Source: Candidatus Omnitrophota bacterium (GTDB lineage Bacteria > Omnitrophota > Omnitrophia > Omnitrophales > Aquincolibacteriaceae). From it: a stretch of 64,000 nucleotides of DNA. Position 1 is the first letter of the stretch; each line of letters starts with the position of its first letter. Made by a program: the position numbers and the translations under genes. The DNA is taken from contig JBDRCT010000003.1 of assembly GCA_043821445.1 (NCBI GenBank), forward strand, positions 5,440-69,439, given 5' to 3'. The notes beneath the pieces are model-generated. The model had not been told where the DNA came from. It saw only the letters and a list, made by a program, of their open reading frames with translations, and made no database searches. This document shows, piece after piece, positions 1-64,000 of the stretch.

Positions 1-690
1 GGCACATTCCGCCACTTCGATCATGTAAAGAGGCTCATTCCGTTTGCCCCGATTCGACTGGGGCGCAAGGTACGGCCCATCGGTCTCAAGGAGCAGGCGG
101 TCCTTCGGGCAGAGCGCGCAGGCTTCACGCAACCTGTCGTTCTTTTTGTAGGTCAGGGCCCCACCGAACGCAATATGAAAACCGAGATCCAGATATTTTT
201 TCATGGTCCCGGCGTCCGAGGAATAGCAATGGAGCGTCCCCCGGTAAGGCAACCGGGTGTGTTCCCGGAGAATACGCAAAAGATCTTCGTAGGCATCACG
301 GCAGTGGATAATGATAGGCTTACGGTACTTGTCATACCAGCCAAGAAAGGTCCGCAGAAGTTTCTCCTGCACGTCGCGAGGCGAATGCTCGTGGAAATAG
401 TCCAGTCCCACCTCCCCGATCGCAACCACTTTGGGATGCGTTAATAGTTTTTCGAGTTCGGCAAGATCTTCGGGATTGGCTGTTTTTGTCTCATGGGGAT
501 GAAACCCGACTGCGGCATAGACTTCTGGATATTGTTCAGCGATCGCGATAGCTTTTTGGGAACCTTCCAAGTCGGTGCCGATATTCAGGAAAGAACTAAC
601 GCCCCCCCGAATGGCCCGCTCGATCACTTCCCGCCGGTCAGCATCATACTGGGGAAAATGCAGATGGATATGAGTGTCCGTCAAATTCAT
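1..690 (-). CDS. tatD: TatD family metal-dependent hydrolase (partial; C-terminus beyond window start)
   Basis: Reverse-strand translation from ATG at 690 gives MNLTDTHIHLHFPQYDADRREVIERAIRGGVSSFLNIGTDLEGSQKAIAI. This is the TatD N-terminal HxH motif. The start ATG overlaps the metG stop (ATGA). The ORF runs off the window edge, so it is absent from the ORF track. Confidence 0.8.
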   Translation of the reverse strand, partial: MNLTDTHIHLHFPQYDADRREVIERAIRGGVSSFLNIGTDLEGSQKAIAIAEQYPEVYAAVGFHPHETKTANPEDLAELEKLLTHPKVVAIGEVGLDYFHEHSPRDVQEKLLRTFLGWYDKYRKPIIIHCRDAYEDLLRILREHTRLPYRGTLHCYSSDAGTMKKYLDLGFHIAFGGALTYKKNDRLREACALCPKDRLLLETDGPYLAPQSNRGKRNEPLYMIEVAECA

Positions 691-2231
691 GACGTCTTCT
701 CATCAAGACGCGAAAAAAGCGGCTCTCCCCGTTGAATCACAACATCTGCCTTCACAATAGACTGTGCAAACTCATACACACGAGGAATTTCCCAGTCCAC
801 CGGCACCTGAAGACGAATTAAGATTTCTTTAGCAGTTTGAGGCAAAAAAGAAAGTAATAAAACCGCAATGTGAGCTACGCATTCAGATAGAACAGCTAAG
901 ATCTGTGCAAGCTCTTCTTTGCGCGATGAATCTTTTGCCACACTCCAGGGCTTCGTTTCCTCCACAAACTGATTCGCTAGAGTGATCACAGACCAAATAG
1001 CCGTTAATGCTTCGCGAGGATTGTAATTAAGCATATGCTCTTTAACTGCGTGCCAAAGAGCAAAAGTTTTCTGCATCAGCCGATCATTAATTAATAATTT
1101 ATCATTTATTTTCTGCGTTTTTCCATCGGAATATTTTTCGATCATGGATGCGACACGGTGCCAAAGATTGCCGAGACCATTGGCAAGATCGCTCGTATAG
1201 CGTTCCGCCAAAAGATCTTCAGAAAAAGTGCCGTCCAGACCGAGCGTCACTTCATTCAAAAGAAAGTACCGGAGTACATCACTACCGTATTTTTGGACAA
1301 GCGCAACTGGATCCACGACGTTCCCGGTTGACTTCGACATCTTGGCGCCGCCGATCTGCCACCACCCGTGGGCAAACACAAGTTTCGGCATTTCAATACC
1401 CATGGCTTTGAGCATGATCGGCCAGAAAATCGCGTGCTGGCGGAGAATATCTTTTCCTATTAATTGAAGGTCCGCCGGCCAAAGAGACTTGAATTTTTTA
1501 TCATCCGTCAGATATCCGGCGCCTGTCACATAATTCAAAAGTGCGTCAAACCAGACATAAACCACATGGTCCTTGGACCCCGGATATTCGACCCCCCAAG
1601 TAAGGCGCGCCTTCGGCCGGGTAATGCAGAGGTCTTCGAGCGGCTCTTTTAAAAATCCAAGCACTTCGTTCTTGCGATACTCCGGCTGAATAAAATCCGG
1701 ATTCTCTTGAATGTAGCTCACTAACCAGGACTGATAAGCGGACATCCTGAAAAAATAGTTTTCTTCTTCAAGGCGATCCACCTCGCGGCGACATTCAGGG
1801 CACTTCCCGTCCTTGAGCTGAAGTTCGGTCCAGAATGATTCGCAGGGCGTACAGTACCAGCCATGATACGAAGCCTTGTAAATGTCCTCTTTTGACTCAA
1901 GATCACTCAGGACTTTCTGGACCGTTTTTTTATGATAGTCATCGGTGGTACGGATAAAGTGATCATACCGGATCCCAAGCACGCGCCAGAGTTCCTTGAA
2001 CTGAGGCACGATCTCATCCACAAAAGCCTTGGGATCCTTGTGTTGTTCAAACGCGGCCTTCTGGACCTTGATCCCGTGCTCATCGGTCCCTGTGATGTAG
2101 AAAACTTTCTCTCCCATTATCCGGTGAAAACGCGCGAACGTATCGCACAGGATGCTCGTATAGGCATGGCCGATGTGCGGTTTGCCGTTCACATAATAAA
2201 TCGGCGTCGTCAGATAATACGTTTTCGTCAT
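687..2231 (-). CDS. metG: methionyl-tRNA synthetase (short form)
   Basis: 514 aa. HIGH motif (PIYYVNGKPHIGHAYT) and KMSKS motif (KMSKSTGN). Confidence 0.95.
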   Translation of the reverse strand: MTKTYYLTTPIYYVNGKPHIGHAYTSILCDTFARFHRIMGEKVFYITGTDEHGIKVQKAAFEQHKDPKAFVDEIVPQFKELWRVLGIRYDHFIRTTDDYHKKTVQKVLSDLESKEDIYKASYHGWYCTPCESFWTELQLKDGKCPECRREVDRLEEENYFFRMSAYQSWLVSYIQENPDFIQPEYRKNEVLGFLKEPLEDLCITRPKARLTWGVEYPGSKDHVVYVWFDALLNYVTGAGYLTDDKKFKSLWPADLQLIGKDILRQHAIFWPIMLKAMGIEMPKLVFAHGWWQIGGAKMSKSTGNVVDPVALVQKYGSDVLRYFLLNEVTLGLDGTFSEDLLAERYTSDLANGLGNLWHRVASMIEKYSDGKTQKINDKLLINDRLMQKTFALWHAVKEHMLNYNPREALTAIWSVITLANQFVEETKPWSVAKDSSRKEELAQILAVLSECVAHIAVLLLSFLPQTAKEILIRLQVPVDWEIPRVYEFAQSIVKADVVIQRGEPLFSRLDEKTS

Positions 2232-3094
2232 AAAGAAACCACTTTCTGAGACGGGAAAAGTCGCGCAAGCCTCATCGCAAGCCGGGTTGTCATCAGTTTC
2301 TGATTTACGTTCATGTCGAGCGCCGTCTTGGAGTCATAAAGAAGGTCCATGGCCTCGAGCCATAAGTTCACTTTTTCGGGGTCCGTGTCTTCTCCCGACA
2401 CAATCTGGTAGACCTTCTCACGGGAAAGCGCCATCAGACTATCCAGTTTTAGCTTTGCTTCATTGCGAGGGATCGACCCATAAGTTTCAAAGATCTCGCG
2501 GACCGGCAGGGCCTCAAGCGACCCTGCGCCCATCGGAACGGACGGAGATAACATTGGCATGAGACGGATCTCAAATGAACGCGACTGGATCGTCTCCAAG
2601 AGATTGTTCTTATTCTCTACTAGGAGGCAAAAAACCGTATTTGGGGGTGGTTCTTCAAGGGTTTTCAGAAAGGCGTTCGCCGCCACCTCGGGCAACCGTT
2701 CCGCATTCGGCACAATACAAACTTTCCATGCGCCTTCAAAAGGTTTCATGGACGCCCAGTGGATCGTCTCACGGACCGCCTCGATCTTGATCGACCGTTC
2801 AGTGAGGTCTTCCCCCACCCATCGAACATCCGGATATCCGTGCTTCCATATCCGCTGCAGAAGTCCGGTATCTTTAAAACTAAAAAGCTTGGGATCACGA
2901 CTTTCAAGCGCATAGGCAAACGCCACCGCAAACTCTTCTTTAATGTCCGTGCTGTGGCGTTCGCTGCCCATCTCGGCCATTTCCCCTTCATTCCCGCACC
3001 CGCTGAAAATATAGGAGGACGCGACACGTCCTTCCCGGATATGGGACTCAAGAATTCGAACCGCCAGTTTCTGGGTGTTATTGGCCAAAAACAC
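2228..3094 (-). CDS. holB: DNA polymerase III delta-prime subunit (clamp loader)
   Basis: 288 aa. AANAFLKTLEEPPPNTVFCLL and ETIQSRS (SRC-like) motifs. Position tmk-holB-metG-tatD matches the classical cluster. Confidence 0.8.
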   Translation of the reverse strand: MFLANNTQKLAVRILESHIREGRVASSYIFSGCGNEGEMAEMGSERHSTDIKEEFAVAFAYALESRDPKLFSFKDTGLLQRIWKHGYPDVRWVGEDLTERSIKIEAVRETIHWASMKPFEGAWKVCIVPNAERLPEVAANAFLKTLEEPPPNTVFCLLVENKNNLLETIQSRSFEIRLMPMLSPSVPMGAGSLEALPVREIFETYGSIPRNEAKLKLDSLMALSREKVYQIVSGEDTDPEKVNLWLEAMDLLYDSKTALDMNVNQKLMTTRLAMRLARLFPSQKVVSL

Positions 3095-3691
3095 GTTCGA
3101 GCCTTTCCCGGACTATTCCGCTCACCCATTCCATGGGTTTGCTGGTATCGAGCACGACCATGCGCCTGGGTTCTTTTTTTGCGAAAGCAAGAAATCCCCG
3201 CCGCACCCGCCGGTGAAAACTCAGAGCCTCACGTTCGATCCGGTCATGCCGGCCCCCACGCGCAAGGCCCTTGGCAATATCAATATCCAGCACAAAGGTG
3301 AGATCCGGCTTGAGCGTCCCCCGGACCAGCCGGCTTGCGTCTTCGATAGCCCTCAATGGGATCCTACGGCCAAACCCTTGATAGGCTCTTGTCGAATCTT
3401 CAAAACGGTCACAGATGACGACCTTGCCTTTCTTAAGCGCCGGAATGATCTTTTCATGAACGATCTGCGCGCGAGCGGCAAGATAAAGGAGCAACTCTGT
3501 CACGGGACCCATTTCCTTCAGATCTTTATCCAGAAGGATCGCGCGAATAGCTTCGCTGATGCGCGTACCGCCCGGTTCCCGGAGCATGACCACTGAACGG
3601 CCTTTCTCTTTCAGAAAAGCGACAGCCTTACGGATCTGCGTGCTCTTCCCGCTCCCCTCCGCGCCCTCGAATGTTATGAAATATCCTTTTT

Positions 3692-3695
<4 letters not shown>
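3078..3695 (-). CDS. tmk: thymidylate kinase
   Basis: 205 aa. P-loop FITFEGAEGSGKSTQ and LID region with DRFEDS. Confidence 0.9.
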
Positions 3696-5121
<1,426 letters not shown>

Positions 5122-5125
<4 letters not shown>

Positions 5126-6324
5126 GCGGTCACCCTTTTCATGCTCACCACAGCTTCACAGGTCACCGCCAGACCTTCTCCTTCGGGGCCGAGACCTTCC
5201 CGGGTGCGAGCTTTGATGGAGACGTCCTGTTCGGGAAGTTCGAGACACTTTGCGACACTTTTACGGATCCTGGACTTATGAGCGTAGAGTTTCGGGGATT
5301 CCAAAATAATGTTCGTATCCGCGTGAAAAGGGCGCCATCCCCGCTTTTTCGCTTCCGTGAGGATCACCCCAAGGATCTTCGTGCTGCGAATATTCTTGAA
5401 TTTCGGATCACGATCCGAAAACCACTCCCCGATATCTCCGGCCCCGATCGCACCCAGGATCGCATCCGCAAGCGTGTGCAACAGCGCATCGCCGTCCGAA
5501 TGACCCAGTGCACCTTTAGGCGATGGGATCACAACACCGCCAAGATAGAACCTGCGCCCTTTGACTAACCGGTGGGTGTCAAATCCGATCCCGACACGGA
5601 TTTCCCGAAAATTATTTTTTTCCGTTATAGCTTTGGCAAGCATCAGGTCCGTCAGGGTGGTAAGCTTCGGGTTCCAATCCCCGTGAGACACCACTCGCAC
5701 GCGAGCGCCGATTGCTTCCAAAAGGCTCGCTTCGTCCGTCGCCTCAAACGCCTTAGGGTTTTGCTTGTATGCTTTCAGAATGGTTTCACGCCGGACGAGC
5801 TGTGGCGTTTCAGCTTCGTAAAGTGTGCCGCGATCCACCGTTTCACGAATGCGTCCGTCTTCTGTTAGAACCTTCTTGATCGTCGGCACCACTTTGCGTG
5901 CCAAGATCACGCCCTCCCAACCTTTACCTGCTTTCAGGACTTGCCGGATCGCTTGGGGTGTCACGAGCGGCCGTGCCCCGTCATGCACCATGATCCACTC
6001 GGAGTGCGGGGAAGTTTTTTTAAGTGCGTTCCATACGGACTCGGCCCGGGTCTTGCCGCCCAAGATCCATCGGACCTTCAAACCCTGGATCGAACGCGCC
6101 CATCCCTTCACTTCCGGACCCATCTCGGGACTGATAGCAACGATCGTTTCATGGATCCCGGGGATCTTGGCAAAAGCCCGAAGAGTTCTGAGAAGCACCG
6201 GCTCTCCGTTCAGTCGATAAAAAAGCTTGGAAGCATGCGGAGAAACCTTCTTGGCAGAACGATCCAGGCTTTGTTGAAAACGACTACCAAGACCGGCGGC
6301 AGGAATGATGAGGGAGACTCGCAT
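5122..6324 (-). CDS. ispDF: bifunctional 2-C-methyl-D-erythritol 4-phosphate cytidylyltransferase / MEcPP synthase (IspD-IspF fusion)
   Basis: 400 aa. N-terminus IIPAAGLGSRF is the IspD nucleotide-binding motif. C-terminal half IRVGIGFDTHRL...HSDGDALLHTLADAILGA is the IspF signature. Confidence 0.9.
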
Positions 6325-6329
6325 TCACC

Positions 6330-7493
6330 CTACCTCCCTCCTTCGTGAATCTGGGAACTCTGCGAATTCGATGGATTCTGATAGGACTGATGGCTCTGCC
6401 GGTCATGACCGTTACGCGAACGGCGAGTATCATTCCCGTGACCGCCTCGATTATCGCGCCAACGCTCTGCACCGCGTTCCGGATAATGGCCATTATCATC
6501 GGAAAGTTTCGCGAAGATCATACGCCCGGCCTGCGTCTGGAGCACGCTCGTGATCGTAACTTTCACCGTATGGCCCAAACGGCGTTTGCCGTTATCCACC
6601 ACCACCATGGTCCCATCATCGAGATACGCCACACCTTGTTCATGCTCCTTGCCTTCTTTGAGGATCTTGATCTCCATCTCTTCCCCAGGCATGACCACGG
6701 GCTTCAGCGCATTCGCAAGATCGTTGATATTGAGAACTTTTACACCCTGCAGTTCGGCAACCTTATTGAGATTGTAATCATTCGTGAAAACCTTAGCCTG
6801 AAGTACTTGACCCATTTTAACCAGCTTGGCGTCCACGGTGTTAAATTCCGGAAAATCCAACTCGTGGATTTTCACCTTAATATTCGGATTGGACTGGATC
6901 GCGTTCAAAACATCGAGCCCGCGACGCCCACGAGCGCGTTTTAAGGGGTCCGACGAATCTGCGATGAGCTGCAACTCCTTCAACACAAAACGTGGCAGGA
7001 TCAGCTTGCTTGAAAGAAAATGCGTATTCGCGATGTCCGCGATGCGACCGTCGATAATAACACTCGTATCCAAAAGGATCATTTCCTCACTCGGACCTTT
7101 AGAATCAAGATGCACGAACGGGATCATCAAACTGAATTCATCTTGCCCGCGAAGGACCGTGATAATGCCGAGGTAGGAAAAAACGATCGCCGTTGCGATC
7201 CCGAAATTACGCGTGACTTCTGAGGTAAAATGGGCATAAACGACCACCATCATAAAAAGCCGGTGCGTCAGAAGCCCAAGCGCCAATCCCAGAATGACCG
7301 CAAGAATATTGCGGACCGTGTATTGTTTAAAAAAGATATCAATCGAAACGATGAGAATGCCGACCATCGCCCCGATGGCCGCCGAGATCCACTCGCTGTA
7401 AGGCACCTGAAGGTTCAAGAGCCACTGAATTTGCGCAAGATACCCGAACAGGGTACAGCCTAGAATAAAAATAAACCTTATGGCAAGAATCAT
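6330..7493 (-). CDS. membrane-anchored PIN + TRAM domain protein (YacL-like)
   Basis: 387 aa. Four N-terminal TM helices. PIN domain ([13 protein letters not shown]...). C-terminal TRAM-like barrel ([23 protein letters not shown]). Sits upstream of ispDF as yacL does in Bacillus. Has an R/H/Q/S-rich low-complexity C-terminal tail. Confidence 0.7.
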
Positions 7494-7565
7494 GATAACT
7501 GCTCCTTTGATGTTGTGCGTATAACGTGTATGAAAGATTCATATTCACCGGTTCCTTTGAACAGG

Positions 7566-8375
7566 TCATGCTAGAAAGAAAAAGTACCACTTTCTTTTGT
7601 CTTTCGAGTCTTTCTTAAGGAGCTTCCACGGATGCGCCCGCACATCCTTCACGAACGCTTCCATTTCCTTATAAAGCTCGTCTTCCATTAAGAGTTTCCC
7701 GAGCGTCCCATCTCCTTTTTCGACTTTTTCAAGGATGTTGCTCAAAGAAGCGCTGGAAGACTCGATATTCTGGAAACTTTGATGCACATCTCCATCCGCC
7801 TTGAGAGAAGTGTTCAACGCCCCACTCAGCGACGAAAGATTACTGATCAGGGTTTTGAGGTCCTCAATCGTCCCCTGATCGTCCATACCCGCCTTGAACT
7901 TGCCCAAGATCGCGGCAAGATGGTCCAAGATCTCATGCGCCCGGTCAATCAGTTCTTCCACCGCGACCAAAGGCACTCCTTCCACCAACGCTCTTTTATG
8001 GAGCAGTGGAAAAGTCCCGGGGTTCGGCGTGATCTCCACATGCGGCTCGCTCAAGACATGCGTGCCTCGTATCGTGAAGCTGTAATTTTCTCTGATTTCC
8101 ACTCCCTTTTCAATGAAAAGTTTGACCTTGACGCGATTATTCTGTTTCGCTTCATCATAAACGAGATCCAACTGGCTTACCTCCCCAACACGGACCCCCG
8201 CCATACGCACCGGCGCCCCTTTATTAAGAATGCTGACATAGTTAAACATCACATCCACGGTATATCCCGAACGAAATAAATAAACCCCGCTGACAAAAAA
8301 GAGCACTAACGTCAAAAAAATGAACCCGAGGATCACGAAAACCCCCACCGACACCTCATTACTTTTCTTTTTCAT
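7566..8375 (-). CDS. mlaD: MlaD (MCE-domain) phospholipid-transport periplasmic component
   Basis: 269 aa. N-terminal TM anchor plus MCE domain (YTVDVMFNYVSILNKGAPVRMAGVRVGEV). Operon with mlaF and mlaE. Confidence 0.8.
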   Translation of the reverse strand: MKKKSNEVSVGVFVILGFIFLTLVLFFVSGVYLFRSGYTVDVMFNYVSILNKGAPVRMAGVRVGEVSQLDLVYDEAKQNNRVKVKLFIEKGVEIRENYSFTIRGTHVLSEPHVEITPNPGTFPLLHKRALVEGVPLVAVEELIDRAHEILDHLAAILGKFKAGMDDQGTIEDLKTLISNLSSLSGALNTSLKADGDVHQSFQNIESSSASLSNILEKVEKGDGTLGKLLMEDELYKEMEAFVKDVRAHPWKLLKKDSKDKRKWYFFFLA

Positions 8376-9142
8376 AATAACTCCGTCTCCTTTTGCTGCT
8401 TATCCGTGATCGGACCCCGTGCCGATCCGGTAATGAATTGCTGAATGACCGGGTCGGGGGAATTTCGGATCTCATCGGGCGTCCCGATACCGATGATTCG
8501 TCCCTCAAAAAGCATGGCAATCCGGTTTGCCACTTTGTAAGCACTGGTCATATCGTGGGTCACCACGATCGAGATCACTTTGAGTTGTTTCTGCATCCTC
8601 AAAATAAGCTCATTAATGACGTCCGCATTGATCGGATCGAGGCCCGTGGTCGGCTCATCATAGAGAATGATCTTCGGTTCATTGCAAATCGCCCGTGCCA
8701 AACCCACCCTTTTTTTCATCCCCCCTGAAAGACTGGCAGGCATCAGATTCTCGATCCCCTCTAAACCCATCATACGCAACTTTTCCAAGACTTTCTGACC
8801 GATCACTTCCTCAGAAAGATTGGTGTGCTCAAAAAGAGAAAATCCGACATTCTCAAGCACGGTCAGAGAATCAAAGAGCGCGGCGCCCTGAAAGAGCATC
8901 CCGAGCTGTAACCGGAACTGGTCCTGCTCTTCCAGATTCATCGAGAACATAGAACGTCCGTCAATGCGAATATCTCCTTCATCAGGCTCCAAAATCGCCA
9001 TGATATGCTTCAGAAGAACACTTTTCCCACATCCCGACCGGCCGATGATCACGATAGTCTCCCCTTCCTTGATGGTCAGGTCGACCCCTTTCAGGACATG
9101 GTGTGTTCCAAACCACTTGTGAATGCCTTGGATATGGATCAC
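8372..9142 (-). CDS. mlaF: MlaF ABC transporter ATP-binding protein
   Basis: 256 aa. Walker A GRSGCGKS, signature LSGGMKKRVGLARA, Walker B ILYDEPTTGLD. Confidence 0.85.
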   Translation of the reverse strand: MIHIQGIHKWFGTHHVLKGVDLTIKEGETIVIIGRSGCGKSVLLKHIMAILEPDEGDIRIDGRSMFSMNLEEQDQFRLQLGMLFQGAALFDSLTVLENVGFSLFEHTNLSEEVIGQKVLEKLRMMGLEGIENLMPASLSGGMKKRVGLARAICNEPKIILYDEPTTGLDPINADVINELILRMQKQLKVISIVVTHDMTSAYKVANRIAMLFEGRIIGIGTPDEIRNSPDPVIQQFITGSARGPITDKQQKETELL

Positions 9143-9160
9143 GAAACACCGTTCTTCCGT

Positions 9161-9997
9161 TTAAAAGAAATAAAAGATCGCTGAAAAAAGTGCGTCCGAA
9201 GCAATGACCATGATAAGCGAAACTACTACCGCAAGCGTTGTCGCTCGTCCCACACCTTCGGCCCCCCCGCGGGCCGTAAATCCGAAATAGCATCCCACGA
9301 TCGAAATAATCCCTCCGAAGAAAAAGGCCTTGATGAGTCCCGTCACAACATCCTTGACCGCCAGCGCATCGATCCCGCGTTTGATGTACATGTGCGAACT
9401 CATACCAAGTTTGAAAACTGAAATGAGGTAGCCCCCGAACATCCCGATCACATCCGCATAGATGGTCAACAAAAAAAGCATGAACAACGCCGCGATAAAT
9501 CTCGGAATGACAAGATACTGGATGGGATTCGTCGCAAGAGCCTTCAGAGCGTCAATCTGTTCGGTCACCTTCATGGTCCCGAGTTCTGCGGCGATCGAAG
9601 CCCCCACACGCCCGGCCACTACCATCGACGTCAATACCGGTCCAAGTTCGCGGCATAGCGAAACCGATATCAAGTCCGCGGTAAATTTCTCTGCGGAAAA
9701 AAGGCGGAGTTGATAAGCCGATTGCAATGCAAGGACCATGCCTGTAAAAAATGCCGTAAGAAAAACCAAGGGAAGCGACTGCACGCCGATCTTATTCATC
9801 TGATCGAGCGTGGCCTTCCAACGGATCTTTTTGGAAACCAATAAAATGCAAGCGTCCTTAAAAAGAAGTGCGATCCCTCCGGCACCTTGAAAAATATCCA
9901 GACACTCCGCCCCAAACCTCTGGAGCCACATCCGGACCGATACGGCCCGCCTCAGATCACTCCAATCCGTCATAATTCTCCTCTGCCATCGATACAT
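9161..9997 (-). CDS. mlaE: MlaE ABC transporter permease
   Basis: 278 aa polytopic membrane protein immediately upstream of mlaF. MlaE-like conserved core (QSLPLVFLTAFFTGMVLALQSAYQL). Confidence 0.8.
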   Translation of the reverse strand: MYRWQRRIMTDWSDLRRAVSVRMWLQRFGAECLDIFQGAGGIALLFKDACILLVSKKIRWKATLDQMNKIGVQSLPLVFLTAFFTGMVLALQSAYQLRLFSAEKFTADLISVSLCRELGPVLTSMVVAGRVGASIAAELGTMKVTEQIDALKALATNPIQYLVIPRFIAALFMLFLLTIYADVIGMFGGYLISVFKLGMSSHMYIKRGIDALAVKDVVTGLIKAFFFGGIISIVGCYFGFTARGGAEGVGRATTLAVVVSLIMVIASDALFSAIFYFF

Positions 9998-10031
9998 TCA
10001 CAAAGTTCTACCCTTACAAGACTCTATGCCT

Positions 10032-11957
10032 TCAAAACTTCAGCTTAGGGCCGAAAAGGACCGCCGGTTCTTCTTTTTCTTCATCCTCGGTCTCACCCAC
10101 ACCGGCCCCGGAATTTGACCCCTCAGAACGGGCCTCCAGCACCGAGAGCTCTCCCCAATCACCAATCTTTGAACGGTTCAATTCCAGAGTACGGTCTTTT
10201 TTATGGAGGACCGCCTCGATGCCCTTCCAGATGACCAGATTGTCCGGCGTCTGTATTTTTACCCCCGCGAATATATTGTCAAGCTTCAAATCCAGGGCCC
10301 CGTTCAGAAAGAAAACGGTCCGGCCTTTCCAGATCTTAGAATCCCTCAACGGCAAGTAAGGAAGAAACCCACGAAGCTGAATGATACCACGGTCATAATC
10401 AAGTTGCCCCCATTTTCCGTTGTGAATGTTGAAAATGCCCGAAACCTCGGGCTTTGCGAGATCCCCCTCCACGGAAAGCGTCCCCTCCAGAAGCCCCCCG
10501 AGCGCCTTTGGTAAAGGTTTCGCCGCGAACTGGTGCACAGTTCCAAGGTCAAAATCCGCCACGCGCAACAGGAGTTTTAGGTCCGAATTTTTCCAGAACT
10601 TGGTCACTCGTCCCGTGATTTGGAATTTTTTCCCCCATGTGCTCCGAATACCTGTGATCCCGGCAGGGCTTAATTCAAAAAAACCCTTTAAGTCCTCGAA
10701 TGGCTGACGGTCCAAAATAAAATAATCAGTTTCGTACTCCCCTTTAAAAAAAAGATCGCGGCCGTTCCAATGCGGCGATACGGAATGAAGAAAAAGTTTC
10801 CCTTGTGTGACAAGATCCATGCCAAAAATCTTGATATGATCTAAATGAAAGTTGAACACAAAATCTAGCCCGCGAAGATTGGAGTGGATCGCCATCCGCT
10901 TTGCGCCTTTTTCAAAACTCAGTTCATAGTTTCCGCTGGCAAAGTCAAGTTCCCCCTGACCCTGGTACCCCGAGTCCAAAACGATCGAATCTATTACAAA
11001 ACGTTTCCGATCCTGGTGGACTTTCCCGCGGAAATCAAAAACCTGCCCCTCCATGGGTTGAAAAGCTCCCTTGAGTGTCTGATGCGGCAGACTCAACGCA
11101 AAATCCAGTTTCATCCACGGGGTACCTTTCCCGATCCGGACATGCGCATTCACTTCGGGCTGCCCCTCATGATTCAAAAAAGCTCCGGAAAGCTCCGCAT
11201 ACCATCCGTATAATGTCCCCTGCAAATCATTAAAAAAAAGATCGCTTCCCACCCAACGGACTTTTCCCTTGAGCGCTTTAAACGGGAGCGGAATATCCTG
11301 CGCGAGATCCATGGCATCCAGTTCCAGCCAAAGATCATGTGTACTCTTGGAAGGATCCACCACGCCATAAATGTGGACACGCCCGCTCACCATGCCGGTC
11401 ATGCGGGCGTGAACGTCTATCTGGACTTTTTTATCAAGAGACGGCAGGATCTTGCCTTCTACTTCTTTGAGCAGAATCTCCTTGCCAAGCGACGAAAGCA
11501 AATAACGGATCTCTCCCCCTTTAAAATCCAAAGATGGCATCGAAAGTCCGGAAACTCCACTAGCGGCATTCTCAAAATAGCGGTAAGGAAATTGATCCTG
11601 TTCGATTAGAACCGCGGGATTCTTCAACACTACACCCACAGGGGCATCGAACTTCCGGCTCCAGAGCTGTTTCAGATCATAGCGAAAAAGAAGGTGGTCG
11701 GCACGGATCAGCTGGGAACCGCCTCGCGCAGAAGGGGTTTCGATGAGGATCTTTTCAAGCGCCAGCTGGTTCAGATGGTAGGGCTTGATCTCGCCAATGT
11801 GGACCGTAGCCTTAAGATACTCCCCGACCCTTTGCTCAGCAAAACGCTTGAAATCCGGCGAATGCGCGATACGCCCCAGAAGAAAATTGAAAAGAAGCAC
11901 GCCGGTCACGAAGAAAAGCGTAAAGAAGAAAAGAACGGCCTTTAGGAAAGAACGCAT
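10032..11957 (-). CDS. AsmA-family / YhdP-like large membrane-anchored protein (outer-membrane lipid homeostasis)
   Basis: 641 aa. Single N-terminal TM helix, long beta-rich periplasmic region, acidic C-terminus. Lies next to the mla operon. Family assignment rests on architecture only. Confidence 0.45.
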   Translation of the reverse strand: MRSFLKAVLFFFTLFFVTGVLLFNFLLGRIAHSPDFKRFAEQRVGEYLKATVHIGEIKPYHLNQLALEKILIETPSARGGSQLIRADHLLFRYDLKQLWSRKFDAPVGVVLKNPAVLIEQDQFPYRYFENAASGVSGLSMPSLDFKGGEIRYLLSSLGKEILLKEVEGKILPSLDKKVQIDVHARMTGMVSGRVHIYGVVDPSKSTHDLWLELDAMDLAQDIPLPFKALKGKVRWVGSDLFFNDLQGTLYGWYAELSGAFLNHEGQPEVNAHVRIGKGTPWMKLDFALSLPHQTLKGAFQPMEGQVFDFRGKVHQDRKRFVIDSIVLDSGYQGQGELDFASGNYELSFEKGAKRMAIHSNLRGLDFVFNFHLDHIKIFGMDLVTQGKLFLHSVSPHWNGRDLFFKGEYETDYFILDRQPFEDLKGFFELSPAGITGIRSTWGKKFQITGRVTKFWKNSDLKLLLRVADFDLGTVHQFAAKPLPKALGGLLEGTLSVEGDLAKPEVSGIFNIHNGKWGQLDYDRGIIQLRGFLPYLPLRDSKIWKGRTVFFLNGALDLKLDNIFAGVKIQTPDNLVIWKGIEAVLHKKDRTLELNRSKIGDWGELSVLEARSEGSNSGAGVGETEDEEKEEPAVLFGPKLKF

Positions 11958-11974
11958 ACACGCATGCTCTCGTG

Positions 11975-14440
11975 CTACGTCGCTTTTTCAAAAGAGATCC
12001 TTTCCCCACGGATCTCCGCTATGATCTTATCACCCTCTTCGAACTTCCCGCCAAGGATCTCTTCAGCCAACACATTTTCAATATAACGCTGGATCGTCCT
12101 TTTAAGAGGGCGGGCCCCGAACACCGGATCATACCCCTGATCGATCAAGAACTTCAGAACCTCGTCGGAAAGGATCAGCTCCATTTTCTTGTCCTTGAGA
12201 CGATCATGCACTTCCTTGAGCTCGATATGAATGATCTGCTCCAGATCCTGGCGCGTCAACGGATGAAAAACGATCGTGTCATCGACGCGGTTCAGGAATT
12301 CCGGTCGGAAAACTTTTTTGGTTTCATCCAGAAGCTTTTGCTTCAATCCTTCGTAATCCATTTCGTCTTTTTTGGGCGCAAATCCGAGATCGCCTTGTTT
12401 CCGGATAAGATCCGCCCCGACATTCGAGGTCATGATCAAAATGGTATTTCGGAAATCCACCTTGCGACCGAAAGAATCCGTCAAACGCCCCTCTTCCATG
12501 AGCTGGAGAAGGATATTGAAAACATCCGGATGTGCCTTCTCGATCTCATCCAGGAGCACCACCGAATACGGACGCCGACGCACCTTCTCCGTCAGTTGCC
12601 CGCCCTCTTCATAGCCCACATACCCTGGAGGCGCCCCCACGAGACGCGAAACGTTGAATTTTTCTCCATACTCGGAGCAATCCACCACGACCACCGCATC
12701 TTGATCCCCGAACATGAAATCCGCAAGCGCACGGGCGAGAAGCGTCTTGCCGACACCGGTCGGGCCCAAAAAAATAAATGATCCTATGGGCCTACGAGGG
12801 TTACGAAGCCCGGAACGGGACCGGCGTACCGCGTGCGATATCGCACGGATCGCTTCGTCCTGGCCGATGATCTTCCTATGAAGCTCGTCTTCCATTTTTA
12901 GAAGACGCGCCGTTTCTTTTTCTTCGAGACGTGAAAGAGGCACGCCGGTCCACTTGGAGACCACGAATGCGATGTCCTCTTCCGTCACCTGGACTTCAAC
13001 CTCGGATTTGGATTCCTTCCAGCTCTTTTTCATTTTCTGGAGTTCTTCCTTGGCCTTACGTTCATCATCCCGCATTTTTGCGGCTTTTTCGAAATCCTGG
13101 GCCTTGATCGAAGCCTCTTTCTCGCGCCGAAGGGACTCGATCTCGGTTTCAGCTTTTTTCAAGTCCTTGGGCATGGTCGTAACGGACAATCTCGCGCGCG
13201 AAGCTGCTTCATCGATAATATCGATCGCTTTGTCCGGAAGGAACCGGCCGGAAATGTAGCGATCGGAAAGTTTCGCCGCAGCCTCAAGCGCCTCGTCAAG
13301 GATCTTCACCCGGTGATGAGCTTCATATTTGTCACGCAATCCCCTCAAGATCAGGATCGTATCTTCCACGGACGGAGGTTCCACGACCACGGTTTGAAAA
13401 CGGCGGGCCAGAGCCGCATCCTTTTCAATGTATTTCCGATATTCGTCAAGTGTCGTCGCCCCGATACACTGGATCTCACCGCGGGAAAGAGAGGGCTTCA
13501 AGATATTCGAAGCATCGATCGCACCCTCGGCGCCTCCGGCGCCGACCAGGGTATGCAATTCATCAATAAAGATCATGACATTTTCTGTGCGACGGATCTC
13601 ATCCATCACAGCTTTGATACGCTCCTCGAATTGGCCACGGTATTTCGTCCCCGCCACCATTAACGCAAGATCGAGCACGACGATTCGCTTATCCGCCAGG
13701 ATCTCCGGCACATCGCCGCCGATGATCATCTGTGCAAGACCTTCCACGATCGCAGTCTTTCCGACCCCTGCTTCCCCCAAAAGCACGGGGTTATTTTTTG
13801 TGCGCCGCGCGAGGATCTGGATCACACGCTGGATCTCGTCTTGTCGGCCTACAACTGGATCGAGTTTCCCTTCTCGAGCGAGTTGTGAAAGATCGCGACC
13901 AAACGCGTCAAGCGCGGGCGTTTTTGTCTTGGACTTCCCACCGGGACCGCCACCGGGACCGCCCATAGCGGATGACGGCATTCCGGGTTCCGCGTTCGGC
14001 GTCGTGGAACCCAAAAGTTTGATTACCTCGGAACGCACCTTGTTGAGGTCAAGCCCCACGTTCATGAGCACATGGCTCGCCACGCCCTCACCCTCTTTGA
14101 TGAGACCTAGAAGCAAATGCTCGGTCCCGATATAGTTATGCCCGAGGCGACGCGCCTCATCCATCGCCAACTCGATTACTTTCTTGGCCTTGGGCGTGAA
14201 CGGGATGTCTCCGGAAACAATCGTGCTGGGTCCGAATTGGACAAGTTTTTCAACTTCCAAGCGGATGGTATCAAGCGACAGTCCGAGATTCTGGAGTACC
14301 GCCGCCGCAACACTTTCCCCTTCCTTGATGAGCCCGAGCAAAATATGCTCCGTCCCGATGTAATCGTGATTGAATCTTTTGGCTTCTTCCTTGGCGAGAA
14401 TGATGACCTTACGAGCTCTTTCCGTGAAACGATCGAACAT
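11975..14440 (-). CDS. clpC: ATP-dependent Clp protease ATP-binding subunit ClpC
   Basis: 821 aa. Duplicated Clp_N repeats ([13 protein letters not shown]..., [12 protein letters not shown]...). Two AAA+ modules (GEAGVGKT; GPTGVGKT). UVR-like linker. Follows mcsA-mcsB. Confidence 0.95.
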
Positions 14441-14506
14441 GGTGAACCTCCAAATTAATTAAACCGTTGTAAGACTGACTATAATAACGGAGATTTATGC
14501 CATTCT

Positions 14507-15571
14507 CTAAAGAATGACTTTTGCAAAATATTCCCGAATACGAGAAGCACGACGGGCATCCCGCTCCGTGGCGCTAAGTTCTTTACCGCTCATCTTTTGA
14601 AGATGTGCCGGTTGAATCAAAAGAAAAAGCTGGTTCAAATCCGTGTGTGTCACCTGTTCTTCCAGGACCCCGACATCGATCCCGACCTGCACAAGTGACA
14701 AGAGCTGAATCGCCTCAGAGGAGGACATCATACGCGCGGACTTGAGCGTCGCCAGAGCCCGCCAAATCTGATCTTCCATTTTGCTTTTGCGTTTTTTCTT
14801 GAGATACTCCCGGGCCTCGCGTTCATGCGTGATCACCTGCCGAATGACGCCCTCAAGATTCGAAATGATCTCTTCTTCCGGCTGGCCCAATGTGATCTGG
14901 TTTGAAAATTGAAAAAAATTCCCACTCGCCTGTGTTCCTTCGCCGTAAAGTCCGCGCACTGCGAGATTAAGTTTTGAAAGAGCCTGCAACACTTTATGGA
15001 CCTGTTTGGTCAGAACAAGACTCGGCAGATGCAGCATACATGAGGCCCGGATGCCCGTTCCGACATTTGTCGGGCAAGCTGTCAAATACCCAAGCGTCCC
15101 GTCGAAGGCATAATCCAGGTCTTTTTCAAGTTCACTGTCGATCTCATCGGCAATACGCCAGGTTTCGACGAGATTGAGACCCGACTGGAACACCTGGAGC
15201 CGTAAATGGTCTTCTTCGATCATCATCAGACTCACCATTTCATCCGGCGTGATCGCGACCGCGCTTCTACCTTCTTCCAAAAAAAGCTCCCGGCTGACCA
15301 AATGGCGTTCGAGAAGAAATTTCCGGTCAAGTTCAGAAAGTTCCGTTGAAGAAATGAAGTAAACATTTTTAAGGAAATTCGATCTTTTGACCGCCTCTCC
15401 GACCTCTTGAATGATCGCAATGCGCTGCCCGCCCGCAAGGCGGCTTAAAAAAGGATATTTCGCGAGATTGCGCGCCATACGCAGGCGCGAGCTGATCACC
15501 ACGTCACTTTCAGGCCCCGTAGCGCGAAGCCAATTTACCGGCTGGTCAATAAAACGATCGATCTCATTCAT
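14507..15571 (-). CDS. mcsB: protein arginine kinase McsB
   Basis: Phosphagen-kinase active site CPTNVGTGIRAS. Plausible start is MNEIDRF at 15571; the tracked ORF extends further 5' into mcsA. Overlaps the mcsA stop by 8 nt. Confidence 0.85.
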   Translation of the reverse strand: MNEIDRFIDQPVNWLRATGPESDVVISSRLRMARNLAKYPFLSRLAGGQRIAIIQEVGEAVKRSNFLKNVYFISSTELSELDRKFLLERHLVSRELFLEEGRSAVAITPDEMVSLMMIEEDHLRLQVFQSGLNLVETWRIADEIDSELEKDLDYAFDGTLGYLTACPTNVGTGIRASCMLHLPSLVLTKQVHKVLQALSKLNLAVRGLYGEGTQASGNFFQFSNQITLGQPEEEIISNLEGVIRQVITHEREAREYLKKKRKSKMEDQIWRALATLKSARMMSSSEAIQLLSLVQVGIDVGVLEEQVTHTDLNQLFLLIQPAHLQKMSGKELSATERDARRASRIREYFAKVIL

Positions 15572-16085
15572 CTTTCGGTCTCTTTGCCTTTTTGAACTTG
15601 GCCAAAGCTTGTTTGATCTCGTCCCGCAAACGCGCCGCTTCCTCGAATGCTTCTTCTTGAATGCTTTTGCGGAGTTTTTCCTGTAGCTGGCGCAGGTCGT
15701 GGACGCTGCGCGTTTCCTTCGGAATACGGGATGGTTTTTTACCAACATGAGAACCTGAACGCTGGACCTGTTTGATGACGGTCGCAAGAGGTTTTTGAAA
15801 AGAAACATAGCATCCAGCGCAGCCGAGACGCCCGTTCTTGGCGAAATCCTCATAATTCATACCGCAATCTTTGCAGACAAGCGGTATTTTCTTGCCTAAA
15901 GCGTCTGGCGCCGTCTCAAGACCTGGCATACCGGCCAGCAGATCCCCAAAGTTGAAATAGGTCTTGAACTCCGTGCCTTTTTCTTCGGCGCACGCTTCGC
16001 AAATATGAACCTCGGCCATTTGGCCGTTGACGATCTCTGTCAGATGGATGGTCGCTTCTTTTGTACCGCAAATATTGCAGATCAT
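15564..16085 (-). CDS. mcsA: McsA (zinc-finger/UVR activator of McsB)
   Basis: Start MICNICGT...CEACAEEKG. Two CxxC pairs, second Cys cluster CKDCG...CAGCY, C-terminal UVR-like EEAARLRDEIK. Start ATG at 16085 is preceded by GGAG. Confidence 0.8.
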   Translation of the reverse strand: MICNICGTKEATIHLTEIVNGQMAEVHICEACAEEKGTEFKTYFNFGDLLAGMPGLETAPDALGKKIPLVCKDCGMNYEDFAKNGRLGCAGCYVSFQKPLATVIKQVQRSGSHVGKKPSRIPKETRSVHDLRQLQEKLRKSIQEEAFEEAARLRDEIKQALAKFKKAKRPKDE

Positions 16086-16113
16086 GATGGGCTGGCTCCG
16101 GACTCGCGAAGAA

Positions 16114-17040
16114 TCAAAGCGTGTAACGCACACCGTCTTTATGGGTCAGCGCATGAAAATCTTTGAGAAGCATATTCGTGATCTTCCCCGGCTTGCCCTC
16201 GCCGATCCCACGCCCGTCGATCTTCACGACCGGGATGACCTCCGCCGCTGTGCCGGTCAGGAATACCTCGTTCGCATTAAAAAGATCATGCCTCGTAATG
16301 ATACGTTCCTCAAAAGGCAACTTGATCCTTTCCGCGATCTCGAGAATAGCCTGGCGTGTGATGCCCCTGAGCGCTCCGAGATAAGTGGGTGGTGTGAGCA
16401 GGATATGGTCTTTTACCGTCTGCCCCTTACCTGTTTTTTTGATCATGAATACGTTGTCGCCGGTGCACTCCGTCACATAGCCCTGATGATTGAGCATGAG
16501 CGCTTCTATGCAGCCACCATTCTTGGCTTCGATCTTCGCCATGATATTGTTGAGATAGTTCAGGCTCTTGATCGAGGGGTTTACGGCTTCCGGAAGATTC
16601 CGCACCGTCGGCACGGTAATGATTTCCAGTCCTTTTTGATAAAGGACCTTGGGATAAAGTGCAATTTTATCCGTAATAATGAAGACCGTGGCCTTTTTGC
16701 AAAGCCAGGGCGAAAGCCCGAGATCCCCTACTCCGCGTGTCACCGCCACGCGAATATAAGCATCCATCAACCCATTCTTCTTGAGCGTTGAAAGGATCGC
16801 GGCTTTCATAGCCTTCTCGTCCATGGGGATCGTGAGCATCAGGGTATGCGCCGATTCCCAAAGCCGTTTCAAATGTTCATCCAGTTTAAAAACAAGTCCG
16901 TTATACGCACGTATCCCTTCAAAGACACCATCGCCGTACAAAAGTCCGTGATCAAAGATCGAGATCTTCGCTTCGCTTTTGGGATACCATTTGCCATCGA
17001 TATAAATCTGAAGTTCCATTTTCTTCTCCTGGGTTCTCAC
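16114..17040 (-). CDS. ilvE: branched-chain amino acid aminotransferase (PLP fold type IV)
   Basis: 308 aa. LLYGDGVFEGIRAY and EVFLTGTAAEVIPV motifs. Confidence 0.85.
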   Translation of the reverse strand: MRTQEKKMELQIYIDGKWYPKSEAKISIFDHGLLYGDGVFEGIRAYNGLVFKLDEHLKRLWESAHTLMLTIPMDEKAMKAAILSTLKKNGLMDAYIRVAVTRGVGDLGLSPWLCKKATVFIITDKIALYPKVLYQKGLEIITVPTVRNLPEAVNPSIKSLNYLNNIMAKIEAKNGGCIEALMLNHQGYVTECTGDNVFMIKKTGKGQTVKDHILLTPPTYLGALRGITRQAILEIAERIKLPFEERIITRHDLFNANEVFLTGTAAEVIPVVKIDGRGIGEGKPGKITNMLLKDFHALTHKDGVRYTL

Positions 17041-17775
17041 CTATAAAACAGGTTTATTGTTAATGATCGTTTCCGGGGCCGGAACCATCGACTGTCCGGG
17101 GACCAGGACCCCGTCCTGCAAACGATAGGAACGCTCACGCCTTGATGCCATCTCCTCATCGTGTGTCACGACCAGAAATGCCTGACCTTCCTGCCGATTA
17201 AGTTCATTCAAAAGCATCATCACCGAACTCGCGGTCTCAGGATCCAGATTCCCCGTGGGTTCATCACAAAGCACCACGGCCGGATGGTTTACAAGCGCCC
17301 GCGCGATCGCCACACGCTGCTGTTCACCACCGGAAAGTTCGGAGGGGTAATGGGTCCTGCGGTTCCAAAGACGCACGCGCTTCAGAACTTCCTTGACCCA
17401 CGGCTTATTGGGCTTCCCCGCGATCAGAGTCGGCAAAAGCACATTTTCAAAAACGGTCAATTCCGGAAGTAAATGATAGAACTGGAACACGAAACCCACT
17501 TGATGACTGCGCAGCCGCGCGAGTTCTTTTTCCGACATCTCGACCATATCCTTGCCTTCAAAGAAAATCTTCCCGTCAGTCGCCCGGTCCAAACCGCCAA
17601 GGATGTGCAGCAGGGTTGATTTTCCGCAACCCGACTTTCCGGTAATAAAAACCATCTCTCCCTTGCGAACGATCAATTGCACCGAGCGCAAGATCTGCAA
17701 GGTCCCGGCTGGCGTCTCGTAATTTTTACGGACATCGAATGCGCTTAGCAGGGGGGCTTCTACAATGTTACTCAT
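17041..17775 (-). CDS. lolD: LolD/MacB-type ABC transporter ATP-binding protein
   Basis: 244 aa. Walker A GKSGCGKSTL, signature LSGGEQQRVAIARAL, Walker B VLCDEPTGNLD. Confidence 0.8.
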   Translation of the reverse strand: MSNIVEAPLLSAFDVRKNYETPAGTLQILRSVQLIVRKGEMVFITGKSGCGKSTLLHILGGLDRATDGKIFFEGKDMVEMSEKELARLRSHQVGFVFQFYHLLPELTVFENVLLPTLIAGKPNKPWVKEVLKRVRLWNRRTHYPSELSGGEQQRVAIARALVNHPAVVLCDEPTGNLDPETASSVMMLLNELNRQEGQAFLVVTHDEEMASRRERSYRLQDGVLVPGQSMVPAPETIINNKPVL

Positions 17776-19075
17776 AGCGGAGCGCCTCCACGGGATTGAG
17801 GTTCGCCGCCCGGTGTGCCGGGTAAAAACCCGCCACCACCGCCACGATCAGCGCGAAACCGATGATGGTCAAAACATCCGGCATATGCACCTCGGATGGG
17901 ATACGGTCGAAAAGATAGATATCGCTCGGGAACACTTCAAGCCCAGTGGTTTTTTTAAGGAAATCCGCCACGGGGTTCAGATTGTACGCAAGGGCAAGCC
18001 CCATCACCGCCCCGAGCATGATCCCCAGAGATCCGATACTGAATCCTTCCATGACGAAGATCTTGCGAATGCTCATGCGTGTCGCACCTAGCGCCCGGAG
18101 GATCCCGATATCCTTGGTCTTTTCCATCACGACCATGGTGAGCGTTGAAATGATATTGAACGCCGCCACCAGGATAATGAGCCCGAGGAGGATCGTCATC
18201 ACGCTCTTTTCGACCTTGAGCGCCTGAAAGAAATTCTGGTTCATGTCATACCAGGAGCGGAAAAAATACTGATTTGAAAAATCCCCCGCGATCACCCACT
18301 TCCATTTCTCCGCATCGTCCACGTTCTTAAAGCGCATGCTGATCCCGGTAACCTTGGAGCCCATCTGATAGACCTTTTGCGCCTGCTCGATAGAGACAAG
18401 TGCAAGCGATGTGTCAAAATCGTTCATTCCTACGCGATAGATCCCGCGTACCAGGAAGGGCCAGGTCCGCACATGCATCGGGAGCGGAACGAACGGGTTC
18501 TCTGGCTCCGGAATGGGTGTGATCATATAGATCACGTCCCCCACTTGCGCGCCGAGCGAGGCCGCGAGATTTTCCCCGATAAAAACACTGCCGCGACGCG
18601 TTTCGATTTTACGTTTAAAGAACCAAAGGAACCGCTTACGCTCAATTTGAACGGAATCCTTAAAATTCAAAGTCCCGGACACCATGTTCTTCTCAAAGAT
18701 GCTCAGATCTTCTGCCTCTGGATCGATCCCCTTAACGACAACTCCGGTGGCATTCTTAGTGTTCCTGAGAATGGCTTGCCCCTCGACGAATCTTGATGCG
18801 GAGACAAGTCCCGGAATGTTATGCCTTCGGATCATGGCAAGATCACGATCCGCATCCTCGATCCCGTCCACTTTTTCGATCTTCAAGTGCGGCTGAACAC
18901 CCACGATCTTGTTTTTCAGCTCACGGTCAAACCCGCTCATCACCGCAAGCACCACGATCAGGGCCATGACCCCAATCGCCACTCCGCCAACCGAGATCAT
19001 AGAGATAAGTGAGATAAAACCCGTCTTGCGCCGCCGCGTCAGATGTCTTCCTGCGATAAAAGTTTCAAATCCCAT
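17768..19075 (-). CDS. LolC/LolE-family (FtsX/MacB-like) ABC permease
   Basis: 435 aa. N-terminal TM, large periplasmic MacB-PCD-like domain, three C-terminal FtsX-type TMs. Overlaps the lolD-like gene by 8 nt. Confidence 0.75.
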   Translation of the reverse strand: MGFETFIAGRHLTRRRKTGFISLISMISVGGVAIGVMALIVVLAVMSGFDRELKNKIVGVQPHLKIEKVDGIEDADRDLAMIRRHNIPGLVSASRFVEGQAILRNTKNATGVVVKGIDPEAEDLSIFEKNMVSGTLNFKDSVQIERKRFLWFFKRKIETRRGSVFIGENLAASLGAQVGDVIYMITPIPEPENPFVPLPMHVRTWPFLVRGIYRVGMNDFDTSLALVSIEQAQKVYQMGSKVTGISMRFKNVDDAEKWKWVIAGDFSNQYFFRSWYDMNQNFFQALKVEKSVMTILLGLIILVAAFNIISTLTMVVMEKTKDIGILRALGATRMSIRKIFVMEGFSIGSLGIMLGAVMGLALAYNLNPVADFLKKTTGLEVFPSDIYLFDRIPSEVHMPDVLTIIGFALIVAVVAGFYPAHRAANLNPVEALRYE

Positions 19076-19090
19076 GTGTTCCTTTCACCC

Positions 19091-19132
19091 TCATTACACA
19101 CCGGGTCTGGCATGCCAGACCCGGTGTGTAAT
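19091..19132. repeat. 42-bp perfect palindrome (19-bp GC-rich stem, 4-nt loop) between lysS 3' end and the lolC-like start
   Basis: cattacacaccgggtctgg catg ccagacccggtgtgtaatg is exactly self-complementary. No U-tract follows on either strand. Confidence 0.8.
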
Positions 19133-19137
19133 GGGTA

Positions 19138-20529
19138 TCATTCTATCACTTCAGTCGCTTTTTTTTCCGGTTTCAACTGAGGAAATAGGATCACGTCGCG
19201 GATGGAAGCTTGATTGGTAAGAAGCATGACCAGGCGATCAATTCCGATCCCAAGTCCACCGGCAGGCGGCATCCCGTATTCAAGCGCCATCAAGAAGTCT
19301 TCATCGACCTTTTTTGACTCTCCGATAAGCTCTTTTTGTTCCATGAGACGCTCGCGCTGAATCGAAGGATCGTTTAACTCAGAAAAGGCGTTGGCGATCT
19401 CCATCTTCGCGACAAAAAGTTCGAATCGGTATACCAACTCCGGATCCTCGGTCTTGGCCTTCGCCAGAGGGGTCATGACCGTCGGGTAATCAATCACAAA
19501 AACAGGGTCCCAAAAATCCTTCTCGACCTTCTCCCCGAAGATCTCGTTTAAAATATCAATATCGTCCATATTGTCAGTCACTTCGACGTGAAGTTTCTTC
19601 GCCGCTTCGCGCACATTCACCTTGCGGAAGTCCATGCCGGTCGCTTTTTCAAGCGCGCCATAAAAGGAAATGCGCTCCCAGGGCCGTTTAAAGTTCAAAG
19701 TTTTGTCGCCATACGGGATCTCATCTTTTCCGTAGAGCGTCGTCACAAGGTAATGCGTCAGTTCTTCCGTGATATTCATCATGTCCTCGTAATCCGCATA
19801 CGCCTGGTAAAGTTCCAGCATTGTAAATTCCGGATTATGACGGACGGAGATGCCTTCGTTTCTAAAATTGCGGTTGATCTCATAGACTTTTTCAAAACCG
19901 CCCACGAGAAGTCGCTTGAGATAAAGCTCCGGCGCCACGCGAAGGAAAAGATCGGTGTGGAGCGTGTGATGATGCGTGACAAAGGGCTTTGCCCTGGCAC
20001 CGCCGGCCAGGGGCTGCATCATGGGCGTTTCCACTTCCATGAAATCTTTTTTGTCGAGAAACGCGCGGATCTCGCGAATAATGCGACTACGCGCTTTAAA
20101 GGTCGCTCTCACCTCATCATTCGAGATCAGGTCGACATAACGGTGGCGGTAGCGGGTCTCCACATCCTTCAGGCCATGCCACTTCTCAGGTAATGTGCGG
20201 ACTATTTTGGAAAGGCGCTCGAATTTCTCAACTTTGATCGTGGGCTCCCCCGTCTTGGACTTAAAGAGTTCTCCCTCGAGCCCGAGGATGTCCCCCAGTG
20301 AAAGCCCCGTAAAGAACTTATAGCTCTCTTCGCCAAGTATATCCTGTTTGGCGTAGATCTGCATGCGTCCGCCCTCGTCTTTTAAGTCCGCAAACGCGCT
20401 TTTTCCCATATCACGACGGGTCATAAGACGTCCTGCCACACGTACTCTTCGCCCCTCCCGGAAATTCGCCAGGATCTCCACGAGAGAATCCTTGGGGAGA
20501 AATCTTTGCCCGTAATCCGTTATGCTCAT
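19138..20529 (-). CDS. lysS: lysyl-tRNA synthetase (class II)
   Basis: 463 aa. N-terminal OB anticodon-binding domain. Class II motifs (FRNEGIS..., GGLGIGIDRLVMLL). Confidence 0.9.
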   Translation of the reverse strand: MSITDYGQRFLPKDSLVEILANFREGRRVRVAGRLMTRRDMGKSAFADLKDEGGRMQIYAKQDILGEESYKFFTGLSLGDILGLEGELFKSKTGEPTIKVEKFERLSKIVRTLPEKWHGLKDVETRYRHRYVDLISNDEVRATFKARSRIIREIRAFLDKKDFMEVETPMMQPLAGGARAKPFVTHHHTLHTDLFLRVAPELYLKRLLVGGFEKVYEINRNFRNEGISVRHNPEFTMLELYQAYADYEDMMNITEELTHYLVTTLYGKDEIPYGDKTLNFKRPWERISFYGALEKATGMDFRKVNVREAAKKLHVEVTDNMDDIDILNEIFGEKVEKDFWDPVFVIDYPTVMTPLAKAKTEDPELVYRFELFVAKMEIANAFSELNDPSIQRERLMEQKELIGESKKVDEDFLMALEYGMPPAGGLGIGIDRLVMLLTNQASIRDVILFPQLKPEKKATEVIE

Positions 20530-20672
20530 TTAGACTTATCCTTATTCCTTGATGCAGAATGATTTAAGACGATTTAAGACGTTATTATATGTTAGTTTCC
20601 AGACGGGGTCAATTGACGGATAACCTCTATTTACCTTGACCCTCTTTCTCCATTTGCTATGATTCCACTCCT

Positions 20673-21830
20673 ATGGAATTCATCGCAAATGCCACGTTAT
20701 TTCTCCTCCTTTTCATCCTGGCAGGCTGGATCTATCGCAGCTGGCGATCGTTATCCGAATTGAAGCAAGCACCCATCTTGAAGCTCACGGGGTTTGCATC
20801 CCGTCAAGGAAAAGTTTCGATCCTTATTCCCGTTAAGAATGAAGAGAAAAATATCAAGGATTGCGTCCAACCTCTTCTCGCCCAACTTCGTGAGGGCGAT
20901 GAGATCCTTGTCGTCAATAACTGTTCCGTGGACAGAACAGAAGCGATCCTTAAGAAGCTGGGGGCCATTGAGATCCGATCCGAAGATCTAGCTGGAAATT
21001 CACGCGCAAAGTTCAAATACCTTAACACCCCCTCCACTCCAGGGGGATGGACGGGCAAGAATTTCGCCCTTTACCTCGGGATCGAACATGCGGCAGGCGA
21101 CTGGTTGCTTTTCACTGACGCGGATACTTGCCACGAACCCGGGAGCCTCAACGCCACCCTTTCCTTTGCAGAAGAACGGAAGCTCGACCTCTTAACACTC
21201 CTGCCTCGTTGCCTCGCCCACGGCTTTTGGGAAGAGGTGATCCAACCCTGCGCAATGGGCTACATGGGACTTTGGTTCCCCGTCCAAAAGATCAATGATC
21301 CAAGATCCAAGGTTTATTTCGGGAATGGACAATACTTGCTCGTACGTGCGGAACATCACCGGAAGATCGGCGGACACGAGGGCGTAAAGGAAGCCTTTCT
21401 TGAAGACTTTGCGTTGATGAAAAAGACAAAAGAAACGGGAGCCCGCGGGATGTGCGCTTTCGGAATGGAGATCTACGGCACAAGAATGTATGAATCGCTT
21501 GACGCAATCTGGCGAGGCTGGCGCCGGATCTTCCTTCACGCATTCGAACAAAAACCGGAACTGATCTTGAAATACGGCCTGAGCGTTTTTTTCTTTTCAG
21601 TTTTCCCTTTTATAGCGCTCGTCATACTCCCTAGATCTTTCTCCGCCTCTCTGCTTCTTTGCGTCTTGATCCTGGGCATAACTCTCGCGACCGCCTTCAA
21701 GGCCTACGCCATCGTCAAAGCTAGAAGGCGTTATGCCTTCCTACATCCACTCGCGGCACTGGTCTTCACGGCCATTCTCCTCGACGCCTTTCAAATGGCC
21801 CTTCTCAAACGCCAAACCCACTGGCGTTAA
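20673..21830 (+). CDS. family 2 glycosyltransferase, polytopic membrane protein
   Basis: 385 aa. N-terminal TM, GT-A domain (ILIPVKNEEKNI...VVNNCSVDRTEAI, TDADT DxD-like), three or four C-terminal TM helices. The only plus-strand gene; divergent from lysS. Confidence 0.75.
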   Translation: MEFIANATLFLLLFILAGWIYRSWRSLSELKQAPILKLTGFASRQGKVSILIPVKNEEKNIKDCVQPLLAQLREGDEILVVNNCSVDRTEAILKKLGAIEIRSEDLAGNSRAKFKYLNTPSTPGGWTGKNFALYLGIEHAAGDWLLFTDADTCHEPGSLNATLSFAEERKLDLLTLLPRCLAHGFWEEVIQPCAMGYMGLWFPVQKINDPRSKVYFGNGQYLLVRAEHHRKIGGHEGVKEAFLEDFALMKKTKETGARGMCAFGMEIYGTRMYESLDAIWRGWRRIFLHAFEQKPELILKYGLSVFFFSVFPFIALVILPRSFSASLLLCVLILGITLATAFKAYAIVKARRRYAFLHPLAALVFTAILLDAFQMALLKRQTHWR

Positions 21831-21840
21831 CACAAAAAAA

Positions 21841-21872
21841 GCGTTATCTTGAATTTTTGCCCAAGATAACGC
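21841..21872. terminator. bidirectional intrinsic terminator between convergent GT2 and small secreted protein genes
   Basis: 11-bp stem gcgttatcttg / caagataacgc with a 10-nt loop. Preceded by A7 on the plus strand, which reads as U7 on the minus-strand transcript. Confidence 0.7.
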
Positions 21873-21892
21873 CTTTGTGAAATAAGCGGGTC

Positions 21893-22219
21893 TTAGCGAG
21901 AACTACCCTTGTTCGCCTTGCAATTCTTAGAACTCGACTTTCCGCTTTTTTTGGAGGAAAATTTTTCGGTGGAATTCTTTTTTGTTTTTTCCTTTTTCGG
22001 CTTCTCTGTTTTTATTTCACTAGCTTTTGCCCCCGTAACATTCACCCCATCATTCGCTTGGCCGGTCGTTGCATTGCTCACGGAAGTTTCTTCCGTGACG
22101 GTCGCCTGAGAATCCACAGGGACCATCGGATCCAGGTCCTGGGAGATCTCCGCCTGGGCTCCGGGAACACACAAATTCAATAACATCAAAACCAACATCA
22201 CAATGACCATCTTTTTCAT
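21893..22219 (-). CDS. small secreted Lys/Ser-rich protein (hypothetical)
   Basis: 108 aa. Sec signal peptide MKKMVIVMLVLMLLNLCVPGAQA, then a low-complexity K/S/T-rich tail. Last gene of the lipid operon. Confidence 0.5.
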   Translation of the reverse strand: MKKMVIVMLVLMLLNLCVPGAQAEISQDLDPMVPVDSQATVTEETSVSNATTGQANDGVNVTGAKASEIKTEKPKKEKTKKNSTEKFSSKKSGKSSSKNCKANKGSSR

Positions 22220-22265
22220 TCAAGAATCTCCGTGGATTTGTTGGAGAACGTTCGCGCTGGTCTTT

Positions 22266-23363
22266 TCAGATTGCCAGATAACCCACCTTGACGGCGTAAC
22301 GGACCAGCGTCTTTAGAAAGGCGTGGTCGGTCTTCGGCATCGGGATCCCGGTACCGCGCAGGATCTCGCGGGTATTGGTGGTATCGAACGTAAGGTGCCC
22401 GTTCAAGTAGCCCAGATAAGGCTCCATCATCGCGAAGACCATTTGCTCTTGCGCTCCCATTTTGCTTTTTTTAAAATACTTCGGGTCGATCACCTCGATC
22501 GGAGGAATGGTCGAATATTCCTCTTCTCCCACCTGTAAGAGCATGCCGATTGAAGGCGGCTTGGACGCCACCACATGGAAAGTCTTATTAATGCTCCGCG
22601 GATTTTTAATGATCGCACAAGTCGCCCGGATCACGAAATCAATAGGCACAATATTGAACGTGTTCTCACGATGTGTGGGGATCTTTGAAAGAACTCCGTG
22701 AGCGAAAAGCTTGATGAAAGGATAGATCACATTGAAATCCGAGACTACGCCGGTCTCGGAATGGCCTACCACAATGCTCGGACGGATGATCGTGACCGGA
22801 AGACCCTTCGTCATTGCTTCGCGTACCTTGGTCTCGGCCTTGTATTTACTCGACTCATAGTAATTCGCAAACACAGGTTTGGCCGGAAGTTCATCCTCTT
22901 TGGAACAATGGTCCCACACGCTCCCGGCCACGAACGCTGTACTGAAATAGACGAACCGCTCAAGTTTTCCTTTTTTACGAAGATCCCAAGCCAGTTCGAG
23001 CGCGTGTTCCGTGCCTCCCACATTGATCTGCTGACATTCCTTTTCGGTCCCGTTCAAGGCCGTAAGTGCCGCAATGTGATAGAAAACCTTGCACTCGCGT
23101 TCCAGGTATTCAAGCTCAGTTTTTTTGATCCCAAATTTGTGATGGGTCACGTCCCCTTCGATCACATGGATGCGGGAACCCAGATGAGAATTAATGTCGA
23201 TCGAAGTAAGGATCTTTTTGACCCGCTCCAAATGGGAAGCGCGGTTCTTCGCGCGGGCCAGGAGCGCGATCTGGGCATTGGTGGTCCGGAGCAGTTCCTT
23301 GACAAGCTCCTGACCCAACACACCGGTGGCACCGGTCATAAAGATCACGTTATGCGTCATCAT
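22266..23363 (-). CDS. thioester-reductase-type SDR (NAD_binding_4 / fatty acyl reductase-like)
   Basis: 365 aa. Rossmann motif FMTGATGVLGQEL, YxxxK YESSKYKAE, FSTAFVAG and IRPSIVVG. These are characteristic of terminal reductase domains and acyl-CoA/ACP reductases. Confidence 0.7.
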   Translation of the reverse strand: MMTHNVIFMTGATGVLGQELVKELLRTTNAQIALLARAKNRASHLERVKKILTSIDINSHLGSRIHVIEGDVTHHKFGIKKTELEYLERECKVFYHIAALTALNGTEKECQQINVGGTEHALELAWDLRKKGKLERFVYFSTAFVAGSVWDHCSKEDELPAKPVFANYYESSKYKAETKVREAMTKGLPVTIIRPSIVVGHSETGVVSDFNVIYPFIKLFAHGVLSKIPTHRENTFNIVPIDFVIRATCAIIKNPRSINKTFHVVASKPPSIGMLLQVGEEEYSTIPPIEVIDPKYFKKSKMGAQEQMVFAMMEPYLGYLNGHLTFDTTNTREILRGTGIPMPKTDHAFLKTLVRYAVKVGYLAI

Positions 23364-24657
23364 ATCTCCTCAAAGCTAAACAAATGTTCTGACCTCCGAA
23401 CCCGAACGAGTTGGAGAGCGCTATATTCACATCCGAGCGCCGGGCCGTGTTCGGCACATAATCCAGATCGCACTCGGGATCCGGTTCTTCATAGTTGATC
23501 GTCGGCGGGATCACGGAATTACGCATGGCCATCAAACAAATAATCGCTTCGACCCCACCGGCCGCCGCGATCATGTGCCCGAGCATGGATTTCGTCGAGC
23601 TCACCGGAACTTTCGACGCGAAAGCGCCCATCACTTTTTTGATGACGAGGGTTTCCAGCAAATCGTTCACGGCGGTGGAAGTCCCGTGCGCATTAATATA
23701 ATCAATATTCTGAGGTCCAACGCAAGCTTTTTCCATAGCAATTTCCATAGCTCGTGCCGCGCCGCGGCCTTCGGGGTCCATATCCGTAAGACGGTATGCG
23801 TCCGCCGTCGAACCGTAACCCACGATTTCCCCATGGATCAGAGCCTTGCGCCTACGTGCGTGCTCCAGCTCTTCCAAGATCAACACCCCTGCGCCTTCGC
23901 CGATTACGAACCCATCCCGTTTTTTGTCGAACGGCCGCGAGGCTTTCTCAGGCTCCTCATTGCGGGTGGAAAGCGCCGTCAATAAACTAAATCCTGCAAC
24001 CCCCATCGGATAGATCATGGAATGGGAACCGCCTGCCATGATAACGTCGGCATCACCGCGCTTTATCCATTCAAAGGCTTCTCCGATCGCCTGTGACGAC
24101 GCCGCGCACGCCGTCAAACAATTCGAAACCGGCCCGCGAATATCAAAAAGACGTGTCAGGTGTGTCACGGTCATGAAGGGCTGATTTTCGAGCTCCCGCA
24201 AAGCACTCATATTCTTGATCGCCAATTGAAGATATTTCCCTTTATCTACAATGTCGGCGCCCCCGACGTTATCTTTCGTAAAAGACGGAACCAAAGTTTT
24301 AATGAACGGACCGAAATCAATCCCGCTGTCGCCTGCGCCAAAATAAATACCGAAACGGTTTGGATTTACGGCAAGCGGTTCCAGGCTGGCGCCTTTGTAA
24401 GCCTCCGCGGCGGCCTGAAGCGCGAAGAAAGTGCTCCGGCTCGCACAGCTGAGCGGCGGATTGCGCTCAAGCCATTTTTCAAATGAGAATCCCTTGACCT
24501 CACCTGCGATGCGCGTCGGAAAACGGCTCGCATCGAAAAGAGTAATGGGACCGATCCCCGACTTTCCTTGTGTCAAACGAAGCCAGGTATCACGCACCGA
24601 ATTTCCAAGGGGTGTGACGGCACCCATCCCAGTAACTACCACTCTACGCTTTAACAT
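23350..24657 (-). CDS. beta-ketoacyl-ACP synthase (KS-alpha, FabF-like; active-site Cys and both His present)
   Basis: 435 aa. TACAASSQAIGEA (Cys), NAHGTSTAVND (His), GHMIAAAG (His). Confidence 0.9.
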   Translation of the reverse strand: MLKRRVVVTGMGAVTPLGNSVRDTWLRLTQGKSGIGPITLFDASRFPTRIAGEVKGFSFEKWLERNPPLSCASRSTFFALQAAAEAYKGASLEPLAVNPNRFGIYFGAGDSGIDFGPFIKTLVPSFTKDNVGGADIVDKGKYLQLAIKNMSALRELENQPFMTVTHLTRLFDIRGPVSNCLTACAASSQAIGEAFEWIKRGDADVIMAGGSHSMIYPMGVAGFSLLTALSTRNEEPEKASRPFDKKRDGFVIGEGAGVLILEELEHARRRKALIHGEIVGYGSTADAYRLTDMDPEGRGAARAMEIAMEKACVGPQNIDYINAHGTSTAVNDLLETLVIKKVMGAFASKVPVSSTKSMLGHMIAAAGGVEAIICLMAMRNSVIPPTINYEEPDPECDLDYVPNTARRSDVNIALSNSFGFGGQNICLALRRYDDA

Positions 24658-25937
24658 TTTTTAAATACCAGGGACGCGTTTTGGCCGCCCAATCCGAATG
24701 TGTTCAGAACGGCCACGTTGACTTGGCAAGATTTCGCTTTATCCTTGACGAATGGCAATGAACATTCCGGATCCGGGCTCTCAAGATTGACGACCGGAGG
24801 CACCTGTCCCTTTTTCGTGGTCATGGCCGCAACCACCGCCTCCACGCTCCCGGTTCCATAAACCAGATTCCCGGTCACGGGTTTTACCGCGGTGACGTGA
24901 AGCTTTTTGAAAGTGGAGGCATAAAAAGAATGGACTGCGAGCGACTCCTGGACGTCCTCCTGCGGAATGCCGCTCCCGTTCGCCACAAGGACATCAACAT
25001 CCGCGGGTTCGAGCGCGGCATCTTCGAGGGCCCGGCGGATCGCCACGCGCTTTCCCGTAAAGTCATCCGAATCGCGCGGATCATAATTAAAATCCGAGGA
25101 GGATCCATACCCTACGATTTCAGCATAGATCGATGCCCCACGCTTTTTCGCACTTTCAAGAGATTCCAAGACCAAGATCCCCGCACCTTCTCCCAGCACG
25201 ATCCCGTCGTGTTTTTTGTCAAAAGGACAATAAGCTTTTTCAGGCAGCTCTTCGCGTGTCGAAAGAAGACCGAGAAGCTGGAAACGCGAGATCCCCATTG
25301 CGTTAAGCTTAGAGTCCGTGCCGCCCGCAAGCATGATGTCCGCATCCCCGCGCTCGACCACGCGGTACGCTTCTCCGATCGCTTGCGTGCCCGCGGCCGA
25401 AGACGTCGTGATGGTATTGTTCGGCCCCCGGAGCTGATTCGCAACGGAGATATGACAGGCCGGCATATTCGGGAGATATTTCAGGAACCAGAGAGGAAAA
25501 AGCGAGCGGATGCCATCTTGCCCGAACTTGGTCATGGAGAAATGTCCGTTCTCATCCAGACCATTCCTGAAGCCCACCCCAATTTCGTCGAGGTCGTTAT
25601 TGATGACCCCGGTCCCCAGCGTCACACCGATACGTGTGGGATCATAATGTTCCGGAGAAAGCTTGGCGTCTTTAAGCGCGAGGCGGCTTGCGGCAACGGC
25701 CATTTGGATCTCGCGGGACATCAGCTTGATGGATTTGCGGTTCTCGATGAATTCTTTCGGTTCGAACCCGGACAACATCCCAGCATATTTGAAAGAGGGA
25801 CAATGGAGCCTAAGAGGATCGGAGCTCTGGATCGCGGAACGCCCGTGAAGCGCAGCATCCCAGTAAGGTTCCCAGCCGTTCCCGCACGGCGTGATAACCC
25901 CGAAACCAGTGATCACGACACGGCGTTTTTTAGTCAT
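24651..25937 (-). CDS. KS-like chain-length-factor (CLF/KS-beta) partner
   Basis: KS fold. Active-site Cys replaced (TTSSAAGTQAIGEA) and both catalytic His replaced (LVANGSGIP; GNLVYGTGS). Start taken at MTKKRRVV (ATG 25937). 7-nt overlap with the KS-alpha gene. Confidence 0.8.
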   Translation of the reverse strand: MTKKRRVVITGFGVITPCGNGWEPYWDAALHGRSAIQSSDPLRLHCPSFKYAGMLSGFEPKEFIENRKSIKLMSREIQMAVAASRLALKDAKLSPEHYDPTRIGVTLGTGVINNDLDEIGVGFRNGLDENGHFSMTKFGQDGIRSLFPLWFLKYLPNMPACHISVANQLRGPNNTITTSSAAGTQAIGEAYRVVERGDADIMLAGGTDSKLNAMGISRFQLLGLLSTREELPEKAYCPFDKKHDGIVLGEGAGILVLESLESAKKRGASIYAEIVGYGSSSDFNYDPRDSDDFTGKRVAIRRALEDAALEPADVDVLVANGSGIPQEDVQESLAVHSFYASTFKKLHVTAVKPVTGNLVYGTGSVEAVVAAMTTKKGQVPPVVNLESPDPECSLPFVKDKAKSCQVNVAVLNTFGLGGQNASLVFKKC

Positions 25938-26016
25938 GATTACCTGCGCATTGTTTGATCCAGGACAACCATGACTGTCTGAGTCGCCCTGCATAAAGAA
26001 AAAAAAGACTTGGACA

Positions 26017-26532
26017 TCATGACGGTTGGTCGCCCTGTGTTATGGGCCGTCCCTCGATCTTGTTTTGAAGGATGGACGAGCCTCGCTCCGCTTCGCGAGC
26101 GGGTGGAAGGATCTTCTTGCGGATATTAAAATAATCCATGAAAGCCTCGTGAAATGTGATGGACTTCGTCTGCTCCGCGGAAAGACCGCTCACCGCCATG
26201 AGCAAAAGTTTCGCTCGTGCCACCAATCCTTCAGCACATGTGATCGTCGCTTCCAACCAGCCGCCTTCGGCCCCAAGACTTTCGGACCAAGCCTCGATCT
26301 GAAGGGGGGTGCCGGACTTCGGAATCTTTGTGATGGTCGCGTTTTCGATCTTTGCAAAAATGAGATCTTTTTGGTAATCACTTTCCGCACCGACCAAAAG
26401 ACCGCCGGTCTGCGCCATCATCTCAATAAAGAGAACTTCCGAACTATAGGGAGCTCGGGGGACTTTGGCGAAAGCAACGGCCTTTTCCCCTTTGCGGATC
26501 GAATAGACTTCTTCAAGAAGAAGCCAACGCAT
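26017..26532 (-). CDS. hotdog-fold (FabA/FabZ-like) dehydratase
   Basis: 171 aa. Single hotdog domain with the FIEMMAQTGGLLVG core. Embedded between the CLF and PPTase genes. Confidence 0.55.
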   Translation of the reverse strand: MRWLLLEEVYSIRKGEKAVAFAKVPRAPYSSEVLFIEMMAQTGGLLVGAESDYQKDLIFAKIENATITKIPKSGTPLQIEAWSESLGAEGGWLEATITCAEGLVARAKLLLMAVSGLSAEQTKSITFHEAFMDYFNIRKKILPPAREAERGSSILQNKIEGRPITQGDQPS

Positions 26533-26533
26533 G

Positions 26534-26974
26534 TTATCTCCAGATCATGGCCTGTGCGCCCACCAGGTCCCCGCTCCGGAAAAAATGCCCTTCCCCACGA
26601 TAAAGCTTCTTGGTGCGCCCGGTTCGCCATTCCATCTCAAAGTGATCGCCTCCGCATCGTTTCATCCGCATGTCTTGAAACCCCTCGAGCCCCATCCAGG
26701 CTTCACCGCATGCCTTGAAAAACGCTTCCTTGGCCGTAAAAAGTTCGGCAAATCCTTTCAGGGAAAGGTGATTGAAGGAACGGCGTTCCGAGAAATTCAG
26801 GAAACGCTCACGAACATAACCCCTGTGGCGAGAAAGGAATTGCCTTATACGATTGCGGGACACCAGATCAACACCCACGCCGCACAGTTTGGCGGGCCGT
26901 CCCACGATCGTTTTTTGAAAGCTGGACGAACCTTGTCCCAGACGGCGGGAGGATTTTCGTTTTACGAGCAGCAT
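26534..26974 (-). CDS. AcpS-type 4'-phosphopantetheinyl transferase
   Basis: 146 aa. GVGVDLVSRNRI (Mg/CoA site) and FTAKEAFFKACG (AcpS signature). True start may lie downstream of the tracked ATG. Confidence 0.7.
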   Translation of the reverse strand: MLLVKRKSSRRLGQGSSSFQKTIVGRPAKLCGVGVDLVSRNRIRQFLSRHRGYVRERFLNFSERRSFNHLSLKGFAELFTAKEAFFKACGEAWMGLEGFQDMRMKRCGGDHFEMEWRTGRTKKLYRGEGHFFRSGDLVGAQAMIWR

Positions 26975-27375
26975 TGATCGGAGCAGGAATTCTTGCCTAA
27001 GCGATCACTGAGATAACGAAGGAGCATCTTTACCGTAAAACAATCCGCCAACTTCGTGATCTGCGGATCTTTGGTGAATTCTTCAAGCTCAAGATAAGGG
27101 AGCTTCACGCGAAGTTCCGCAAGACCTTCCACCGTGACCACGCCTTCCCTCACGAAACGCTCATCATTTAAAAGATGGCTCGGAAAAAGATCGCCGGCTG
27201 GGATCTTGAGATCGAAAGCCTTTTCAAGGCGGAAAACGATATCGATAAAATCGATGGACTCCGCGCCAAGGTCCCGCTTCAGGGAAGCTTCCGGTGTGAT
27301 CTCGGATTCATCCACACCCAGCGCGCCAGCAAGTGTTTGCTGAACTTTCGTAAAGAGCTCTTTCTCCATGATCAT
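26962..27375 (-). CDS. acyl carrier protein with C-terminal extension
   Basis: 137 aa. ACP motif DLGAESIDFIDIV (Ser attachment site), followed by an extra ~60-aa tail ending with a Cys-rich SCSDQCCS. Confidence 0.8.
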   Translation of the reverse strand: MIMEKELFTKVQQTLAGALGVDESEITPEASLKRDLGAESIDFIDIVFRLEKAFDLKIPAGDLFPSHLLNDERFVREGVVTVEGLAELRVKLPYLELEEFTKDPQITKLADCFTVKMLLRYLSDRLGKNSCSDQCCS

Positions 27376-27397
27376 TCTAGCTTCCTTCCTAAGTTGT

Positions 27398-27826
27398 CTA
27401 TGACAATGCGGATGATTGCGGGTTCTTCACTCTGGCCAAAGTCAACTTGGCCGATACGGCGACATCGCCGTGGTAAAACAACTTCGCATCCCAGGTCGTT
27501 TCCTCGCCCTCGCTTTGCGTGAGCATGAGCCGGCTTTCCCATTCGTCGCCGGGCCTGAGATATTTCGTGAACCGGGTCGCGCGGATTTGCTTCAAAAAAT
27601 AATGCTGCCCCTCACCGCTCGCGATCGATGCCAAATACCGCTCTGCGGTCTGTTTAAGCATCTCAAGTGCCAGCACTCCGGGCAACACGGGAAATCCTGG
27701 AAAATGATCTTTAAAGAATTCGGAGTCTTCAGGAATACGGCCGCAGGCCGTAATCCCCTCTCCTTCTTTTATCCAAAGGACCTTTTCGATCGCAAGCGCT
27801 GTCATGATTAAAACTCCGGGAAACAA
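27398..27826 (-). CDS. FabZ-like 3-hydroxyacyl-ACP dehydratase
   Basis: 142 aa. Canonical HFPGFPVLPGVLALEMLKQ motif. Confidence 0.85.
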   Translation of the reverse strand: MFPGVLIMTALAIEKVLWIKEGEGITACGRIPEDSEFFKDHFPGFPVLPGVLALEMLKQTAERYLASIASGEGQHYFLKQIRATRFTKYLRPGDEWESRLMLTQSEGEETTWDAKLFYHGDVAVSAKLTLARVKNPQSSALS

Positions 27827-27873
27827 CCAACGTGGAAAGGGAAACGATTTTGATTTGCGACCGGCGTTCCCCG

Positions 27874-28503
27874 TTATCCGTTACTCTCTTTTTCCAAAAC
27901 ATAGATCCCGTTCAAAATTCGGAATCCCGAAAGCCAAGTATAAAAACTTTTAAAAGAACTGACTTCAAAACCAGCCGCTTTAAAAAACTCCTGCCACTCG
28001 CCATCCTTACGAAACTGATGCGGATGTGCCATGAATTCCACATTCAAAAGCCTGTCACGGCAAATGGTCCAGAACCGGCCGGCTGCATGATGATAAAGGT
28101 CCTCTACGACCACGACCTTCTGGCGCGTCACTCGCCGCACTTCTTTGAAAAGCGCCTGCGGATCCTGCGCGTGATGAAGCATGGTCATGAGAATCGTCAC
28201 ATTAAAACTTTGATCCGGGAACGGGATCTTGACGCCATCATACAGCACCACCGGCGCCTTCCGATAACCGGGGCTTACAACATCCAGAACCAGATGCTCA
28301 TGCCCCCGCGTCTTGAGAGGCCCGGCATAAAAACCCCAACCGCCGCCTAGATCCAGAATCCGGCTTTTCCGAGGGATCCGATTTTCAAAAAGCTGGACGA
28401 TCTTTTCTGCCCGGGTCTCAAGAGCGCTATGAGCGAAATACCTGACAATTCCGTCCAGCACCCGGCGCTGAAAGACCTGCAGATGATTCTTAATGATGTT
28501 CAC
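27874..28503 (-). CDS. class I SAM-dependent methyltransferase
   Basis: 209 aa. Motif I ILDLGGGWGFYAGPL. First gene of the lipid operon. Confidence 0.75.
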   Translation of the reverse strand: MNIIKNHLQVFQRRVLDGIVRYFAHSALETRAEKIVQLFENRIPRKSRILDLGGGWGFYAGPLKTRGHEHLVLDVVSPGYRKAPVVLYDGVKIPFPDQSFNVTILMTMLHHAQDPQALFKEVRRVTRQKVVVVEDLYHHAAGRFWTICRDRLLNVEFMAHPHQFRKDGEWQEFFKAAGFEVSSFKSFYTWLSGFRILNGIYVLEKESNG

Positions 28504-28554
28504 AATCTCGCTTGCAATAGTTTTTGAGCGTGAAATTATAGCATAGGCCTGTTT

Positions 28555-28674
28555 CCGCCCAAACTTTTATTTCTTTTCCATAAAGGTAGTCTGGACGGCC
28601 CCAATCTCAGCTAGGCTTCGATTGATAGGTATTGGGACCGCCCAAACTTTTATTTCTTTTCCATAAAGGTAGTC
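28555..28674. repeat. duplicated 37-bp element (two identical copies, 83-bp pitch) plus a second duplicated 17-nt motif in the leader of the lipid operon
   Basis: ccgcccaaacttttatttcttttccataaaggtagtc occurs at 28555-28591 and 28638-28674. tggacggccccaatct occurs at 28592-28607 and 28756-28771. A short palindrome ccctca/tgaggg lies at ~28730-28750. Confidence 0.75.
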
Positions 28675-28795
28675 GGCCCTGACTTTCCACTAGCTTTTTT
28701 GATGAGGAAGCCAGGACAGTCCCAACCAACCCTCAAATTAACCTGAGGGTCGGGGCTGGACGGCCCCAATCTTAGCGACGCTTCGCCCCGCTTCT

Positions 28796-29290
28796 TTATC
28801 GGGTAGAAGATCGGGGAAAAAGGTCCGTCTTGAGACAAGTCACATGATCGATAAAAAGAACGCCCTCCAGATGATCGACCTCATGCTCCACGCAAATCGC
28901 TTCAATCCCGGTGCTGATCTTTTCCTGGAATTCGCCGCGTTCGTTCTGCCAGCGAAAGCGGACCCACTTATGACGCTTCAGGAACGCCGTGTAATCCGGA
29001 AAGCTCATACAACCCTCCTTGCGCGCTTCCGGCTCTTTTTTTTCAAGGATCACGGGATTGACAAGGACGAGACGTTTTGTCCTCGGATCGCGTTTCGAAA
29101 CATCCACGATCGCAACGGCCTTCGCAACCCCGATCTGTGGCGCGGCAATCCCTATCCCGTGCGGTTGGCTTTTCATGGCACGAACCAAAGCAGCCACAAG
29201 CTTCAAGAGTGAACGGTCGAATACTGTGACCGCTTGTGTTTTTTTTCTGAGGATAGGATCGGGAAAAGTCCGGAGAAGAATGGGTTTCAT
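28796..29290 (-). CDS. def: peptide deformylase
   Basis: 164 aa. GIGIAAPQIG, EGCMSFP and HEVDHLEG motifs. Confidence 0.95.
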   Translation of the reverse strand: MKPILLRTFPDPILRKKTQAVTVFDRSLLKLVAALVRAMKSQPHGIGIAAPQIGVAKAVAIVDVSKRDPRTKRLVLVNPVILEKKEPEARKEGCMSFPDYTAFLKRHKWVRFRWQNERGEFQEKISTGIEAICVEHEVDHLEGVLFIDHVTCLKTDLFPRSSTR

Positions 29291-29296
29291 TGGAGA

Positions 29297-29848
29297 TTAT
29301 AAAGAAACACGTTCCAAGGGTTTGACCTGGATCTCGATCTTCAACTTTCTCGAGACATTCGCTAAAAGAGTTTTGAGCTCCGCCAGAACTCCTTTATCCG
29401 GGACATCCACTTCCAAGAGCATTGCGTAAGTGGTCTTGGCGCCCTTGCCTAAGATCCGGCTGTCGAGATCCGTAATGTTGACACCCATCCCCGCCAACGC
29501 GCGGCTCACTTCATAAACGATCCCGGTACGGTCCTTGCCGAATGCAGTGATCATGCAGGGAAGAGAGCCTTTTGCATGTTTTTTCCCACGTGGGATCTTC
29601 CCTTTCAACTCGGTCACATGACAATCCAGGGACCAGGGAATGCCCCTCAAGAGCTCCAAACCTTGCAGCACACGAACCCAAGACACAGGCGACGGAAGGC
29701 AGGCGGTCATCATCATGACGAATCGCCCTTCCAAAAGAGTCATGCTAATATCCTCAAGATTACATCCCCGGGCGAACAAAAGACCGCTTACTTTGGCGAT
29801 GATACCAGGCTTATCTTTACCACTGACCGTGATGAGGATTTTTTTCAT
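29297..29848 (-). CDS. tandem ACT-domain regulatory protein (GcvR-like)
   Basis: 183 aa. Two ACT repeats (ILITVSGKDKPGIIAKVS...; MITAFGKDRTGIVYEVS...). Confidence 0.6.
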   Translation of the reverse strand: MKKILITVSGKDKPGIIAKVSGLLFARGCNLEDISMTLLEGRFVMMMTACLPSPVSWVRVLQGLELLRGIPWSLDCHVTELKGKIPRGKKHAKGSLPCMITAFGKDRTGIVYEVSRALAGMGVNITDLDSRILGKGAKTTYAMLLEVDVPDKGVLAELKTLLANVSRKLKIEIQVKPLERVSL

Positions 29849-31371
29849 TTTTTCTTCTTACGCTCCAGATATTTGGATAGTTGTTCAAGTCCCTGATTAA
29901 GAAGCTGATCTGCCCCGCTCTGCAACAACTTTGAACCGATATAATTCAGGTCCGGCTGGACCGCGGCATTCGGGAAAACGCCGCTGTAACGGAACGGTAT
30001 CATGACTTGGCCGTTCCGGTCTGCGATCAATTCCATCTCGCGAATCTTTTTCATTAAATAAGCTGAAATGGCTTGAGATAACAACAACTGCATGGAACCT
30101 TCGACACGCTTGTCCAGGATCTCATAGGTCCCCTGGCCGGACAACTGATAGTTGGAATGTGTCAGCCGGAATTCGTTGATCTGCATGATCCCGGTCTGTA
30201 CCTCATACAACACTTGCAAGGACTGGAACGGCGTGTCACGCTCCTTTAACATTGCATTCAATTCCGGCGGAGGCTCCCCGCCCAGGACATTTGTGATCGC
30301 AAGCACCGGGGAAAGACGGTCAAAAACCTCTTTGATAAGATTCCGGTTCCTGAGAGCACCGTCCAGGATCTCGATCGTTCCCTGTCCCTTAAGAGATCGT
30401 TGGAGTGTGGCGGGATTCGCTCCCTCGAAAGAAAGTTGCGCCTTGGCACTAAGACGGCCGGTCATATAATCGCTCCTCTTATAAACGGCTGGAATCACCG
30501 ATTCCATGTCCAGGTCACGCACCTCAAGCGTCCCTTCAAAATGCGGCAGGTTGTCGATCAATTTGAGATGGCCTTTGAACATGGCCTTCTCAGGACCATA
30601 ACGGAGCAAAAGATCCAGCGATCGCAACCCAAGGTCCAGATCCCCCTCCGCTTCGAGATTTCTTTTCGAGGAGTTAAACACAGCCCCCCCCGCCGTAAAA
30701 TGGAACAATGATGCGGAAGCTTTCTGCCACACCTCGGCCTCCAGCTTTTCGATCTCCAGTCCATAGACTGGCTCGACTGTTTCGTCCGTAAAGTGAATGG
30801 ACGCATCCCGGACGAGGATCTTCCCAAGCTTGAATTCCCAACCTTGAGTAATGCGATTTAATTTCATTAACGAAATATTTTCGACTCCCTCCGAAACTTC
30901 GGCCGTCGGAAGAAGACTTCCCTGAGAGAGAGCGACCGCAACGGCCGGAGCAGGAGTGGCGGATTCTTTGACGACCTGAAAATTCCAGGCTCCTCCACGA
31001 TCGCGTTTGAGGAAGATCTCGGGACTCTGGATCACGATTTGAGACATGCTGAAATGCTTCTGGAAGGCCGAAGTCAGATCAGCGTCGATCCGGACCTGAT
31101 CACTTTGAAAGATTTTCTCGAGGCTCTTGGGATGATAGAACTTGAGACTGGCCACCTGAAGTTGCGGCTGGGGTTTCCATTGGAACTTGATATTGCCAAG
31201 CTCTGCGCGAAAACCGGTCTGCTGGGTGAGATGCTTTTCGAATTCCGCCCGGAACATATTGGGATCAAAGTTACGGATCGCAAAGTAACCCACCGCACCG
31301 AGAATCATTCCGAGGATCAAAAGTACGGCAAAAAGACCTCCCAGGAATTTCAGGAAACCTCGTAAGACCAT
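29845..31371 (-). CDS. AsmA-family membrane-anchored protein
   Basis: 508 aa. N-terminal TM (LFAVLLILGMILGAVGYFA), long periplasmic beta-rich region, K-rich C-terminus. Second AsmA-like paralogue in the window. Confidence 0.5.
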   Translation of the reverse strand: MVLRGFLKFLGGLFAVLLILGMILGAVGYFAIRNFDPNMFRAEFEKHLTQQTGFRAELGNIKFQWKPQPQLQVASLKFYHPKSLEKIFQSDQVRIDADLTSAFQKHFSMSQIVIQSPEIFLKRDRGGAWNFQVVKESATPAPAVAVALSQGSLLPTAEVSEGVENISLMKLNRITQGWEFKLGKILVRDASIHFTDETVEPVYGLEIEKLEAEVWQKASASLFHFTAGGAVFNSSKRNLEAEGDLDLGLRSLDLLLRYGPEKAMFKGHLKLIDNLPHFEGTLEVRDLDMESVIPAVYKRSDYMTGRLSAKAQLSFEGANPATLQRSLKGQGTIEILDGALRNRNLIKEVFDRLSPVLAITNVLGGEPPPELNAMLKERDTPFQSLQVLYEVQTGIMQINEFRLTHSNYQLSGQGTYEILDKRVEGSMQLLLSQAISAYLMKKIREMELIADRNGQVMIPFRYSGVFPNAAVQPDLNYIGSKLLQSGADQLLNQGLEQLSKYLERKKKK

Positions 31372-31814
31372 ACACCCTCGCCTTTTTTCCTGGCTTCCTC
31401 CTGAACTTTCAAGAACTTGGCTTTGTGGCCGAAGTCCTGGGTCTCGGCCACTTTGGCGGCGCCGATCTTCACCAGGAACTCATTGATCAAAACCTCTTGT
31501 TCATCGGGAACCTCGTCTAGCTTTGCGGGAAACTTCAAGTATTTTGCCTTGAGATACGCGTAGGCGAACTCCTTGGCTCCCGGCACGGGATTGGCGATCA
31601 ATTTAAGCTGCAGATCTTGCTTCTGAGCGAGCACGCGAAGAACCGAGATCCCTTCTGTGTCCATCTGAACCCCGACGAGGACCACCTGCTTGCCACTCTC
31701 AAGCGTCAACGTCCCGTCCGTCCCGACCTCCGTCACGATCTCTGCGCAAAGGCCAGAAGAAAAAAGACAGAGGCCGGACAAAAGCAAAAACAGCCATCGC
31801 TTTTTTGAGTTCAC
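31350..31814 (-). CDS. SNase (thermonuclease)-like lipoprotein
   Basis: 154 aa. Signal peptide plus Cys. The C-terminal ...EARKKGEGVWS resembles the staphylococcal-nuclease-family ending. Confidence 0.4.
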   Translation of the reverse strand: MNSKKRWLFLLLSGLCLFSSGLCAEIVTEVGTDGTLTLESGKQVVLVGVQMDTEGISVLRVLAQKQDLQLKLIANPVPGAKEFAYAYLKAKYLKFPAKLDEVPDEQEVLINEFLVKIGAAKVAETQDFGHKAKFLKVQEEARKKGEGVWSYEVS

Positions 31815-32242
31815 GACACCCTGACTCTTCCATCGTTATAATCTATCTCGTTCAAGCCAAGCTCCACGGTCCGGTACTTTTTCCGAAGGGCTTTCAGTTC
31901 TTCTTGACCCGCTGGCATATACTGGTAGTAACGCACCAGCTCTTTTTTATTTAATACCACGGCGTCGCTATAGGCGGCCGGGATGCTCCAGAACCAAGTT
32001 AACCACATGATGTTCCAGAGATATTTTTCGTCGGACCCATAAGCGAGATACCCATATCCCGCAAAGGGCAATAAGCATAGCCATGCGGCAACGGCAGGAT
32101 TCTTGATCTTCACATTGCAGGTATTGACCCCGTAGGATTTCAACTCATACACCGCATTTTTTTCGGATTGAGTGAGCGACACACATCCGGAAAGCATCAC
32201 CACCAGCAACAACACCGCATTCAATTTCAAGAAATGATCCAT
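31811..32242 (-). CDS. hypothetical lipoprotein
   Basis: 143 aa. Lipobox LSGC after the signal peptide. Hydrophobic W/Y-rich C-terminal segment. Confidence 0.4.
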   Translation of the reverse strand: MDHFLKLNAVLLLVVMLSGCVSLTQSEKNAVYELKSYGVNTCNVKIKNPAVAAWLCLLPFAGYGYLAYGSDEKYLWNIMWLTWFWSIPAAYSDAVVLNKKELVRYYQYMPAGQEELKALRKKYRTVELGLNEIDYNDGRVRVS

Positions 32243-32255
32243 TGTTCGATCCTCC

Positions 32256-33623
32256 TTACGGGGTTTGCGATTTACGGACTACGCTTTTTAACCATTCTAG
32301 AGCATCTTCCCTGTTTTTGAAACGACCTTCTAGCTGCAAAACATAAGCTTCTTCCAAAACCGGCTTCATCGCCCGTCCGGGTTTCATGCCGAGCTCCATG
32401 AGATCGTGCCCGTTCACAAGCGGCTCGGGTTTTAACTCTTCATGTTCATATTCCTTGAGCTTGTCCCGGAGGAACGCGAGATTGTCCAGCATCCCGTGGC
32501 TCGCGGTACAATCCAAACGATGGAGCTCCATTTCCTCTTCAAAATACGGACGGCTGATGAATTGCTTGAGTTTTCCTGCCCGCATCTTCTGCACATCCAT
32601 GAATCTCATATGATTGGCGATGCATTCCGAAACTCCCTCGGTCTCCTCGTTTGAAAAACGCAGCCGCCGCATGATCTCGCGGGCGATCTTCACGCCCTCG
32701 CCGGAATGCTCATAAAAGGTCAAACGGCCTTTGCGTATTGCGGACGTCTTGGGCTTTCCAATATCGTGAAAAAGCACGGAGAAAGCGAGAATGGCCGAAA
32801 CCGGAGGCCGAAGGTGCTCCAAAAGAAGCCGCGTATGTTCATAGACATCGCCTTCGGGATGAAAATTCTCGGGTTGCTTTACTCCGCGCATTGCTTCCAC
32901 TTCAGGTAGTATCTCTTTCATGAGCCCGGATTCTGAAAGCAGTGTGAACCCACGCGCCGCTCCGGATCGCGTAAAGATCTTCACAAGTTCTTCGCGGATT
33001 CGTTCGGGACTCACTTCGTGGATTTCGGGAGCCTTCTCACAAAGCGCCTCCCAGGTTTTCTTCTCGATCTCAAAACCAAGCGTTGAGGCAAAGCGGATCG
33101 CCCGGAGAAGTCGCAGTTTGTCCTCTTTAAAGCGAGCCGCGGGATCGCCGATGGCGCGTATCACCTTGAGGGGCAGATCTCTCATCCCCTCCACAAAATC
33201 AATCACCTTCTCCGCGAAGGGATCATAGAACATGCCGTTCACCGTAAAGTCGCGGCGCTTGGCGTCTTCTTCGGGTTGGCTAAATGAAACTCGGGTGGGA
33301 TGGCGACCGTCCTGGTAACCCCCTTCGCAACGGAAGGTCGCAACCTCAAAAGGGGTTTCTTCTTCAACCACGATCATCACGCCGAATTGCTTGCCGACGG
33401 GGATCGTCCGGTGAAAGATCTTTTCGACCTCTTCAGGCGTCGCGGTCGTGGCAATATCAAAATCCTGAGGCTTTTGACCTCTCAAATGGTCTCGGACACA
33501 ACCGCCCGCGAAATACGCGATATATCCCTTGTCTTTAAGGGTCTTCGCGATCGCGAGTGCCAGCCGTCCTTTTGATTCGCTGAGGTCCATCGGGCCCGGG
33601 GCCATATCGCTCCGTGATGTCAT
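32256..33623 (-). CDS. cca: CCA-adding enzyme / tRNA nucleotidyltransferase with HD domain
   Basis: 455 aa. Pol-beta head domain FAGGCVRDHLRGQKPQDFDIAT. HD domain FHDIGKP. Confidence 0.85.
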   Translation of the reverse strand: MTSRSDMAPGPMDLSESKGRLALAIAKTLKDKGYIAYFAGGCVRDHLRGQKPQDFDIATTATPEEVEKIFHRTIPVGKQFGVMIVVEEETPFEVATFRCEGGYQDGRHPTRVSFSQPEEDAKRRDFTVNGMFYDPFAEKVIDFVEGMRDLPLKVIRAIGDPAARFKEDKLRLLRAIRFASTLGFEIEKKTWEALCEKAPEIHEVSPERIREELVKIFTRSGAARGFTLLSESGLMKEILPEVEAMRGVKQPENFHPEGDVYEHTRLLLEHLRPPVSAILAFSVLFHDIGKPKTSAIRKGRLTFYEHSGEGVKIAREIMRRLRFSNEETEGVSECIANHMRFMDVQKMRAGKLKQFISRPYFEEEMELHRLDCTASHGMLDNLAFLRDKLKEYEHEELKPEPLVNGHDLMELGMKPGRAMKPVLEEAYVLQLEGRFKNREDALEWLKSVVRKSQTP

Positions 33624-33649
33624 GCATCAAAGTTCATCGGAAACCAGTA

Positions 33650-33970
33650 TCAGACGTTAAAAAAATCGCGGGCAGCTTTATCTCCCGCGGCTTTTTGATA
33701 ATCCAGATAATCGATCAACATGAGATCGGGCCGTTTTTCGCCGAGGCGCTTGGCTAGCTGAAACCGCTCGGAGGGGTGGGTTTCAAGACGCCGGCTCGCG
33801 ATATACTTGAACACCGTCCCGCATTTCGGGCAGGCCTTGGTATCGTAGGCGTTTATCCCAAGCTCGTTGCAAGAAGCACAATTGCCCGAAAGATCCCCGA
33901 TGATGAGGAGATTTTTTTTGACTTCCTCAAGCACAAAGGGTTTGTAAGTACGAAGGTAATGCTGGGCCAT
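33650..33970 (-). CDS. hypothetical zinc-ribbon protein
   Basis: 106 aa. CxxC...CxxC (CASCN...CPKCG). Confidence 0.35.
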   Translation of the reverse strand: MAQHYLRTYKPFVLEEVKKNLLIIGDLSGNCASCNELGINAYDTKACPKCGTVFKYIASRRLETHPSERFQLAKRLGEKRPDLMLIDYLDYQKAAGDKAARDFFNV

Positions 33971-33999
33971 GGCTTAAAACTCCTCATGAAAGGAACGGG

Positions 34000-34443
34000 C
34001 TATTTTTTGAATACGAGATCTCCAGCGCGGACGCGGGACTTTACTTCAACGCCAAAATCATCGCCTTTTCTGGCGATCATGACCGGCTGGTGATCGATCT
34101 GCATAGAAACAACCTTTTGCTTGAAATCTGTTGTATGGCCCTTAAACAGAAGCTCATCCCCGATCCGGATCTCCCCGGTCTTGATCTTGAGCACAGCGGC
34201 ATTCACATGCGGAAAATAATGTGTGACCTCCGCAGTCGGCAATGCCGCCAAAGCAACTTTCACCATTCTCGTCTGTTTTTTTACCGCGACTTTTTTTGAA
34301 ACTTTCTTCTTAGCCGGCCTGGCCGCTTTTTTCTTGCCAGGCTTGACCGTTTTCTTTTTAGAAACTTTCCCCTTGGATTTTGCAGTCTTCTTGAGTTTGG
34401 TCGAACCAAAAATAGCCTTACCGATCTTTTTCAAAAATTTCAT
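34000..34443 (-). CDS. histone H1-like Lys/Ala-rich DNA-binding-type protein with C-terminal beta-barrel domain
   Basis: 147 aa. N-terminal ~60 aa is a KKxxKP-type basic repeat tail, followed by a compact ~85-aa domain. Confidence 0.4.
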   Translation of the reverse strand: MKFLKKIGKAIFGSTKLKKTAKSKGKVSKKKTVKPGKKKAARPAKKKVSKKVAVKKQTRMVKVALAALPTAEVTHYFPHVNAAVLKIKTGEIRIGDELLFKGHTTDFKQKVVSMQIDHQPVMIARKGDDFGVEVKSRVRAGDLVFKK

Positions 34444-34472
34444 GATTTTTCCTCCGTTGGATGCGAAACGGT

Positions 34473-35555
34473 TTAAGAATCTTCTTCCAAAGAGATTTCT
34501 TTGGGCGCCGGCCCCGCGACCTGCCCCTGATGCTGTTCCAGAATATTCAGCCGGTTCCGCAATTTTTGGAACCGCTGTTCCGTTTTTTCATACGCTGTAC
34601 GAGCGTGAGCCAAATGCCCGCCGATCTTTTCAAAATCCGTCAAACACTGCTCAAGATCCACTTCCAGCTGACCTAAATTTTCAAGGATGATCTGCGCCGA
34701 GCGCTCGATTCTCATGCCCTTAAGCCCGCGCACGATCGACTGGAGATAGACATAAAAACTATTGGGCGAGACCGGGATCACCTTGCGCTTCATGGCATAC
34801 GCCGAAAGGCTTTCATTCTGAGCATCATCTTTAATGATGGTCTCATAATAGATACTTTCGGACGGAATATACATGAGAGCAAACTCAAAGGTCCCTTCCT
34901 CCGGCAGGATGTACTTCGCCCCGATATCATCGATGTGCTTCTTGACGTCCCGCCAGAACCCCTTACGGGCTTCGGCCTGCTTTTCGTCACTCCCTGCTTC
35001 CAAGATGCGCTTGAAATTCTCGAGCGGGAATTTCGCGTCCACCGGGATCAATCCTTCGCCGAGCCGGATCACGGCGTCCACCTGGGAACCGTTCGCAAAA
35101 CGGTACTGAAGCGCGAAATGATCTTCCGGAAGAATCTGGCGCAAAAGTTCCGCGAGGAGCAATTCGCCCATTCCGCCACGGAGTTTCGGGGCGCGGAGAA
35201 TGTCATGGAGGGATGAAATGTCTTTCCCGATATCCATCATGGACTGCGTGGCCTGCTGCAAAACACCGAGCCGGTGTTGAACATCTCCCATGATCTGGCG
35301 GTAATTCTGCTGGTTCTCCTGGAGAAACTGGGAATTCTGTTTCATCTGGTCATTCATCTGACGCGCAAGGGCTTGGATCTGGTCTTGCAAAGTCGTATGG
35401 AGATTATGGAGTTCTTGCTGGAGCTGAAGAAAGGGCTGGAAGGTCTTATCGTCGGCAGCGGCCCGCTTGGACAAACGCTGAAAAATCCAGAGGACTGCGG
35501 CGAGGCCGCAAAGGGACGCCACAACAGTGATGAGAACTAGCAGCGAGACATTCAT
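34473..35555 (-). CDS. rmuC: DNA recombination protein RmuC family
   Basis: N-terminal TM, long coiled coil, C-terminal RmuC-like region (FALMYIPSESIYYETI). Start taken at MNVSLL (ATG 35555). The upstream tracked extension would read through the intergenic hairpin. Confidence 0.6.
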   Translation of the reverse strand: MNVSLLVLITVVASLCGLAAVLWIFQRLSKRAAADDKTFQPFLQLQQELHNLHTTLQDQIQALARQMNDQMKQNSQFLQENQQNYRQIMGDVQHRLGVLQQATQSMMDIGKDISSLHDILRAPKLRGGMGELLLAELLRQILPEDHFALQYRFANGSQVDAVIRLGEGLIPVDAKFPLENFKRILEAGSDEKQAEARKGFWRDVKKHIDDIGAKYILPEEGTFEFALMYIPSESIYYETIIKDDAQNESLSAYAMKRKVIPVSPNSFYVYLQSIVRGLKGMRIERSAQIILENLGQLEVDLEQCLTDFEKIGGHLAHARTAYEKTEQRFQKLRNRLNILEQHQGQVAGPAPKEISLEEDS

Positions 35556-35625
35556 AGGCGGATTATAAACTATTATTGTCTCGATGTCATTGCAGGGTTG
35601 CGTAACTCGTGCCACAGCCCACCCG

Positions 35626-35654
35626 CCACGCACCACGTGGCCCGTGGTGCGTGG
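35626..35654. terminator. GC-rich hairpin (12-bp stem, 5-nt loop) downstream of rne/rng; possible factor-dependent terminator or processing site
   Basis: ccacgcaccacg tggcc cgtggtgcgtgg. No U-tract follows. Confidence 0.5.
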
Positions 35655-35694
35655 TTCGTGGAACAGATAATTTTATGTCCATCGAGCATTCGTA

Positions 35695-37419
35695 CTATTT
35701 AATAAACGTAATATTGATATCTTCGCGGTGCGCGGTCGGCTCGGAATAGATCGAAATACGACTGCCCGTGTTCTTCTCGAGGAATCGTAGCGCTTTCTTT
35801 TCCTGCTGGAGCAGGCGTTCCGCAACATCCGGGTGCACATACGCATTCACGATGCGGTCCCTGGAATCCTTCAGGGACTTGCGCAATTCCCGGATGACCT
35901 GGATCGACATAGTCGCGGTCGACTTGATATTGCCCTTGCCCTCACAATACGGGCAGGTGTCGTAGACTGCGCTCTCAAGCGATGGGCGCATTCTCTGGCG
36001 CGTCATCTGGATCAGCCCAAGTTCGGAAACCTGCACCAAGTGTGTCTTGGCGCGATCTTTGCTCACCGCCTCTTTAAAAATATTAAAGAGGTTGCGGCGA
36101 TGCTGCCCTTGTTCCATATCGATAAAATCGATCACGATGATCCCGCCGACGTCCCGGAGCCGGAGCTGGCGCGCGATCTCCTGCGCGGCCTCGACGTTGT
36201 TCTTATACACGGTCTCCTCAAGACCCCGGTTGTTCCCGGTGAACTTCCCGGTATTCACATCGATCGCTACAAGACCCTCGGTCTGTTCGATCACGATATA
36301 ACCGCCCGACTTAAGATAAACATTCTTTTGGAACGTTCGCTCGATCTCTTTTTCGATCCCGTGACGTTCAAAGAGACTTCCCTTTTCCTTCGCGAACTCG
36401 ATATTGAGATCCTGCCCCGGCATATAGACCGAGATGAAGCGCTTAAGCTTCTTGAAGATCTCGGGATGATCCACTACGATCTTGGTGGTTTCTTCGTTCA
36501 CGTGATCACGGACCACGCGTTCCACAAGGCCGAGCTCCTGATGGATCATCACGGGCGCTTTTTTGGCCGAGATCATGCCGTGAATCTTCTTCCACAGCCG
36601 GATCAAATAACGGATATCCCGTGTAAAATCCGCGTCACTTCTTCCTTCCGCATTCGTCCGCACAATGAACCCAACGCCCTTCGGGATCTCCAGGCTTCTG
36701 AAGATACCCCGGATCCGCTCGCGTTCCGAACGGCTCTCCACACGCCGCGAGATCCCGATCTTTGATTCGCCGGGCATCATCACAAGATAACGTGCCGGGA
36801 TCGAAAATTGTGTCGTAAGGCGTGGCCCCTTGTTCCCGAGCGGTTCTTTGACGACCTGCACAATAACCTTCTGTCCGACTTTGAGGACCTCTTCGATCCT
36901 CGGACGCCGCTGATGCTGATAATGCTGTTGCGGTGGCTGATTCCGGCCCCCTTGTCGTCCCCCTTGCTGATGATGCCTCCCGCGCCCGCGGTCCCGTCCC
37001 CCGTGACGTCCCTGACCCCGCCCCTGCCCCTGAGGTTGTCCTGGTACTTGACCATGAACTTGGCCCGGTACCGGGGGCTGTGCCTGGAGATTGCCTTCAA
37101 CAACAACGCCTTCGGGGGGCTTTACTTCGGTGACTGTTCCTTCCGTTTTTTTCTCTTCCCCATCGTCAAATTCCGCATCGAGATCCAGTGGCGAGCGAAG
37201 CGCGTCGCCGACGTAAAGAAAACCGTCTTTCCCAGTCCCGATATCCACGAACGCAGCGTCGATCCCCGGGATCACGGTCTTCACGATCCCTTCGTAGATA
37301 TTCCCGAAAAGCTTCTTCGAGTCCCCGCGCTCGATATAGAATTCCTCAAGCCGGCCATCCTCGAGAATGGCGACTTGTTTTTCATTAGCATCCTGTGAAA
37401 TTAAAATTTTTCTTTCCAT
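35695..37419 (-). CDS. ribonuclease E/G family endoribonuclease
   Basis: 574 aa. S1 domain (VDIGTGKDGFLYVGD). RNase E/G catalytic core (DVGGIIVIDFIDM, Zn-link CPYCEGKG). Carries an internal Gly/Gln/Arg-rich low-complexity insert. Confidence 0.85.
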   Translation of the reverse strand: MERKILISQDANEKQVAILEDGRLEEFYIERGDSKKLFGNIYEGIVKTVIPGIDAAFVDIGTGKDGFLYVGDALRSPLDLDAEFDDGEEKKTEGTVTEVKPPEGVVVEGNLQAQPPVPGQVHGQVPGQPQGQGRGQGRHGGRDRGRGRHHQQGGRQGGRNQPPQQHYQHQRRPRIEEVLKVGQKVIVQVVKEPLGNKGPRLTTQFSIPARYLVMMPGESKIGISRRVESRSERERIRGIFRSLEIPKGVGFIVRTNAEGRSDADFTRDIRYLIRLWKKIHGMISAKKAPVMIHQELGLVERVVRDHVNEETTKIVVDHPEIFKKLKRFISVYMPGQDLNIEFAKEKGSLFERHGIEKEIERTFQKNVYLKSGGYIVIEQTEGLVAIDVNTGKFTGNNRGLEETVYKNNVEAAQEIARQLRLRDVGGIIVIDFIDMEQGQHRRNLFNIFKEAVSKDRAKTHLVQVSELGLIQMTRQRMRPSLESAVYDTCPYCEGKGNIKSTATMSIQVIRELRKSLKDSRDRIVNAYVHPDVAERLLQQEKKALRFLEKNTGSRISIYSEPTAHREDINITFIK

Positions 37420-37733
37420 GACCTTCTTGATCCTTTCGTTTGATCCATTAAAATGTCGTCATTCTGAGTCTGATGCTTTCTTGCGAAAGCAAGAATCAGA
37501 CGAAGAACCTCAAAACGAGATCCTTCTCCCGCCCTCGGCGGGATCAGGATGACGCGGCTTTTTGTTAAGGCTCTCAGTGAGGGCCTATTTATTTGCGGTG
37601 AAAACTGCGGAACTTAGGCGGGTGTAAAGCTTGTGGAAAGAAAAAGCGTCAACTTATTCCGAGGCGGATCTTTAACGAACCTTAAGGCCTGTCGGGGGCC
37701 TTCCTAAAAGAACCTAAAAGACCGGACCTGAGT
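37420..37733 (-). promoter_or_regulatory. structured ~310-nt leader/5' UTR of rne plus terminator hairpin of the upstream pilus operon
   Basis: Two hairpins at the secretin stop (accggacctga gt tcaggccggt, 37721-37743) and aaggcc...ggcctt. A GAAA-tetraloop hairpin ttcttgc gaaa gcaagaa lies within an extended imperfect stem around 37470-37510. A cccgcc ctc ggcggg hairpin is also present. Confidence 0.45.
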
Positions 37734-39410
37734 TCAGGCCGGTTTGTCCTTGTTCGTATCGTCCGAGACTGCTGGTTTCTCAGAATCTTTCACGCCCGGC
37801 GCGGCATCCGTGGCAGCCGTTTTTTGCTGGGCTTGAGCATCTTTTGACTGGTCATTCTTCCCGTCAACTTTGGCACCCGCAGGCTGTCCCTGCGAATCCA
37901 CCGTAGTAACTGTTACAAAAAAGAGCGTTTCGTTTTTACTATTATCTGCCATATCCTGTCGCTTGGAGCGGAACAATTTCCCCAGCAGAGGGATATTCCC
38001 CAAAAAAGGCACTTTATCTTCTGTCGAACCCACACTATCTGACATCAATCCGCCGATCGCAATGGTCTGGCCGCTTTGGATCAATACCTGGGTCATCGCT
38101 TTGGTGATGTTGAAGGAGGGCGCTGCCAATCCTCCAGCACCCGGAATGAATGTGATCAGAGGACCGGCACTGCTTATTTCCGGCTTCAGGTCGACAAGAA
38201 TCTCCTCGGCCGAATTAATGTGGGGCGTAACATTCAAAACAATGCCCAAATTTCTGTAATTATAGCCAGACACTTCCATACTGCCGGTCGTTTCGTTCCT
38301 TTCAAAATTTGGGATCGGATAGTCCGACCCCACCTGAATACTGGCCTTCTGATTATTCAGGACAACGATCCGCGGATTGGAAATCACCTTCGTATTGACC
38401 CGGGTCTCCAGAAAATTTAACATTGCAGAAAAACTCGAGAAATCCAAAGTACCGTACTGAAGGGAAGGCGTATCCCCTGCTACCTTAGCCACATAAGGAA
38501 GGCCACGCGCATCGACTGGATTCACTACGTAATCTGCCACGGCGACGGCGCCGCCAGAGGTGGATCCCGCTAAAACTGGGAAAAACTGATTCAACGCCGG
38601 CGAAGGAGCTTCGGATGTTTGAGTAAATGGAAATGTTGTGGGACGAGTACTTCCGCTGGTAAGCCCGCCCGCAACATTCCAATCAATGCCAAGGTTTTCG
38701 ATATTAGAAACCTCTGTATTAACGATCTTGGAATCGATAAAAGCCTGGGAAGTAATCTTATCGAGTTTTTTGATCACTTCCCCGATGCGGTAGAGGTTCG
38801 TGGGGATGTCGGTCACGACAAGCATGTTGGTACGCTCCGAAGACTTTATCTTGCCGCGCTCACTCAGCATATCCATGACCGAGGCCTGGATCTCCTTGGC
38901 CTTGGAATAATTCAGGACAAAGGTCTTTGTCTCGACCGGCTCGAGTTTCATTTCTTCGCGGGTCGTCACACGGATAATGTTCCCATCGCGTTCGAAAACA
39001 TAGTTATAGGTCCTCAAGATGACACTGAGCGCTTTTTCCCAGGGAACATTATCCAACCGAACGGTCACAAGACCCTTCACCTCCGGACCGGTCACAATGT
39101 TGACGTTACTTTTCATGCTTAGCACGCGAAGCACGCTTCCGATGTCCGCATCCTTGAAATCCAAGCTGATCGTGTCATCCTCGGCTACCGGACCAGACGC
39201 CGCGGCAGGCGCTGAAGCCGCTTCCGGCACAGAAGCCGTTTGCGTTACTGCGACCGGATTGGGGTCTGCGGCAAGGACGACACCGGCCACACAAAAGAGA
39301 CACGGGAGCAATACAAGAAAAACGGATGTCCACGGTCTTGCAGCCTGGGCCTTTTGCGAAGGCGGGATAAAATGATGAGACGTTTGTTTCATGAAGTTCA
39401 CGAGCTCCAT
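37734..39410 (-). CDS. pilQ: type IV pilus / T2SS secretin (PilQ/GspD family)
   Basis: 558 aa. C-terminal secretin domain (VLIQSGQTIAIGGLMSDSV...VPFLGNIPLLGKLFRS). N0/N1-type N-terminal domains. Confidence 0.85.
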   Translation of the reverse strand: MELVNFMKQTSHHFIPPSQKAQAARPWTSVFLVLLPCLFCVAGVVLAADPNPVAVTQTASVPEAASAPAAASGPVAEDDTISLDFKDADIGSVLRVLSMKSNVNIVTGPEVKGLVTVRLDNVPWEKALSVILRTYNYVFERDGNIIRVTTREEMKLEPVETKTFVLNYSKAKEIQASVMDMLSERGKIKSSERTNMLVVTDIPTNLYRIGEVIKKLDKITSQAFIDSKIVNTEVSNIENLGIDWNVAGGLTSGSTRPTTFPFTQTSEAPSPALNQFFPVLAGSTSGGAVAVADYVVNPVDARGLPYVAKVAGDTPSLQYGTLDFSSFSAMLNFLETRVNTKVISNPRIVVLNNQKASIQVGSDYPIPNFERNETTGSMEVSGYNYRNLGIVLNVTPHINSAEEILVDLKPEISSAGPLITFIPGAGGLAAPSFNITKAMTQVLIQSGQTIAIGGLMSDSVGSTEDKVPFLGNIPLLGKLFRSKRQDMADNSKNETLFFVTVTTVDSQGQPAGAKVDGKNDQSKDAQAQQKTAATDAAPGVKDSEKPAVSDDTNKDKPA

Positions 39411-39423
39411 TGTATCACAAAAC

Positions 39424-39795
39424 CTATGCTTTTTCCTCTTCCCTTATCCAAAGCGTTTTTTCTTCCCCCCCCACAGAAATGACGACATGGTCCTTCAATA
39501 TCTTAACGACCGTTGCATCTCCCACAGTTTCACCCTTCAAATAGGACTTTCCGTTCAAAATGGCCATCGAATGTTCGCCCGGATCATAGATAATACCTTC
39601 CAGTTTAACGCCGGATGAGGTTGTGGACACTGAAGTGTTGTCGCCCCCGTCGAGCGGCACAAAGGGATCCCGCCTGTTACCGGAATCGTAAAGAACTTCA
39701 GAAGCGGCAAACACCCCCGACGCCAGAGCTAGCAGTGCTATCGCCAAAAAAAATGCGCTCTTCTTACTTCTTAGCATTCGCCACCTTCTTAGCAC
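39424..39795 (-). CDS. pilP: PilP-like pilot protein
   Basis: 123 aa. Signal peptide plus a small beta-domain (VKLEGIIYDPGEHSMAILNGKSYLKGETVGDATVVKI). Position between pilO and pilQ. Confidence 0.55.
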   Translation of the reverse strand: MLRRWRMLRSKKSAFFLAIALLALASGVFAASEVLYDSGNRRDPFVPLDGGDNTSVSTTSSGVKLEGIIYDPGEHSMAILNGKSYLKGETVGDATVVKILKDHVVISVGGEEKTLWIREEEKA

Positions 39796-40447
39796 CCGCT
39801 GCCTTCTTCGTCTTCGCGGGTGGCGCCACTTGCGGCGGAGCTTTCAGGATCGCCCAAAGCTTCAGCTCCGCAATATGCCGTCCCGGCGTTTTTTTATCCG
39901 GCACGACCTCGAGGCTCTGTATTCTTAAAAGTTTTCCATGACTCTCAATGCGGCTCATCAAATTGCCAAGGTCATGATAGCCGCCGTGCACCGTGAATTC
40001 ATAGCCACGCGGTTGATATTTCAAGTGATAGGGTGCCGGAAAAGCCACTTTCGCGGTCAAAGGCTTCGAGGTCAACACTTCCACGCGCGACTCACTCGCC
40101 ATTTTTGAAGCGGAGCCCAACAATAGATCCATATCCTCGACCGTAAAAACACGAGCCCAGGTACTTTCAATGAGCGAACCGAACACCTTCTGATTCTCTT
40201 CCCATTCCGGCCGTTTCTTATTCAGGTCATTGACCTGGCGGATCTGAGTTTCCATGCTTTGAATATCACGCCGGAGCATGGGACGCTCGATCCAAGCCGG
40301 AATGACCAGAAAAACCACCAACAATAAAAAACCTATCGCACACAAAAAACCGACCACCCAGGTTTTTTTATCGACACTTTTCAGAAATGCTATAACATCG
40401 GCAAAAGGCAGGTTGAGCGGCTTCATGGTTTGGAGGTCACTCCCCAT
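39764..40447 (-). CDS. pilO: PilO
   Basis: 227 aa. Single TM, coiled coil, periplasmic domain, K/A-rich tail. Gene order pilM-N-O-P-Q. Confidence 0.6.
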   Translation of the reverse strand: MGSDLQTMKPLNLPFADVIAFLKSVDKKTWVVGFLCAIGFLLLVVFLVIPAWIERPMLRRDIQSMETQIRQVNDLNKKRPEWEENQKVFGSLIESTWARVFTVEDMDLLLGSASKMASESRVEVLTSKPLTAKVAFPAPYHLKYQPRGYEFTVHGGYHDLGNLMSRIESHGKLLRIQSLEVVPDKKTPGRHIAELKLWAILKAPPQVAPPAKTKKAAGAKKVANAKK

Positions 40448-41001
40448 TCAATTTGAGCGACAAAAATGGTCCCTTCCGTCTTTTCGTTGGCCCTTTTAGA
40501 AGTCGCTACCGCGACGGATGTTTGGAGCGGCAATTTCGTTTTCAGTTTCTGGAAATATTCCTCGATCTGTTCAATGCCGGTCTGTGTGCGGGATGCCAAC
40601 ACCACACCCTCCAGGGTCAACCGGCATCCACCGCCTTCCCGCTCCACTTTGAGTTCTGTAAGCCATCCCCTTGGAGGCAGGAAATCGCTCGCCCAAAAAA
40701 GTATCTGGGTGATGGGTTCCTTATTGAGCACGTTCGTTTCCAGAAAATCTTTTTCGCCCTTCATTTCAACCGCAACCTGCTGCTCCAGGGTCTTCAGCTG
40801 TGCCATGAGGGGACTCAACCTCGCCCATTCCTTACGCACGCCTTCGTAGGCAGAGCGCGCCTTGAGATAGTCTCCGTAGAAAAAAACCGTCATAAGAAGA
40901 AAAAGCACCCCGGCCAGAAGAGCCAGTGGAATATAGGGAATGCGCGTCGCGTTCGATTTCCCTTTCAGGAGCTCCTGAGGCAAAAGATTGATCTTGATCA
41001 T
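40423..41001 (-). CDS. pilN: PilN
   Basis: 192 aa. Starts MIKINLLPQE (PilN signature), then a TM. Confidence 0.75.
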   Translation of the reverse strand: MIKINLLPQELLKGKSNATRIPYIPLALLAGVLFLLMTVFFYGDYLKARSAYEGVRKEWARLSPLMAQLKTLEQQVAVEMKGEKDFLETNVLNKEPITQILFWASDFLPPRGWLTELKVEREGGGCRLTLEGVVLASRTQTGIEQIEEYFQKLKTKLPLQTSVAVATSKRANEKTEGTIFVAQIEWGVTSKP

Positions 41002-42095
41002 TCTTCGCGAAGCCCCAGTCCCAGCGCTACGGGTAAGAGAGATGTATTCGTTTTGAGAAGTTCGGGATCAACGCCCGGGGCCCATTTGATCTTCGGAAGG
41101 ATGTCCATAGTCACGACCGGGATCTGCAATCCTTCGCTTAATGCCTTCAAAACGGCGGGATGAGACACTACACCGCTCAAAAAGAGTTTTGCGACAGGTT
41201 TCGATTGTCCGGATTGATCATGATAATAGTCAAAAGAAACACGCAGGTCCCGGATCAACCCTTCAAGACTTTCCGTGATCGCTTGCACTTCATCGGGCGC
41301 CAGAGTTCCATTATTTTCAAAAAGATTTTCGATCTTTTCATCCGCGAGACTGGAACGGGTCTTGAACCGCTTGAAAAGATCGTAGGCCCCGTAAGAAATG
41401 TCACGGACAAAGCGGGGCTTCCCTTCCCGGATGATCCCGAGGGTTGATATCTCAGTGCCAAGGTCCAAAATGCCGCTGTGCCTAGAGAAATCTTCGAGGT
41501 GAAAATATTCCAAGGCGGCCATCGCCGAAAGAATGTCGACGTCCACCACCGACAGGCGGCATTCCAAATTACGGAAGATCTCAAGCGTCGGCTCAAGTTC
41601 CTGGCGTTTGATGGCGACCAACATTACTTCCATCTTTACGCCGTCATCGGTCGCGAAGGCCTCCTCCACCACCGCACAATCGAGCACCACATCGTTCAGC
41701 TCGAACGGAATGTACTGCTCGGCTTCGTATTTCATGGCACTGCGGAGATCATCGGCTTTCATTTTCGGAAAAGGGATGAAACGGATCACAACTCCGTGCC
41801 CCTTGAGGGCCACGCGGATCCCGTCCTTCCGGAACTTCTTTCCGTCCAGGAACGGTTTCAGGATCAAGGACGGTTTCTGGTCCTGGGAAGCGTTCTTGAT
41901 AATATCGAGATGATGAACAAAAAGATGTCCGGGACGTTTTTCAAGTTCAAGCAGTACCGTCCGCATGCGGCCAAGATCACACGCCGTGACCTTAGAAACC
42001 GCCGTTTTTTTCGACAGGATCATGGATGTAACACCATTTAAAAAATTTGAGAACTGTTGATCGGGCGAAGCCAACTTGTTGGAATCGTTATTCAT
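40998..42095 (-). CDS. pilM: PilM (actin-like ATPase)
   Basis: 365 aa. FtsA/actin fold. Upstream of pilN with a 4-nt overlap. The true start is probably internal to the tracked ORF. Confidence 0.7.
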   Translation of the reverse strand: MNNDSNKLASPDQQFSNFLNGVTSMILSKKTAVSKVTACDLGRMRTVLLELEKRPGHLFVHHLDIIKNASQDQKPSLILKPFLDGKKFRKDGIRVALKGHGVVIRFIPFPKMKADDLRSAMKYEAEQYIPFELNDVVLDCAVVEEAFATDDGVKMEVMLVAIKRQELEPTLEIFRNLECRLSVVDVDILSAMAALEYFHLEDFSRHSGILDLGTEISTLGIIREGKPRFVRDISYGAYDLFKRFKTRSSLADEKIENLFENNGTLAPDEVQAITESLEGLIRDLRVSFDYYHDQSGQSKPVAKLFLSGVVSHPAVLKALSEGLQIPVVTMDILPKIKWAPGVDPELLKTNTSLLPVALGLGLREE

Positions 42096-42133
42096 GAGAG
42101 AGAGATTAACAGAAAATCTCCAAGAAAACAGCC

Positions 42134-42168
42134 AAAAAAAACCCGCCCTGCTTTTTTCAAGCAGGGCG
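42134..42168 (-). terminator. Rho-independent terminator of the pilin gene
   Basis: On the minus transcript: 10-bp stem cgccctgctt / aagcagggcg with a 5-nt loop, followed by U8. Confidence 0.85.
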
Positions 42169-42201
42169 AGTCGAAAACCACTTTGTCTTGTTCCTTACTG
42201 A

Positions 42202-42681
42202 TTACCCACCAATGGCCGTACCACCCGCGCAACCCGTATCGGCCGCGGTCGGCGCTACACCTGCCGTCGGACCATAAACAACACCCGCCTGGTCAATGCA
42301 GTAGGTGTTTTCCGCAGCAGCCGTCGGCGTCGCCAGCAGAGAATACGTGCTGGAAGGAGAGGCGACCGTAAGGTACGTCAGAGTGAACCCATGCTTGACT
42401 CCGGCTTCGACCCACGAATCATCAAGATACGCAGGGCCCGTCGCCGGAGCGGTCGTCAATGCGGCAATATCAGCCGGATAGTCCGGAGGATTCTGCGCGG
42501 CACGATAACTTTCAGCAGCTCCGCTGAATGTCCTCAGATCCGACTTGATGGCACCCTCATTGGCATTGATTCGCGCCCGGAGAAGATTGGGGATGGCAAT
42601 AGCGGCCAAGAGCCCGATGATCGCAACTACGATCATGATCTCCACCAGCGTAAAACCCTTCCTATTTAATTTGATAAACAT
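42202..42681 (-). CDS. pilA: type IV pilin (prepilin with N-terminal methylation motif)
   Basis: Start MFIKLNRKGFTLVEIMIVVAIIGLLAAIAIP is a class III signal (G|FTLVE). ATG at 42681 is preceded by AGGAGG. The tracked ORF has a 23-aa upstream extension. Confidence 0.85.
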   Translation of the reverse strand: MFIKLNRKGFTLVEIMIVVAIIGLLAAIAIPNLLRARINANEGAIKSDLRTFSGAAESYRAAQNPPDYPADIAALTTAPATGPAYLDDSWVEAGVKHGFTLTYLTVASPSSTYSLLATPTAAAENTYCIDQAGVVYGPTAGVAPTAADTGCAGGTAIGG

Positions 42682-42872
42682 GTTATTCCTCCTGTTTCTA
42701 TGTTTGCCACTGCCTACTACTAGCCTAAGCTGGTATACATCATACGACAATACGTTGGATAACTAAACTAGTTTTTTTGTTATCCGAGTTATATCCCACA
42801 ACTTTAATAAGCATCACTGAAGGGCCCTGAGGCAGATTCCTGCATGTTTTTGCGTCGGGAGGAAGGATTTCC

Positions 42873-44114
42873 TTATTTGATCGCCTGAGTAAGCGTAAGG
42901 ATGGGAAGAAAGAGAGCGATCACGATACCGCCGATCACGATACCCAGAAAAGCAATAATGAGCGGTTCGATGAGAGATGTAAGACCGGAAACAGCAGTGT
43001 CCACTTGGGTGTCATAAAAGTCCGCGATCTTTGTAAGCATCTCTTCCAATTCTCCGGTTTCTTCTCCGATCGCGATCATACGAACGACCATGGAGGGAAA
43101 GATATCGCTTTTCTCGAGTGGGCTGGCAATGCTTTCTCCGCGCTTCACGGATCCCATAAGATCCGTAATGACTTTTTCGATCCGGGCATTCCCTGAAGTT
43201 TTAGAAACGATCTCCAGAGCCGCGAGGATCGCCACGCCGCTACGCAATAGCGTGGAAAGTGTGCGCGCAAACTTGCTAACCGCCACTTTTAAAATGATCG
43301 GGCCGAAGATAGGCATGCGAAGTGTGAAGGAGTCCCAAGGCAACCGGCCCATCGGAGAGCGAACGAATTGCCGGAACAGGAAAATACTTCCGCCCAGGAC
43401 GGAGAGGATCCACCACCAATTCGCCGCAAGATAGTTACTGATACTGATCAGGATCTGAGTTGGCGTAGGCAGTTTTGCGTTGAGACCTTCAAAGATCGTT
43501 GCGAACTGCGGGATCACGAAGGCAAGCATGAAGAACGTGATCCCGAAGGCCATGACCGAAACGGCCGTCGGGTACATCACCGCAGCTTTGACCTTTTTTT
43601 GAAGGGCGCTGGACTTTTCGAAATAATGGGCCACGCGGTCCAGGATCTCCTGCAACTTCCCGCTCATCTCACCCGCACGGACCATATGAATGAAAAGCGC
43701 CGAAAAGACTTTTTGGTGCACTTGCATAGCTTCGGAAAGACTTTTACCGGTTTGGAGGTCGCTATGCATCCTCCGAAGAACCAGCCGGAACTTCTCCTTA
43801 TCCATCTGTCCGGCGAGAATGTCCAGAGCCTGGATCAAGGGGATCCCTGCTGCGACGAGCGTGGCCATTTGCCTTGAAAAGATCACAAGGTCGTCCAACT
43901 TGATTTTCCCGGACTTTCCCTGCCGGATCTTGGGAGGGGCCGACCCCTTCTGAATACTCAGGATGGCAGATCCCTTCTTGGCCTGTTCCACACGGACTAC
44001 AAGATAGCCCTGCGTCTTCAGCTGGTGGACGAGCTCTTGCACGTCCTGGGCGTCCTGGAAGCCCTTCAGATCTTTTCCCGTCTTATCCTTGACCCAATAT
44101 TCAAACGATGGCAT
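42873..44114 (-). CDS. pilC: type IV pilus platform protein PilC / GspF family
   Basis: 413 aa. Two T2SSF repeats. Three TM segments. Confidence 0.9.
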   Translation of the reverse strand: MPSFEYWVKDKTGKDLKGFQDAQDVQELVHQLKTQGYLVVRVEQAKKGSAILSIQKGSAPPKIRQGKSGKIKLDDLVIFSRQMATLVAAGIPLIQALDILAGQMDKEKFRLVLRRMHSDLQTGKSLSEAMQVHQKVFSALFIHMVRAGEMSGKLQEILDRVAHYFEKSSALQKKVKAAVMYPTAVSVMAFGITFFMLAFVIPQFATIFEGLNAKLPTPTQILISISNYLAANWWWILSVLGGSIFLFRQFVRSPMGRLPWDSFTLRMPIFGPIILKVAVSKFARTLSTLLRSGVAILAALEIVSKTSGNARIEKVITDLMGSVKRGESIASPLEKSDIFPSMVVRMIAIGEETGELEEMLTKIADFYDTQVDTAVSGLTSLIEPLIIAFLGIVIGGIVIALFLPILTLTQAIK

Positions 44115-44117
44115 AGC

Positions 44118-45812
44118 TCACTCCCGGCTTGCAACGCGAAGCACTTCCTCGAGCGTGGTCACCCCGGATTTAAAGAGTCCCAGTGCGTTCTCGAAGAGTG
44201 TCTCCATTCCCTTTTCAACGGCAAGCTGATGAATAACATTACTCGATTTTTTCCGGATTACAAGCTCCCGGATGTCCGGGTCCACAAGCAGCACTTCACT
44301 TGCGCCGGTCCTGCCAAAATATCCCGTCATGTTGCACTTGATACAACCCTTTCCCGTGAACGGGGCGATCCTGTCCAATTCCGACTTGGAAAATTTACAG
44401 CGAAACAGGACTTCCGCGGGTATGACGGCCGGGGCCCTGCAATTCGGGCAGATCTTCCTGAGTAGACGCTGGGCGCCAACGCATACGACCGACGAGGCGA
44501 TCAAAAAAGGCTCCACTCCCATATCGATAAGACGTGTCATCGCACCGGCCGCGCTATTCGTATGAAGTGTGCTGAACACTAGGTGCCCGGTCAAGGCGGC
44601 TTTTACCGCAATATCGGCAGTCTCCGAATCGCGGATCTCTCCCACCAGTACAATGTCCGGACTTTGGCGCAAGAGAGCGCGTAAACCGTTCGCGAACGTA
44701 AGCCCGATCTCCGGTTGCACCTGCGTCTGCGTGATCCCTTCAACCTGATATTCGACAGGATCCTCTACGGTCATTAAATTCTTTTGCGGCGTGTTCAGAG
44801 AGTTAAGGATCGAATATAGAGTGGTGGATTTCCCACTGCCCGTCGGCCCGGTGATCAGGATCATCCCATAAGGCTTTTTGACCGCCTCAGCAAGAGCACG
44901 CGTCGGTTTTTCCGTAAAACCAAGCTTGTCAAGCCCCGTCCTGATCCCGCTCCGGTCCAGAACGCGCAACACCATTTTCTCGCCGAAATAGGTTGGCAAC
45001 ACGGAAACACGAAAATCGATCTGCCGGTCCTTGAGTAATAACCGGAACCGCCCGTCCTGGGGTAAACGTTTTTCAGTAATATCCAAAAGAGAAATGATCT
45101 TCGCCCGCGCCACGAGAGCGGGATAAAGCTCCAAGGAATGAGAAAACGACTCTTTCAAAACCCCGTCGACACGGTACCGAATACGGAATTCTTTTTCATA
45201 AGGCTCGAAATGGATGTCGGACGCGCGCGATTTGAGGGCTTTTTCGAGAATGAAGTTGACCATCTTGATGACGGGTGCATCATCGACTCCGGCCTGCACG
45301 ACAGACGGCAACTCCGTTTCATTCTCTCTGACAAGCTCCAGGCTGTCTGCGTCTTTTTCGGTAATGAACTCAGAAAAGTTTTTGCTTTCCGCGTAATGGT
45401 CGCTGATGGCAGCGGCGATCCGTGCAGGCGTGACCAATACCGGACTCACATCGCATCCCGTCAGATGCTTGATATCATCGAAAACCCTCAGTTGGAATGG
45501 ATCGCTTGTGGCCACGGTCACAAGTTTCCCGACGCGTCCTACCGGAAAAACATGATGCAGCTCAATGAATTTCCGTGAAAACATCCTCAGGACTTCTAGA
45601 TCGAACTGCATTCCGTGGAGATTCAAGGTGGGGATCTCAAGTTGAGCGCTCAAAAAATCCATGACCTCTTCTTCCAACAGGATCTTTTCTGAGAGGATAA
45701 TTTTCAAAATGCTTTCATTGTGTTTCTGTGCCGTCTGTTCCAAACGGTCACACTCCCCGTCGGAAAGCCCCATTGTTTTCACCCATGCTCGAACGATTTG
45801 CTTGTCGATCAT
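44118..45812 (-). CDS. pilB: type IV pilus assembly ATPase PilB / GspE family
   Basis: 564 aa. N-terminal T2SSE_N domain. Walker A ITGPTGSGKSTT. Tetracysteine CPNC...CIKC. Confidence 0.9.
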   Translation of the reverse strand: MIDKQIVRAWVKTMGLSDGECDRLEQTAQKHNESILKIILSEKILLEEEVMDFLSAQLEIPTLNLHGMQFDLEVLRMFSRKFIELHHVFPVGRVGKLVTVATSDPFQLRVFDDIKHLTGCDVSPVLVTPARIAAAISDHYAESKNFSEFITEKDADSLELVRENETELPSVVQAGVDDAPVIKMVNFILEKALKSRASDIHFEPYEKEFRIRYRVDGVLKESFSHSLELYPALVARAKIISLLDITEKRLPQDGRFRLLLKDRQIDFRVSVLPTYFGEKMVLRVLDRSGIRTGLDKLGFTEKPTRALAEAVKKPYGMILITGPTGSGKSTTLYSILNSLNTPQKNLMTVEDPVEYQVEGITQTQVQPEIGLTFANGLRALLRQSPDIVLVGEIRDSETADIAVKAALTGHLVFSTLHTNSAAGAMTRLIDMGVEPFLIASSVVCVGAQRLLRKICPNCRAPAVIPAEVLFRCKFSKSELDRIAPFTGKGCIKCNMTGYFGRTGASEVLLVDPDIRELVIRKKSSNVIHQLAVEKGMETLFENALGLFKSGVTTLEEVLRVASRE

Positions 45813-47578
45813 GGGCCGCCCCCTCTGGGTGGTAACCCAGCATCCGCTATCGTAACGCGGAAAACCTCATCGAGCGATGTTTCGCCCGTTAGGGCCTTTT
45901 GGACCGCAGATTCGCGCAGCGTGTTCATTCCGTGTTCTCGGGCTCTGGCCTTGATCGCATCCGCGGACGCACCTTGCATGATCAGCTCCAAGATATCCGG
46001 CTTCATTTCCAGGATCTCGGTGATCACGCTCCGGCCCTGATATCCCAGTTGGCGGCACTGCGAACAGCCTTTGGCTTTCCAGAGCTGGACCTTCTTTTTC
46101 GGATCCAGGTTCAGGAACTTATACATATCCGGTTCTAGATCGTATGCGAAGCGGCAACGCGGGCAGAGGCGGCGCACCAAACGCTGGGCCGAGATCATCA
46201 GCACCGTCGACGCAATCAGGAACGGCTCTAGTCCCAAATTCGCCATGCGGGTCACAGAACTCACCGCATCGTTGGTGTGAAGCGTGCTCAAAACGAGATG
46301 ACCCGTAAGCGCGGCCTTGACGGCGATATCGAGCGTTTCCGCATCGCGGATCTCCCCGATCAAGATAATGTCAGGATCTTGACGCAGGATCGAACGGAGA
46401 GCCGCGGGAAACGTCAACCCAATGGATTCGCGAACATTGACCTGATTGATACCGGCTATCTGATATTCCACAGGATCCTCGACGGTCGTGATATTGACCT
46501 GTGGAGAATCCAAATACTTAAGGACCGAATAAAGTGTGGTCGTCTTCCCGCTCCCGGTCGGCCCGGTCACGAGGATCATCCCATGCGGCTTCTTGGCGGA
46601 AGTCCGGATCACCTCCTGCTCTGATGCCGTAAACCCGAGTTTTTGAATGTCATGAGACTGTGCCCCGGTATCCAAAATGCGTAAGCAAACTTTTTCGCCG
46701 AAGCTGGAAGGCAATATGGAAACGCGCATGTCCACTTCCCGGCCCTGAGTTCTCACTTTAAAACGGCCATCCTGAGGCACTCGATGCTCCGCAATATTGA
46801 GCTGACTCATGATCTTGACGCGGGAAACAATGGCATCGCCAAAACTTTTTTGGGGTCTTACGATCTCTTCGAGAATACCGTCAATGCGCATGCGGATCCG
46901 GACAAAACCTTCCCAGGGTTCAATGAAAATATCGCTCGCACGGCGACGCACCCCCTCCACGAGCGCCATGTTGACAAGTTTCACGACTGGGGCCTGGTTC
47001 GCCTGCTCCATGAGGTCCGAGGCCTGCTGCTGCTTATCGAAGATCGCTTCGCTTTCGACCATATGGGCAAGAGAGATGAGGTCTTCGGTGCCTTCATCCG
47101 GAACGGGTTCTTCCAAGACAGCGGTCTCTCCCTGATAGGATTTCTGTATGTATTCCTTGAGCTGGGAATATTCCGCCACCGAGACCCGGATACGCTTTCC
47201 GGTCAAGGAGTGAAGTTCATCCAAAGTCTTTAGATTGGTCGGATTCGCAACCGCGACCGTCAACGTATTTTCATAGAGAACGATCGGGAGACACACATAG
47301 GCCTCCGCGATCTTCCGGGGAATGAGTTCCAGGACTTCTTTGTGAATGATAAGCATTTTGAGACTGACGATACGATAGCCGTACTCTTTACAAAGAATGT
47401 CCACGAGTTTTTTTTCGTCGCATTTTCCTTTCTGAAGAAGAATGTCCAGAAAATGGAGCTTTTTCGAGCTCTTGGCCTGCTCCTGGATCGCCTGCTGAAG
47501 TTCCCCTGAATTGACGACCCCGAACCGAAGAAGGGCTTCTTTCAGGTCCGGCAATGAACTTCGCTTGGGGTCCGTCAT
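45809..47578 (-). CDS. second GspE/PilB-family secretion ATPase (paralogue)
   Basis: 589 aa. N-terminal T2SSE_N-like domain. Walker A VTGPTGSGKTTT. Tetracysteine CPRCR...CSQCR. 4-nt overlap with pilB. Confidence 0.85.
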   Translation of the reverse strand: MTDPKRSSLPDLKEALLRFGVVNSGELQQAIQEQAKSSKKLHFLDILLQKGKCDEKKLVDILCKEYGYRIVSLKMLIIHKEVLELIPRKIAEAYVCLPIVLYENTLTVAVANPTNLKTLDELHSLTGKRIRVSVAEYSQLKEYIQKSYQGETAVLEEPVPDEGTEDLISLAHMVESEAIFDKQQQASDLMEQANQAPVVKLVNMALVEGVRRRASDIFIEPWEGFVRIRMRIDGILEEIVRPQKSFGDAIVSRVKIMSQLNIAEHRVPQDGRFKVRTQGREVDMRVSILPSSFGEKVCLRILDTGAQSHDIQKLGFTASEQEVIRTSAKKPHGMILVTGPTGSGKTTTLYSVLKYLDSPQVNITTVEDPVEYQIAGINQVNVRESIGLTFPAALRSILRQDPDIILIGEIRDAETLDIAVKAALTGHLVLSTLHTNDAVSSVTRMANLGLEPFLIASTVLMISAQRLVRRLCPRCRFAYDLEPDMYKFLNLDPKKKVQLWKAKGCSQCRQLGYQGRSVITEILEMKPDILELIMQGASADAIKARAREHGMNTLRESAVQKALTGETSLDEVFRVTIADAGLPPRGGGP

Positions 47579-47593
47579 GATCGCCTTTTCATA

Positions 47594-48037
47594 TCAGGAT
47601 GTCTCGTGATAAATGAAAAAGATCGCATTCAGAACTTCGGAGATCCGGGCAAGGAACACCTGGGGAATGCGCCCGGTCATCGTCCGGATCTTCTCAACGG
47701 CCGTGTCGTTCATGGGGTCCGTCATCGCGACATACACCTTTTTATGATCGCAATCGAACGCTACAACCATGTTCTCATGGCAAAAACCCGCCGTCAGCAT
47801 ACCGGCCATGTCGGGATTGATCGCGTAATTCCTAAGCGGGATATAAGGCATTTTGAACTGCCTGCACAAAGCGCCGATCAGCGACTCCTCGTCCACAAGC
47901 TTTTTTTCAATGAGGATCTGGCCGATCATGCCGCCCTTTTCTTTCTGAAAGGCAAGGGCCTCCTCCAACTGAGCTTTGGACAAAAGCCCATCCTCGATCA
48001 AGATCTCTCCGATCTTTTTCTTTTTTTTGGGTTCCAT
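47594..48037 (-). CDS. standalone T2SSE_N / MshEN-like domain protein
   Basis: 147 aa. KIGEILIEDGLLSKAQLEEALAFQ and MIGQILIEKKLVDEESLIGALCRQ match the tandem L-rich 24-residue motifs of MshEN-type c-di-GMP-binding domains. Sits immediately upstream of the tandem ATPases. Confidence 0.55.
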   Translation of the reverse strand: MEPKKKKKIGEILIEDGLLSKAQLEEALAFQKEKGGMIGQILIEKKLVDEESLIGALCRQFKMPYIPLRNYAINPDMAGMLTAGFCHENMVVAFDCDHKKVYVAMTDPMNDTAVEKIRTMTGRIPQVFLARISEVLNAIFFIYHETS

Positions 48038-48116
48038 TTTACCCCTTGTTCAATTCACTTATCTTTAAGTAACGGCACAAGTTGTAAAGAATTTTATGTT
48101 TTTTGCCCGTACTTCC

Positions 48117-48842
48117 CTAAAAAAACCGCTGGAGAGGACATCTTTCACAGCGGGGAACTTTCCGGCAATGATCTTTCCCCGTCCGGACGATCTGGGCGTG
48201 GAAATCGTTATAAAGGTCCCGGTTTTCCGGCAATGCCCGCATGAAGATCTCCCGCCATTGTTCATAGGTGTCACGGTCTTTGGCCAGCCCATGTCTGGAA
48301 AAGATCCTTTTGGTGTAAGCGTCGATCACGAAGGACATCTTACCCAACGCGTAAAGAAGGATGGAATCTGCCGTCTCAGGTCCCACTCCTTTGACAGTGA
48401 GAAGTTTTTTGCGAAGCACAGGCATTGTTTTCCGTTTCAGTTTTGAAAGATCACCCCGGCATTCCTGTTCCAAAAAATCCATGAAAGCCTTGAGCCGGTC
48501 CGCCTTGACGTTGAAGTATCCGGACGGCCGGATCAACTGTGAAAGCTTCTTTGCCGGGATCCGGCGCAGGGCTTCAAACGAAAGCTTCCTGGCTTCCTTT
48601 AGATTCAGAATCGCTTGTTCGACATTCGTCCAGGCGGTATTCTGCGTCAGGATCGCCCCGATCATAACCTCAAAAGGGGTGTCCCCCGGCCACCACCGCT
48701 GATGTCCAAAAGCCTTCCGCAAGGCCGTGTAAACCAGGCGAAGCTGTGAAGTTTTAAGTTTACGCTTTTTTTGACAAGGGATAGGTTTCAAGGATCTCAT
48801 ACCGAACGCCTTCCGGAAGAAGGTGACTTTGATAGAGAACAA
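48117..48842 (-). CDS. endonuclease III-family (HhH-GPD) DNA glycosylase-like protein
   Basis: HhH-GPD motif LLTVKGVGPETADSILLYALG...VIDAYTKRIF. N-terminus probably starts at MRSLKP (48800). C-terminal Cys cluster is incomplete (3 Cys). Confidence 0.7.
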   Translation of the reverse strand: MFSIKVTFFRKAFGMRSLKPIPCQKKRKLKTSQLRLVYTALRKAFGHQRWWPGDTPFEVMIGAILTQNTAWTNVEQAILNLKEARKLSFEALRRIPAKKLSQLIRPSGYFNVKADRLKAFMDFLEQECRGDLSKLKRKTMPVLRKKLLTVKGVGPETADSILLYALGKMSFVIDAYTKRIFSRHGLAKDRDTYEQWREIFMRALPENRDLYNDFHAQIVRTGKDHCRKVPRCERCPLQRFF

Positions 48843-49353
48843 AATGATCTGCGGTTTTTGCCGGGGTCGGCCATTCGAACGGGATCTTCGTCATGAGCGG
48901 CTTAAAATCTTTGCTTTTCCACTTCACGCGACCAATCGTCGCATGCGGCTGGAACGGCCTTGCTTCGATCTCAAAGCCAAGCGTCCGAACCTCCCCCTGA
49001 ATAGCCTTTTGCAAGGAAAGAAGTTTTCCGGCGTGTTCCTCGACCTTAAGCCAAATAATATTCGGCCTTTCAAGGCTTGGGAATCCCCCGACCCGGCCCA
49101 AGCTCAAATGAAGAGGTGAAAAAAGAGACGCTACCTTTTTGGAAAAAAGACGGATTAGTTCGACCTCTTTTGTGGAAACGGAGCCGAAAAAATGAAGCGT
49201 CAGATGGACCTTCAAGGGCTCGACCCATCGGACACCGGAAACCTCGTGGCGAAGCGGGCCCAGGAGGTTCTCTATTTCTTGACGGAAGATCTCATGGAGA
49301 GGAATCGCGAGGAATACCCGCGCCCGGGCCTGTTTTAGCAGATCTTCCGCCAT
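48760..49353 (-). CDS. thpR: RNA 2',3'-cyclic phosphodiesterase (2H family, ThpR/LigT)
   Basis: 197 aa. Two HxT/S motifs (VHLTLHFFG; PHATIGRV). Confidence 0.85.
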   Translation of the reverse strand: MAEDLLKQARARVFLAIPLHEIFRQEIENLLGPLRHEVSGVRWVEPLKVHLTLHFFGSVSTKEVELIRLFSKKVASLFSPLHLSLGRVGGFPSLERPNIIWLKVEEHAGKLLSLQKAIQGEVRTLGFEIEARPFQPHATIGRVKWKSKDFKPLMTKIPFEWPTPAKTADHFVLYQSHLLPEGVRYEILETYPLSKKA

Positions 49354-50555
49354 AGGTATTCAAGCGCTTTCGTCGCGGCCTTCTCCTGGATCTGATGACG
49401 CTCCCCCCAGAAAACATGCTTCCAGGTCCGGACCGTTCCGTCAGGTGACGCAAGACCGATATAAACAAGGCCAACCGGTTTCCGGGAACTTCCACCGCCG
49501 GGCCCGGCAATCCCTGTAATGCCGACGCCGAAATTGGATCCCATGCGGATACGGACCGATTTTGCGAGCAGCGAAGCGACCTCTGCTGAAACCTCCCCGC
49601 GCTCCCGGATGAGTGTTTTCGGAACGCCAAGATCCGTTTTCACGTCCGCATGGTACGTAATCACTCCCCCGCGAAAATAAGCGCTGGCTCCGGAATACGC
49701 CGTAATGCGCGAGGCCAAAAGCCCGCCTGTGCAGCTTTCCGCGACGGCCAGTGTTTGCTTTTTTCTTGTCAGGATCTTTCCGATCACGATGGAAAGAGGC
49801 GTTTCATCCCAGCCGTAAATCCAGTTCTTGAGCCGGGTCGCGATCTTTCTTTTGAGCCGCCCGAGAACAGTGGTTTTCTCCGAAAGAATGCAGATCGCGA
49901 TCTCACCGGCCGAGGGATAGATCCCGAAATCGAACGGATCGTCAAAAAAATCTTTTCCGAGCCTTTTCATCACATCGGGTTCCGAAATACCGACTATTCT
50001 TACGATCAATTTCCGGCTTTTAAAAAGGTTCCCGTACTTCTTTTTCAGGAATGGCAGGACCACGTCAAAATACATGTTTTGAAGCTCCGAAGGAACGCCG
50101 GGAAGCGCGATCACGATCTTGGATCCGGTCTCGACCAAAAATCCGAGCGCGATCCCAAAACGATTAACGAGGGGTTTCGCGTTCTCGGGATAAAAGGCTT
50201 CGCGTTTGACAAGAGGAGGAATGCGTTTACCGTAACGTTTATAGACTTTTTGCAAATGGCTGTACTGCCGGGCTGAAAAAACAAGGGGGACCTTGAAATG
50301 CGCGGCGATACCTTCACGGGTCACATCATCGGGCGTCGGCCCGAGCCCCCCCATCATGATGACCAGATCCACGCGACGGAGCACCTCGCCCAGCCGGAAA
50401 CGGATTGCCTCCATCGAATCCGGGCAGACGCCGTGGGAGATGACCTCGAACCCGAGGCCGGAGAGCTCACGGCCGAGGAATGCGGCATTTGTGTTGACCA
50501 CGCTCCCGCGCAAAACTTCATTGCCGACAGAGAGGATAGCGGCCGTGGGCTTCAT
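49335..50555 (-). CDS. cinA: CinA (competence/damage-inducible; MoCF-like + CinA C-terminal domain)
   Basis: 406 aa. N-terminal MoaB/MogA-like domain ILSVGNEVLRGSVVNTNAAFL. C-terminal CinA domain. Confidence 0.9.
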   Translation of the reverse strand: MKPTAAILSVGNEVLRGSVVNTNAAFLGRELSGLGFEVISHGVCPDSMEAIRFRLGEVLRRVDLVIMMGGLGPTPDDVTREGIAAHFKVPLVFSARQYSHLQKVYKRYGKRIPPLVKREAFYPENAKPLVNRFGIALGFLVETGSKIVIALPGVPSELQNMYFDVVLPFLKKKYGNLFKSRKLIVRIVGISEPDVMKRLGKDFFDDPFDFGIYPSAGEIAICILSEKTTVLGRLKRKIATRLKNWIYGWDETPLSIVIGKILTRKKQTLAVAESCTGGLLASRITAYSGASAYFRGGVITYHADVKTDLGVPKTLIRERGEVSAEVASLLAKSVRIRMGSNFGVGITGIAGPGGGSSRKPVGLVYIGLASPDGTVRTWKHVFWGERHQIQEKAATKALEYLWRKIC

Positions 50556-51565
50556 TTGAAGATCACGAACAGGATAATCCAGGCATAGAGCCCGGCACCG
50601 AGATCATCGGCCATGATACCCCAGTAACGCGGAATACGCTCAAGCGACCGCACGGGGAAAGGTTTAAATACGTCAAAAACGCGAAACAAAACGAACCCCA
50701 AGATCGCAGAAGACCAGGTGATCGGGATCAGCATGAACGTTACGAAAATACCGCAGACTTCGTCGATCACAATGTATTGTGGGTCCGGGTCCGGATCCGT
50801 GATCCGTTCATAAGCCAAAGCGCCCCACACGACAAAAAACACAAAAACCGCCCCGTAAAGCCCGCTACTCCACCGGGTCAGAAAAACTAGAAGAACACCG
50901 AGCAAACTTCCCCACGTCCCGGGAGCCCTCGGAAAGAGCCCCACCCCAGCCGCAAGAACGAACCTGTTGAATGCTTCGGATTCGAAATGAGCCCGTTGGT
51001 TCCAGAGGAACATGCCGCCTGAGATGATCGTCAATGCGACCGTCGTGATCAACAGGACCGGAAGAAGATAATAAAGCATACCCGTCACTACATCGAGCGC
51101 GGGATAAGGGTTCAGAAGTAAATAGGCAAAAGCGATCCACACCGTGACCGTCTGAAAACCGAATTTCAATTTGCCCATCATTTCGGCACCCAAGGACTTC
51201 CCTTCGAGAAGCCACCCGGTCCGGCAGAATGTCACCAGGATCTCACGGATAAAGATCGGAACCACCCACCAGATCGAATAAAAATGGAGGGCCGCAAAAG
51301 CAGCCATCGGCGCTAAGATCAGGATCTTGTCATTAAAAGGATCGATCCACTTGCCAAAGTCGGATTCAAGTTTGTACTGACGGGCGATCCAACCATCGAA
51401 ATAATCGGTGATCGCACCTACGATGAACAAAATAAAAGCCCAAAGATGTCCCGACGGGCTCGGCCGCAGGATCAAGAACGGTAGAGAAAGCCCGATCAGT
51501 CCCCGCGCGATGCTCAGCACGTTCGGGATCAGGAGAGAGTATTTATATTTCGCCCACGAGGTCAT
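50552..51565 (-). CDS. pgsA: PgsA-PgpA fusion: CDP-diacylglycerol--glycerol-3-phosphate 3-phosphatidyltransferase fused to phosphatidylglycerophosphatase A
   Basis: 337 aa. N-terminal CDP-alcohol phosphatidyltransferase motif DYFDGWIARQYKLESDFGKWIDPFNDK. C-terminal PgpA-like motif LFRVFDVFKPFP...YWGIMADDLGAGLYA. Lies upstream of cinA, as pgsA-cinA in Bacillus. Confidence 0.75.
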   Translation of the reverse strand: MTSWAKYKYSLLIPNVLSIARGLIGLSLPFLILRPSPSGHLWAFILFIVGAITDYFDGWIARQYKLESDFGKWIDPFNDKILILAPMAAFAALHFYSIWWVVPIFIREILVTFCRTGWLLEGKSLGAEMMGKLKFGFQTVTVWIAFAYLLLNPYPALDVVTGMLYYLLPVLLITTVALTIISGGMFLWNQRAHFESEAFNRFVLAAGVGLFPRAPGTWGSLLGVLLVFLTRWSSGLYGAVFVFFVVWGALAYERITDPDPDPQYIVIDEVCGIFVTFMLIPITWSSAILGFVLFRVFDVFKPFPVRSLERIPRYWGIMADDLGAGLYAWIILFVIFK

Positions 51566-52874
51566 AGTCTTGTGTATCCGTGATCTTGACGGTGTAAAAT
51601 TTTCCGACTGTTATTTCTTTTGCCGTTCGGATAAGAACACTGCCGTCTACTTCCGGCGCGTCCATGAAGGAACGCCCCGTCCACAAATTTGGATCTTTCT
51701 CATTCTGCGTCTCGACTAGCACCCGGAGCTCTTTGCCGAGATAACGGCGGTTCACTTCCCGCGCGATCTCCTGCTGCAACCGCATGGCCCGGTGATAGCG
51801 CTCTTCTTTGATCTTTTCGGGAACCTGTCCGGAGAATTCCGCGGCTGGGGAACCCTCTTCCTGAGAATACCGGAAAATCCCGAGGCGTTCGAATTTCGTC
51901 TCGCGCATGAAAGTCAGAAGCTCTTCAAAATCTTCTTCCGTCTCGCTCGGGAATCCCACGATAAAACTCGTCCGGATCACCACCCCGGGAATCATGGCCC
52001 GCAACTTCCGTACGAGCTCCGCGGTCTGCTTCTTCGTATTCCCCCGCCGCATAGCTTTGAGTATTTTATCACTAATATGTTGGAGCGGTAAGTCTATGTA
52101 GCGGCAGACCTGTTTTGACTTTGCGACGGCCCGGATGATCTCATCCGTCAGCGTCGAAGGATAAGTGTAAAGAAGACGCACCCACTTGACACCCCGCACC
52201 GTCCCTAAGGCTTCCAAGAGTTGTGGTAAGAGTGACTTGCCGGCATAATCCCATCCGAATCTCGTGATATCCTGACCGATCACGACAAGCTCCTTGGCGC
52301 CTTCGTCTGCCAATTGCTCCGCTTCCCGGACAAGGTCCGCGATGTGACGGGAACGGTAACGTCCGCGTAGCTTGGGGATCACGCAAAAGGAGCACACATG
52401 ATCGCACCCTTCCGAGATCTTAAGATAACGGAAATGAGGAGGCGTCAGAGAGATGCGCGCTTCATCGGCCCCGGCAAGATAACCGGCCTTGTGAACGCTG
52501 ACAAATTTCTTCCCATCCGTGACTTTTTTCAGGACTTCGGCGATTCGCATATAGTCCCCGGAACCGATAAAAGCGTCGACTTCGGGGAATTCTTTCTGGA
52601 GTTCCTCCGCATACCGCTGGACCAGACATCCCACCACGACCACTCCGAGCAGTTTCTTTTTTTTCTTCAGCTCGAGCAGTTTCAGAAGCGCGTCGATCGA
52701 CTCCTGCTTGGCGTCCCGGATGAACCCGCAGGTATTAAGCAGCACCACATCGCTTTTTTTGATATCTTGTGTGATCGAATAATGAGCACCCCGGACCTTC
52801 CCCAGAATGACCTCGCTATCCACGAGCGTCTTGGAACATCCCAAGGACATGATCCCAACTTTGATCTCTTTCAT
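51543..52874 (-). CDS. rimO: ribosomal protein S12 methylthiotransferase RimO (radical SAM MTTase with TRAM domain)
   Basis: 443 aa. N-terminal MTTase domain VGIMSLGCSKTLVDSE. Radical SAM CDHVCSFC. C-terminal TRAM. Confidence 0.75.
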   Translation of the reverse strand: MKEIKVGIMSLGCSKTLVDSEVILGKVRGAHYSITQDIKKSDVVLLNTCGFIRDAKQESIDALLKLLELKKKKKLLGVVVVGCLVQRYAEELQKEFPEVDAFIGSGDYMRIAEVLKKVTDGKKFVSVHKAGYLAGADEARISLTPPHFRYLKISEGCDHVCSFCVIPKLRGRYRSRHIADLVREAEQLADEGAKELVVIGQDITRFGWDYAGKSLLPQLLEALGTVRGVKWVRLLYTYPSTLTDEIIRAVAKSKQVCRYIDLPLQHISDKILKAMRRGNTKKQTAELVRKLRAMIPGVVIRTSFIVGFPSETEEDFEELLTFMRETKFERLGIFRYSQEEGSPAAEFSGQVPEKIKEERYHRAMRLQQEIAREVNRRYLGKELRVLVETQNEKDPNLWTGRSFMDAPEVDGSVLIRTAKEITVGKFYTVKITDTQDYDLVGEI

Positions 52875-52986
52875 TTTAAAAACTCCGTCCGTTTACTGGA
52901 AGACAAAAACAGCGGCATTGTAAGGTTTTTCCGTATGGAATAGGAAGGTTTTTATCAGCTTACGCGCTAGTCTTTTGAGAGATCGT

Positions 52987-55900
52987 TTACGCGGCAGACT
53001 GGATCGCCTGCAACGCCTGCATTGCGATTACCAGCATCTTGCTCAAAGCATCCTGGCTGAACGAACGGAAACCATTTTCATCTTTCTCTCCGTTGAGTAC
53101 TTCCTTGATCGCATCGACCTCGCTCGCGCTCAGGATTCGCTGGGACACGATGGACGCAAGGGTCGAAGTCGCGACCCGGCGGCTCACATCCGTACTATAA
53201 GGCTCCTTGATCATGAGCCCCCTGCCTGTATCCGTCTTGAACACTTTCAAAAATTGATCGGAACCCATAAAGACATAACCCAGTGGCCCTCTGGAAATCG
53301 CCGGCATTGTTTTCATTTTCGAGGTGATAAAATTATTCAGAGCAGTTTCCGGATTATTCTTATCGACCACGATGATATCAAAACGTTTTTCGGCGTTTAA
53401 TTCCTTAAGAGTTTTTGCTAATCGCTGCTCCATTCCCCTCTTTCGTTGCTCTGCTGCCGCAACTTCAGCCGCACCGTCCGCCATCAACACCATAACCTTC
53501 CCTTGCATTTTATTAACCAATGTCCCGAGATCTGCGGGCTCAATGATCGCATCCGCAGGCACGAGCTCAATCTCAAGCCCCTGCTTGTCCATGATTTCAA
53601 TTTGGGTCGTTTTCCCAAATAATGCTCCTGCCAACCCAGTAAAGACATCCCGAATAGCGGTGACCCAACCCGCGGTTTTCGCAGCGCTCGCGTTCGCAAG
53701 TTGCACAATAACATCAGCCATTTGCTCCGCCTTCAACCCGTCATCGAACACCATCCCCGCCACCGCCGCTACAATGACCGGCCCTTTCGCTCCCTGAACC
53801 TCCAGATTATTCACTGCCTCGACATTTGGCCCAATTTTAGCCTGCTCGACAACCAACATATCAGCAGGTGAGATTGCTTCACGAACGACCCTCATCTCGG
53901 AGCGTTGAGTTCCCGGCTCAGCTCCCGGAGATTCGGTTTCAAGGCGCTTTCCAACGGCCTTGAGTTCAGCCGCAACACGAGTTTTTTCGATTTTTGCTGC
54001 TTCAGCTTCGCGCACCTCAGAACGTTTCTCCGTCCCAGGCGCTCCACCCGGCATCTGATCGGTAAATTCCCTTTCAACAAAATCGTTCAACTTATCGATG
54101 CTGACTTCCTCCAGATCCCTGAAGGTCGCGAACATCTTCCTGGCCCCTTCCGCCCAGGATTCCTTTACTTTGGGCGGCTCACTCTCCCAAATAGCCAACA
54201 AGTCACTCACCGTCCTCCAGCGGGCATACTCATTTTCTCCCCTCCCGCCGTTCATCTTGAACCGGTCATAAATGGCGCCGGGATTGGCTTCCAAAACATA
54301 TTTTTGTATCGGGATGTACTTACCCTTAATTCCTGACAAGACCGCGAACCCTTTTTGCTGCGCCAGCCCCAACGCAACACAGAGAAGTGCTAATCCCGGA
54401 TGGAGCCCAATGCGCTGCGGAAAGGTCTCCCGAATCTGTTCCTTTTGATTAAGCCCGCCCGTGATCACAGCCACTCTCAATGCTTCACCGTTCTCTGCCT
54501 GCTGAGTATCAACGCCGATGCGATAGATCCATTGGGTCCTCTCACCTATCGCCTCCCCGATGGCTATGAGAACCCCGGAGGAGCCTTTCCCGAAGCCATA
54601 GCGCATTTCGATCAAGTAGGGTGTGCCACTGATACGCGCGATCTGTACGGATTGACGTCTCCGGAACTCCGGAGCGAACATCTGTTCCATTTTTTTCATA
54701 TTCTGTGTCGCCAAAACTAATTTTGTTTTGCTATCAAGTCCCGGCGGCAGATTGTAAAAAAACCGCCCTTGAGGATTCTGATCGATACGATATTGGCTCA
54801 AATAGGTCCTGAAAAAATCCTCGAAAACTTCGGCGGGAACGTTCCGCGGCACGACCTGGTTCTCCATCATCCACTCGAACAAGCTCCCGGTCTGCTTCTC
54901 TTCGATCTCCATGCTTTCCCGGAGCTTTTGGGACAAAAGCTTTAGCAGCTCATCGCAGGGTTTTTTTGTGAATGCCCGGATCCTGAAAATATAGTCCAGG
55001 GTTTGTTGGACCAGATCGAGCCTAAGCGGCTCACCCGCCGAAGGACTCAAAAGCCATGAAGCAATCTCATTCGCCTTCTCGTTCGAAAGGATCTGCCGTT
55101 TCTTGACGGAAACCGTCAGATACCCCAAAATATCCTCCCGCGTCTCGGAGCGAGCTGAAGGTATGGCCTCTTTAAGATGACCTGCGAGAGACTCCAAATA
55201 GGCTTCATCCACTTGCGGACCGACCCAATCGGGAGACTTTGTGAGATAGACTTTAGGATCGGGCTGGAGACCGTAGCGGTTCAGGAAATCCAAAAGCGGT
55301 GTGCTTTGTTTCCCGAAGTTATTTGGGTCGGTGTGATACCCTGCAGTTCCTAGTTCCTTTCTCATGTTCACCGTAATCCACTCCGGCGGCGACTCTTGGA
55401 GCGAATAAGCGTCAGCACAAACGGTCACGAATGTTTCGGTTCCAAAGATCTTCCCGGCCAGTTGATCCAGCTCCTTACCCTTCAGTTCAACGATCACAGG
55501 CCTGAACCACCATCCTATCTTTTGCATCGTCCAAATACGAATCGCCACAGGGCCCAGGATCTTTTCTGATGGCGGAACATGGACAAAATAAGTGATAAGT
55601 CCTTCGCGTAAAGCACGCGACCCCCAGTTCCCTTCGTTAATGGGTACTAAATATTGCTGCGTCCACGTTCCAACATCCGGATGGGCGTCAAAATTCACCA
55701 GGATCGGCAAAGCGGGGTTGGCCTCCCCCCGTTGTTTTCTCTCGCGGAACCGCTCCCGGAGATAATCTAAGACCCCGTCATGGGTCTCGATCGTGACCAC
55801 TTCTGTCCCAACTTTCGTCAGGACTCCTTTTCGCATTTCGGAGCGGGAAACGGGCTTTTCAGCAATGAGTTCGGAATAAGGCACGCGACGGCCGCCGAGT

Positions 55901-58900
55901 TCGTCTAGGGATTGTCTGGCTTTTTCGCGCTGAGCCTTGTAGAAAAGAAAAAGAAGCGCGGGAGCTTTGGCGGGGTTGAATCTGGCAATCTTACCGTATT
56001 TCCCTTCGTCCACGTCCATGGCCTTTTCGAGATCTTCCGGGGAAACCGCCTTTACCACATCCGAAAGCCACGCCGCCATCTTCATAACATTATCGATCTT
56101 TTGAAGAGGAGTGAGTTGAGAAGCGAGTCCGTTGAGACGCTCCAGGTCTGCTTGCTGGGCAATGATCAACAGAAGTATGGGAGATGTCGTTTCCGGAGTA
56201 CCCGGGATTTTTTTAAGTTCCTCTTCTAACTTCAACCCCGCCTTGTCAAATGTTTCGATGGTGGTGGGCGGACCACGATTCCTTTGGACATCCCCATGAA
56301 AAACTTCCACTATTTCGTCCGGGGCCACCCGGAAGATGATCTCTCCCCTTTCAAGCATCTCTGGGACCGTCTCTTCATCTTTGACCCCAAAAAGTTCGCG
56401 GGCGCTCCCGGAAACGGCTGTAATGGCCTGATCTCCGCCTTTATAGCCAACCCCGTCCATGTTTTGATATTCATGGAAGGCTCTCGGGATCGCCTGTCCC
56501 TTGTAACCCAGAACAATGAGGTGTCTCGTTTCCTTAATATCAACTTTCCGCGCTGCCTCCTGTCCCGCTCCTTCGGTTAAGAGACCTGTAAGGGTGTCGA
56601 TGATCTTCGGGTCCCTTTTTTCAGAGCTCGATGCCCGTTCTGCGAGCTTTTTCGACACCTCTTCGATCTTGTCCCGAGTCACTTCCTTTTTAACAAAAAT
56701 CCCGACTTTCACCTGATTCCTTTTCTTTTTAGCTTCCGAAAGTGCGTCATTGGCCAGCCACATCGCGCACTCATCAAAAAGTTCTATGCGCTCAGGCCTT
56801 AAAGTTTCTACGTCATCCTTTATATAAGTCCAATAATTGCCGCCGTCCTCGTGCTTAACGTCTTTCATCACCTCTTTAAAATAGTCCAGCACCCCGGACT
56901 GTTCCGGGAATTCAGGGTTCCCGGCAGCAGGAGCCGCTCCGATAGAAATAGTGAGAAATCCCCATTTTTGGGGAGTTGCGTTTTCAGATTGGATCTTTTC
57001 AAATCGGATCTCGTGAAGCTGATCGCCTTCCAGATTCAGTTTCGTATGAAGATCTCGCAAAAAGTCCTGCCATTTTCCCTCAGCATCTAACTTCCTCCGA
57101 TCGACACGGATGTATGTGCTCCCCGCATAAAGCACTGCGCTAAGTACGGAAGCATATTCTTTTGATTCGAAAATCTTCGCTTCATTTTCAGTAAGCGTTT
57201 TCTCCACTTCTAAAACCGCATAGCGTCCAAAAAATTCTTCATTGAGGTCTCGCAGGAAATTCTCCAGATCTTCTTGGGTAACTTTCCTTGCGGGAACGAA
57301 TATGATTTCATCGCCTCCAACACCCCGGTAAACTTCTAGGCCATATTTTTTGGCGATCACAAGTATCGTTTTCCGGTAATCGAGAACGGGTGAGTCTTTG
57401 GGCGTGATAAGATGCTCACCCGATCTTTCCAGGCTCATGACCCCCACGATGCCTTTCCCGCCGAGTGCGAGATTCTTGGCGCCGATCTTATCGAAATCCG
57501 ACATATAAAAACGGAAATTTTGAAGATCCGTCACACTTGGGTGTGCCCGCAGATATTTCAAACGTTGTTCCTTTCCGTCGTCCTGTGTTCCCCAGCCGTC
57601 CGATGATTTGAAAGCGTCCGGTTCAACACGAATTCCCAATTTTTCAGCTGTCTCAGGCGTCAATCGCGTGCTTGCGGGAATGGTAACCGTTTCAATTTCT
57701 CCGGTTTCCGAATTCCGGTGCGTGATCTTGAGGCCACCCTCTACTGCTACCTGGAGGTTCAGCAAATCTGCTACTGCCGCTTTGTGACTTGTCGGCGGAC
57801 TCGAATAGACATCGACAGCGCCGCCTTCTCTCATGGCCACTTCCAGCCCCCGAAGCTGCTCATTGATCTCGTCGATCTTCTCCTGTGTTATTTTCTCTGT
57901 CCGCATCTCGGAGCGTGGGAAAGCCATCAAAGCCGTTGCCGGTGTTTGCTGGGTGAACCGGTCCCCGGTATCGCCGCCATCAACAAAAAGAGCCTCCTTG
58001 ATGTCATAGGTGGTGTGCCAGTTTTCTAATGCCTCTATAAGCTTAGCCGTGGTCGGTCCCGTCCAACCAAAAATATCCCAGCCAAAAATATCCAGAGTGT
58101 GGACCCTTCCGCTTGGATCTACCCCCACAACGCTTTTCCGGCCTGAGAAAATACTTTTATGCCAATTCTCAATATTAGGATTCAAATTTCCTTCCGTGAT
58201 AGCCATGGGACCGGCCTGAAAACCTTGCGCCCATTGCTCTTTCGGGTAATTCTCCGGACGAAAGCCTTCTGCTGGCCTGATAAGCACGTCTCCGTTCCTG
58301 TTCAGTAGAAAAATTCCTTTCAACATGGCTGATCCGTTTTCTATGAATGCCCTATCCTGAGCATCCTCGCTCAACCGGAACCACCCTATGGCTCTCCTGC
58401 TTATCTCCCTAAAAGGATTGGCGTTCGAGACGTAGGTCCACCCCTCAGCCAGCAGTTGTTTGATATCCTTCCGTTCCACAATGCGGAACTCATATTTTTT
58501 GGGATCGAATTCGCGGGTCCCTTCGCTACTCCAATGATCGACCGTTGCCTTCTGTGCCACCCCAATCCCAAGAGACAAACCAAGAGCCCCCAGCAACAAG
58601 TTCCGCCTTGAGAAGATTTGAACCTCTTCCTGCCGCATCTCGGAACGCCCCTTGCCTTTGGGCGTGGCAGCTTTTCCGGCTTTTGCTTTTTGTGGACTGG
58701 GTTTCACGGTTTTCGGAGGGGTCTTTAAAATAGGATCCAGTTGTCGCGCGTACTGATTGAGCTCTGGGGTCAACCGTTCTACGGTATCTTTCGCATCGCG
58801 AACGGCCTTTGCCGCCTCGTTTTTGATCATTTCCCATTCGGCCGCCGTGTACCCTTTGTTGGAATAACCTTCCAGTTTTTTAAGCATTCGGCCGGCCTCA

Positions 58901-61900
58901 CCGAGATACCCCGTTTCAAGTTTTGCAAGGTTCCTTAGATTAATAGAAATGCGGTTCCTATATTGTTGAAGCTTCTTAAGATTGCGTTCTTTAGCGGGTT
59001 TATCCATTTCTCCCCGAATTGCTTCCGCAAGCGACTCGGCATCCCGGATCCTGCGAAGCGAGTTGGTAAGGGGCACGTTGACATGTTCGACCTGGTAGAG
59101 ATCCACCGTGAGATTCTTGAAAAGTGCGGCCGTTTGCTTCCGGTAACTGTCGCTTAAGGCTTCGCCCATCGTTCGTTCCACCAACTCTGCCGCAAACGCT
59201 TTAACGGCAACCGCTTTTAGGTAGGTCGCAAGCCCGTAATGAAGGTCGGCTTCCTCCCCCTCGTTCCTGGGCTTTGCGGTATCTCCCAGGTAAGGCGTAT
59301 TGTATTTCCTGTGGAACCGCGGCCACCCATCCTTCTCCCCGGGCCGGCCGGCAACATCCTGGGCTGAGGGTTCCATACGAATGAGGATAAACAGCCGCCA
59401 CAGGAGATGCTGCAACGTCGGGTCCGACGCGATACTTTCACGAACCCTGGCCGTTTCCGGTCTCCCCCTCTTTTTCTTTCTTATATTGTCTAAGTCCAGG
59501 GTGTTATATGTTGGGGACTTAAGCGCCTTATAAAAAGCGTCCACGCCGGGCGTCCAATTCTTTTCGATGAGCTGCCTAACAGGACTGCCTTCAGGAGCCA
59601 TCATTGCTTCGCGAAAAACGTCGACCGCCGATTGGGCTTCGATCTGGAAGGGGCCGGCCGCAGGACCTTTTTTCTTTTGATAGGGTTCGAACGTCGGATT
59701 TTCGAGATAGGTCAGATAGATCGCAGCGAACGCCAGATGCTGGATGCGCTCGGCACGTTCTTTTTCAGAAATGCCGGGATAAAGTGTCCTCTCGGAATCC
59801 CTTAAGAAAACCATGGTGTCCAGGTAGTGACGGACAATACGCTGCATCCGTTCGTCCTGTATATTCTCCGTATCGATCGCCGTCAAATCGCCTTGCAGCG
59901 CTTCAAGATCAAATGGGGTAAGTGCCCTCACCGGCGCGACGAGGGCCGTACTGACCGTCGAAGGTTTGCCTGGCAGCAATGCATTGTGAAACACGTAATA
60001 GACCGCCCCCCCAATCAGCAACACCAATGACAGTGTACCGATCACAAGCGTTCGTTTGATACGGGCAAGTTCGGACTTGGGAATTATGATCCTTAGCCGT
60101 ACTTTATCCTCATCCCGAATTTCGGAGCGGGAATTCTGAACGGCCCAATTGATGACTGCCTGGGACAGTTGACCGGGATAGGCGTTGATCAGGCCGGAGC
60201 TCGATATGCTGAAGACAACAACACTGTCTGGAACGGGCGGCGTTTTGTAACCGTCCGAATTGGGGTCGTATCGTGTTACCGCCAGCGGCACAGAGGCTGC
60301 CTTCGCGGGATCATATTTTGGGGGGTCGAAAACATAATATCGGGTTTTGAAAAATTCGGCGGTTTCAACGCGGGTAACGTTCTCCTCCGCCAAAAAGCTC
60401 CTGCTTCCAGCCAAACCCTGCTGGTAATGCGCCATATGGATCAATTCGTGGAGAAGGGTCCCTGTAAATATCTCCCATGCCGCGTTCCGGTCTTTTAGCA
60501 CCCAATCCAGAGCGCCCTGATCGACCGCGATAAGCTGCGAGTACGCCCGCCCACCTGCCCCACCTCCGGGCCTGTCTGTGCTATTGGGACTGACAAAGAC
60601 ATGATTTTGCCAATTGGGATCTGCCAGCAGGTCCCGGACAACGGGATCTCTGCTATTGGGCGCCATCGCCGCGATCTCTGCCCACGCTTCTTCCAGGACC
60701 TTTTTCGCTTCAGCCGGGAGATCACGGAATGCGGTATATCCAACCGGTATATCGCTCGGTGCAACTACCGAGAGGCCCCGCGCCCCCTGGCTGCAGGCCG
60801 TTCCCGCGGTCATCACAAACGCTGCAACAGGCGCGGTCCTCGCCCAAAACACCGGATTCGAAAAGTTTAGCGATGCCGCGAGAAGTACTAATGAGGCGTT
60901 CCGTTTTAATTTTGCGGAAACTCCCCGCACCCTAGGGGCAGAAGTCTCTACCTTGGCCTGCCGGCCCGCAGCGATCCATGCTTCATCCCAAACCCGGCGA
61001 ATCTCCTCTTCACGTTTTTCCAGGCCTGGAATTACATCATAAATGAACACGGCCTTTTCATCCCGCATCTCGGAGCGGCCACTAAACAACTCCGGATGTT
61101 TTCGGAGTATCCTATCGATCATCGGGCGGGCTGCTTGTTCCGCAAGCAGGGATCTTCTTATCCTTTTGTATCTTTCGATAAGCTTCGCACGAACTTCCAG
61201 TGAAACCCGCTGATCGCCCACTAGTTGGAGAAACTTCATGTTCTCTCTTGAAGCGCTAAAAAGGTCGTCCACGGACCCGTCCTCATTGAACCTGTCCCAA
61301 TGGTCATTCTTTTTGTTTTCTTCGCCGGCCAAACCCGCTAAAACGTTAATCGTTGTTTCTTTCCCGGCAGATCGCAACATCGCGGCTAATGTGGCCTTAA
61401 AATCTTCCTTATGCGCTCCCCGGTCGTCGAGGAGGGCCGCGTCCAACGCACTAAAGGCAGCAATGGGATCAGGGTCTTCCCCAAGCATCCGGATCGCCTG
61501 CCCTAAAGCCTTCCCATAAGTCAATTCCCGACGCTTGACCTTCTCCTCGAGCCAGAAAAAAAAGTCTTTTCGAAATTGTTCCCCACGTCCCGGCTCCCGA
61601 CTTAGTTGATCCATTTCGGTCAAGGCTTGGATATAAACCTCATCCATCGTTTCGGGCGTGGAACCACGGATCAGCTCCTTCCAGTGCGCCTCCATCTCCC
61701 GAAAAGCTTCGGAGTCCAAAGGACTGGCAGGTGACGACCTTGGACCTTCCGTTCGAGGGATCGCTGGGGAGACTTGACCTGCGTCGGGAGCTTTTTCGAG
61801 GAGTTCCTCCAGCCGCGCGATCTCGGCATCCATGCCGGCAAGAACTTCTTCTTTTGTAGCGATCGGGTCGATCCGACCGCTTGCGCCATTGAACTGGATC

Positions 61901-63990
61901 CCGCCCTTGTTAAACGCCAGATGACCGGGATCGCCCTCGTCCACATCAATGATAAAAACCCGGTTGTTTGCGCGAAATAATTTCTTCAAGTGGATATGTG
62001 CACCAACAATTCCGGCACAGCCAAGTCTCGTCAAGTAATTATCAAGAACAGCTTCATTGACCCGGGGCTCGGCACCGTCAACGGAGGAGCCGAAGAATTG
62101 ATCAATCCAGTCTTTTTTCTTGGCCCAAAATATATCTTTTGCGCTCAAAAAATACCCTGTCAGATGATCCTGATTGGCTTTTATTTCCAACCTCGGATCG
62201 TTCTCTAACCCCTTTTGAATGGCCGACCATTCTTCCCCAAGCCTCTCCAATGCTTCCCGGTCGATCGTGGGATTTCCGTCCTTGTTCATGGGAATACCGG
62301 CATGGACATGAAGGAACCCGCGCTCGTCCTCGGCAAAAAGTTTGAAATTCCGAACCATCCAGAGAGCCAGCTCTTGAACAGAGGAAAGATCCCGGACCAG
62401 CCAATCCGCTGCATAACCGCCAACCTTCTGTTCTGCTTCATTCATTTCCTTTAATGACTCTAAGAGCATTCTTTCGTCACCTGTCTTGCGTGCCTGGCTA
62501 TATTTTTGGATTGCCCGTCGATATTTAATTGCTGCTTGATTTGCCGCCTCGACTTCTCCCGGCCGGAATGGAAATCCAAACTCCTTGAGCGTTGCACAGG
62601 CGCCATTGATAATCCAATCCGTAAACGTACTCGGATCCTTTAATAGAACGGATTCGATCATAAAAACATCGTGGTTCCCGAGGAATAGGTCAACCTTGAT
62701 ATTGGGATGATCTTGGGTAAGTTGGACCAGTTCCTGAAAGATCTCCCAGACCCTTTTGTTTTGGCCTCCGCGGTCAAATCCGTCTCCGTGACCCATGATG
62801 TGAAGGGGCTTCCCGGTCCTGGCAGCTTCCTTTGCCTCCGACAGGATCGCTTCCAGATCCCCCACTTTCCCGTGCTTATCCCCGAATGTTAATATCTCGG
62901 GAATTTCACGGCCCTCCGCATCACGACCTGTTGCAATACGCTCCTGGGAACCTTTCAGGTAGTCGATCCTTTTTCTGTAATACTCTTTCGTTCCTGGCAC
63001 CTCCCGCATTTCGGAACGGGTAACGGGAGGCTGTTGTTCTTCGGCTTTTGGCGCCACCGTTGATCCGGCATTTATGTTAAGTTCTGCTAGAGCATTAATT
63101 AATGCATTGATCCGCGCGGATCTTTCCGCGTCTAGGCGATCTACATTTTGTTCTTTGACTACTTTTAAAGCCTGCAGGACCGTCGCTCCTAGAGCCTGTT
63201 GCCGTGTCCGTATCAAGCTCAAAACATCTTCCGGTTTTCCCCCAAGGACGCGCTGAAGATCCTGGGGATCGATCGAAGCCACATCGCGTACGGCTTGAAC
63301 CAGGAACTCAGGACCCGCTTCACTCAACGCTTTCAACACCAAGGGACCATCGAATGAGAACGGCGTACCGATCGGCTGGATTCCGGCAGCATTGGTCAGG
63401 TCATAGAGGACATAGTAGCGGCGTCCGTCGATCGTGGAAATACCGACATTATGGTCCAGTTTAAAATCGGTGGCCCCGGTAAGCGCCAAAAACGCCAGGA
63501 TCTTCTCGATCCCCGAAGTACGCGGGTCAGCCAACTCCGGCAAAGTCAGATCGTTTGCATCACGGGACAAAATGGCGGTCACAGAATTCAGAGAATTGAT
63601 GTCGTAGCGCAAACCCATAATCTGCGCGTTCCAATATCTGGAAAATTTTTCGGGCATTGATAAATCTTCCACAGAGATCTCGGTCCAGCGCGGTATGTTT
63701 ACACCCGCAAGCGCTGCTAACTGATACCCTCTCTTTTCTTTCTGCATTTCTGAAGGTGTGTCCAGTTTTAGGTACCATTTTTCATTCGTGGTCCTGTCGT
63801 TGACGTACCAGGCGTATTCCGGAGCTCTTTTCAAAACCTCTAAATCGACCGCTTTGGGAAACACCGCCGCGGCTCCCCCTTGATCCCGCACTTCGGACCG
63901 GGAAAGAACTTTCTTCAAACCCAAGTTGAGTTTGTGTTTTAACTCCTCCGTGAATTCCTCCGGGATGATCTTTCCCGTAGGCAACTTCAC
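52987..63990 (-). CDS. giant 3,667-aa multi-enzyme polyprotein; modules separated by conserved R-S-E-[MVIT]-R junctions
   Basis: Uninterrupted 11,004-nt ORF. Junction copies at aa 32, 326, 973, 1289, 1783, 2027, 2717, 2948, 3324 and 3364.
Modules:
- aa 36-325: kinase-like (TDFKLDHNVGIS...YVLYDL).
- aa 330-972: PPP metallophosphatase (GDxHG-like HIMGHGDGFDRGG; GNHD; VHAGIP; GAHIH).
- aa 977-1288: HExxH metallopeptidase (TLLHELIHMAHY).
- aa 1293-1782: TM signal-anchor plus possible lysozyme-like region.
- aa 1787-2026: Tat-like signal (SRRNLLLGALGLSLGIGVAQKA) plus phosphodiester-glycosidase-like (ALFVDGGDTG).
- aa 2031-2716: GGDEF-like palm (SDFDKIGAKN...RGVGGDEIIF).
- aa 2721-2947: DAHxD motif (LVNFDAHPDVG).
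- aa 2952-3323 and aa 3368-3667: unknown. Confidence 0.8.
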   Translation of the reverse strand: MKLPTGKIIPEEFTEELKHKLNLGLKKVLSRSEVRDQGGAAAVFPKAVDLEVLKRAPEYAWYVNDRTTNEKWYLKLDTPSEMQKEKRGYQLAALAGVNIPRWTEISVEDLSMPEKFSRYWNAQIMGLRYDINSLNSVTAILSRDANDLTLPELADPRTSGIEKILAFLALTGATDFKLDHNVGISTIDGRRYYVLYDLTNAAGIQPIGTPFSFDGPLVLKALSEAGPEFLVQAVRDVASIDPQDLQRVLGGKPEDVLSLIRTRQQALGATVLQALKVVKEQNVDRLDAERSARINALINALAELNINAGSTVAPKAEEQQPPVTRSEMREVPGTKEYYRKRIDYLKGSQERIATGRDAEGREIPEILTFGDKHGKVGDLEAILSEAKEAARTGKPLHIMGHGDGFDRGGQNKRVWEIFQELVQLTQDHPNIKVDLFLGNHDVFMIESVLLKDPSTFTDWIINGACATLKEFGFPFRPGEVEAANQAAIKYRRAIQKYSQARKTGDERMLLESLKEMNEAEQKVGGYAADWLVRDLSSVQELALWMVRNFKLFAEDERGFLHVHAGIPMNKDGNPTIDREALERLGEEWSAIQKGLENDPRLEIKANQDHLTGYFLSAKDIFWAKKKDWIDQFFGSSVDGAEPRVNEAVLDNYLTRLGCAGIVGAHIHLKKLFRANNRVFIIDVDEGDPGHLAFNKGGIQFNGASGRIDPIATKEEVLAGMDAEIARLEELLEKAPDAGQVSPAIPRTEGPRSSPASPLDSEAFREMEAHWKELIRGSTPETMDEVYIQALTEMDQLSREPGRGEQFRKDFFFWLEEKVKRRELTYGKALGQAIRMLGEDPDPIAAFSALDAALLDDRGAHKEDFKATLAAMLRSAGKETTINVLAGLAGEENKKNDHWDRFNEDGSVDDLFSASRENMKFLQLVGDQRVSLEVRAKLIERYKRIRRSLLAEQAARPMIDRILRKHPELFSGRSEMRDEKAVFIYDVIPGLEKREEEIRRVWDEAWIAAGRQAKVETSAPRVRGVSAKLKRNASLVLLAASLNFSNPVFWARTAPVAAFVMTAGTACSQGARGLSVVAPSDIPVGYTAFRDLPAEAKKVLEEAWAEIAAMAPNSRDPVVRDLLADPNWQNHVFVSPNSTDRPGGGAGGRAYSQLIAVDQGALDWVLKDRNAAWEIFTGTLLHELIHMAHYQQGLAGSRSFLAEENVTRVETAEFFKTRYYVFDPPKYDPAKAASVPLAVTRYDPNSDGYKTPPVPDSVVVFSISSSGLINAYPGQLSQAVINWAVQNSRSEIRDEDKVRLRIIIPKSELARIKRTLVIGTLSLVLLIGGAVYYVFHNALLPGKPSTVSTALVAPVRALTPFDLEALQGDLTAIDTENIQDERMQRIVRHYLDTMVFLRDSERTLYPGISEKERAERIQHLAFAAIYLTYLENPTFEPYQKKKGPAAGPFQIEAQSAVDVFREAMMAPEGSPVRQLIEKNWTPGVDAFYKALKSPTYNTLDLDNIRKKKRGRPETARVRESIASDPTLQHLLWRLFILIRMEPSAQDVAGRPGEKDGWPRFHRKYNTPYLGDTAKPRNEGEEADLHYGLATYLKAVAVKAFAAELVERTMGEALSDSYRKQTAALFKNLTVDLYQVEHVNVPLTNSLRRIRDAESLAEAIRGEMDKPAKERNLKKLQQYRNRISINLRNLAKLETGYLGEAGRMLKKLEGYSNKGYTAAEWEMIKNEAAKAVRDAKDTVERLTPELNQYARQLDPILKTPPKTVKPSPQKAKAGKAATPKGKGRSEMRQEEVQIFSRRNLLLGALGLSLGIGVAQKATVDHWSSEGTREFDPKKYEFRIVERKDIKQLLAEGWTYVSNANPFREISRRAIGWFRLSEDAQDRAFIENGSAMLKGIFLLNRNGDVLIRPAEGFRPENYPKEQWAQGFQAGPMAITEGNLNPNIENWHKSIFSGRKSVVGVDPSGRVHTLDIFGWDIFGWTGPTTAKLIEALENWHTTYDIKEALFVDGGDTGDRFTQQTPATALMAFPRSEMRTEKITQEKIDEINEQLRGLEVAMREGGAVDVYSSPPTSHKAAVADLLNLQVAVEGGLKITHRNSETGEIETVTIPASTRLTPETAEKLGIRVEPDAFKSSDGWGTQDDGKEQRLKYLRAHPSVTDLQNFRFYMSDFDKIGAKNLALGGKGIVGVMSLERSGEHLITPKDSPVLDYRKTILVIAKKYGLEVYRGVGGDEIIFVPARKVTQEDLENFLRDLNEEFFGRYAVLEVEKTLTENEAKIFESKEYASVLSAVLYAGSTYIRVDRRKLDAEGKWQDFLRDLHTKLNLEGDQLHEIRFEKIQSENATPQKWGFLTISIGAAPAAGNPEFPEQSGVLDYFKEVMKDVKHEDGGNYWTYIKDDVETLRPERIELFDECAMWLANDALSEAKKKRNQVKVGIFVKKEVTRDKIEEVSKKLAERASSSEKRDPKIIDTLTGLLTEGAGQEAARKVDIKETRHLIVLGYKGQAIPRAFHEYQNMDGVGYKGGDQAITAVSGSARELFGVKDEETVPEMLERGEIIFRVAPDEIVEVFHGDVQRNRGPPTTIETFDKAGLKLEEELKKIPGTPETTSPILLLIIAQQADLERLNGLASQLTPLQKIDNVMKMAAWLSDVVKAVSPEDLEKAMDVDEGKYGKIARFNPAKAPALLFLFYKAQREKARQSLDELGGRRVPYSELIAEKPVSRSEMRKGVLTKVGTEVVTIETHDGVLDYLRERFRERKQRGEANPALPILVNFDAHPDVGTWTQQYLVPINEGNWGSRALREGLITYFVHVPPSEKILGPVAIRIWTMQKIGWWFRPVIVELKGKELDQLAGKIFGTETFVTVCADAYSLQESPPEWITVNMRKELGTAGYHTDPNNFGKQSTPLLDFLNRYGLQPDPKVYLTKSPDWVGPQVDEAYLESLAGHLKEAIPSARSETREDILGYLTVSVKKRQILSNEKANEIASWLLSPSAGEPLRLDLVQQTLDYIFRIRAFTKKPCDELLKLLSQKLRESMEIEEKQTGSLFEWMMENQVVPRNVPAEVFEDFFRTYLSQYRIDQNPQGRFFYNLPPGLDSKTKLVLATQNMKKMEQMFAPEFRRRQSVQIARISGTPYLIEMRYGFGKGSSGVLIAIGEAIGERTQWIYRIGVDTQQAENGEALRVAVITGGLNQKEQIRETFPQRIGLHPGLALLCVALGLAQQKGFAVLSGIKGKYIPIQKYVLEANPGAIYDRFKMNGGRGENEYARWRTVSDLLAIWESEPPKVKESWAEGARKMFATFRDLEEVSIDKLNDFVEREFTDQMPGGAPGTEKRSEVREAEAAKIEKTRVAAELKAVGKRLETESPGAEPGTQRSEMRVVREAISPADMLVVEQAKIGPNVEAVNNLEVQGAKGPVIVAAVAGMVFDDGLKAEQMADVIVQLANASAAKTAGWVTAIRDVFTGLAGALFGKTTQIEIMDKQGLEIELVPADAIIEPADLGTLVNKMQGKVMVLMADGAAEVAAAEQRKRGMEQRLAKTLKELNAEKRFDIIVVDKNNPETALNNFITSKMKTMPAISRGPLGYVFMGSDQFLKVFKTDTGRGLMIKEPYSTDVSRRVATSTLASIVSQRILSASEVDAIKEVLNGEKDENGFRSFSQDALSKMLVIAMQALQAIQSAA

Positions 63991-64000
63991 GGCACTATTC

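Follow-up and report, generated by a model that had tools for sequence, protein, structure and literature searches.

Cassette architecture of a giant open reading frame

The window (the entire analysed stretch of 64,000 nucleotides) contains a single minus-strand ORF (52987..63990) of 3,667 aa, which includes both modules described in an earlier note at 61075-63885. No in-frame stop is encountered up to the window edge (3 further codons, to 64000). As the ORF is open to this edge, the GTG 'start' at 63990 is a window artefact. Its translation matches, with 100% identity, the C-terminal 3,667 aa of a protein of 6,270 aa, here termed P0001 ('MAG: hypothetical protein ABH891_00465 [Candidatus Omnitrophota bacterium]'), which is encoded by an ORF of 18.8 kb.

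The analysis shows that P0001 starts with a signal peptide and a conserved head domain of ~600 aa, which are followed by a row of at least 16 cassettes that fold independently. A flexible linker with the pentapeptide R-[S/A]-E-x-R stands ahead of each of them. Besides kinase-like, PPP, zincin-like, and NAGPA-like types, there are at least 10 cassettes without assignment; a second kinase-like cassette lies upstream of cassette M1. The part of this arrangement found in the window is listed in Table 1. Pfam matches were marginal for M3 (Tox-MPTase3, E 0.043 only) and for M5 (NAGPA-like, 24.7 bits with a cut-off of 25), and single-sequence PDB searches with M1, M2, M4, M6, and M7 returned noise only (troponin C, UvrB, TrpRS).

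Table 1. Features of the ORF on the minus strand of the window. Amino acid (aa) numbers refer to the ORF as read from the GTG at 63990.
Feature	Position	Strand	Remarks
ORF, C-terminal part of P0001	52987..64000	-	5' end beyond window
Preceding cassette m06, C-terminal end	63901..64000	-	cut by window edge
Delimiter RSEVR, aa 31-35	63886..63900	-	disordered in M1 model
Cassette M1	63019..63885	-	protein-kinase-like fold (CtkA/HipA-like), then C-terminal helical bundle
Delimiter RSEMR, aa 325-329	63004..63018	-	junction named in the earlier note
Cassette M2, catalytic part	61774..63003	-	PPP-family metallophosphatase (predicted)
Cassette M2, C-terminal helical extension	61078..61773	-	
Delimiter RSEMR, aa 972-976	61063..61077	-	
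Cassette M3	60130..61062	-	zincin-type HELIH motif at 60436-60450
Delimiter RSEIR, aa 1288-1292	60115..60129	-	
Cassette M4	58648..60114	-	transmembrane helix 27 aa past delimiter
Delimiter RSEMR, aa 1782-1786	58633..58647	-	
Cassette M5	57916..58632	-	signal-peptide-like SRRNLLLGALGLSLGIGVAQ directly after delimiter, then NAGPA/phosphodiester-glycosidase-like domain
Delimiter RSEMR, aa 2026-2030	57901..57915	-	
Cassette M6	55846..57900	-	690 aa; GGDEF-like string VGGDEIIFV
Delimiter RSEMR, aa 2716-2720	55831..55845	-	
Cassette M7	55153..55830	-	231 aa; homologous cassette in P0007
Delimiter RSETR, aa 2947-2951	55138..55152	-	
Cassette M8	54025..55137	-	376 aa; homologous cassettes in P0002 and P0004
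Delimiter RSEVR, aa 3323-3327	54010..54024	-	followed by 35-aa spacer
Delimiter RSEMR, aa 3363-3367	53890..53904	-	
Last cassette M10	52990..53889	-	305 aa including delimiter; ORF stop 52987-52989

All strings quoted in the earlier note, including RSEMR, are encoded on the minus strand where it had placed them. It had described the two modules as one chain, with RSEMR as the junction between them. The two-module framing was not confirmed, as the modules are a slice of the 3,667-aa ORF and only two of the at least 16 cassettes of P0001. Nor is the junction specific to this pair: the pentapeptide, as RSE[MVIT]R, occurs ten times in the window ORF, one copy standing before every cassette. It is found in none of the other real genes of the window.

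The kinase-like cassette M1

Cassette M1 (ORF aa 36-324) had been described as resembling protein kinases, and this assignment gained support. An AlphaFold2 model was obtained with a pLDDT of 90.9 and a pTM of 0.87. When it was compared to the PDB using Foldseek, the best 50 matches were all protein kinases, headed by CtkA of H. pylori (JHP940; E 3e-4, probability 1.0), with HipA in eighth place (E 1.9e-3); the TM-scores are modest (about 0.37, at most 0.39). The quoted catalytic loop TDFKLDHNVGIS is located at aa 174-185 and YVLYDLT at aa 193-199. The putative catalytic residues are K75, E85, D175, N181, and D197, corresponding to the K, E, D..N, D set of CtkA and HipA. In module numbering, K45 and N151 are invariant in 22 relatives, while E55, D145, and D167 are conserved in at least 90%. 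The spacing in the catalytic loop is D-x5-N as compared to the usual D-x4-N.

Neither Pfam nor NCBIfam reported a kinase family match for M1 (Pkinase, HipA_C, PI3_PI4_kinase), and the M1 profile matched HipA in the PDB weakly (E about 0.15), over the Lys/helix-C region. A match of the C-terminal helices to a designed homeodomain (E 4e-5) was read as helical-bundle similarity and was rejected as homology. Relatives of M1 were recovered by exhaustive homology search; a word-indexed search with M1 alone retrieved none. CtkA is a secreted kinase, and the stand-alone relatives of M1 resemble it in that they start with signal peptides or lipoboxes. HipA differs from M1, which is devoid of the HipA N-terminal domain, the HipB partner, and the operon, and M1 differs from both proteins in that it forms one cassette within a giant chain. 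On the basis of the structure model, M1 is predicted to be a protein kinase of the CtkA/HipA-like type whose catalytic set is intact.

The phosphatase cassette M2

Cassette M2 (ORF aa 330-971) had been assigned as a calcineurin-like phosphoesterase, correctly so as judged by a match to Pfam family PF00149 (Metallophos) above threshold (31.5 bits, cut-off 21.5), which covers the first three motifs only, and by conserved PPP motifs. These are GDKHG (370-374), GDGFDRG (402-408), GNHD (438-441), HVHAG (561-565), and GAHIH (663-667). Among the quoted strings, HIMGHGDGFDRGG is located at aa 397-409, FLGNHDVFM at aa 436-444, and VHAGIP at aa 562-567; the first PPP motif, FGDKHG at aa 369-374, was absent from the earlier list. 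The motif residues are invariant in four M2 homologues, except for a change from R to W in P0003.

Remote homology searches, which the earlier note had proposed for each module, led to kinases for the M1 fold and to PPP phosphatases for the M2 profile. The latter matched a cold-active phosphatase from Shewanella (2zbm/1v73, E 9e-5), BSU1, and Rhizobiales-like phosphatase 2 (RLPH2). GDKHG, GDGFDRG, and GNHD of M2 are aligned with their counterparts in 2zbm. In the M2 homologues HVHAG and GAHIH do not vary, and no significant alignment to a solved structure was obtained over the C-terminal half. M2 shares GDxHG, GDxxDRG, GNH[ED], and the downstream His motifs with the Shewanella-like and Rhizobiales-like phosphatases and with the ApaH/PrpA/lambda-phosphatase group. 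It differs from these bacterial-like PPP enzymes by its location inside a giant protein, by an insertion of ~110 aa between motif III and HVHAG, and by a helical C-terminal extension of 230 aa. No delimiter separates the phosphatase part from this extension, and a stretch similar to the latter sits elsewhere in P0003. The sequence of M2 is that of a predicted PPP-family phosphatase with the full set of metal-binding motifs. When 185,579 species genomes were scanned with the M2 profile, close relatives were found in only four, and the pentapeptide was present in none of these four loci.

A pentapeptide that delimits cassettes

Full-length P0001 carries 16 copies of R-S-E-x-R, while 0.14 are expected (Poisson P 1e-27), and 8-17 motif copies each are found in P0002, P0003, P0004, P0006, and P0014. 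Small residues precede the motif and acidic residues follow it; the flanks are otherwise not conserved. The motif region (residues 1-10) is disordered in the M1 model, with a pLDDT of about 41. Of 11 blocks of similarity to related giant proteins, as detected by BLASTP, 9 have a delimiter at their very start in both partners. A block shared with P0004 has RAEMR ~26 aa upstream of its start, and one shared with P0005 has no delimiter.

The Ala form predominates in some relatives (RAExR occurs 9 times in P0005, RAEKR ~7 times in L033) and is also found in many shorter proteins. Distant giants that carry an M1-like cassette have other recurrent motifs at the equivalent position, namely GARLA (10 times in P0020) and DxAM[LM] (9 times in P0016), and some related giants are devoid of a recurrent motif altogether. 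Paired motifs, 9-20 aa apart, occur in P0003 and P0064. In L039, a complete relative, only five residues remain after the last motif. Transmembrane segments just past delimiters showed no clear enrichment, their number being too small (11 in 8 proteins). We found no published description of the R-S-E-x-R motif ('RSEMR' in the literature refers to unrelated acronyms), and a literature search for Omnitrophota in combination with polyproteins returned nothing.

The head domain and the shuffling of cassettes

The N-terminus of P0001 is signal-peptide-like, and a signal peptide followed by the ~600-aa head is common to all relatives. Sixteen giant relatives and 56 further proteins of about 500-1,200 aa have the head at their N-terminus. 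In 40 of the shorter head proteins, the tails have 24 motifs (0.98 expected) and the heads none. A set of 41 metagenomic head-bearing ORFs carries 109 copies of R-[SA]-E-x-R in 34,113 tail residues (3.2 per 1,000 aa); their heads almost never have the motif, and 2-14 copies are present in every tail that reaches 800 aa or more. Broad alignments of the head were too divergent for locus scans. Its invariant residues include H51, E79, R472, and H500. Weak Pfam matches to PF04187 (ChaN/Tiki superfamily), with E about 1e-3 and below the curated thresholds, were obtained for 3 of 61 head members. Foldseek did not report a significant PDB match for a model of the head, in which a large helical insertion dominates.

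Cassette order differs among the related giants, and this applies also to syntenic orthologs. The syntenic ortholog P0003 has the phosphatase cassette and is devoid of the kinase cassette. In P0002, a cassette similar to M8 precedes one similar to m06. Cassettes M1 and M2 are missing from most motif-bearing relatives. These data speak for a shuffling in which whole cassettes are the units.

Kinase and phosphatase as probably separate payloads

The earlier note considered the fusion of a kinase to a phosphatase to be an unusual opposing pair, either toxin-antitoxin-like or a switch. The two would then share a substrate, and the fusion itself would be under selection. The catalytic motifs are intact in both cassettes, the toxin kinase HipA is among the closest structural relatives of M1, and M1 and M2 adjoin in P0001 and P0002, inside a conserved three-cassette block (m06-m07-m08). 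However, these two proteins are the only ones that combine both cassettes among the ~30 carriers, all fetched carriers being considered. M2-like cassettes occur without M1 in P0003/L001, L006, P0005, L002, L003, and L004, and M1-like cassettes without M2 in 21 other proteins. In addition, the junction motif is generic, P0001 has a further kinase-like cassette besides many enzymes of unrelated kinds, and neither a HipB-like antitoxin nor a separate small gene lies beside the kinase in the window, the kinase being internal to the ORF. We therefore regard an opposing pair as improbable. The M1 kinase and the M2 phosphatase are probably independent payloads rather than a coupled switch.

Possible roles of the pentapeptide

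We infer, at slightly less than an even chance, that P0001 is a secreted polyprotein which is cut at the R-[S/A]-E-x-R motifs. The whole chain would be exported and a dedicated protease would cut at the motif. This protease might be the head domain itself, as its invariant H, E, R, and H bear a weak resemblance to the Tiki/ChaN/erythromycin-esterase hydrolase superfamily. Individual enzymes would be set free in this way, among them a secreted kinase and a secreted phosphatase, and their target would be the cell envelope or else a host or prey cell. The signal-peptide-like segment right after the M5 delimiter makes best sense if a new N-terminus arises there, and the replacement of the motif by GARLA or DxAM[LM] in distant giants is the pattern expected of lineage-specific protease sites. 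Several observations count against cleavage. A release site would be pointless in L039 with its five residual residues; related giants without any motif exist; the head model has no significant match in the PDB, its Pfam matches are below the thresholds, and a protease gene is encoded neither in the window nor in the syntenic locus L001. Furthermore, kinases need ATP, which is scarce outside cells, and this counts against a secreted kinase. A more specific version states that the pentapeptide is the processing site of an unrecognised bacterial polyprotein system, with the head as a new Tiki/ChaN-like autoprocessing hydrolase and with GARLA and DxAM[LM] having co-evolved in related lineages. 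This version is possible, if on balance doubtful.

P0001 could alternatively stay uncut as a membrane-anchored scaffold of many enzymes, the pentapeptide being a short linear motif that is read by a partner (a chaperone, an export factor, an anchoring protein, or the head domain as docking site). We consider this unlikely, though to be taken seriously. The position of the motif in disordered linkers with unconserved flanks is typical of short linear motifs, and the motif is tightly tied to the head domain. The terminal motif of L039 fits docking better than release, the closely spaced duplicates in P0003 and P0064 fit avidity, and giant proteins that are not cleaved are held to be equally possible in the literature. 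On the other hand, the signal-peptide-like segment of M5 would have no obvious role, and the binding partner is still only hypothetical. The alternative motifs of other lineages would demand repeated co-evolution of the partner, an objection that applies equally to a protease. The serine of the motif could also be a regulatory phosphosite, written by the embedded kinases and erased by the PPP cassette. Two of the cassettes of P0001 are kinase-like and one is a protein phosphatase, and a Ser between Arg and Glu would be a plausible kinase context. As a general rule this was dropped, since some lineages have Ala in place of Ser throughout, as in P0005 and L033. Moreover, most motif-bearing relatives lack M1 and M2, and we judge a phosphosite to be extremely improbable.

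It is highly improbable that the motif is mainly a signal at the level of nucleic acids, serving as short homology for cassette recombination or in RNA processing or internal initiation, with the peptide as a by-product. Its codons are skewed: Arg1 is encoded by CGY in 25 of 27 motifs as compared to 32% gene-wide (P 7e-11), and Ser by TCC in 20 of 27 as compared to 21% (P 5e-9). This uniformity exceeds what constraint on the peptide calls for, which hints at an additional nucleotide-level factor and counts against the cleavage reading. Cassette order and content turn over rapidly, even at the syntenic locus, and the x codon is ATG, GTG, ATA, ATT, or GTA in 19 of 27 motifs. However, translation cannot start at the x codon in the other 8 of the 27 motifs, and internal initiation there was discarded as a general explanation; nor do the fixed bases of the motif accommodate a Shine-Dalgarno-like sequence. 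Fifteen bases are very short for homologous recombination. The motif is written with differing synonymous codons (AGC occurs for Ser, AGR for Arg), which indicates that constraint acts on the peptide; the alternation of S and A and the free x position also fit a peptide motif.

Relation to known systems and significance

MARTX toxins and viral polyproteins are multi-effector chains that are cut between modules. Short inter-module sites in linkers are common to these and to the P0001 family, in which, as in those chains, variable effector cassettes follow a conserved N-terminal part and the repertoire differs between close relatives. The P0001 family is distinguished from them by its sharply defined pentapeptide delimiter and by a processing that is so far proposed from sequence. 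Neither RTX/glycine-rich repeats nor a cysteine protease domain were detected by Pfam in any part of P0001.

Omnitrophota are widespread and mostly uncultured nanobacteria with a host-dependent or predatory lifestyle, and the longest predicted proteins are found among them. P0001 is from the same phylum as the giant multi-enzyme proteins already described (West-Roberts et al. 2023, bioRxiv 10.1101/2023.11.21.568195; Nielsen & Lui 2026, bioRxiv 10.64898/2026.06.07.730766). It shares with these an N-terminal signal region and a chain tiled with unrelated enzyme domains, and its relative P0007 (4,733 aa) carries SecA-like domains. With 6,270 aa, P0001 is below the size classes that are central to both papers. 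Post-translational cleavage of such giants is suspected in the literature, and it is debated whether they act as a single chain or are cut. Neither paper reports a recurrent delimiter motif or the head domain described here. One names missing knowledge of the cleavage points as the obstacle to dissecting the proteins; the other is silent on motifs, linkers, and cleavage.

The analysis defines a rare clade of PPP phosphatases and a new clade of secreted CtkA/HipA-like kinases, both predicted, and the members of both are candidate effectors. The statistics for the pentapeptide are overwhelming; it marks cassette boundaries and is restricted to the P0001 protein family. The conserved head always accompanies it, and together with the shuffled cassettes this gives a testable hypothesis. 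R-S-E-x-R may mark the cutting points of giant proteins, and the delimiter is a practical guide to dividing these into units for use in structure prediction and in assays. If the head proves to be an autoprocessing hydrolase, the first defined cleavage points for giant proteins from Omnitrophota would be at hand, and with them a rule for splitting such proteins into their functional units.

Extent of the giant gene and nature of the delimiter

The kinase-like module M1 and the phosphatase module M2 belong to a single giant ORF. Its product begins with a signal peptide and a head domain and continues with shuffled cassettes, among them a kinase fold and a cassette with PPP motifs, which are set off by peptide-level delimiters in disordered linkers. 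The ORF in the window matches, at 100% identity, the C-terminal part of P0001, a protein of 6,270 aa recorded as 'MAG: hypothetical protein ABH891_00465 [Candidatus Omnitrophota bacterium]', and reading its frame to the window edge revealed no in-frame stop ahead of the nominal GTG start. The peptide strings quoted in the earlier note were all found, on the minus strand and at the positions assigned to them. The two-module chain, however, cannot be upheld as a unit: it represents 2.8 kb of an 18.8-kb gene, and this restricted view creates the impression of an 'unusual fused pair'. Position 'aa 36', at which the kinase-like module had been set to begin, is the residue just past an earlier delimiter copy (RSEVR, aa 31-35).

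Features of the giant gene and of other genes in the window
Feature	Position	Strand	Remarks
Single ORF, 3,667 aa	52987..63990	-	
GTG 'start' of the giant ORF	63990-64000	-	Artefact, frame open to edge; 2,603 further residues upstream in the full protein
M1	63019-63885	-	Kinase fold model and conserved catalytic residues
M2	61078-63003	-	PPP-family phosphatase with ~110-aa insertion and 230-aa helical tail
M2 C-terminal helical extension	61078-61773	-	
Zincin-type HELIH, cassette M3	60436-60450	-	Weak match to toxin metallopeptidase family, E 0.043
Signal-peptide or Tat-like segment SRRNLLLGALGLSLGIGVAQ	58552-58611	-	12 residues past an internal RSEMR; leads NAGPA-like cassette
PgsA-PgpA fusion gene	50555-51565	-	
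Type IV pilus/type II secretion cluster	37737-47578	-	Downstream of giant gene
ClpC-like and McsB-like genes	11978-15853	-	Adjoining
641-aa ORF	10035-11957	-	Beside Mla genes

RSEMR, previously taken as the junction of a kinase/phosphatase pair, is instead one copy of a family-wide delimiter. The window ORF carries 10 copies of the pattern R-S-E-[MVIT]-R, which none of the other real genes of the window contains; in P0001, 16 copies of R-S-E-x-R were observed, whereas its composition predicts 0.14 (Poisson P 1e-27). The related proteins P0002, P0003, P0004, P0006, and P0014 carry 8-17 copies each, and in P0005 the form is mostly R-A-E-x-R. The four residues R, S, E, and R alone are constant among 65 instances, and x is usually occupied by M, V, A, or I; small or flexible residues fill the six positions ahead of the motif, and acidic ones tend to follow it. 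In the AlphaFold2 model of M1, the delimiter region (residues 1-10) has a pLDDT of ~41 and the C-terminal linker residues 282-284 are below 50, with values >90 for the domain between them. Synonymous codons differ within the motif (AGC for Ser, AGG/AGA for Arg), which indicates that conservation acts on the peptide. Codon usage is also skewed (CGY in 25/27 for the first Arg and TCC in 20/27 for Ser; window delimiters plus L001:10001-27526), and this uniformity exceeds what peptide conservation requires.

Cassette boundaries and shuffling

P0001 was split at the delimiter and the pieces were compared with P0002-P0007. In 9 of the 11 cases, both proteins have a delimiter exactly where the alignment block starts; in P0004, a tenth case, the block starts ~26 aa downstream of an RAEMR, and in P0005 there is no delimiter motif at this place. 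Cassette order is not conserved. In P0002, a homologue of the window cassette M8 comes first, before a cassette resembling m06, which precedes M1 in P0001; in P0003, another cassette precedes the phosphatase cassette. By position, P0003 is the ortholog of P0001, with shared downstream genes (MiaB-like radical SAM, PgsA-PgpA, CinA, LigT, and two PilB-like ATPases), and yet the two proteins have only the head and four cassettes in common. The C-terminal helical extension of M2 recurs in P0003 (aa 1351-1505) apart from the phosphatase cassette of that protein, and thus the delimiter does not mark every domain boundary.

The kinase-like and phosphatase cassettes

M1 has no match in Pfam or NCBIfam. 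When 1.84 billion representative proteins were searched exhaustively, 24 relatives were retrieved, most of which sit within proteins of 1,200-7,165 aa; the few stand-alone ones have N-terminal signal peptides or lipoboxes. In an alignment of 22 sequences, K45 and N151 are invariant, and conservation is at least 90% for E55, D145, and D167; as read from the alignment, this is the Lys/Glu/Asp..Asn/Asp pattern of protein kinases, with D-x5-N spacing. The confidently predicted AlphaFold2 model (pLDDT 90.9, pTM 0.87) has protein kinases as all of its best 50 PDB matches, led by H. pylori CtkA (E 3e-4, probability 1.0, TM ~0.37), with HipA at rank 8; the sequence profile matches HipA weakly in the Lys/helix-C region (E ~0.15). 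The proposal of a HipA-like kinase thus holds for the fold and the catalytic residues but not for membership in a curated family.

The assignment of M2 as a metallophosphatase was confirmed by Pfam Metallophos (31.5 bits vs. a threshold of 21.5) and by PPP motifs which are invariant in its homologues (GDKHG, GDGFDRG, GNHD, HVHAG, and GAHIH); the geometry of the C-terminal His ligands is predicted from motifs. A four-sequence profile matches Shewanella cold-active phosphatase (E 9e-5), BSU1, and Rhizobiales-like phosphatase 2.

When both profiles were run over all fetched proteins and loci, M1-like cassettes were found in 24 proteins and M2-like cassettes in P0001, P0002, P0003/L001, L006, P0005, L002, L003, and L004. 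P0001 and P0002 are the only ones with both types (the sequence of P0008 stops right after M1). P0001 has a second kinase-like cassette outside the window (aa 1775-2031; VAIKM, DENPSN, IID), common to P0003 at 53% identity. Because of this rare co-occurrence and the second kinase-like cassette, the reading as an opposing, toxin-antitoxin-like or switch pair is weak, local cooperation of M1 and M2 in the P0001/P0002 lineage being conceivable.

The head domain and its association with the delimiter

The N-terminus of P0001 consists of a signal-peptide-like segment followed by a conserved domain of ~600 aa, the head, which is also found at the start of 15 other giants that carry M1-like cassettes and of 56 further proteins, mostly from Omnitrophota. 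Many of these 56 have ~1,000 aa (head plus 1-2 cassettes), and some have ~500 aa (head only). In 40 shorter head proteins, the tails contain 24 copies of R-[SA]-E-x-R versus 0.98 expected (P 4e-25), and the heads none. Scanning metagenomes with the head N-terminus yielded 41 loci, in which the motif is present 2-14 times in each ORF whose tail reaches 800 aa or more; overall, the tails contribute 109 motifs over 34,113 residues (3.2 per 1,000 aa) and all heads together 3. The preferred x residue varies by lineage (e.g., RAEKR, R[SA]EAR). Among distant head-bearing giants retrieved as M1 relatives by the exhaustive search, other short motifs recur: GARLA (10 times) in P0020, DxAM[LM] (9 times) in P0016, and SRG[IV]SGLPNEVYS (4-5 times) in P0021, and the M1-like cassettes of P0020 and P0016 begin at their respective motif. 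In some other distant head-bearing giants, no recurrent motif was found.

Invariant head residues are H51, E79, R472, and H500, within IQ[ND]AH, EG, RD, and GGFH motifs. The head model (pLDDT 79) comprises a small alpha/beta core and a large helical insertion and has no significant match in PDB; an erythromycin-esterase-like structure is at rank 22 (E 1.2). Sub-threshold Pfam matches to PF04187 (ChaN/Tiki superfamily) were obtained for 3/61 members. We treat kinship with ChaN/Tiki or erythromycin-esterase-like proteins as a lead, not a result.

Other cassettes and neighbouring genes

The NAGPA-like (phosphodiester glycosidase) cassette is just below the Pfam threshold. Judged from its HELIH motif, M3 could be a candidate effector or processing protease; it was not found in the related giants. 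The rest of the window is of housekeeping type: tRNA synthetases, IspDF, Mla, ClpC/McsB, fatty-acid synthases, and the type IV pilus/type II secretion cluster (two tandem PilB-like ATPases, PilC, PilM, and secretin), which follows the giant gene in the syntenic locus L001, too. PgsA and PgpA catalyze consecutive steps of phosphatidylglycerol synthesis; here, a PgsA-like CDP-alcohol phosphatidyltransferase and PgpA are fused in one gene, and L001 has this fusion as well. A ClpC-like ATPase gene adjoins that of an ATP:guanido phosphotransferase (McsB-like protein arginine kinase), and no link of these genes to the Arg-rich delimiter was found. The 641-aa ORF has no Pfam family at E <= 1e-5.

Possible processing of the giant chain

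We infer that the chain may undergo export and be cleaved at its delimiters into separate enzymes, with the head domain as a possible protease. Cutting is favoured by a sharp delimiter with free flanks, by its strict linkage to the head, and by the different short motifs which other lineages place at the same spot; delimiter-bounded spacers as short as 35 aa, the signal-peptide-like segment directly following the delimiter of cassette M5, and the secreted nature of stand-alone M1 homologues point in the same direction. The main rival is an uncut scaffold in which the linker motif is a docking site. Against cutting stand the additional codon bias of the delimiter and the lack of a protease gene near the giant gene, as judged from the gene content of the window. 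Also against it is a complete head-bearing protein of 1,633 aa (L039:9920-14821) that ends 5 residues past an RAELR; this terminal motif sits uneasily with a pure release site, or it may be a scar of cassette loss.

Giant Omnitrophota proteins have been described by West-Roberts et al. (bioRxiv 10.1101/2023.11.21.568195), according to whom their cleavage points are not known, and a 'multi-enzyme' class of long Omnitrophota proteins has been defined by Nielsen & Lui (bioRxiv 10.64898/2026.06.07.730766), who mention neither motifs, linkers, processing, nor cleavage. RSEMR as a protein motif was not found in the literature searched and, within these limits, neither the delimiter nor its link to the head appears to have been described. 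The delimiter-and-head architecture offers a testable answer to the question of how such giant proteins are organised and, possibly, processed.
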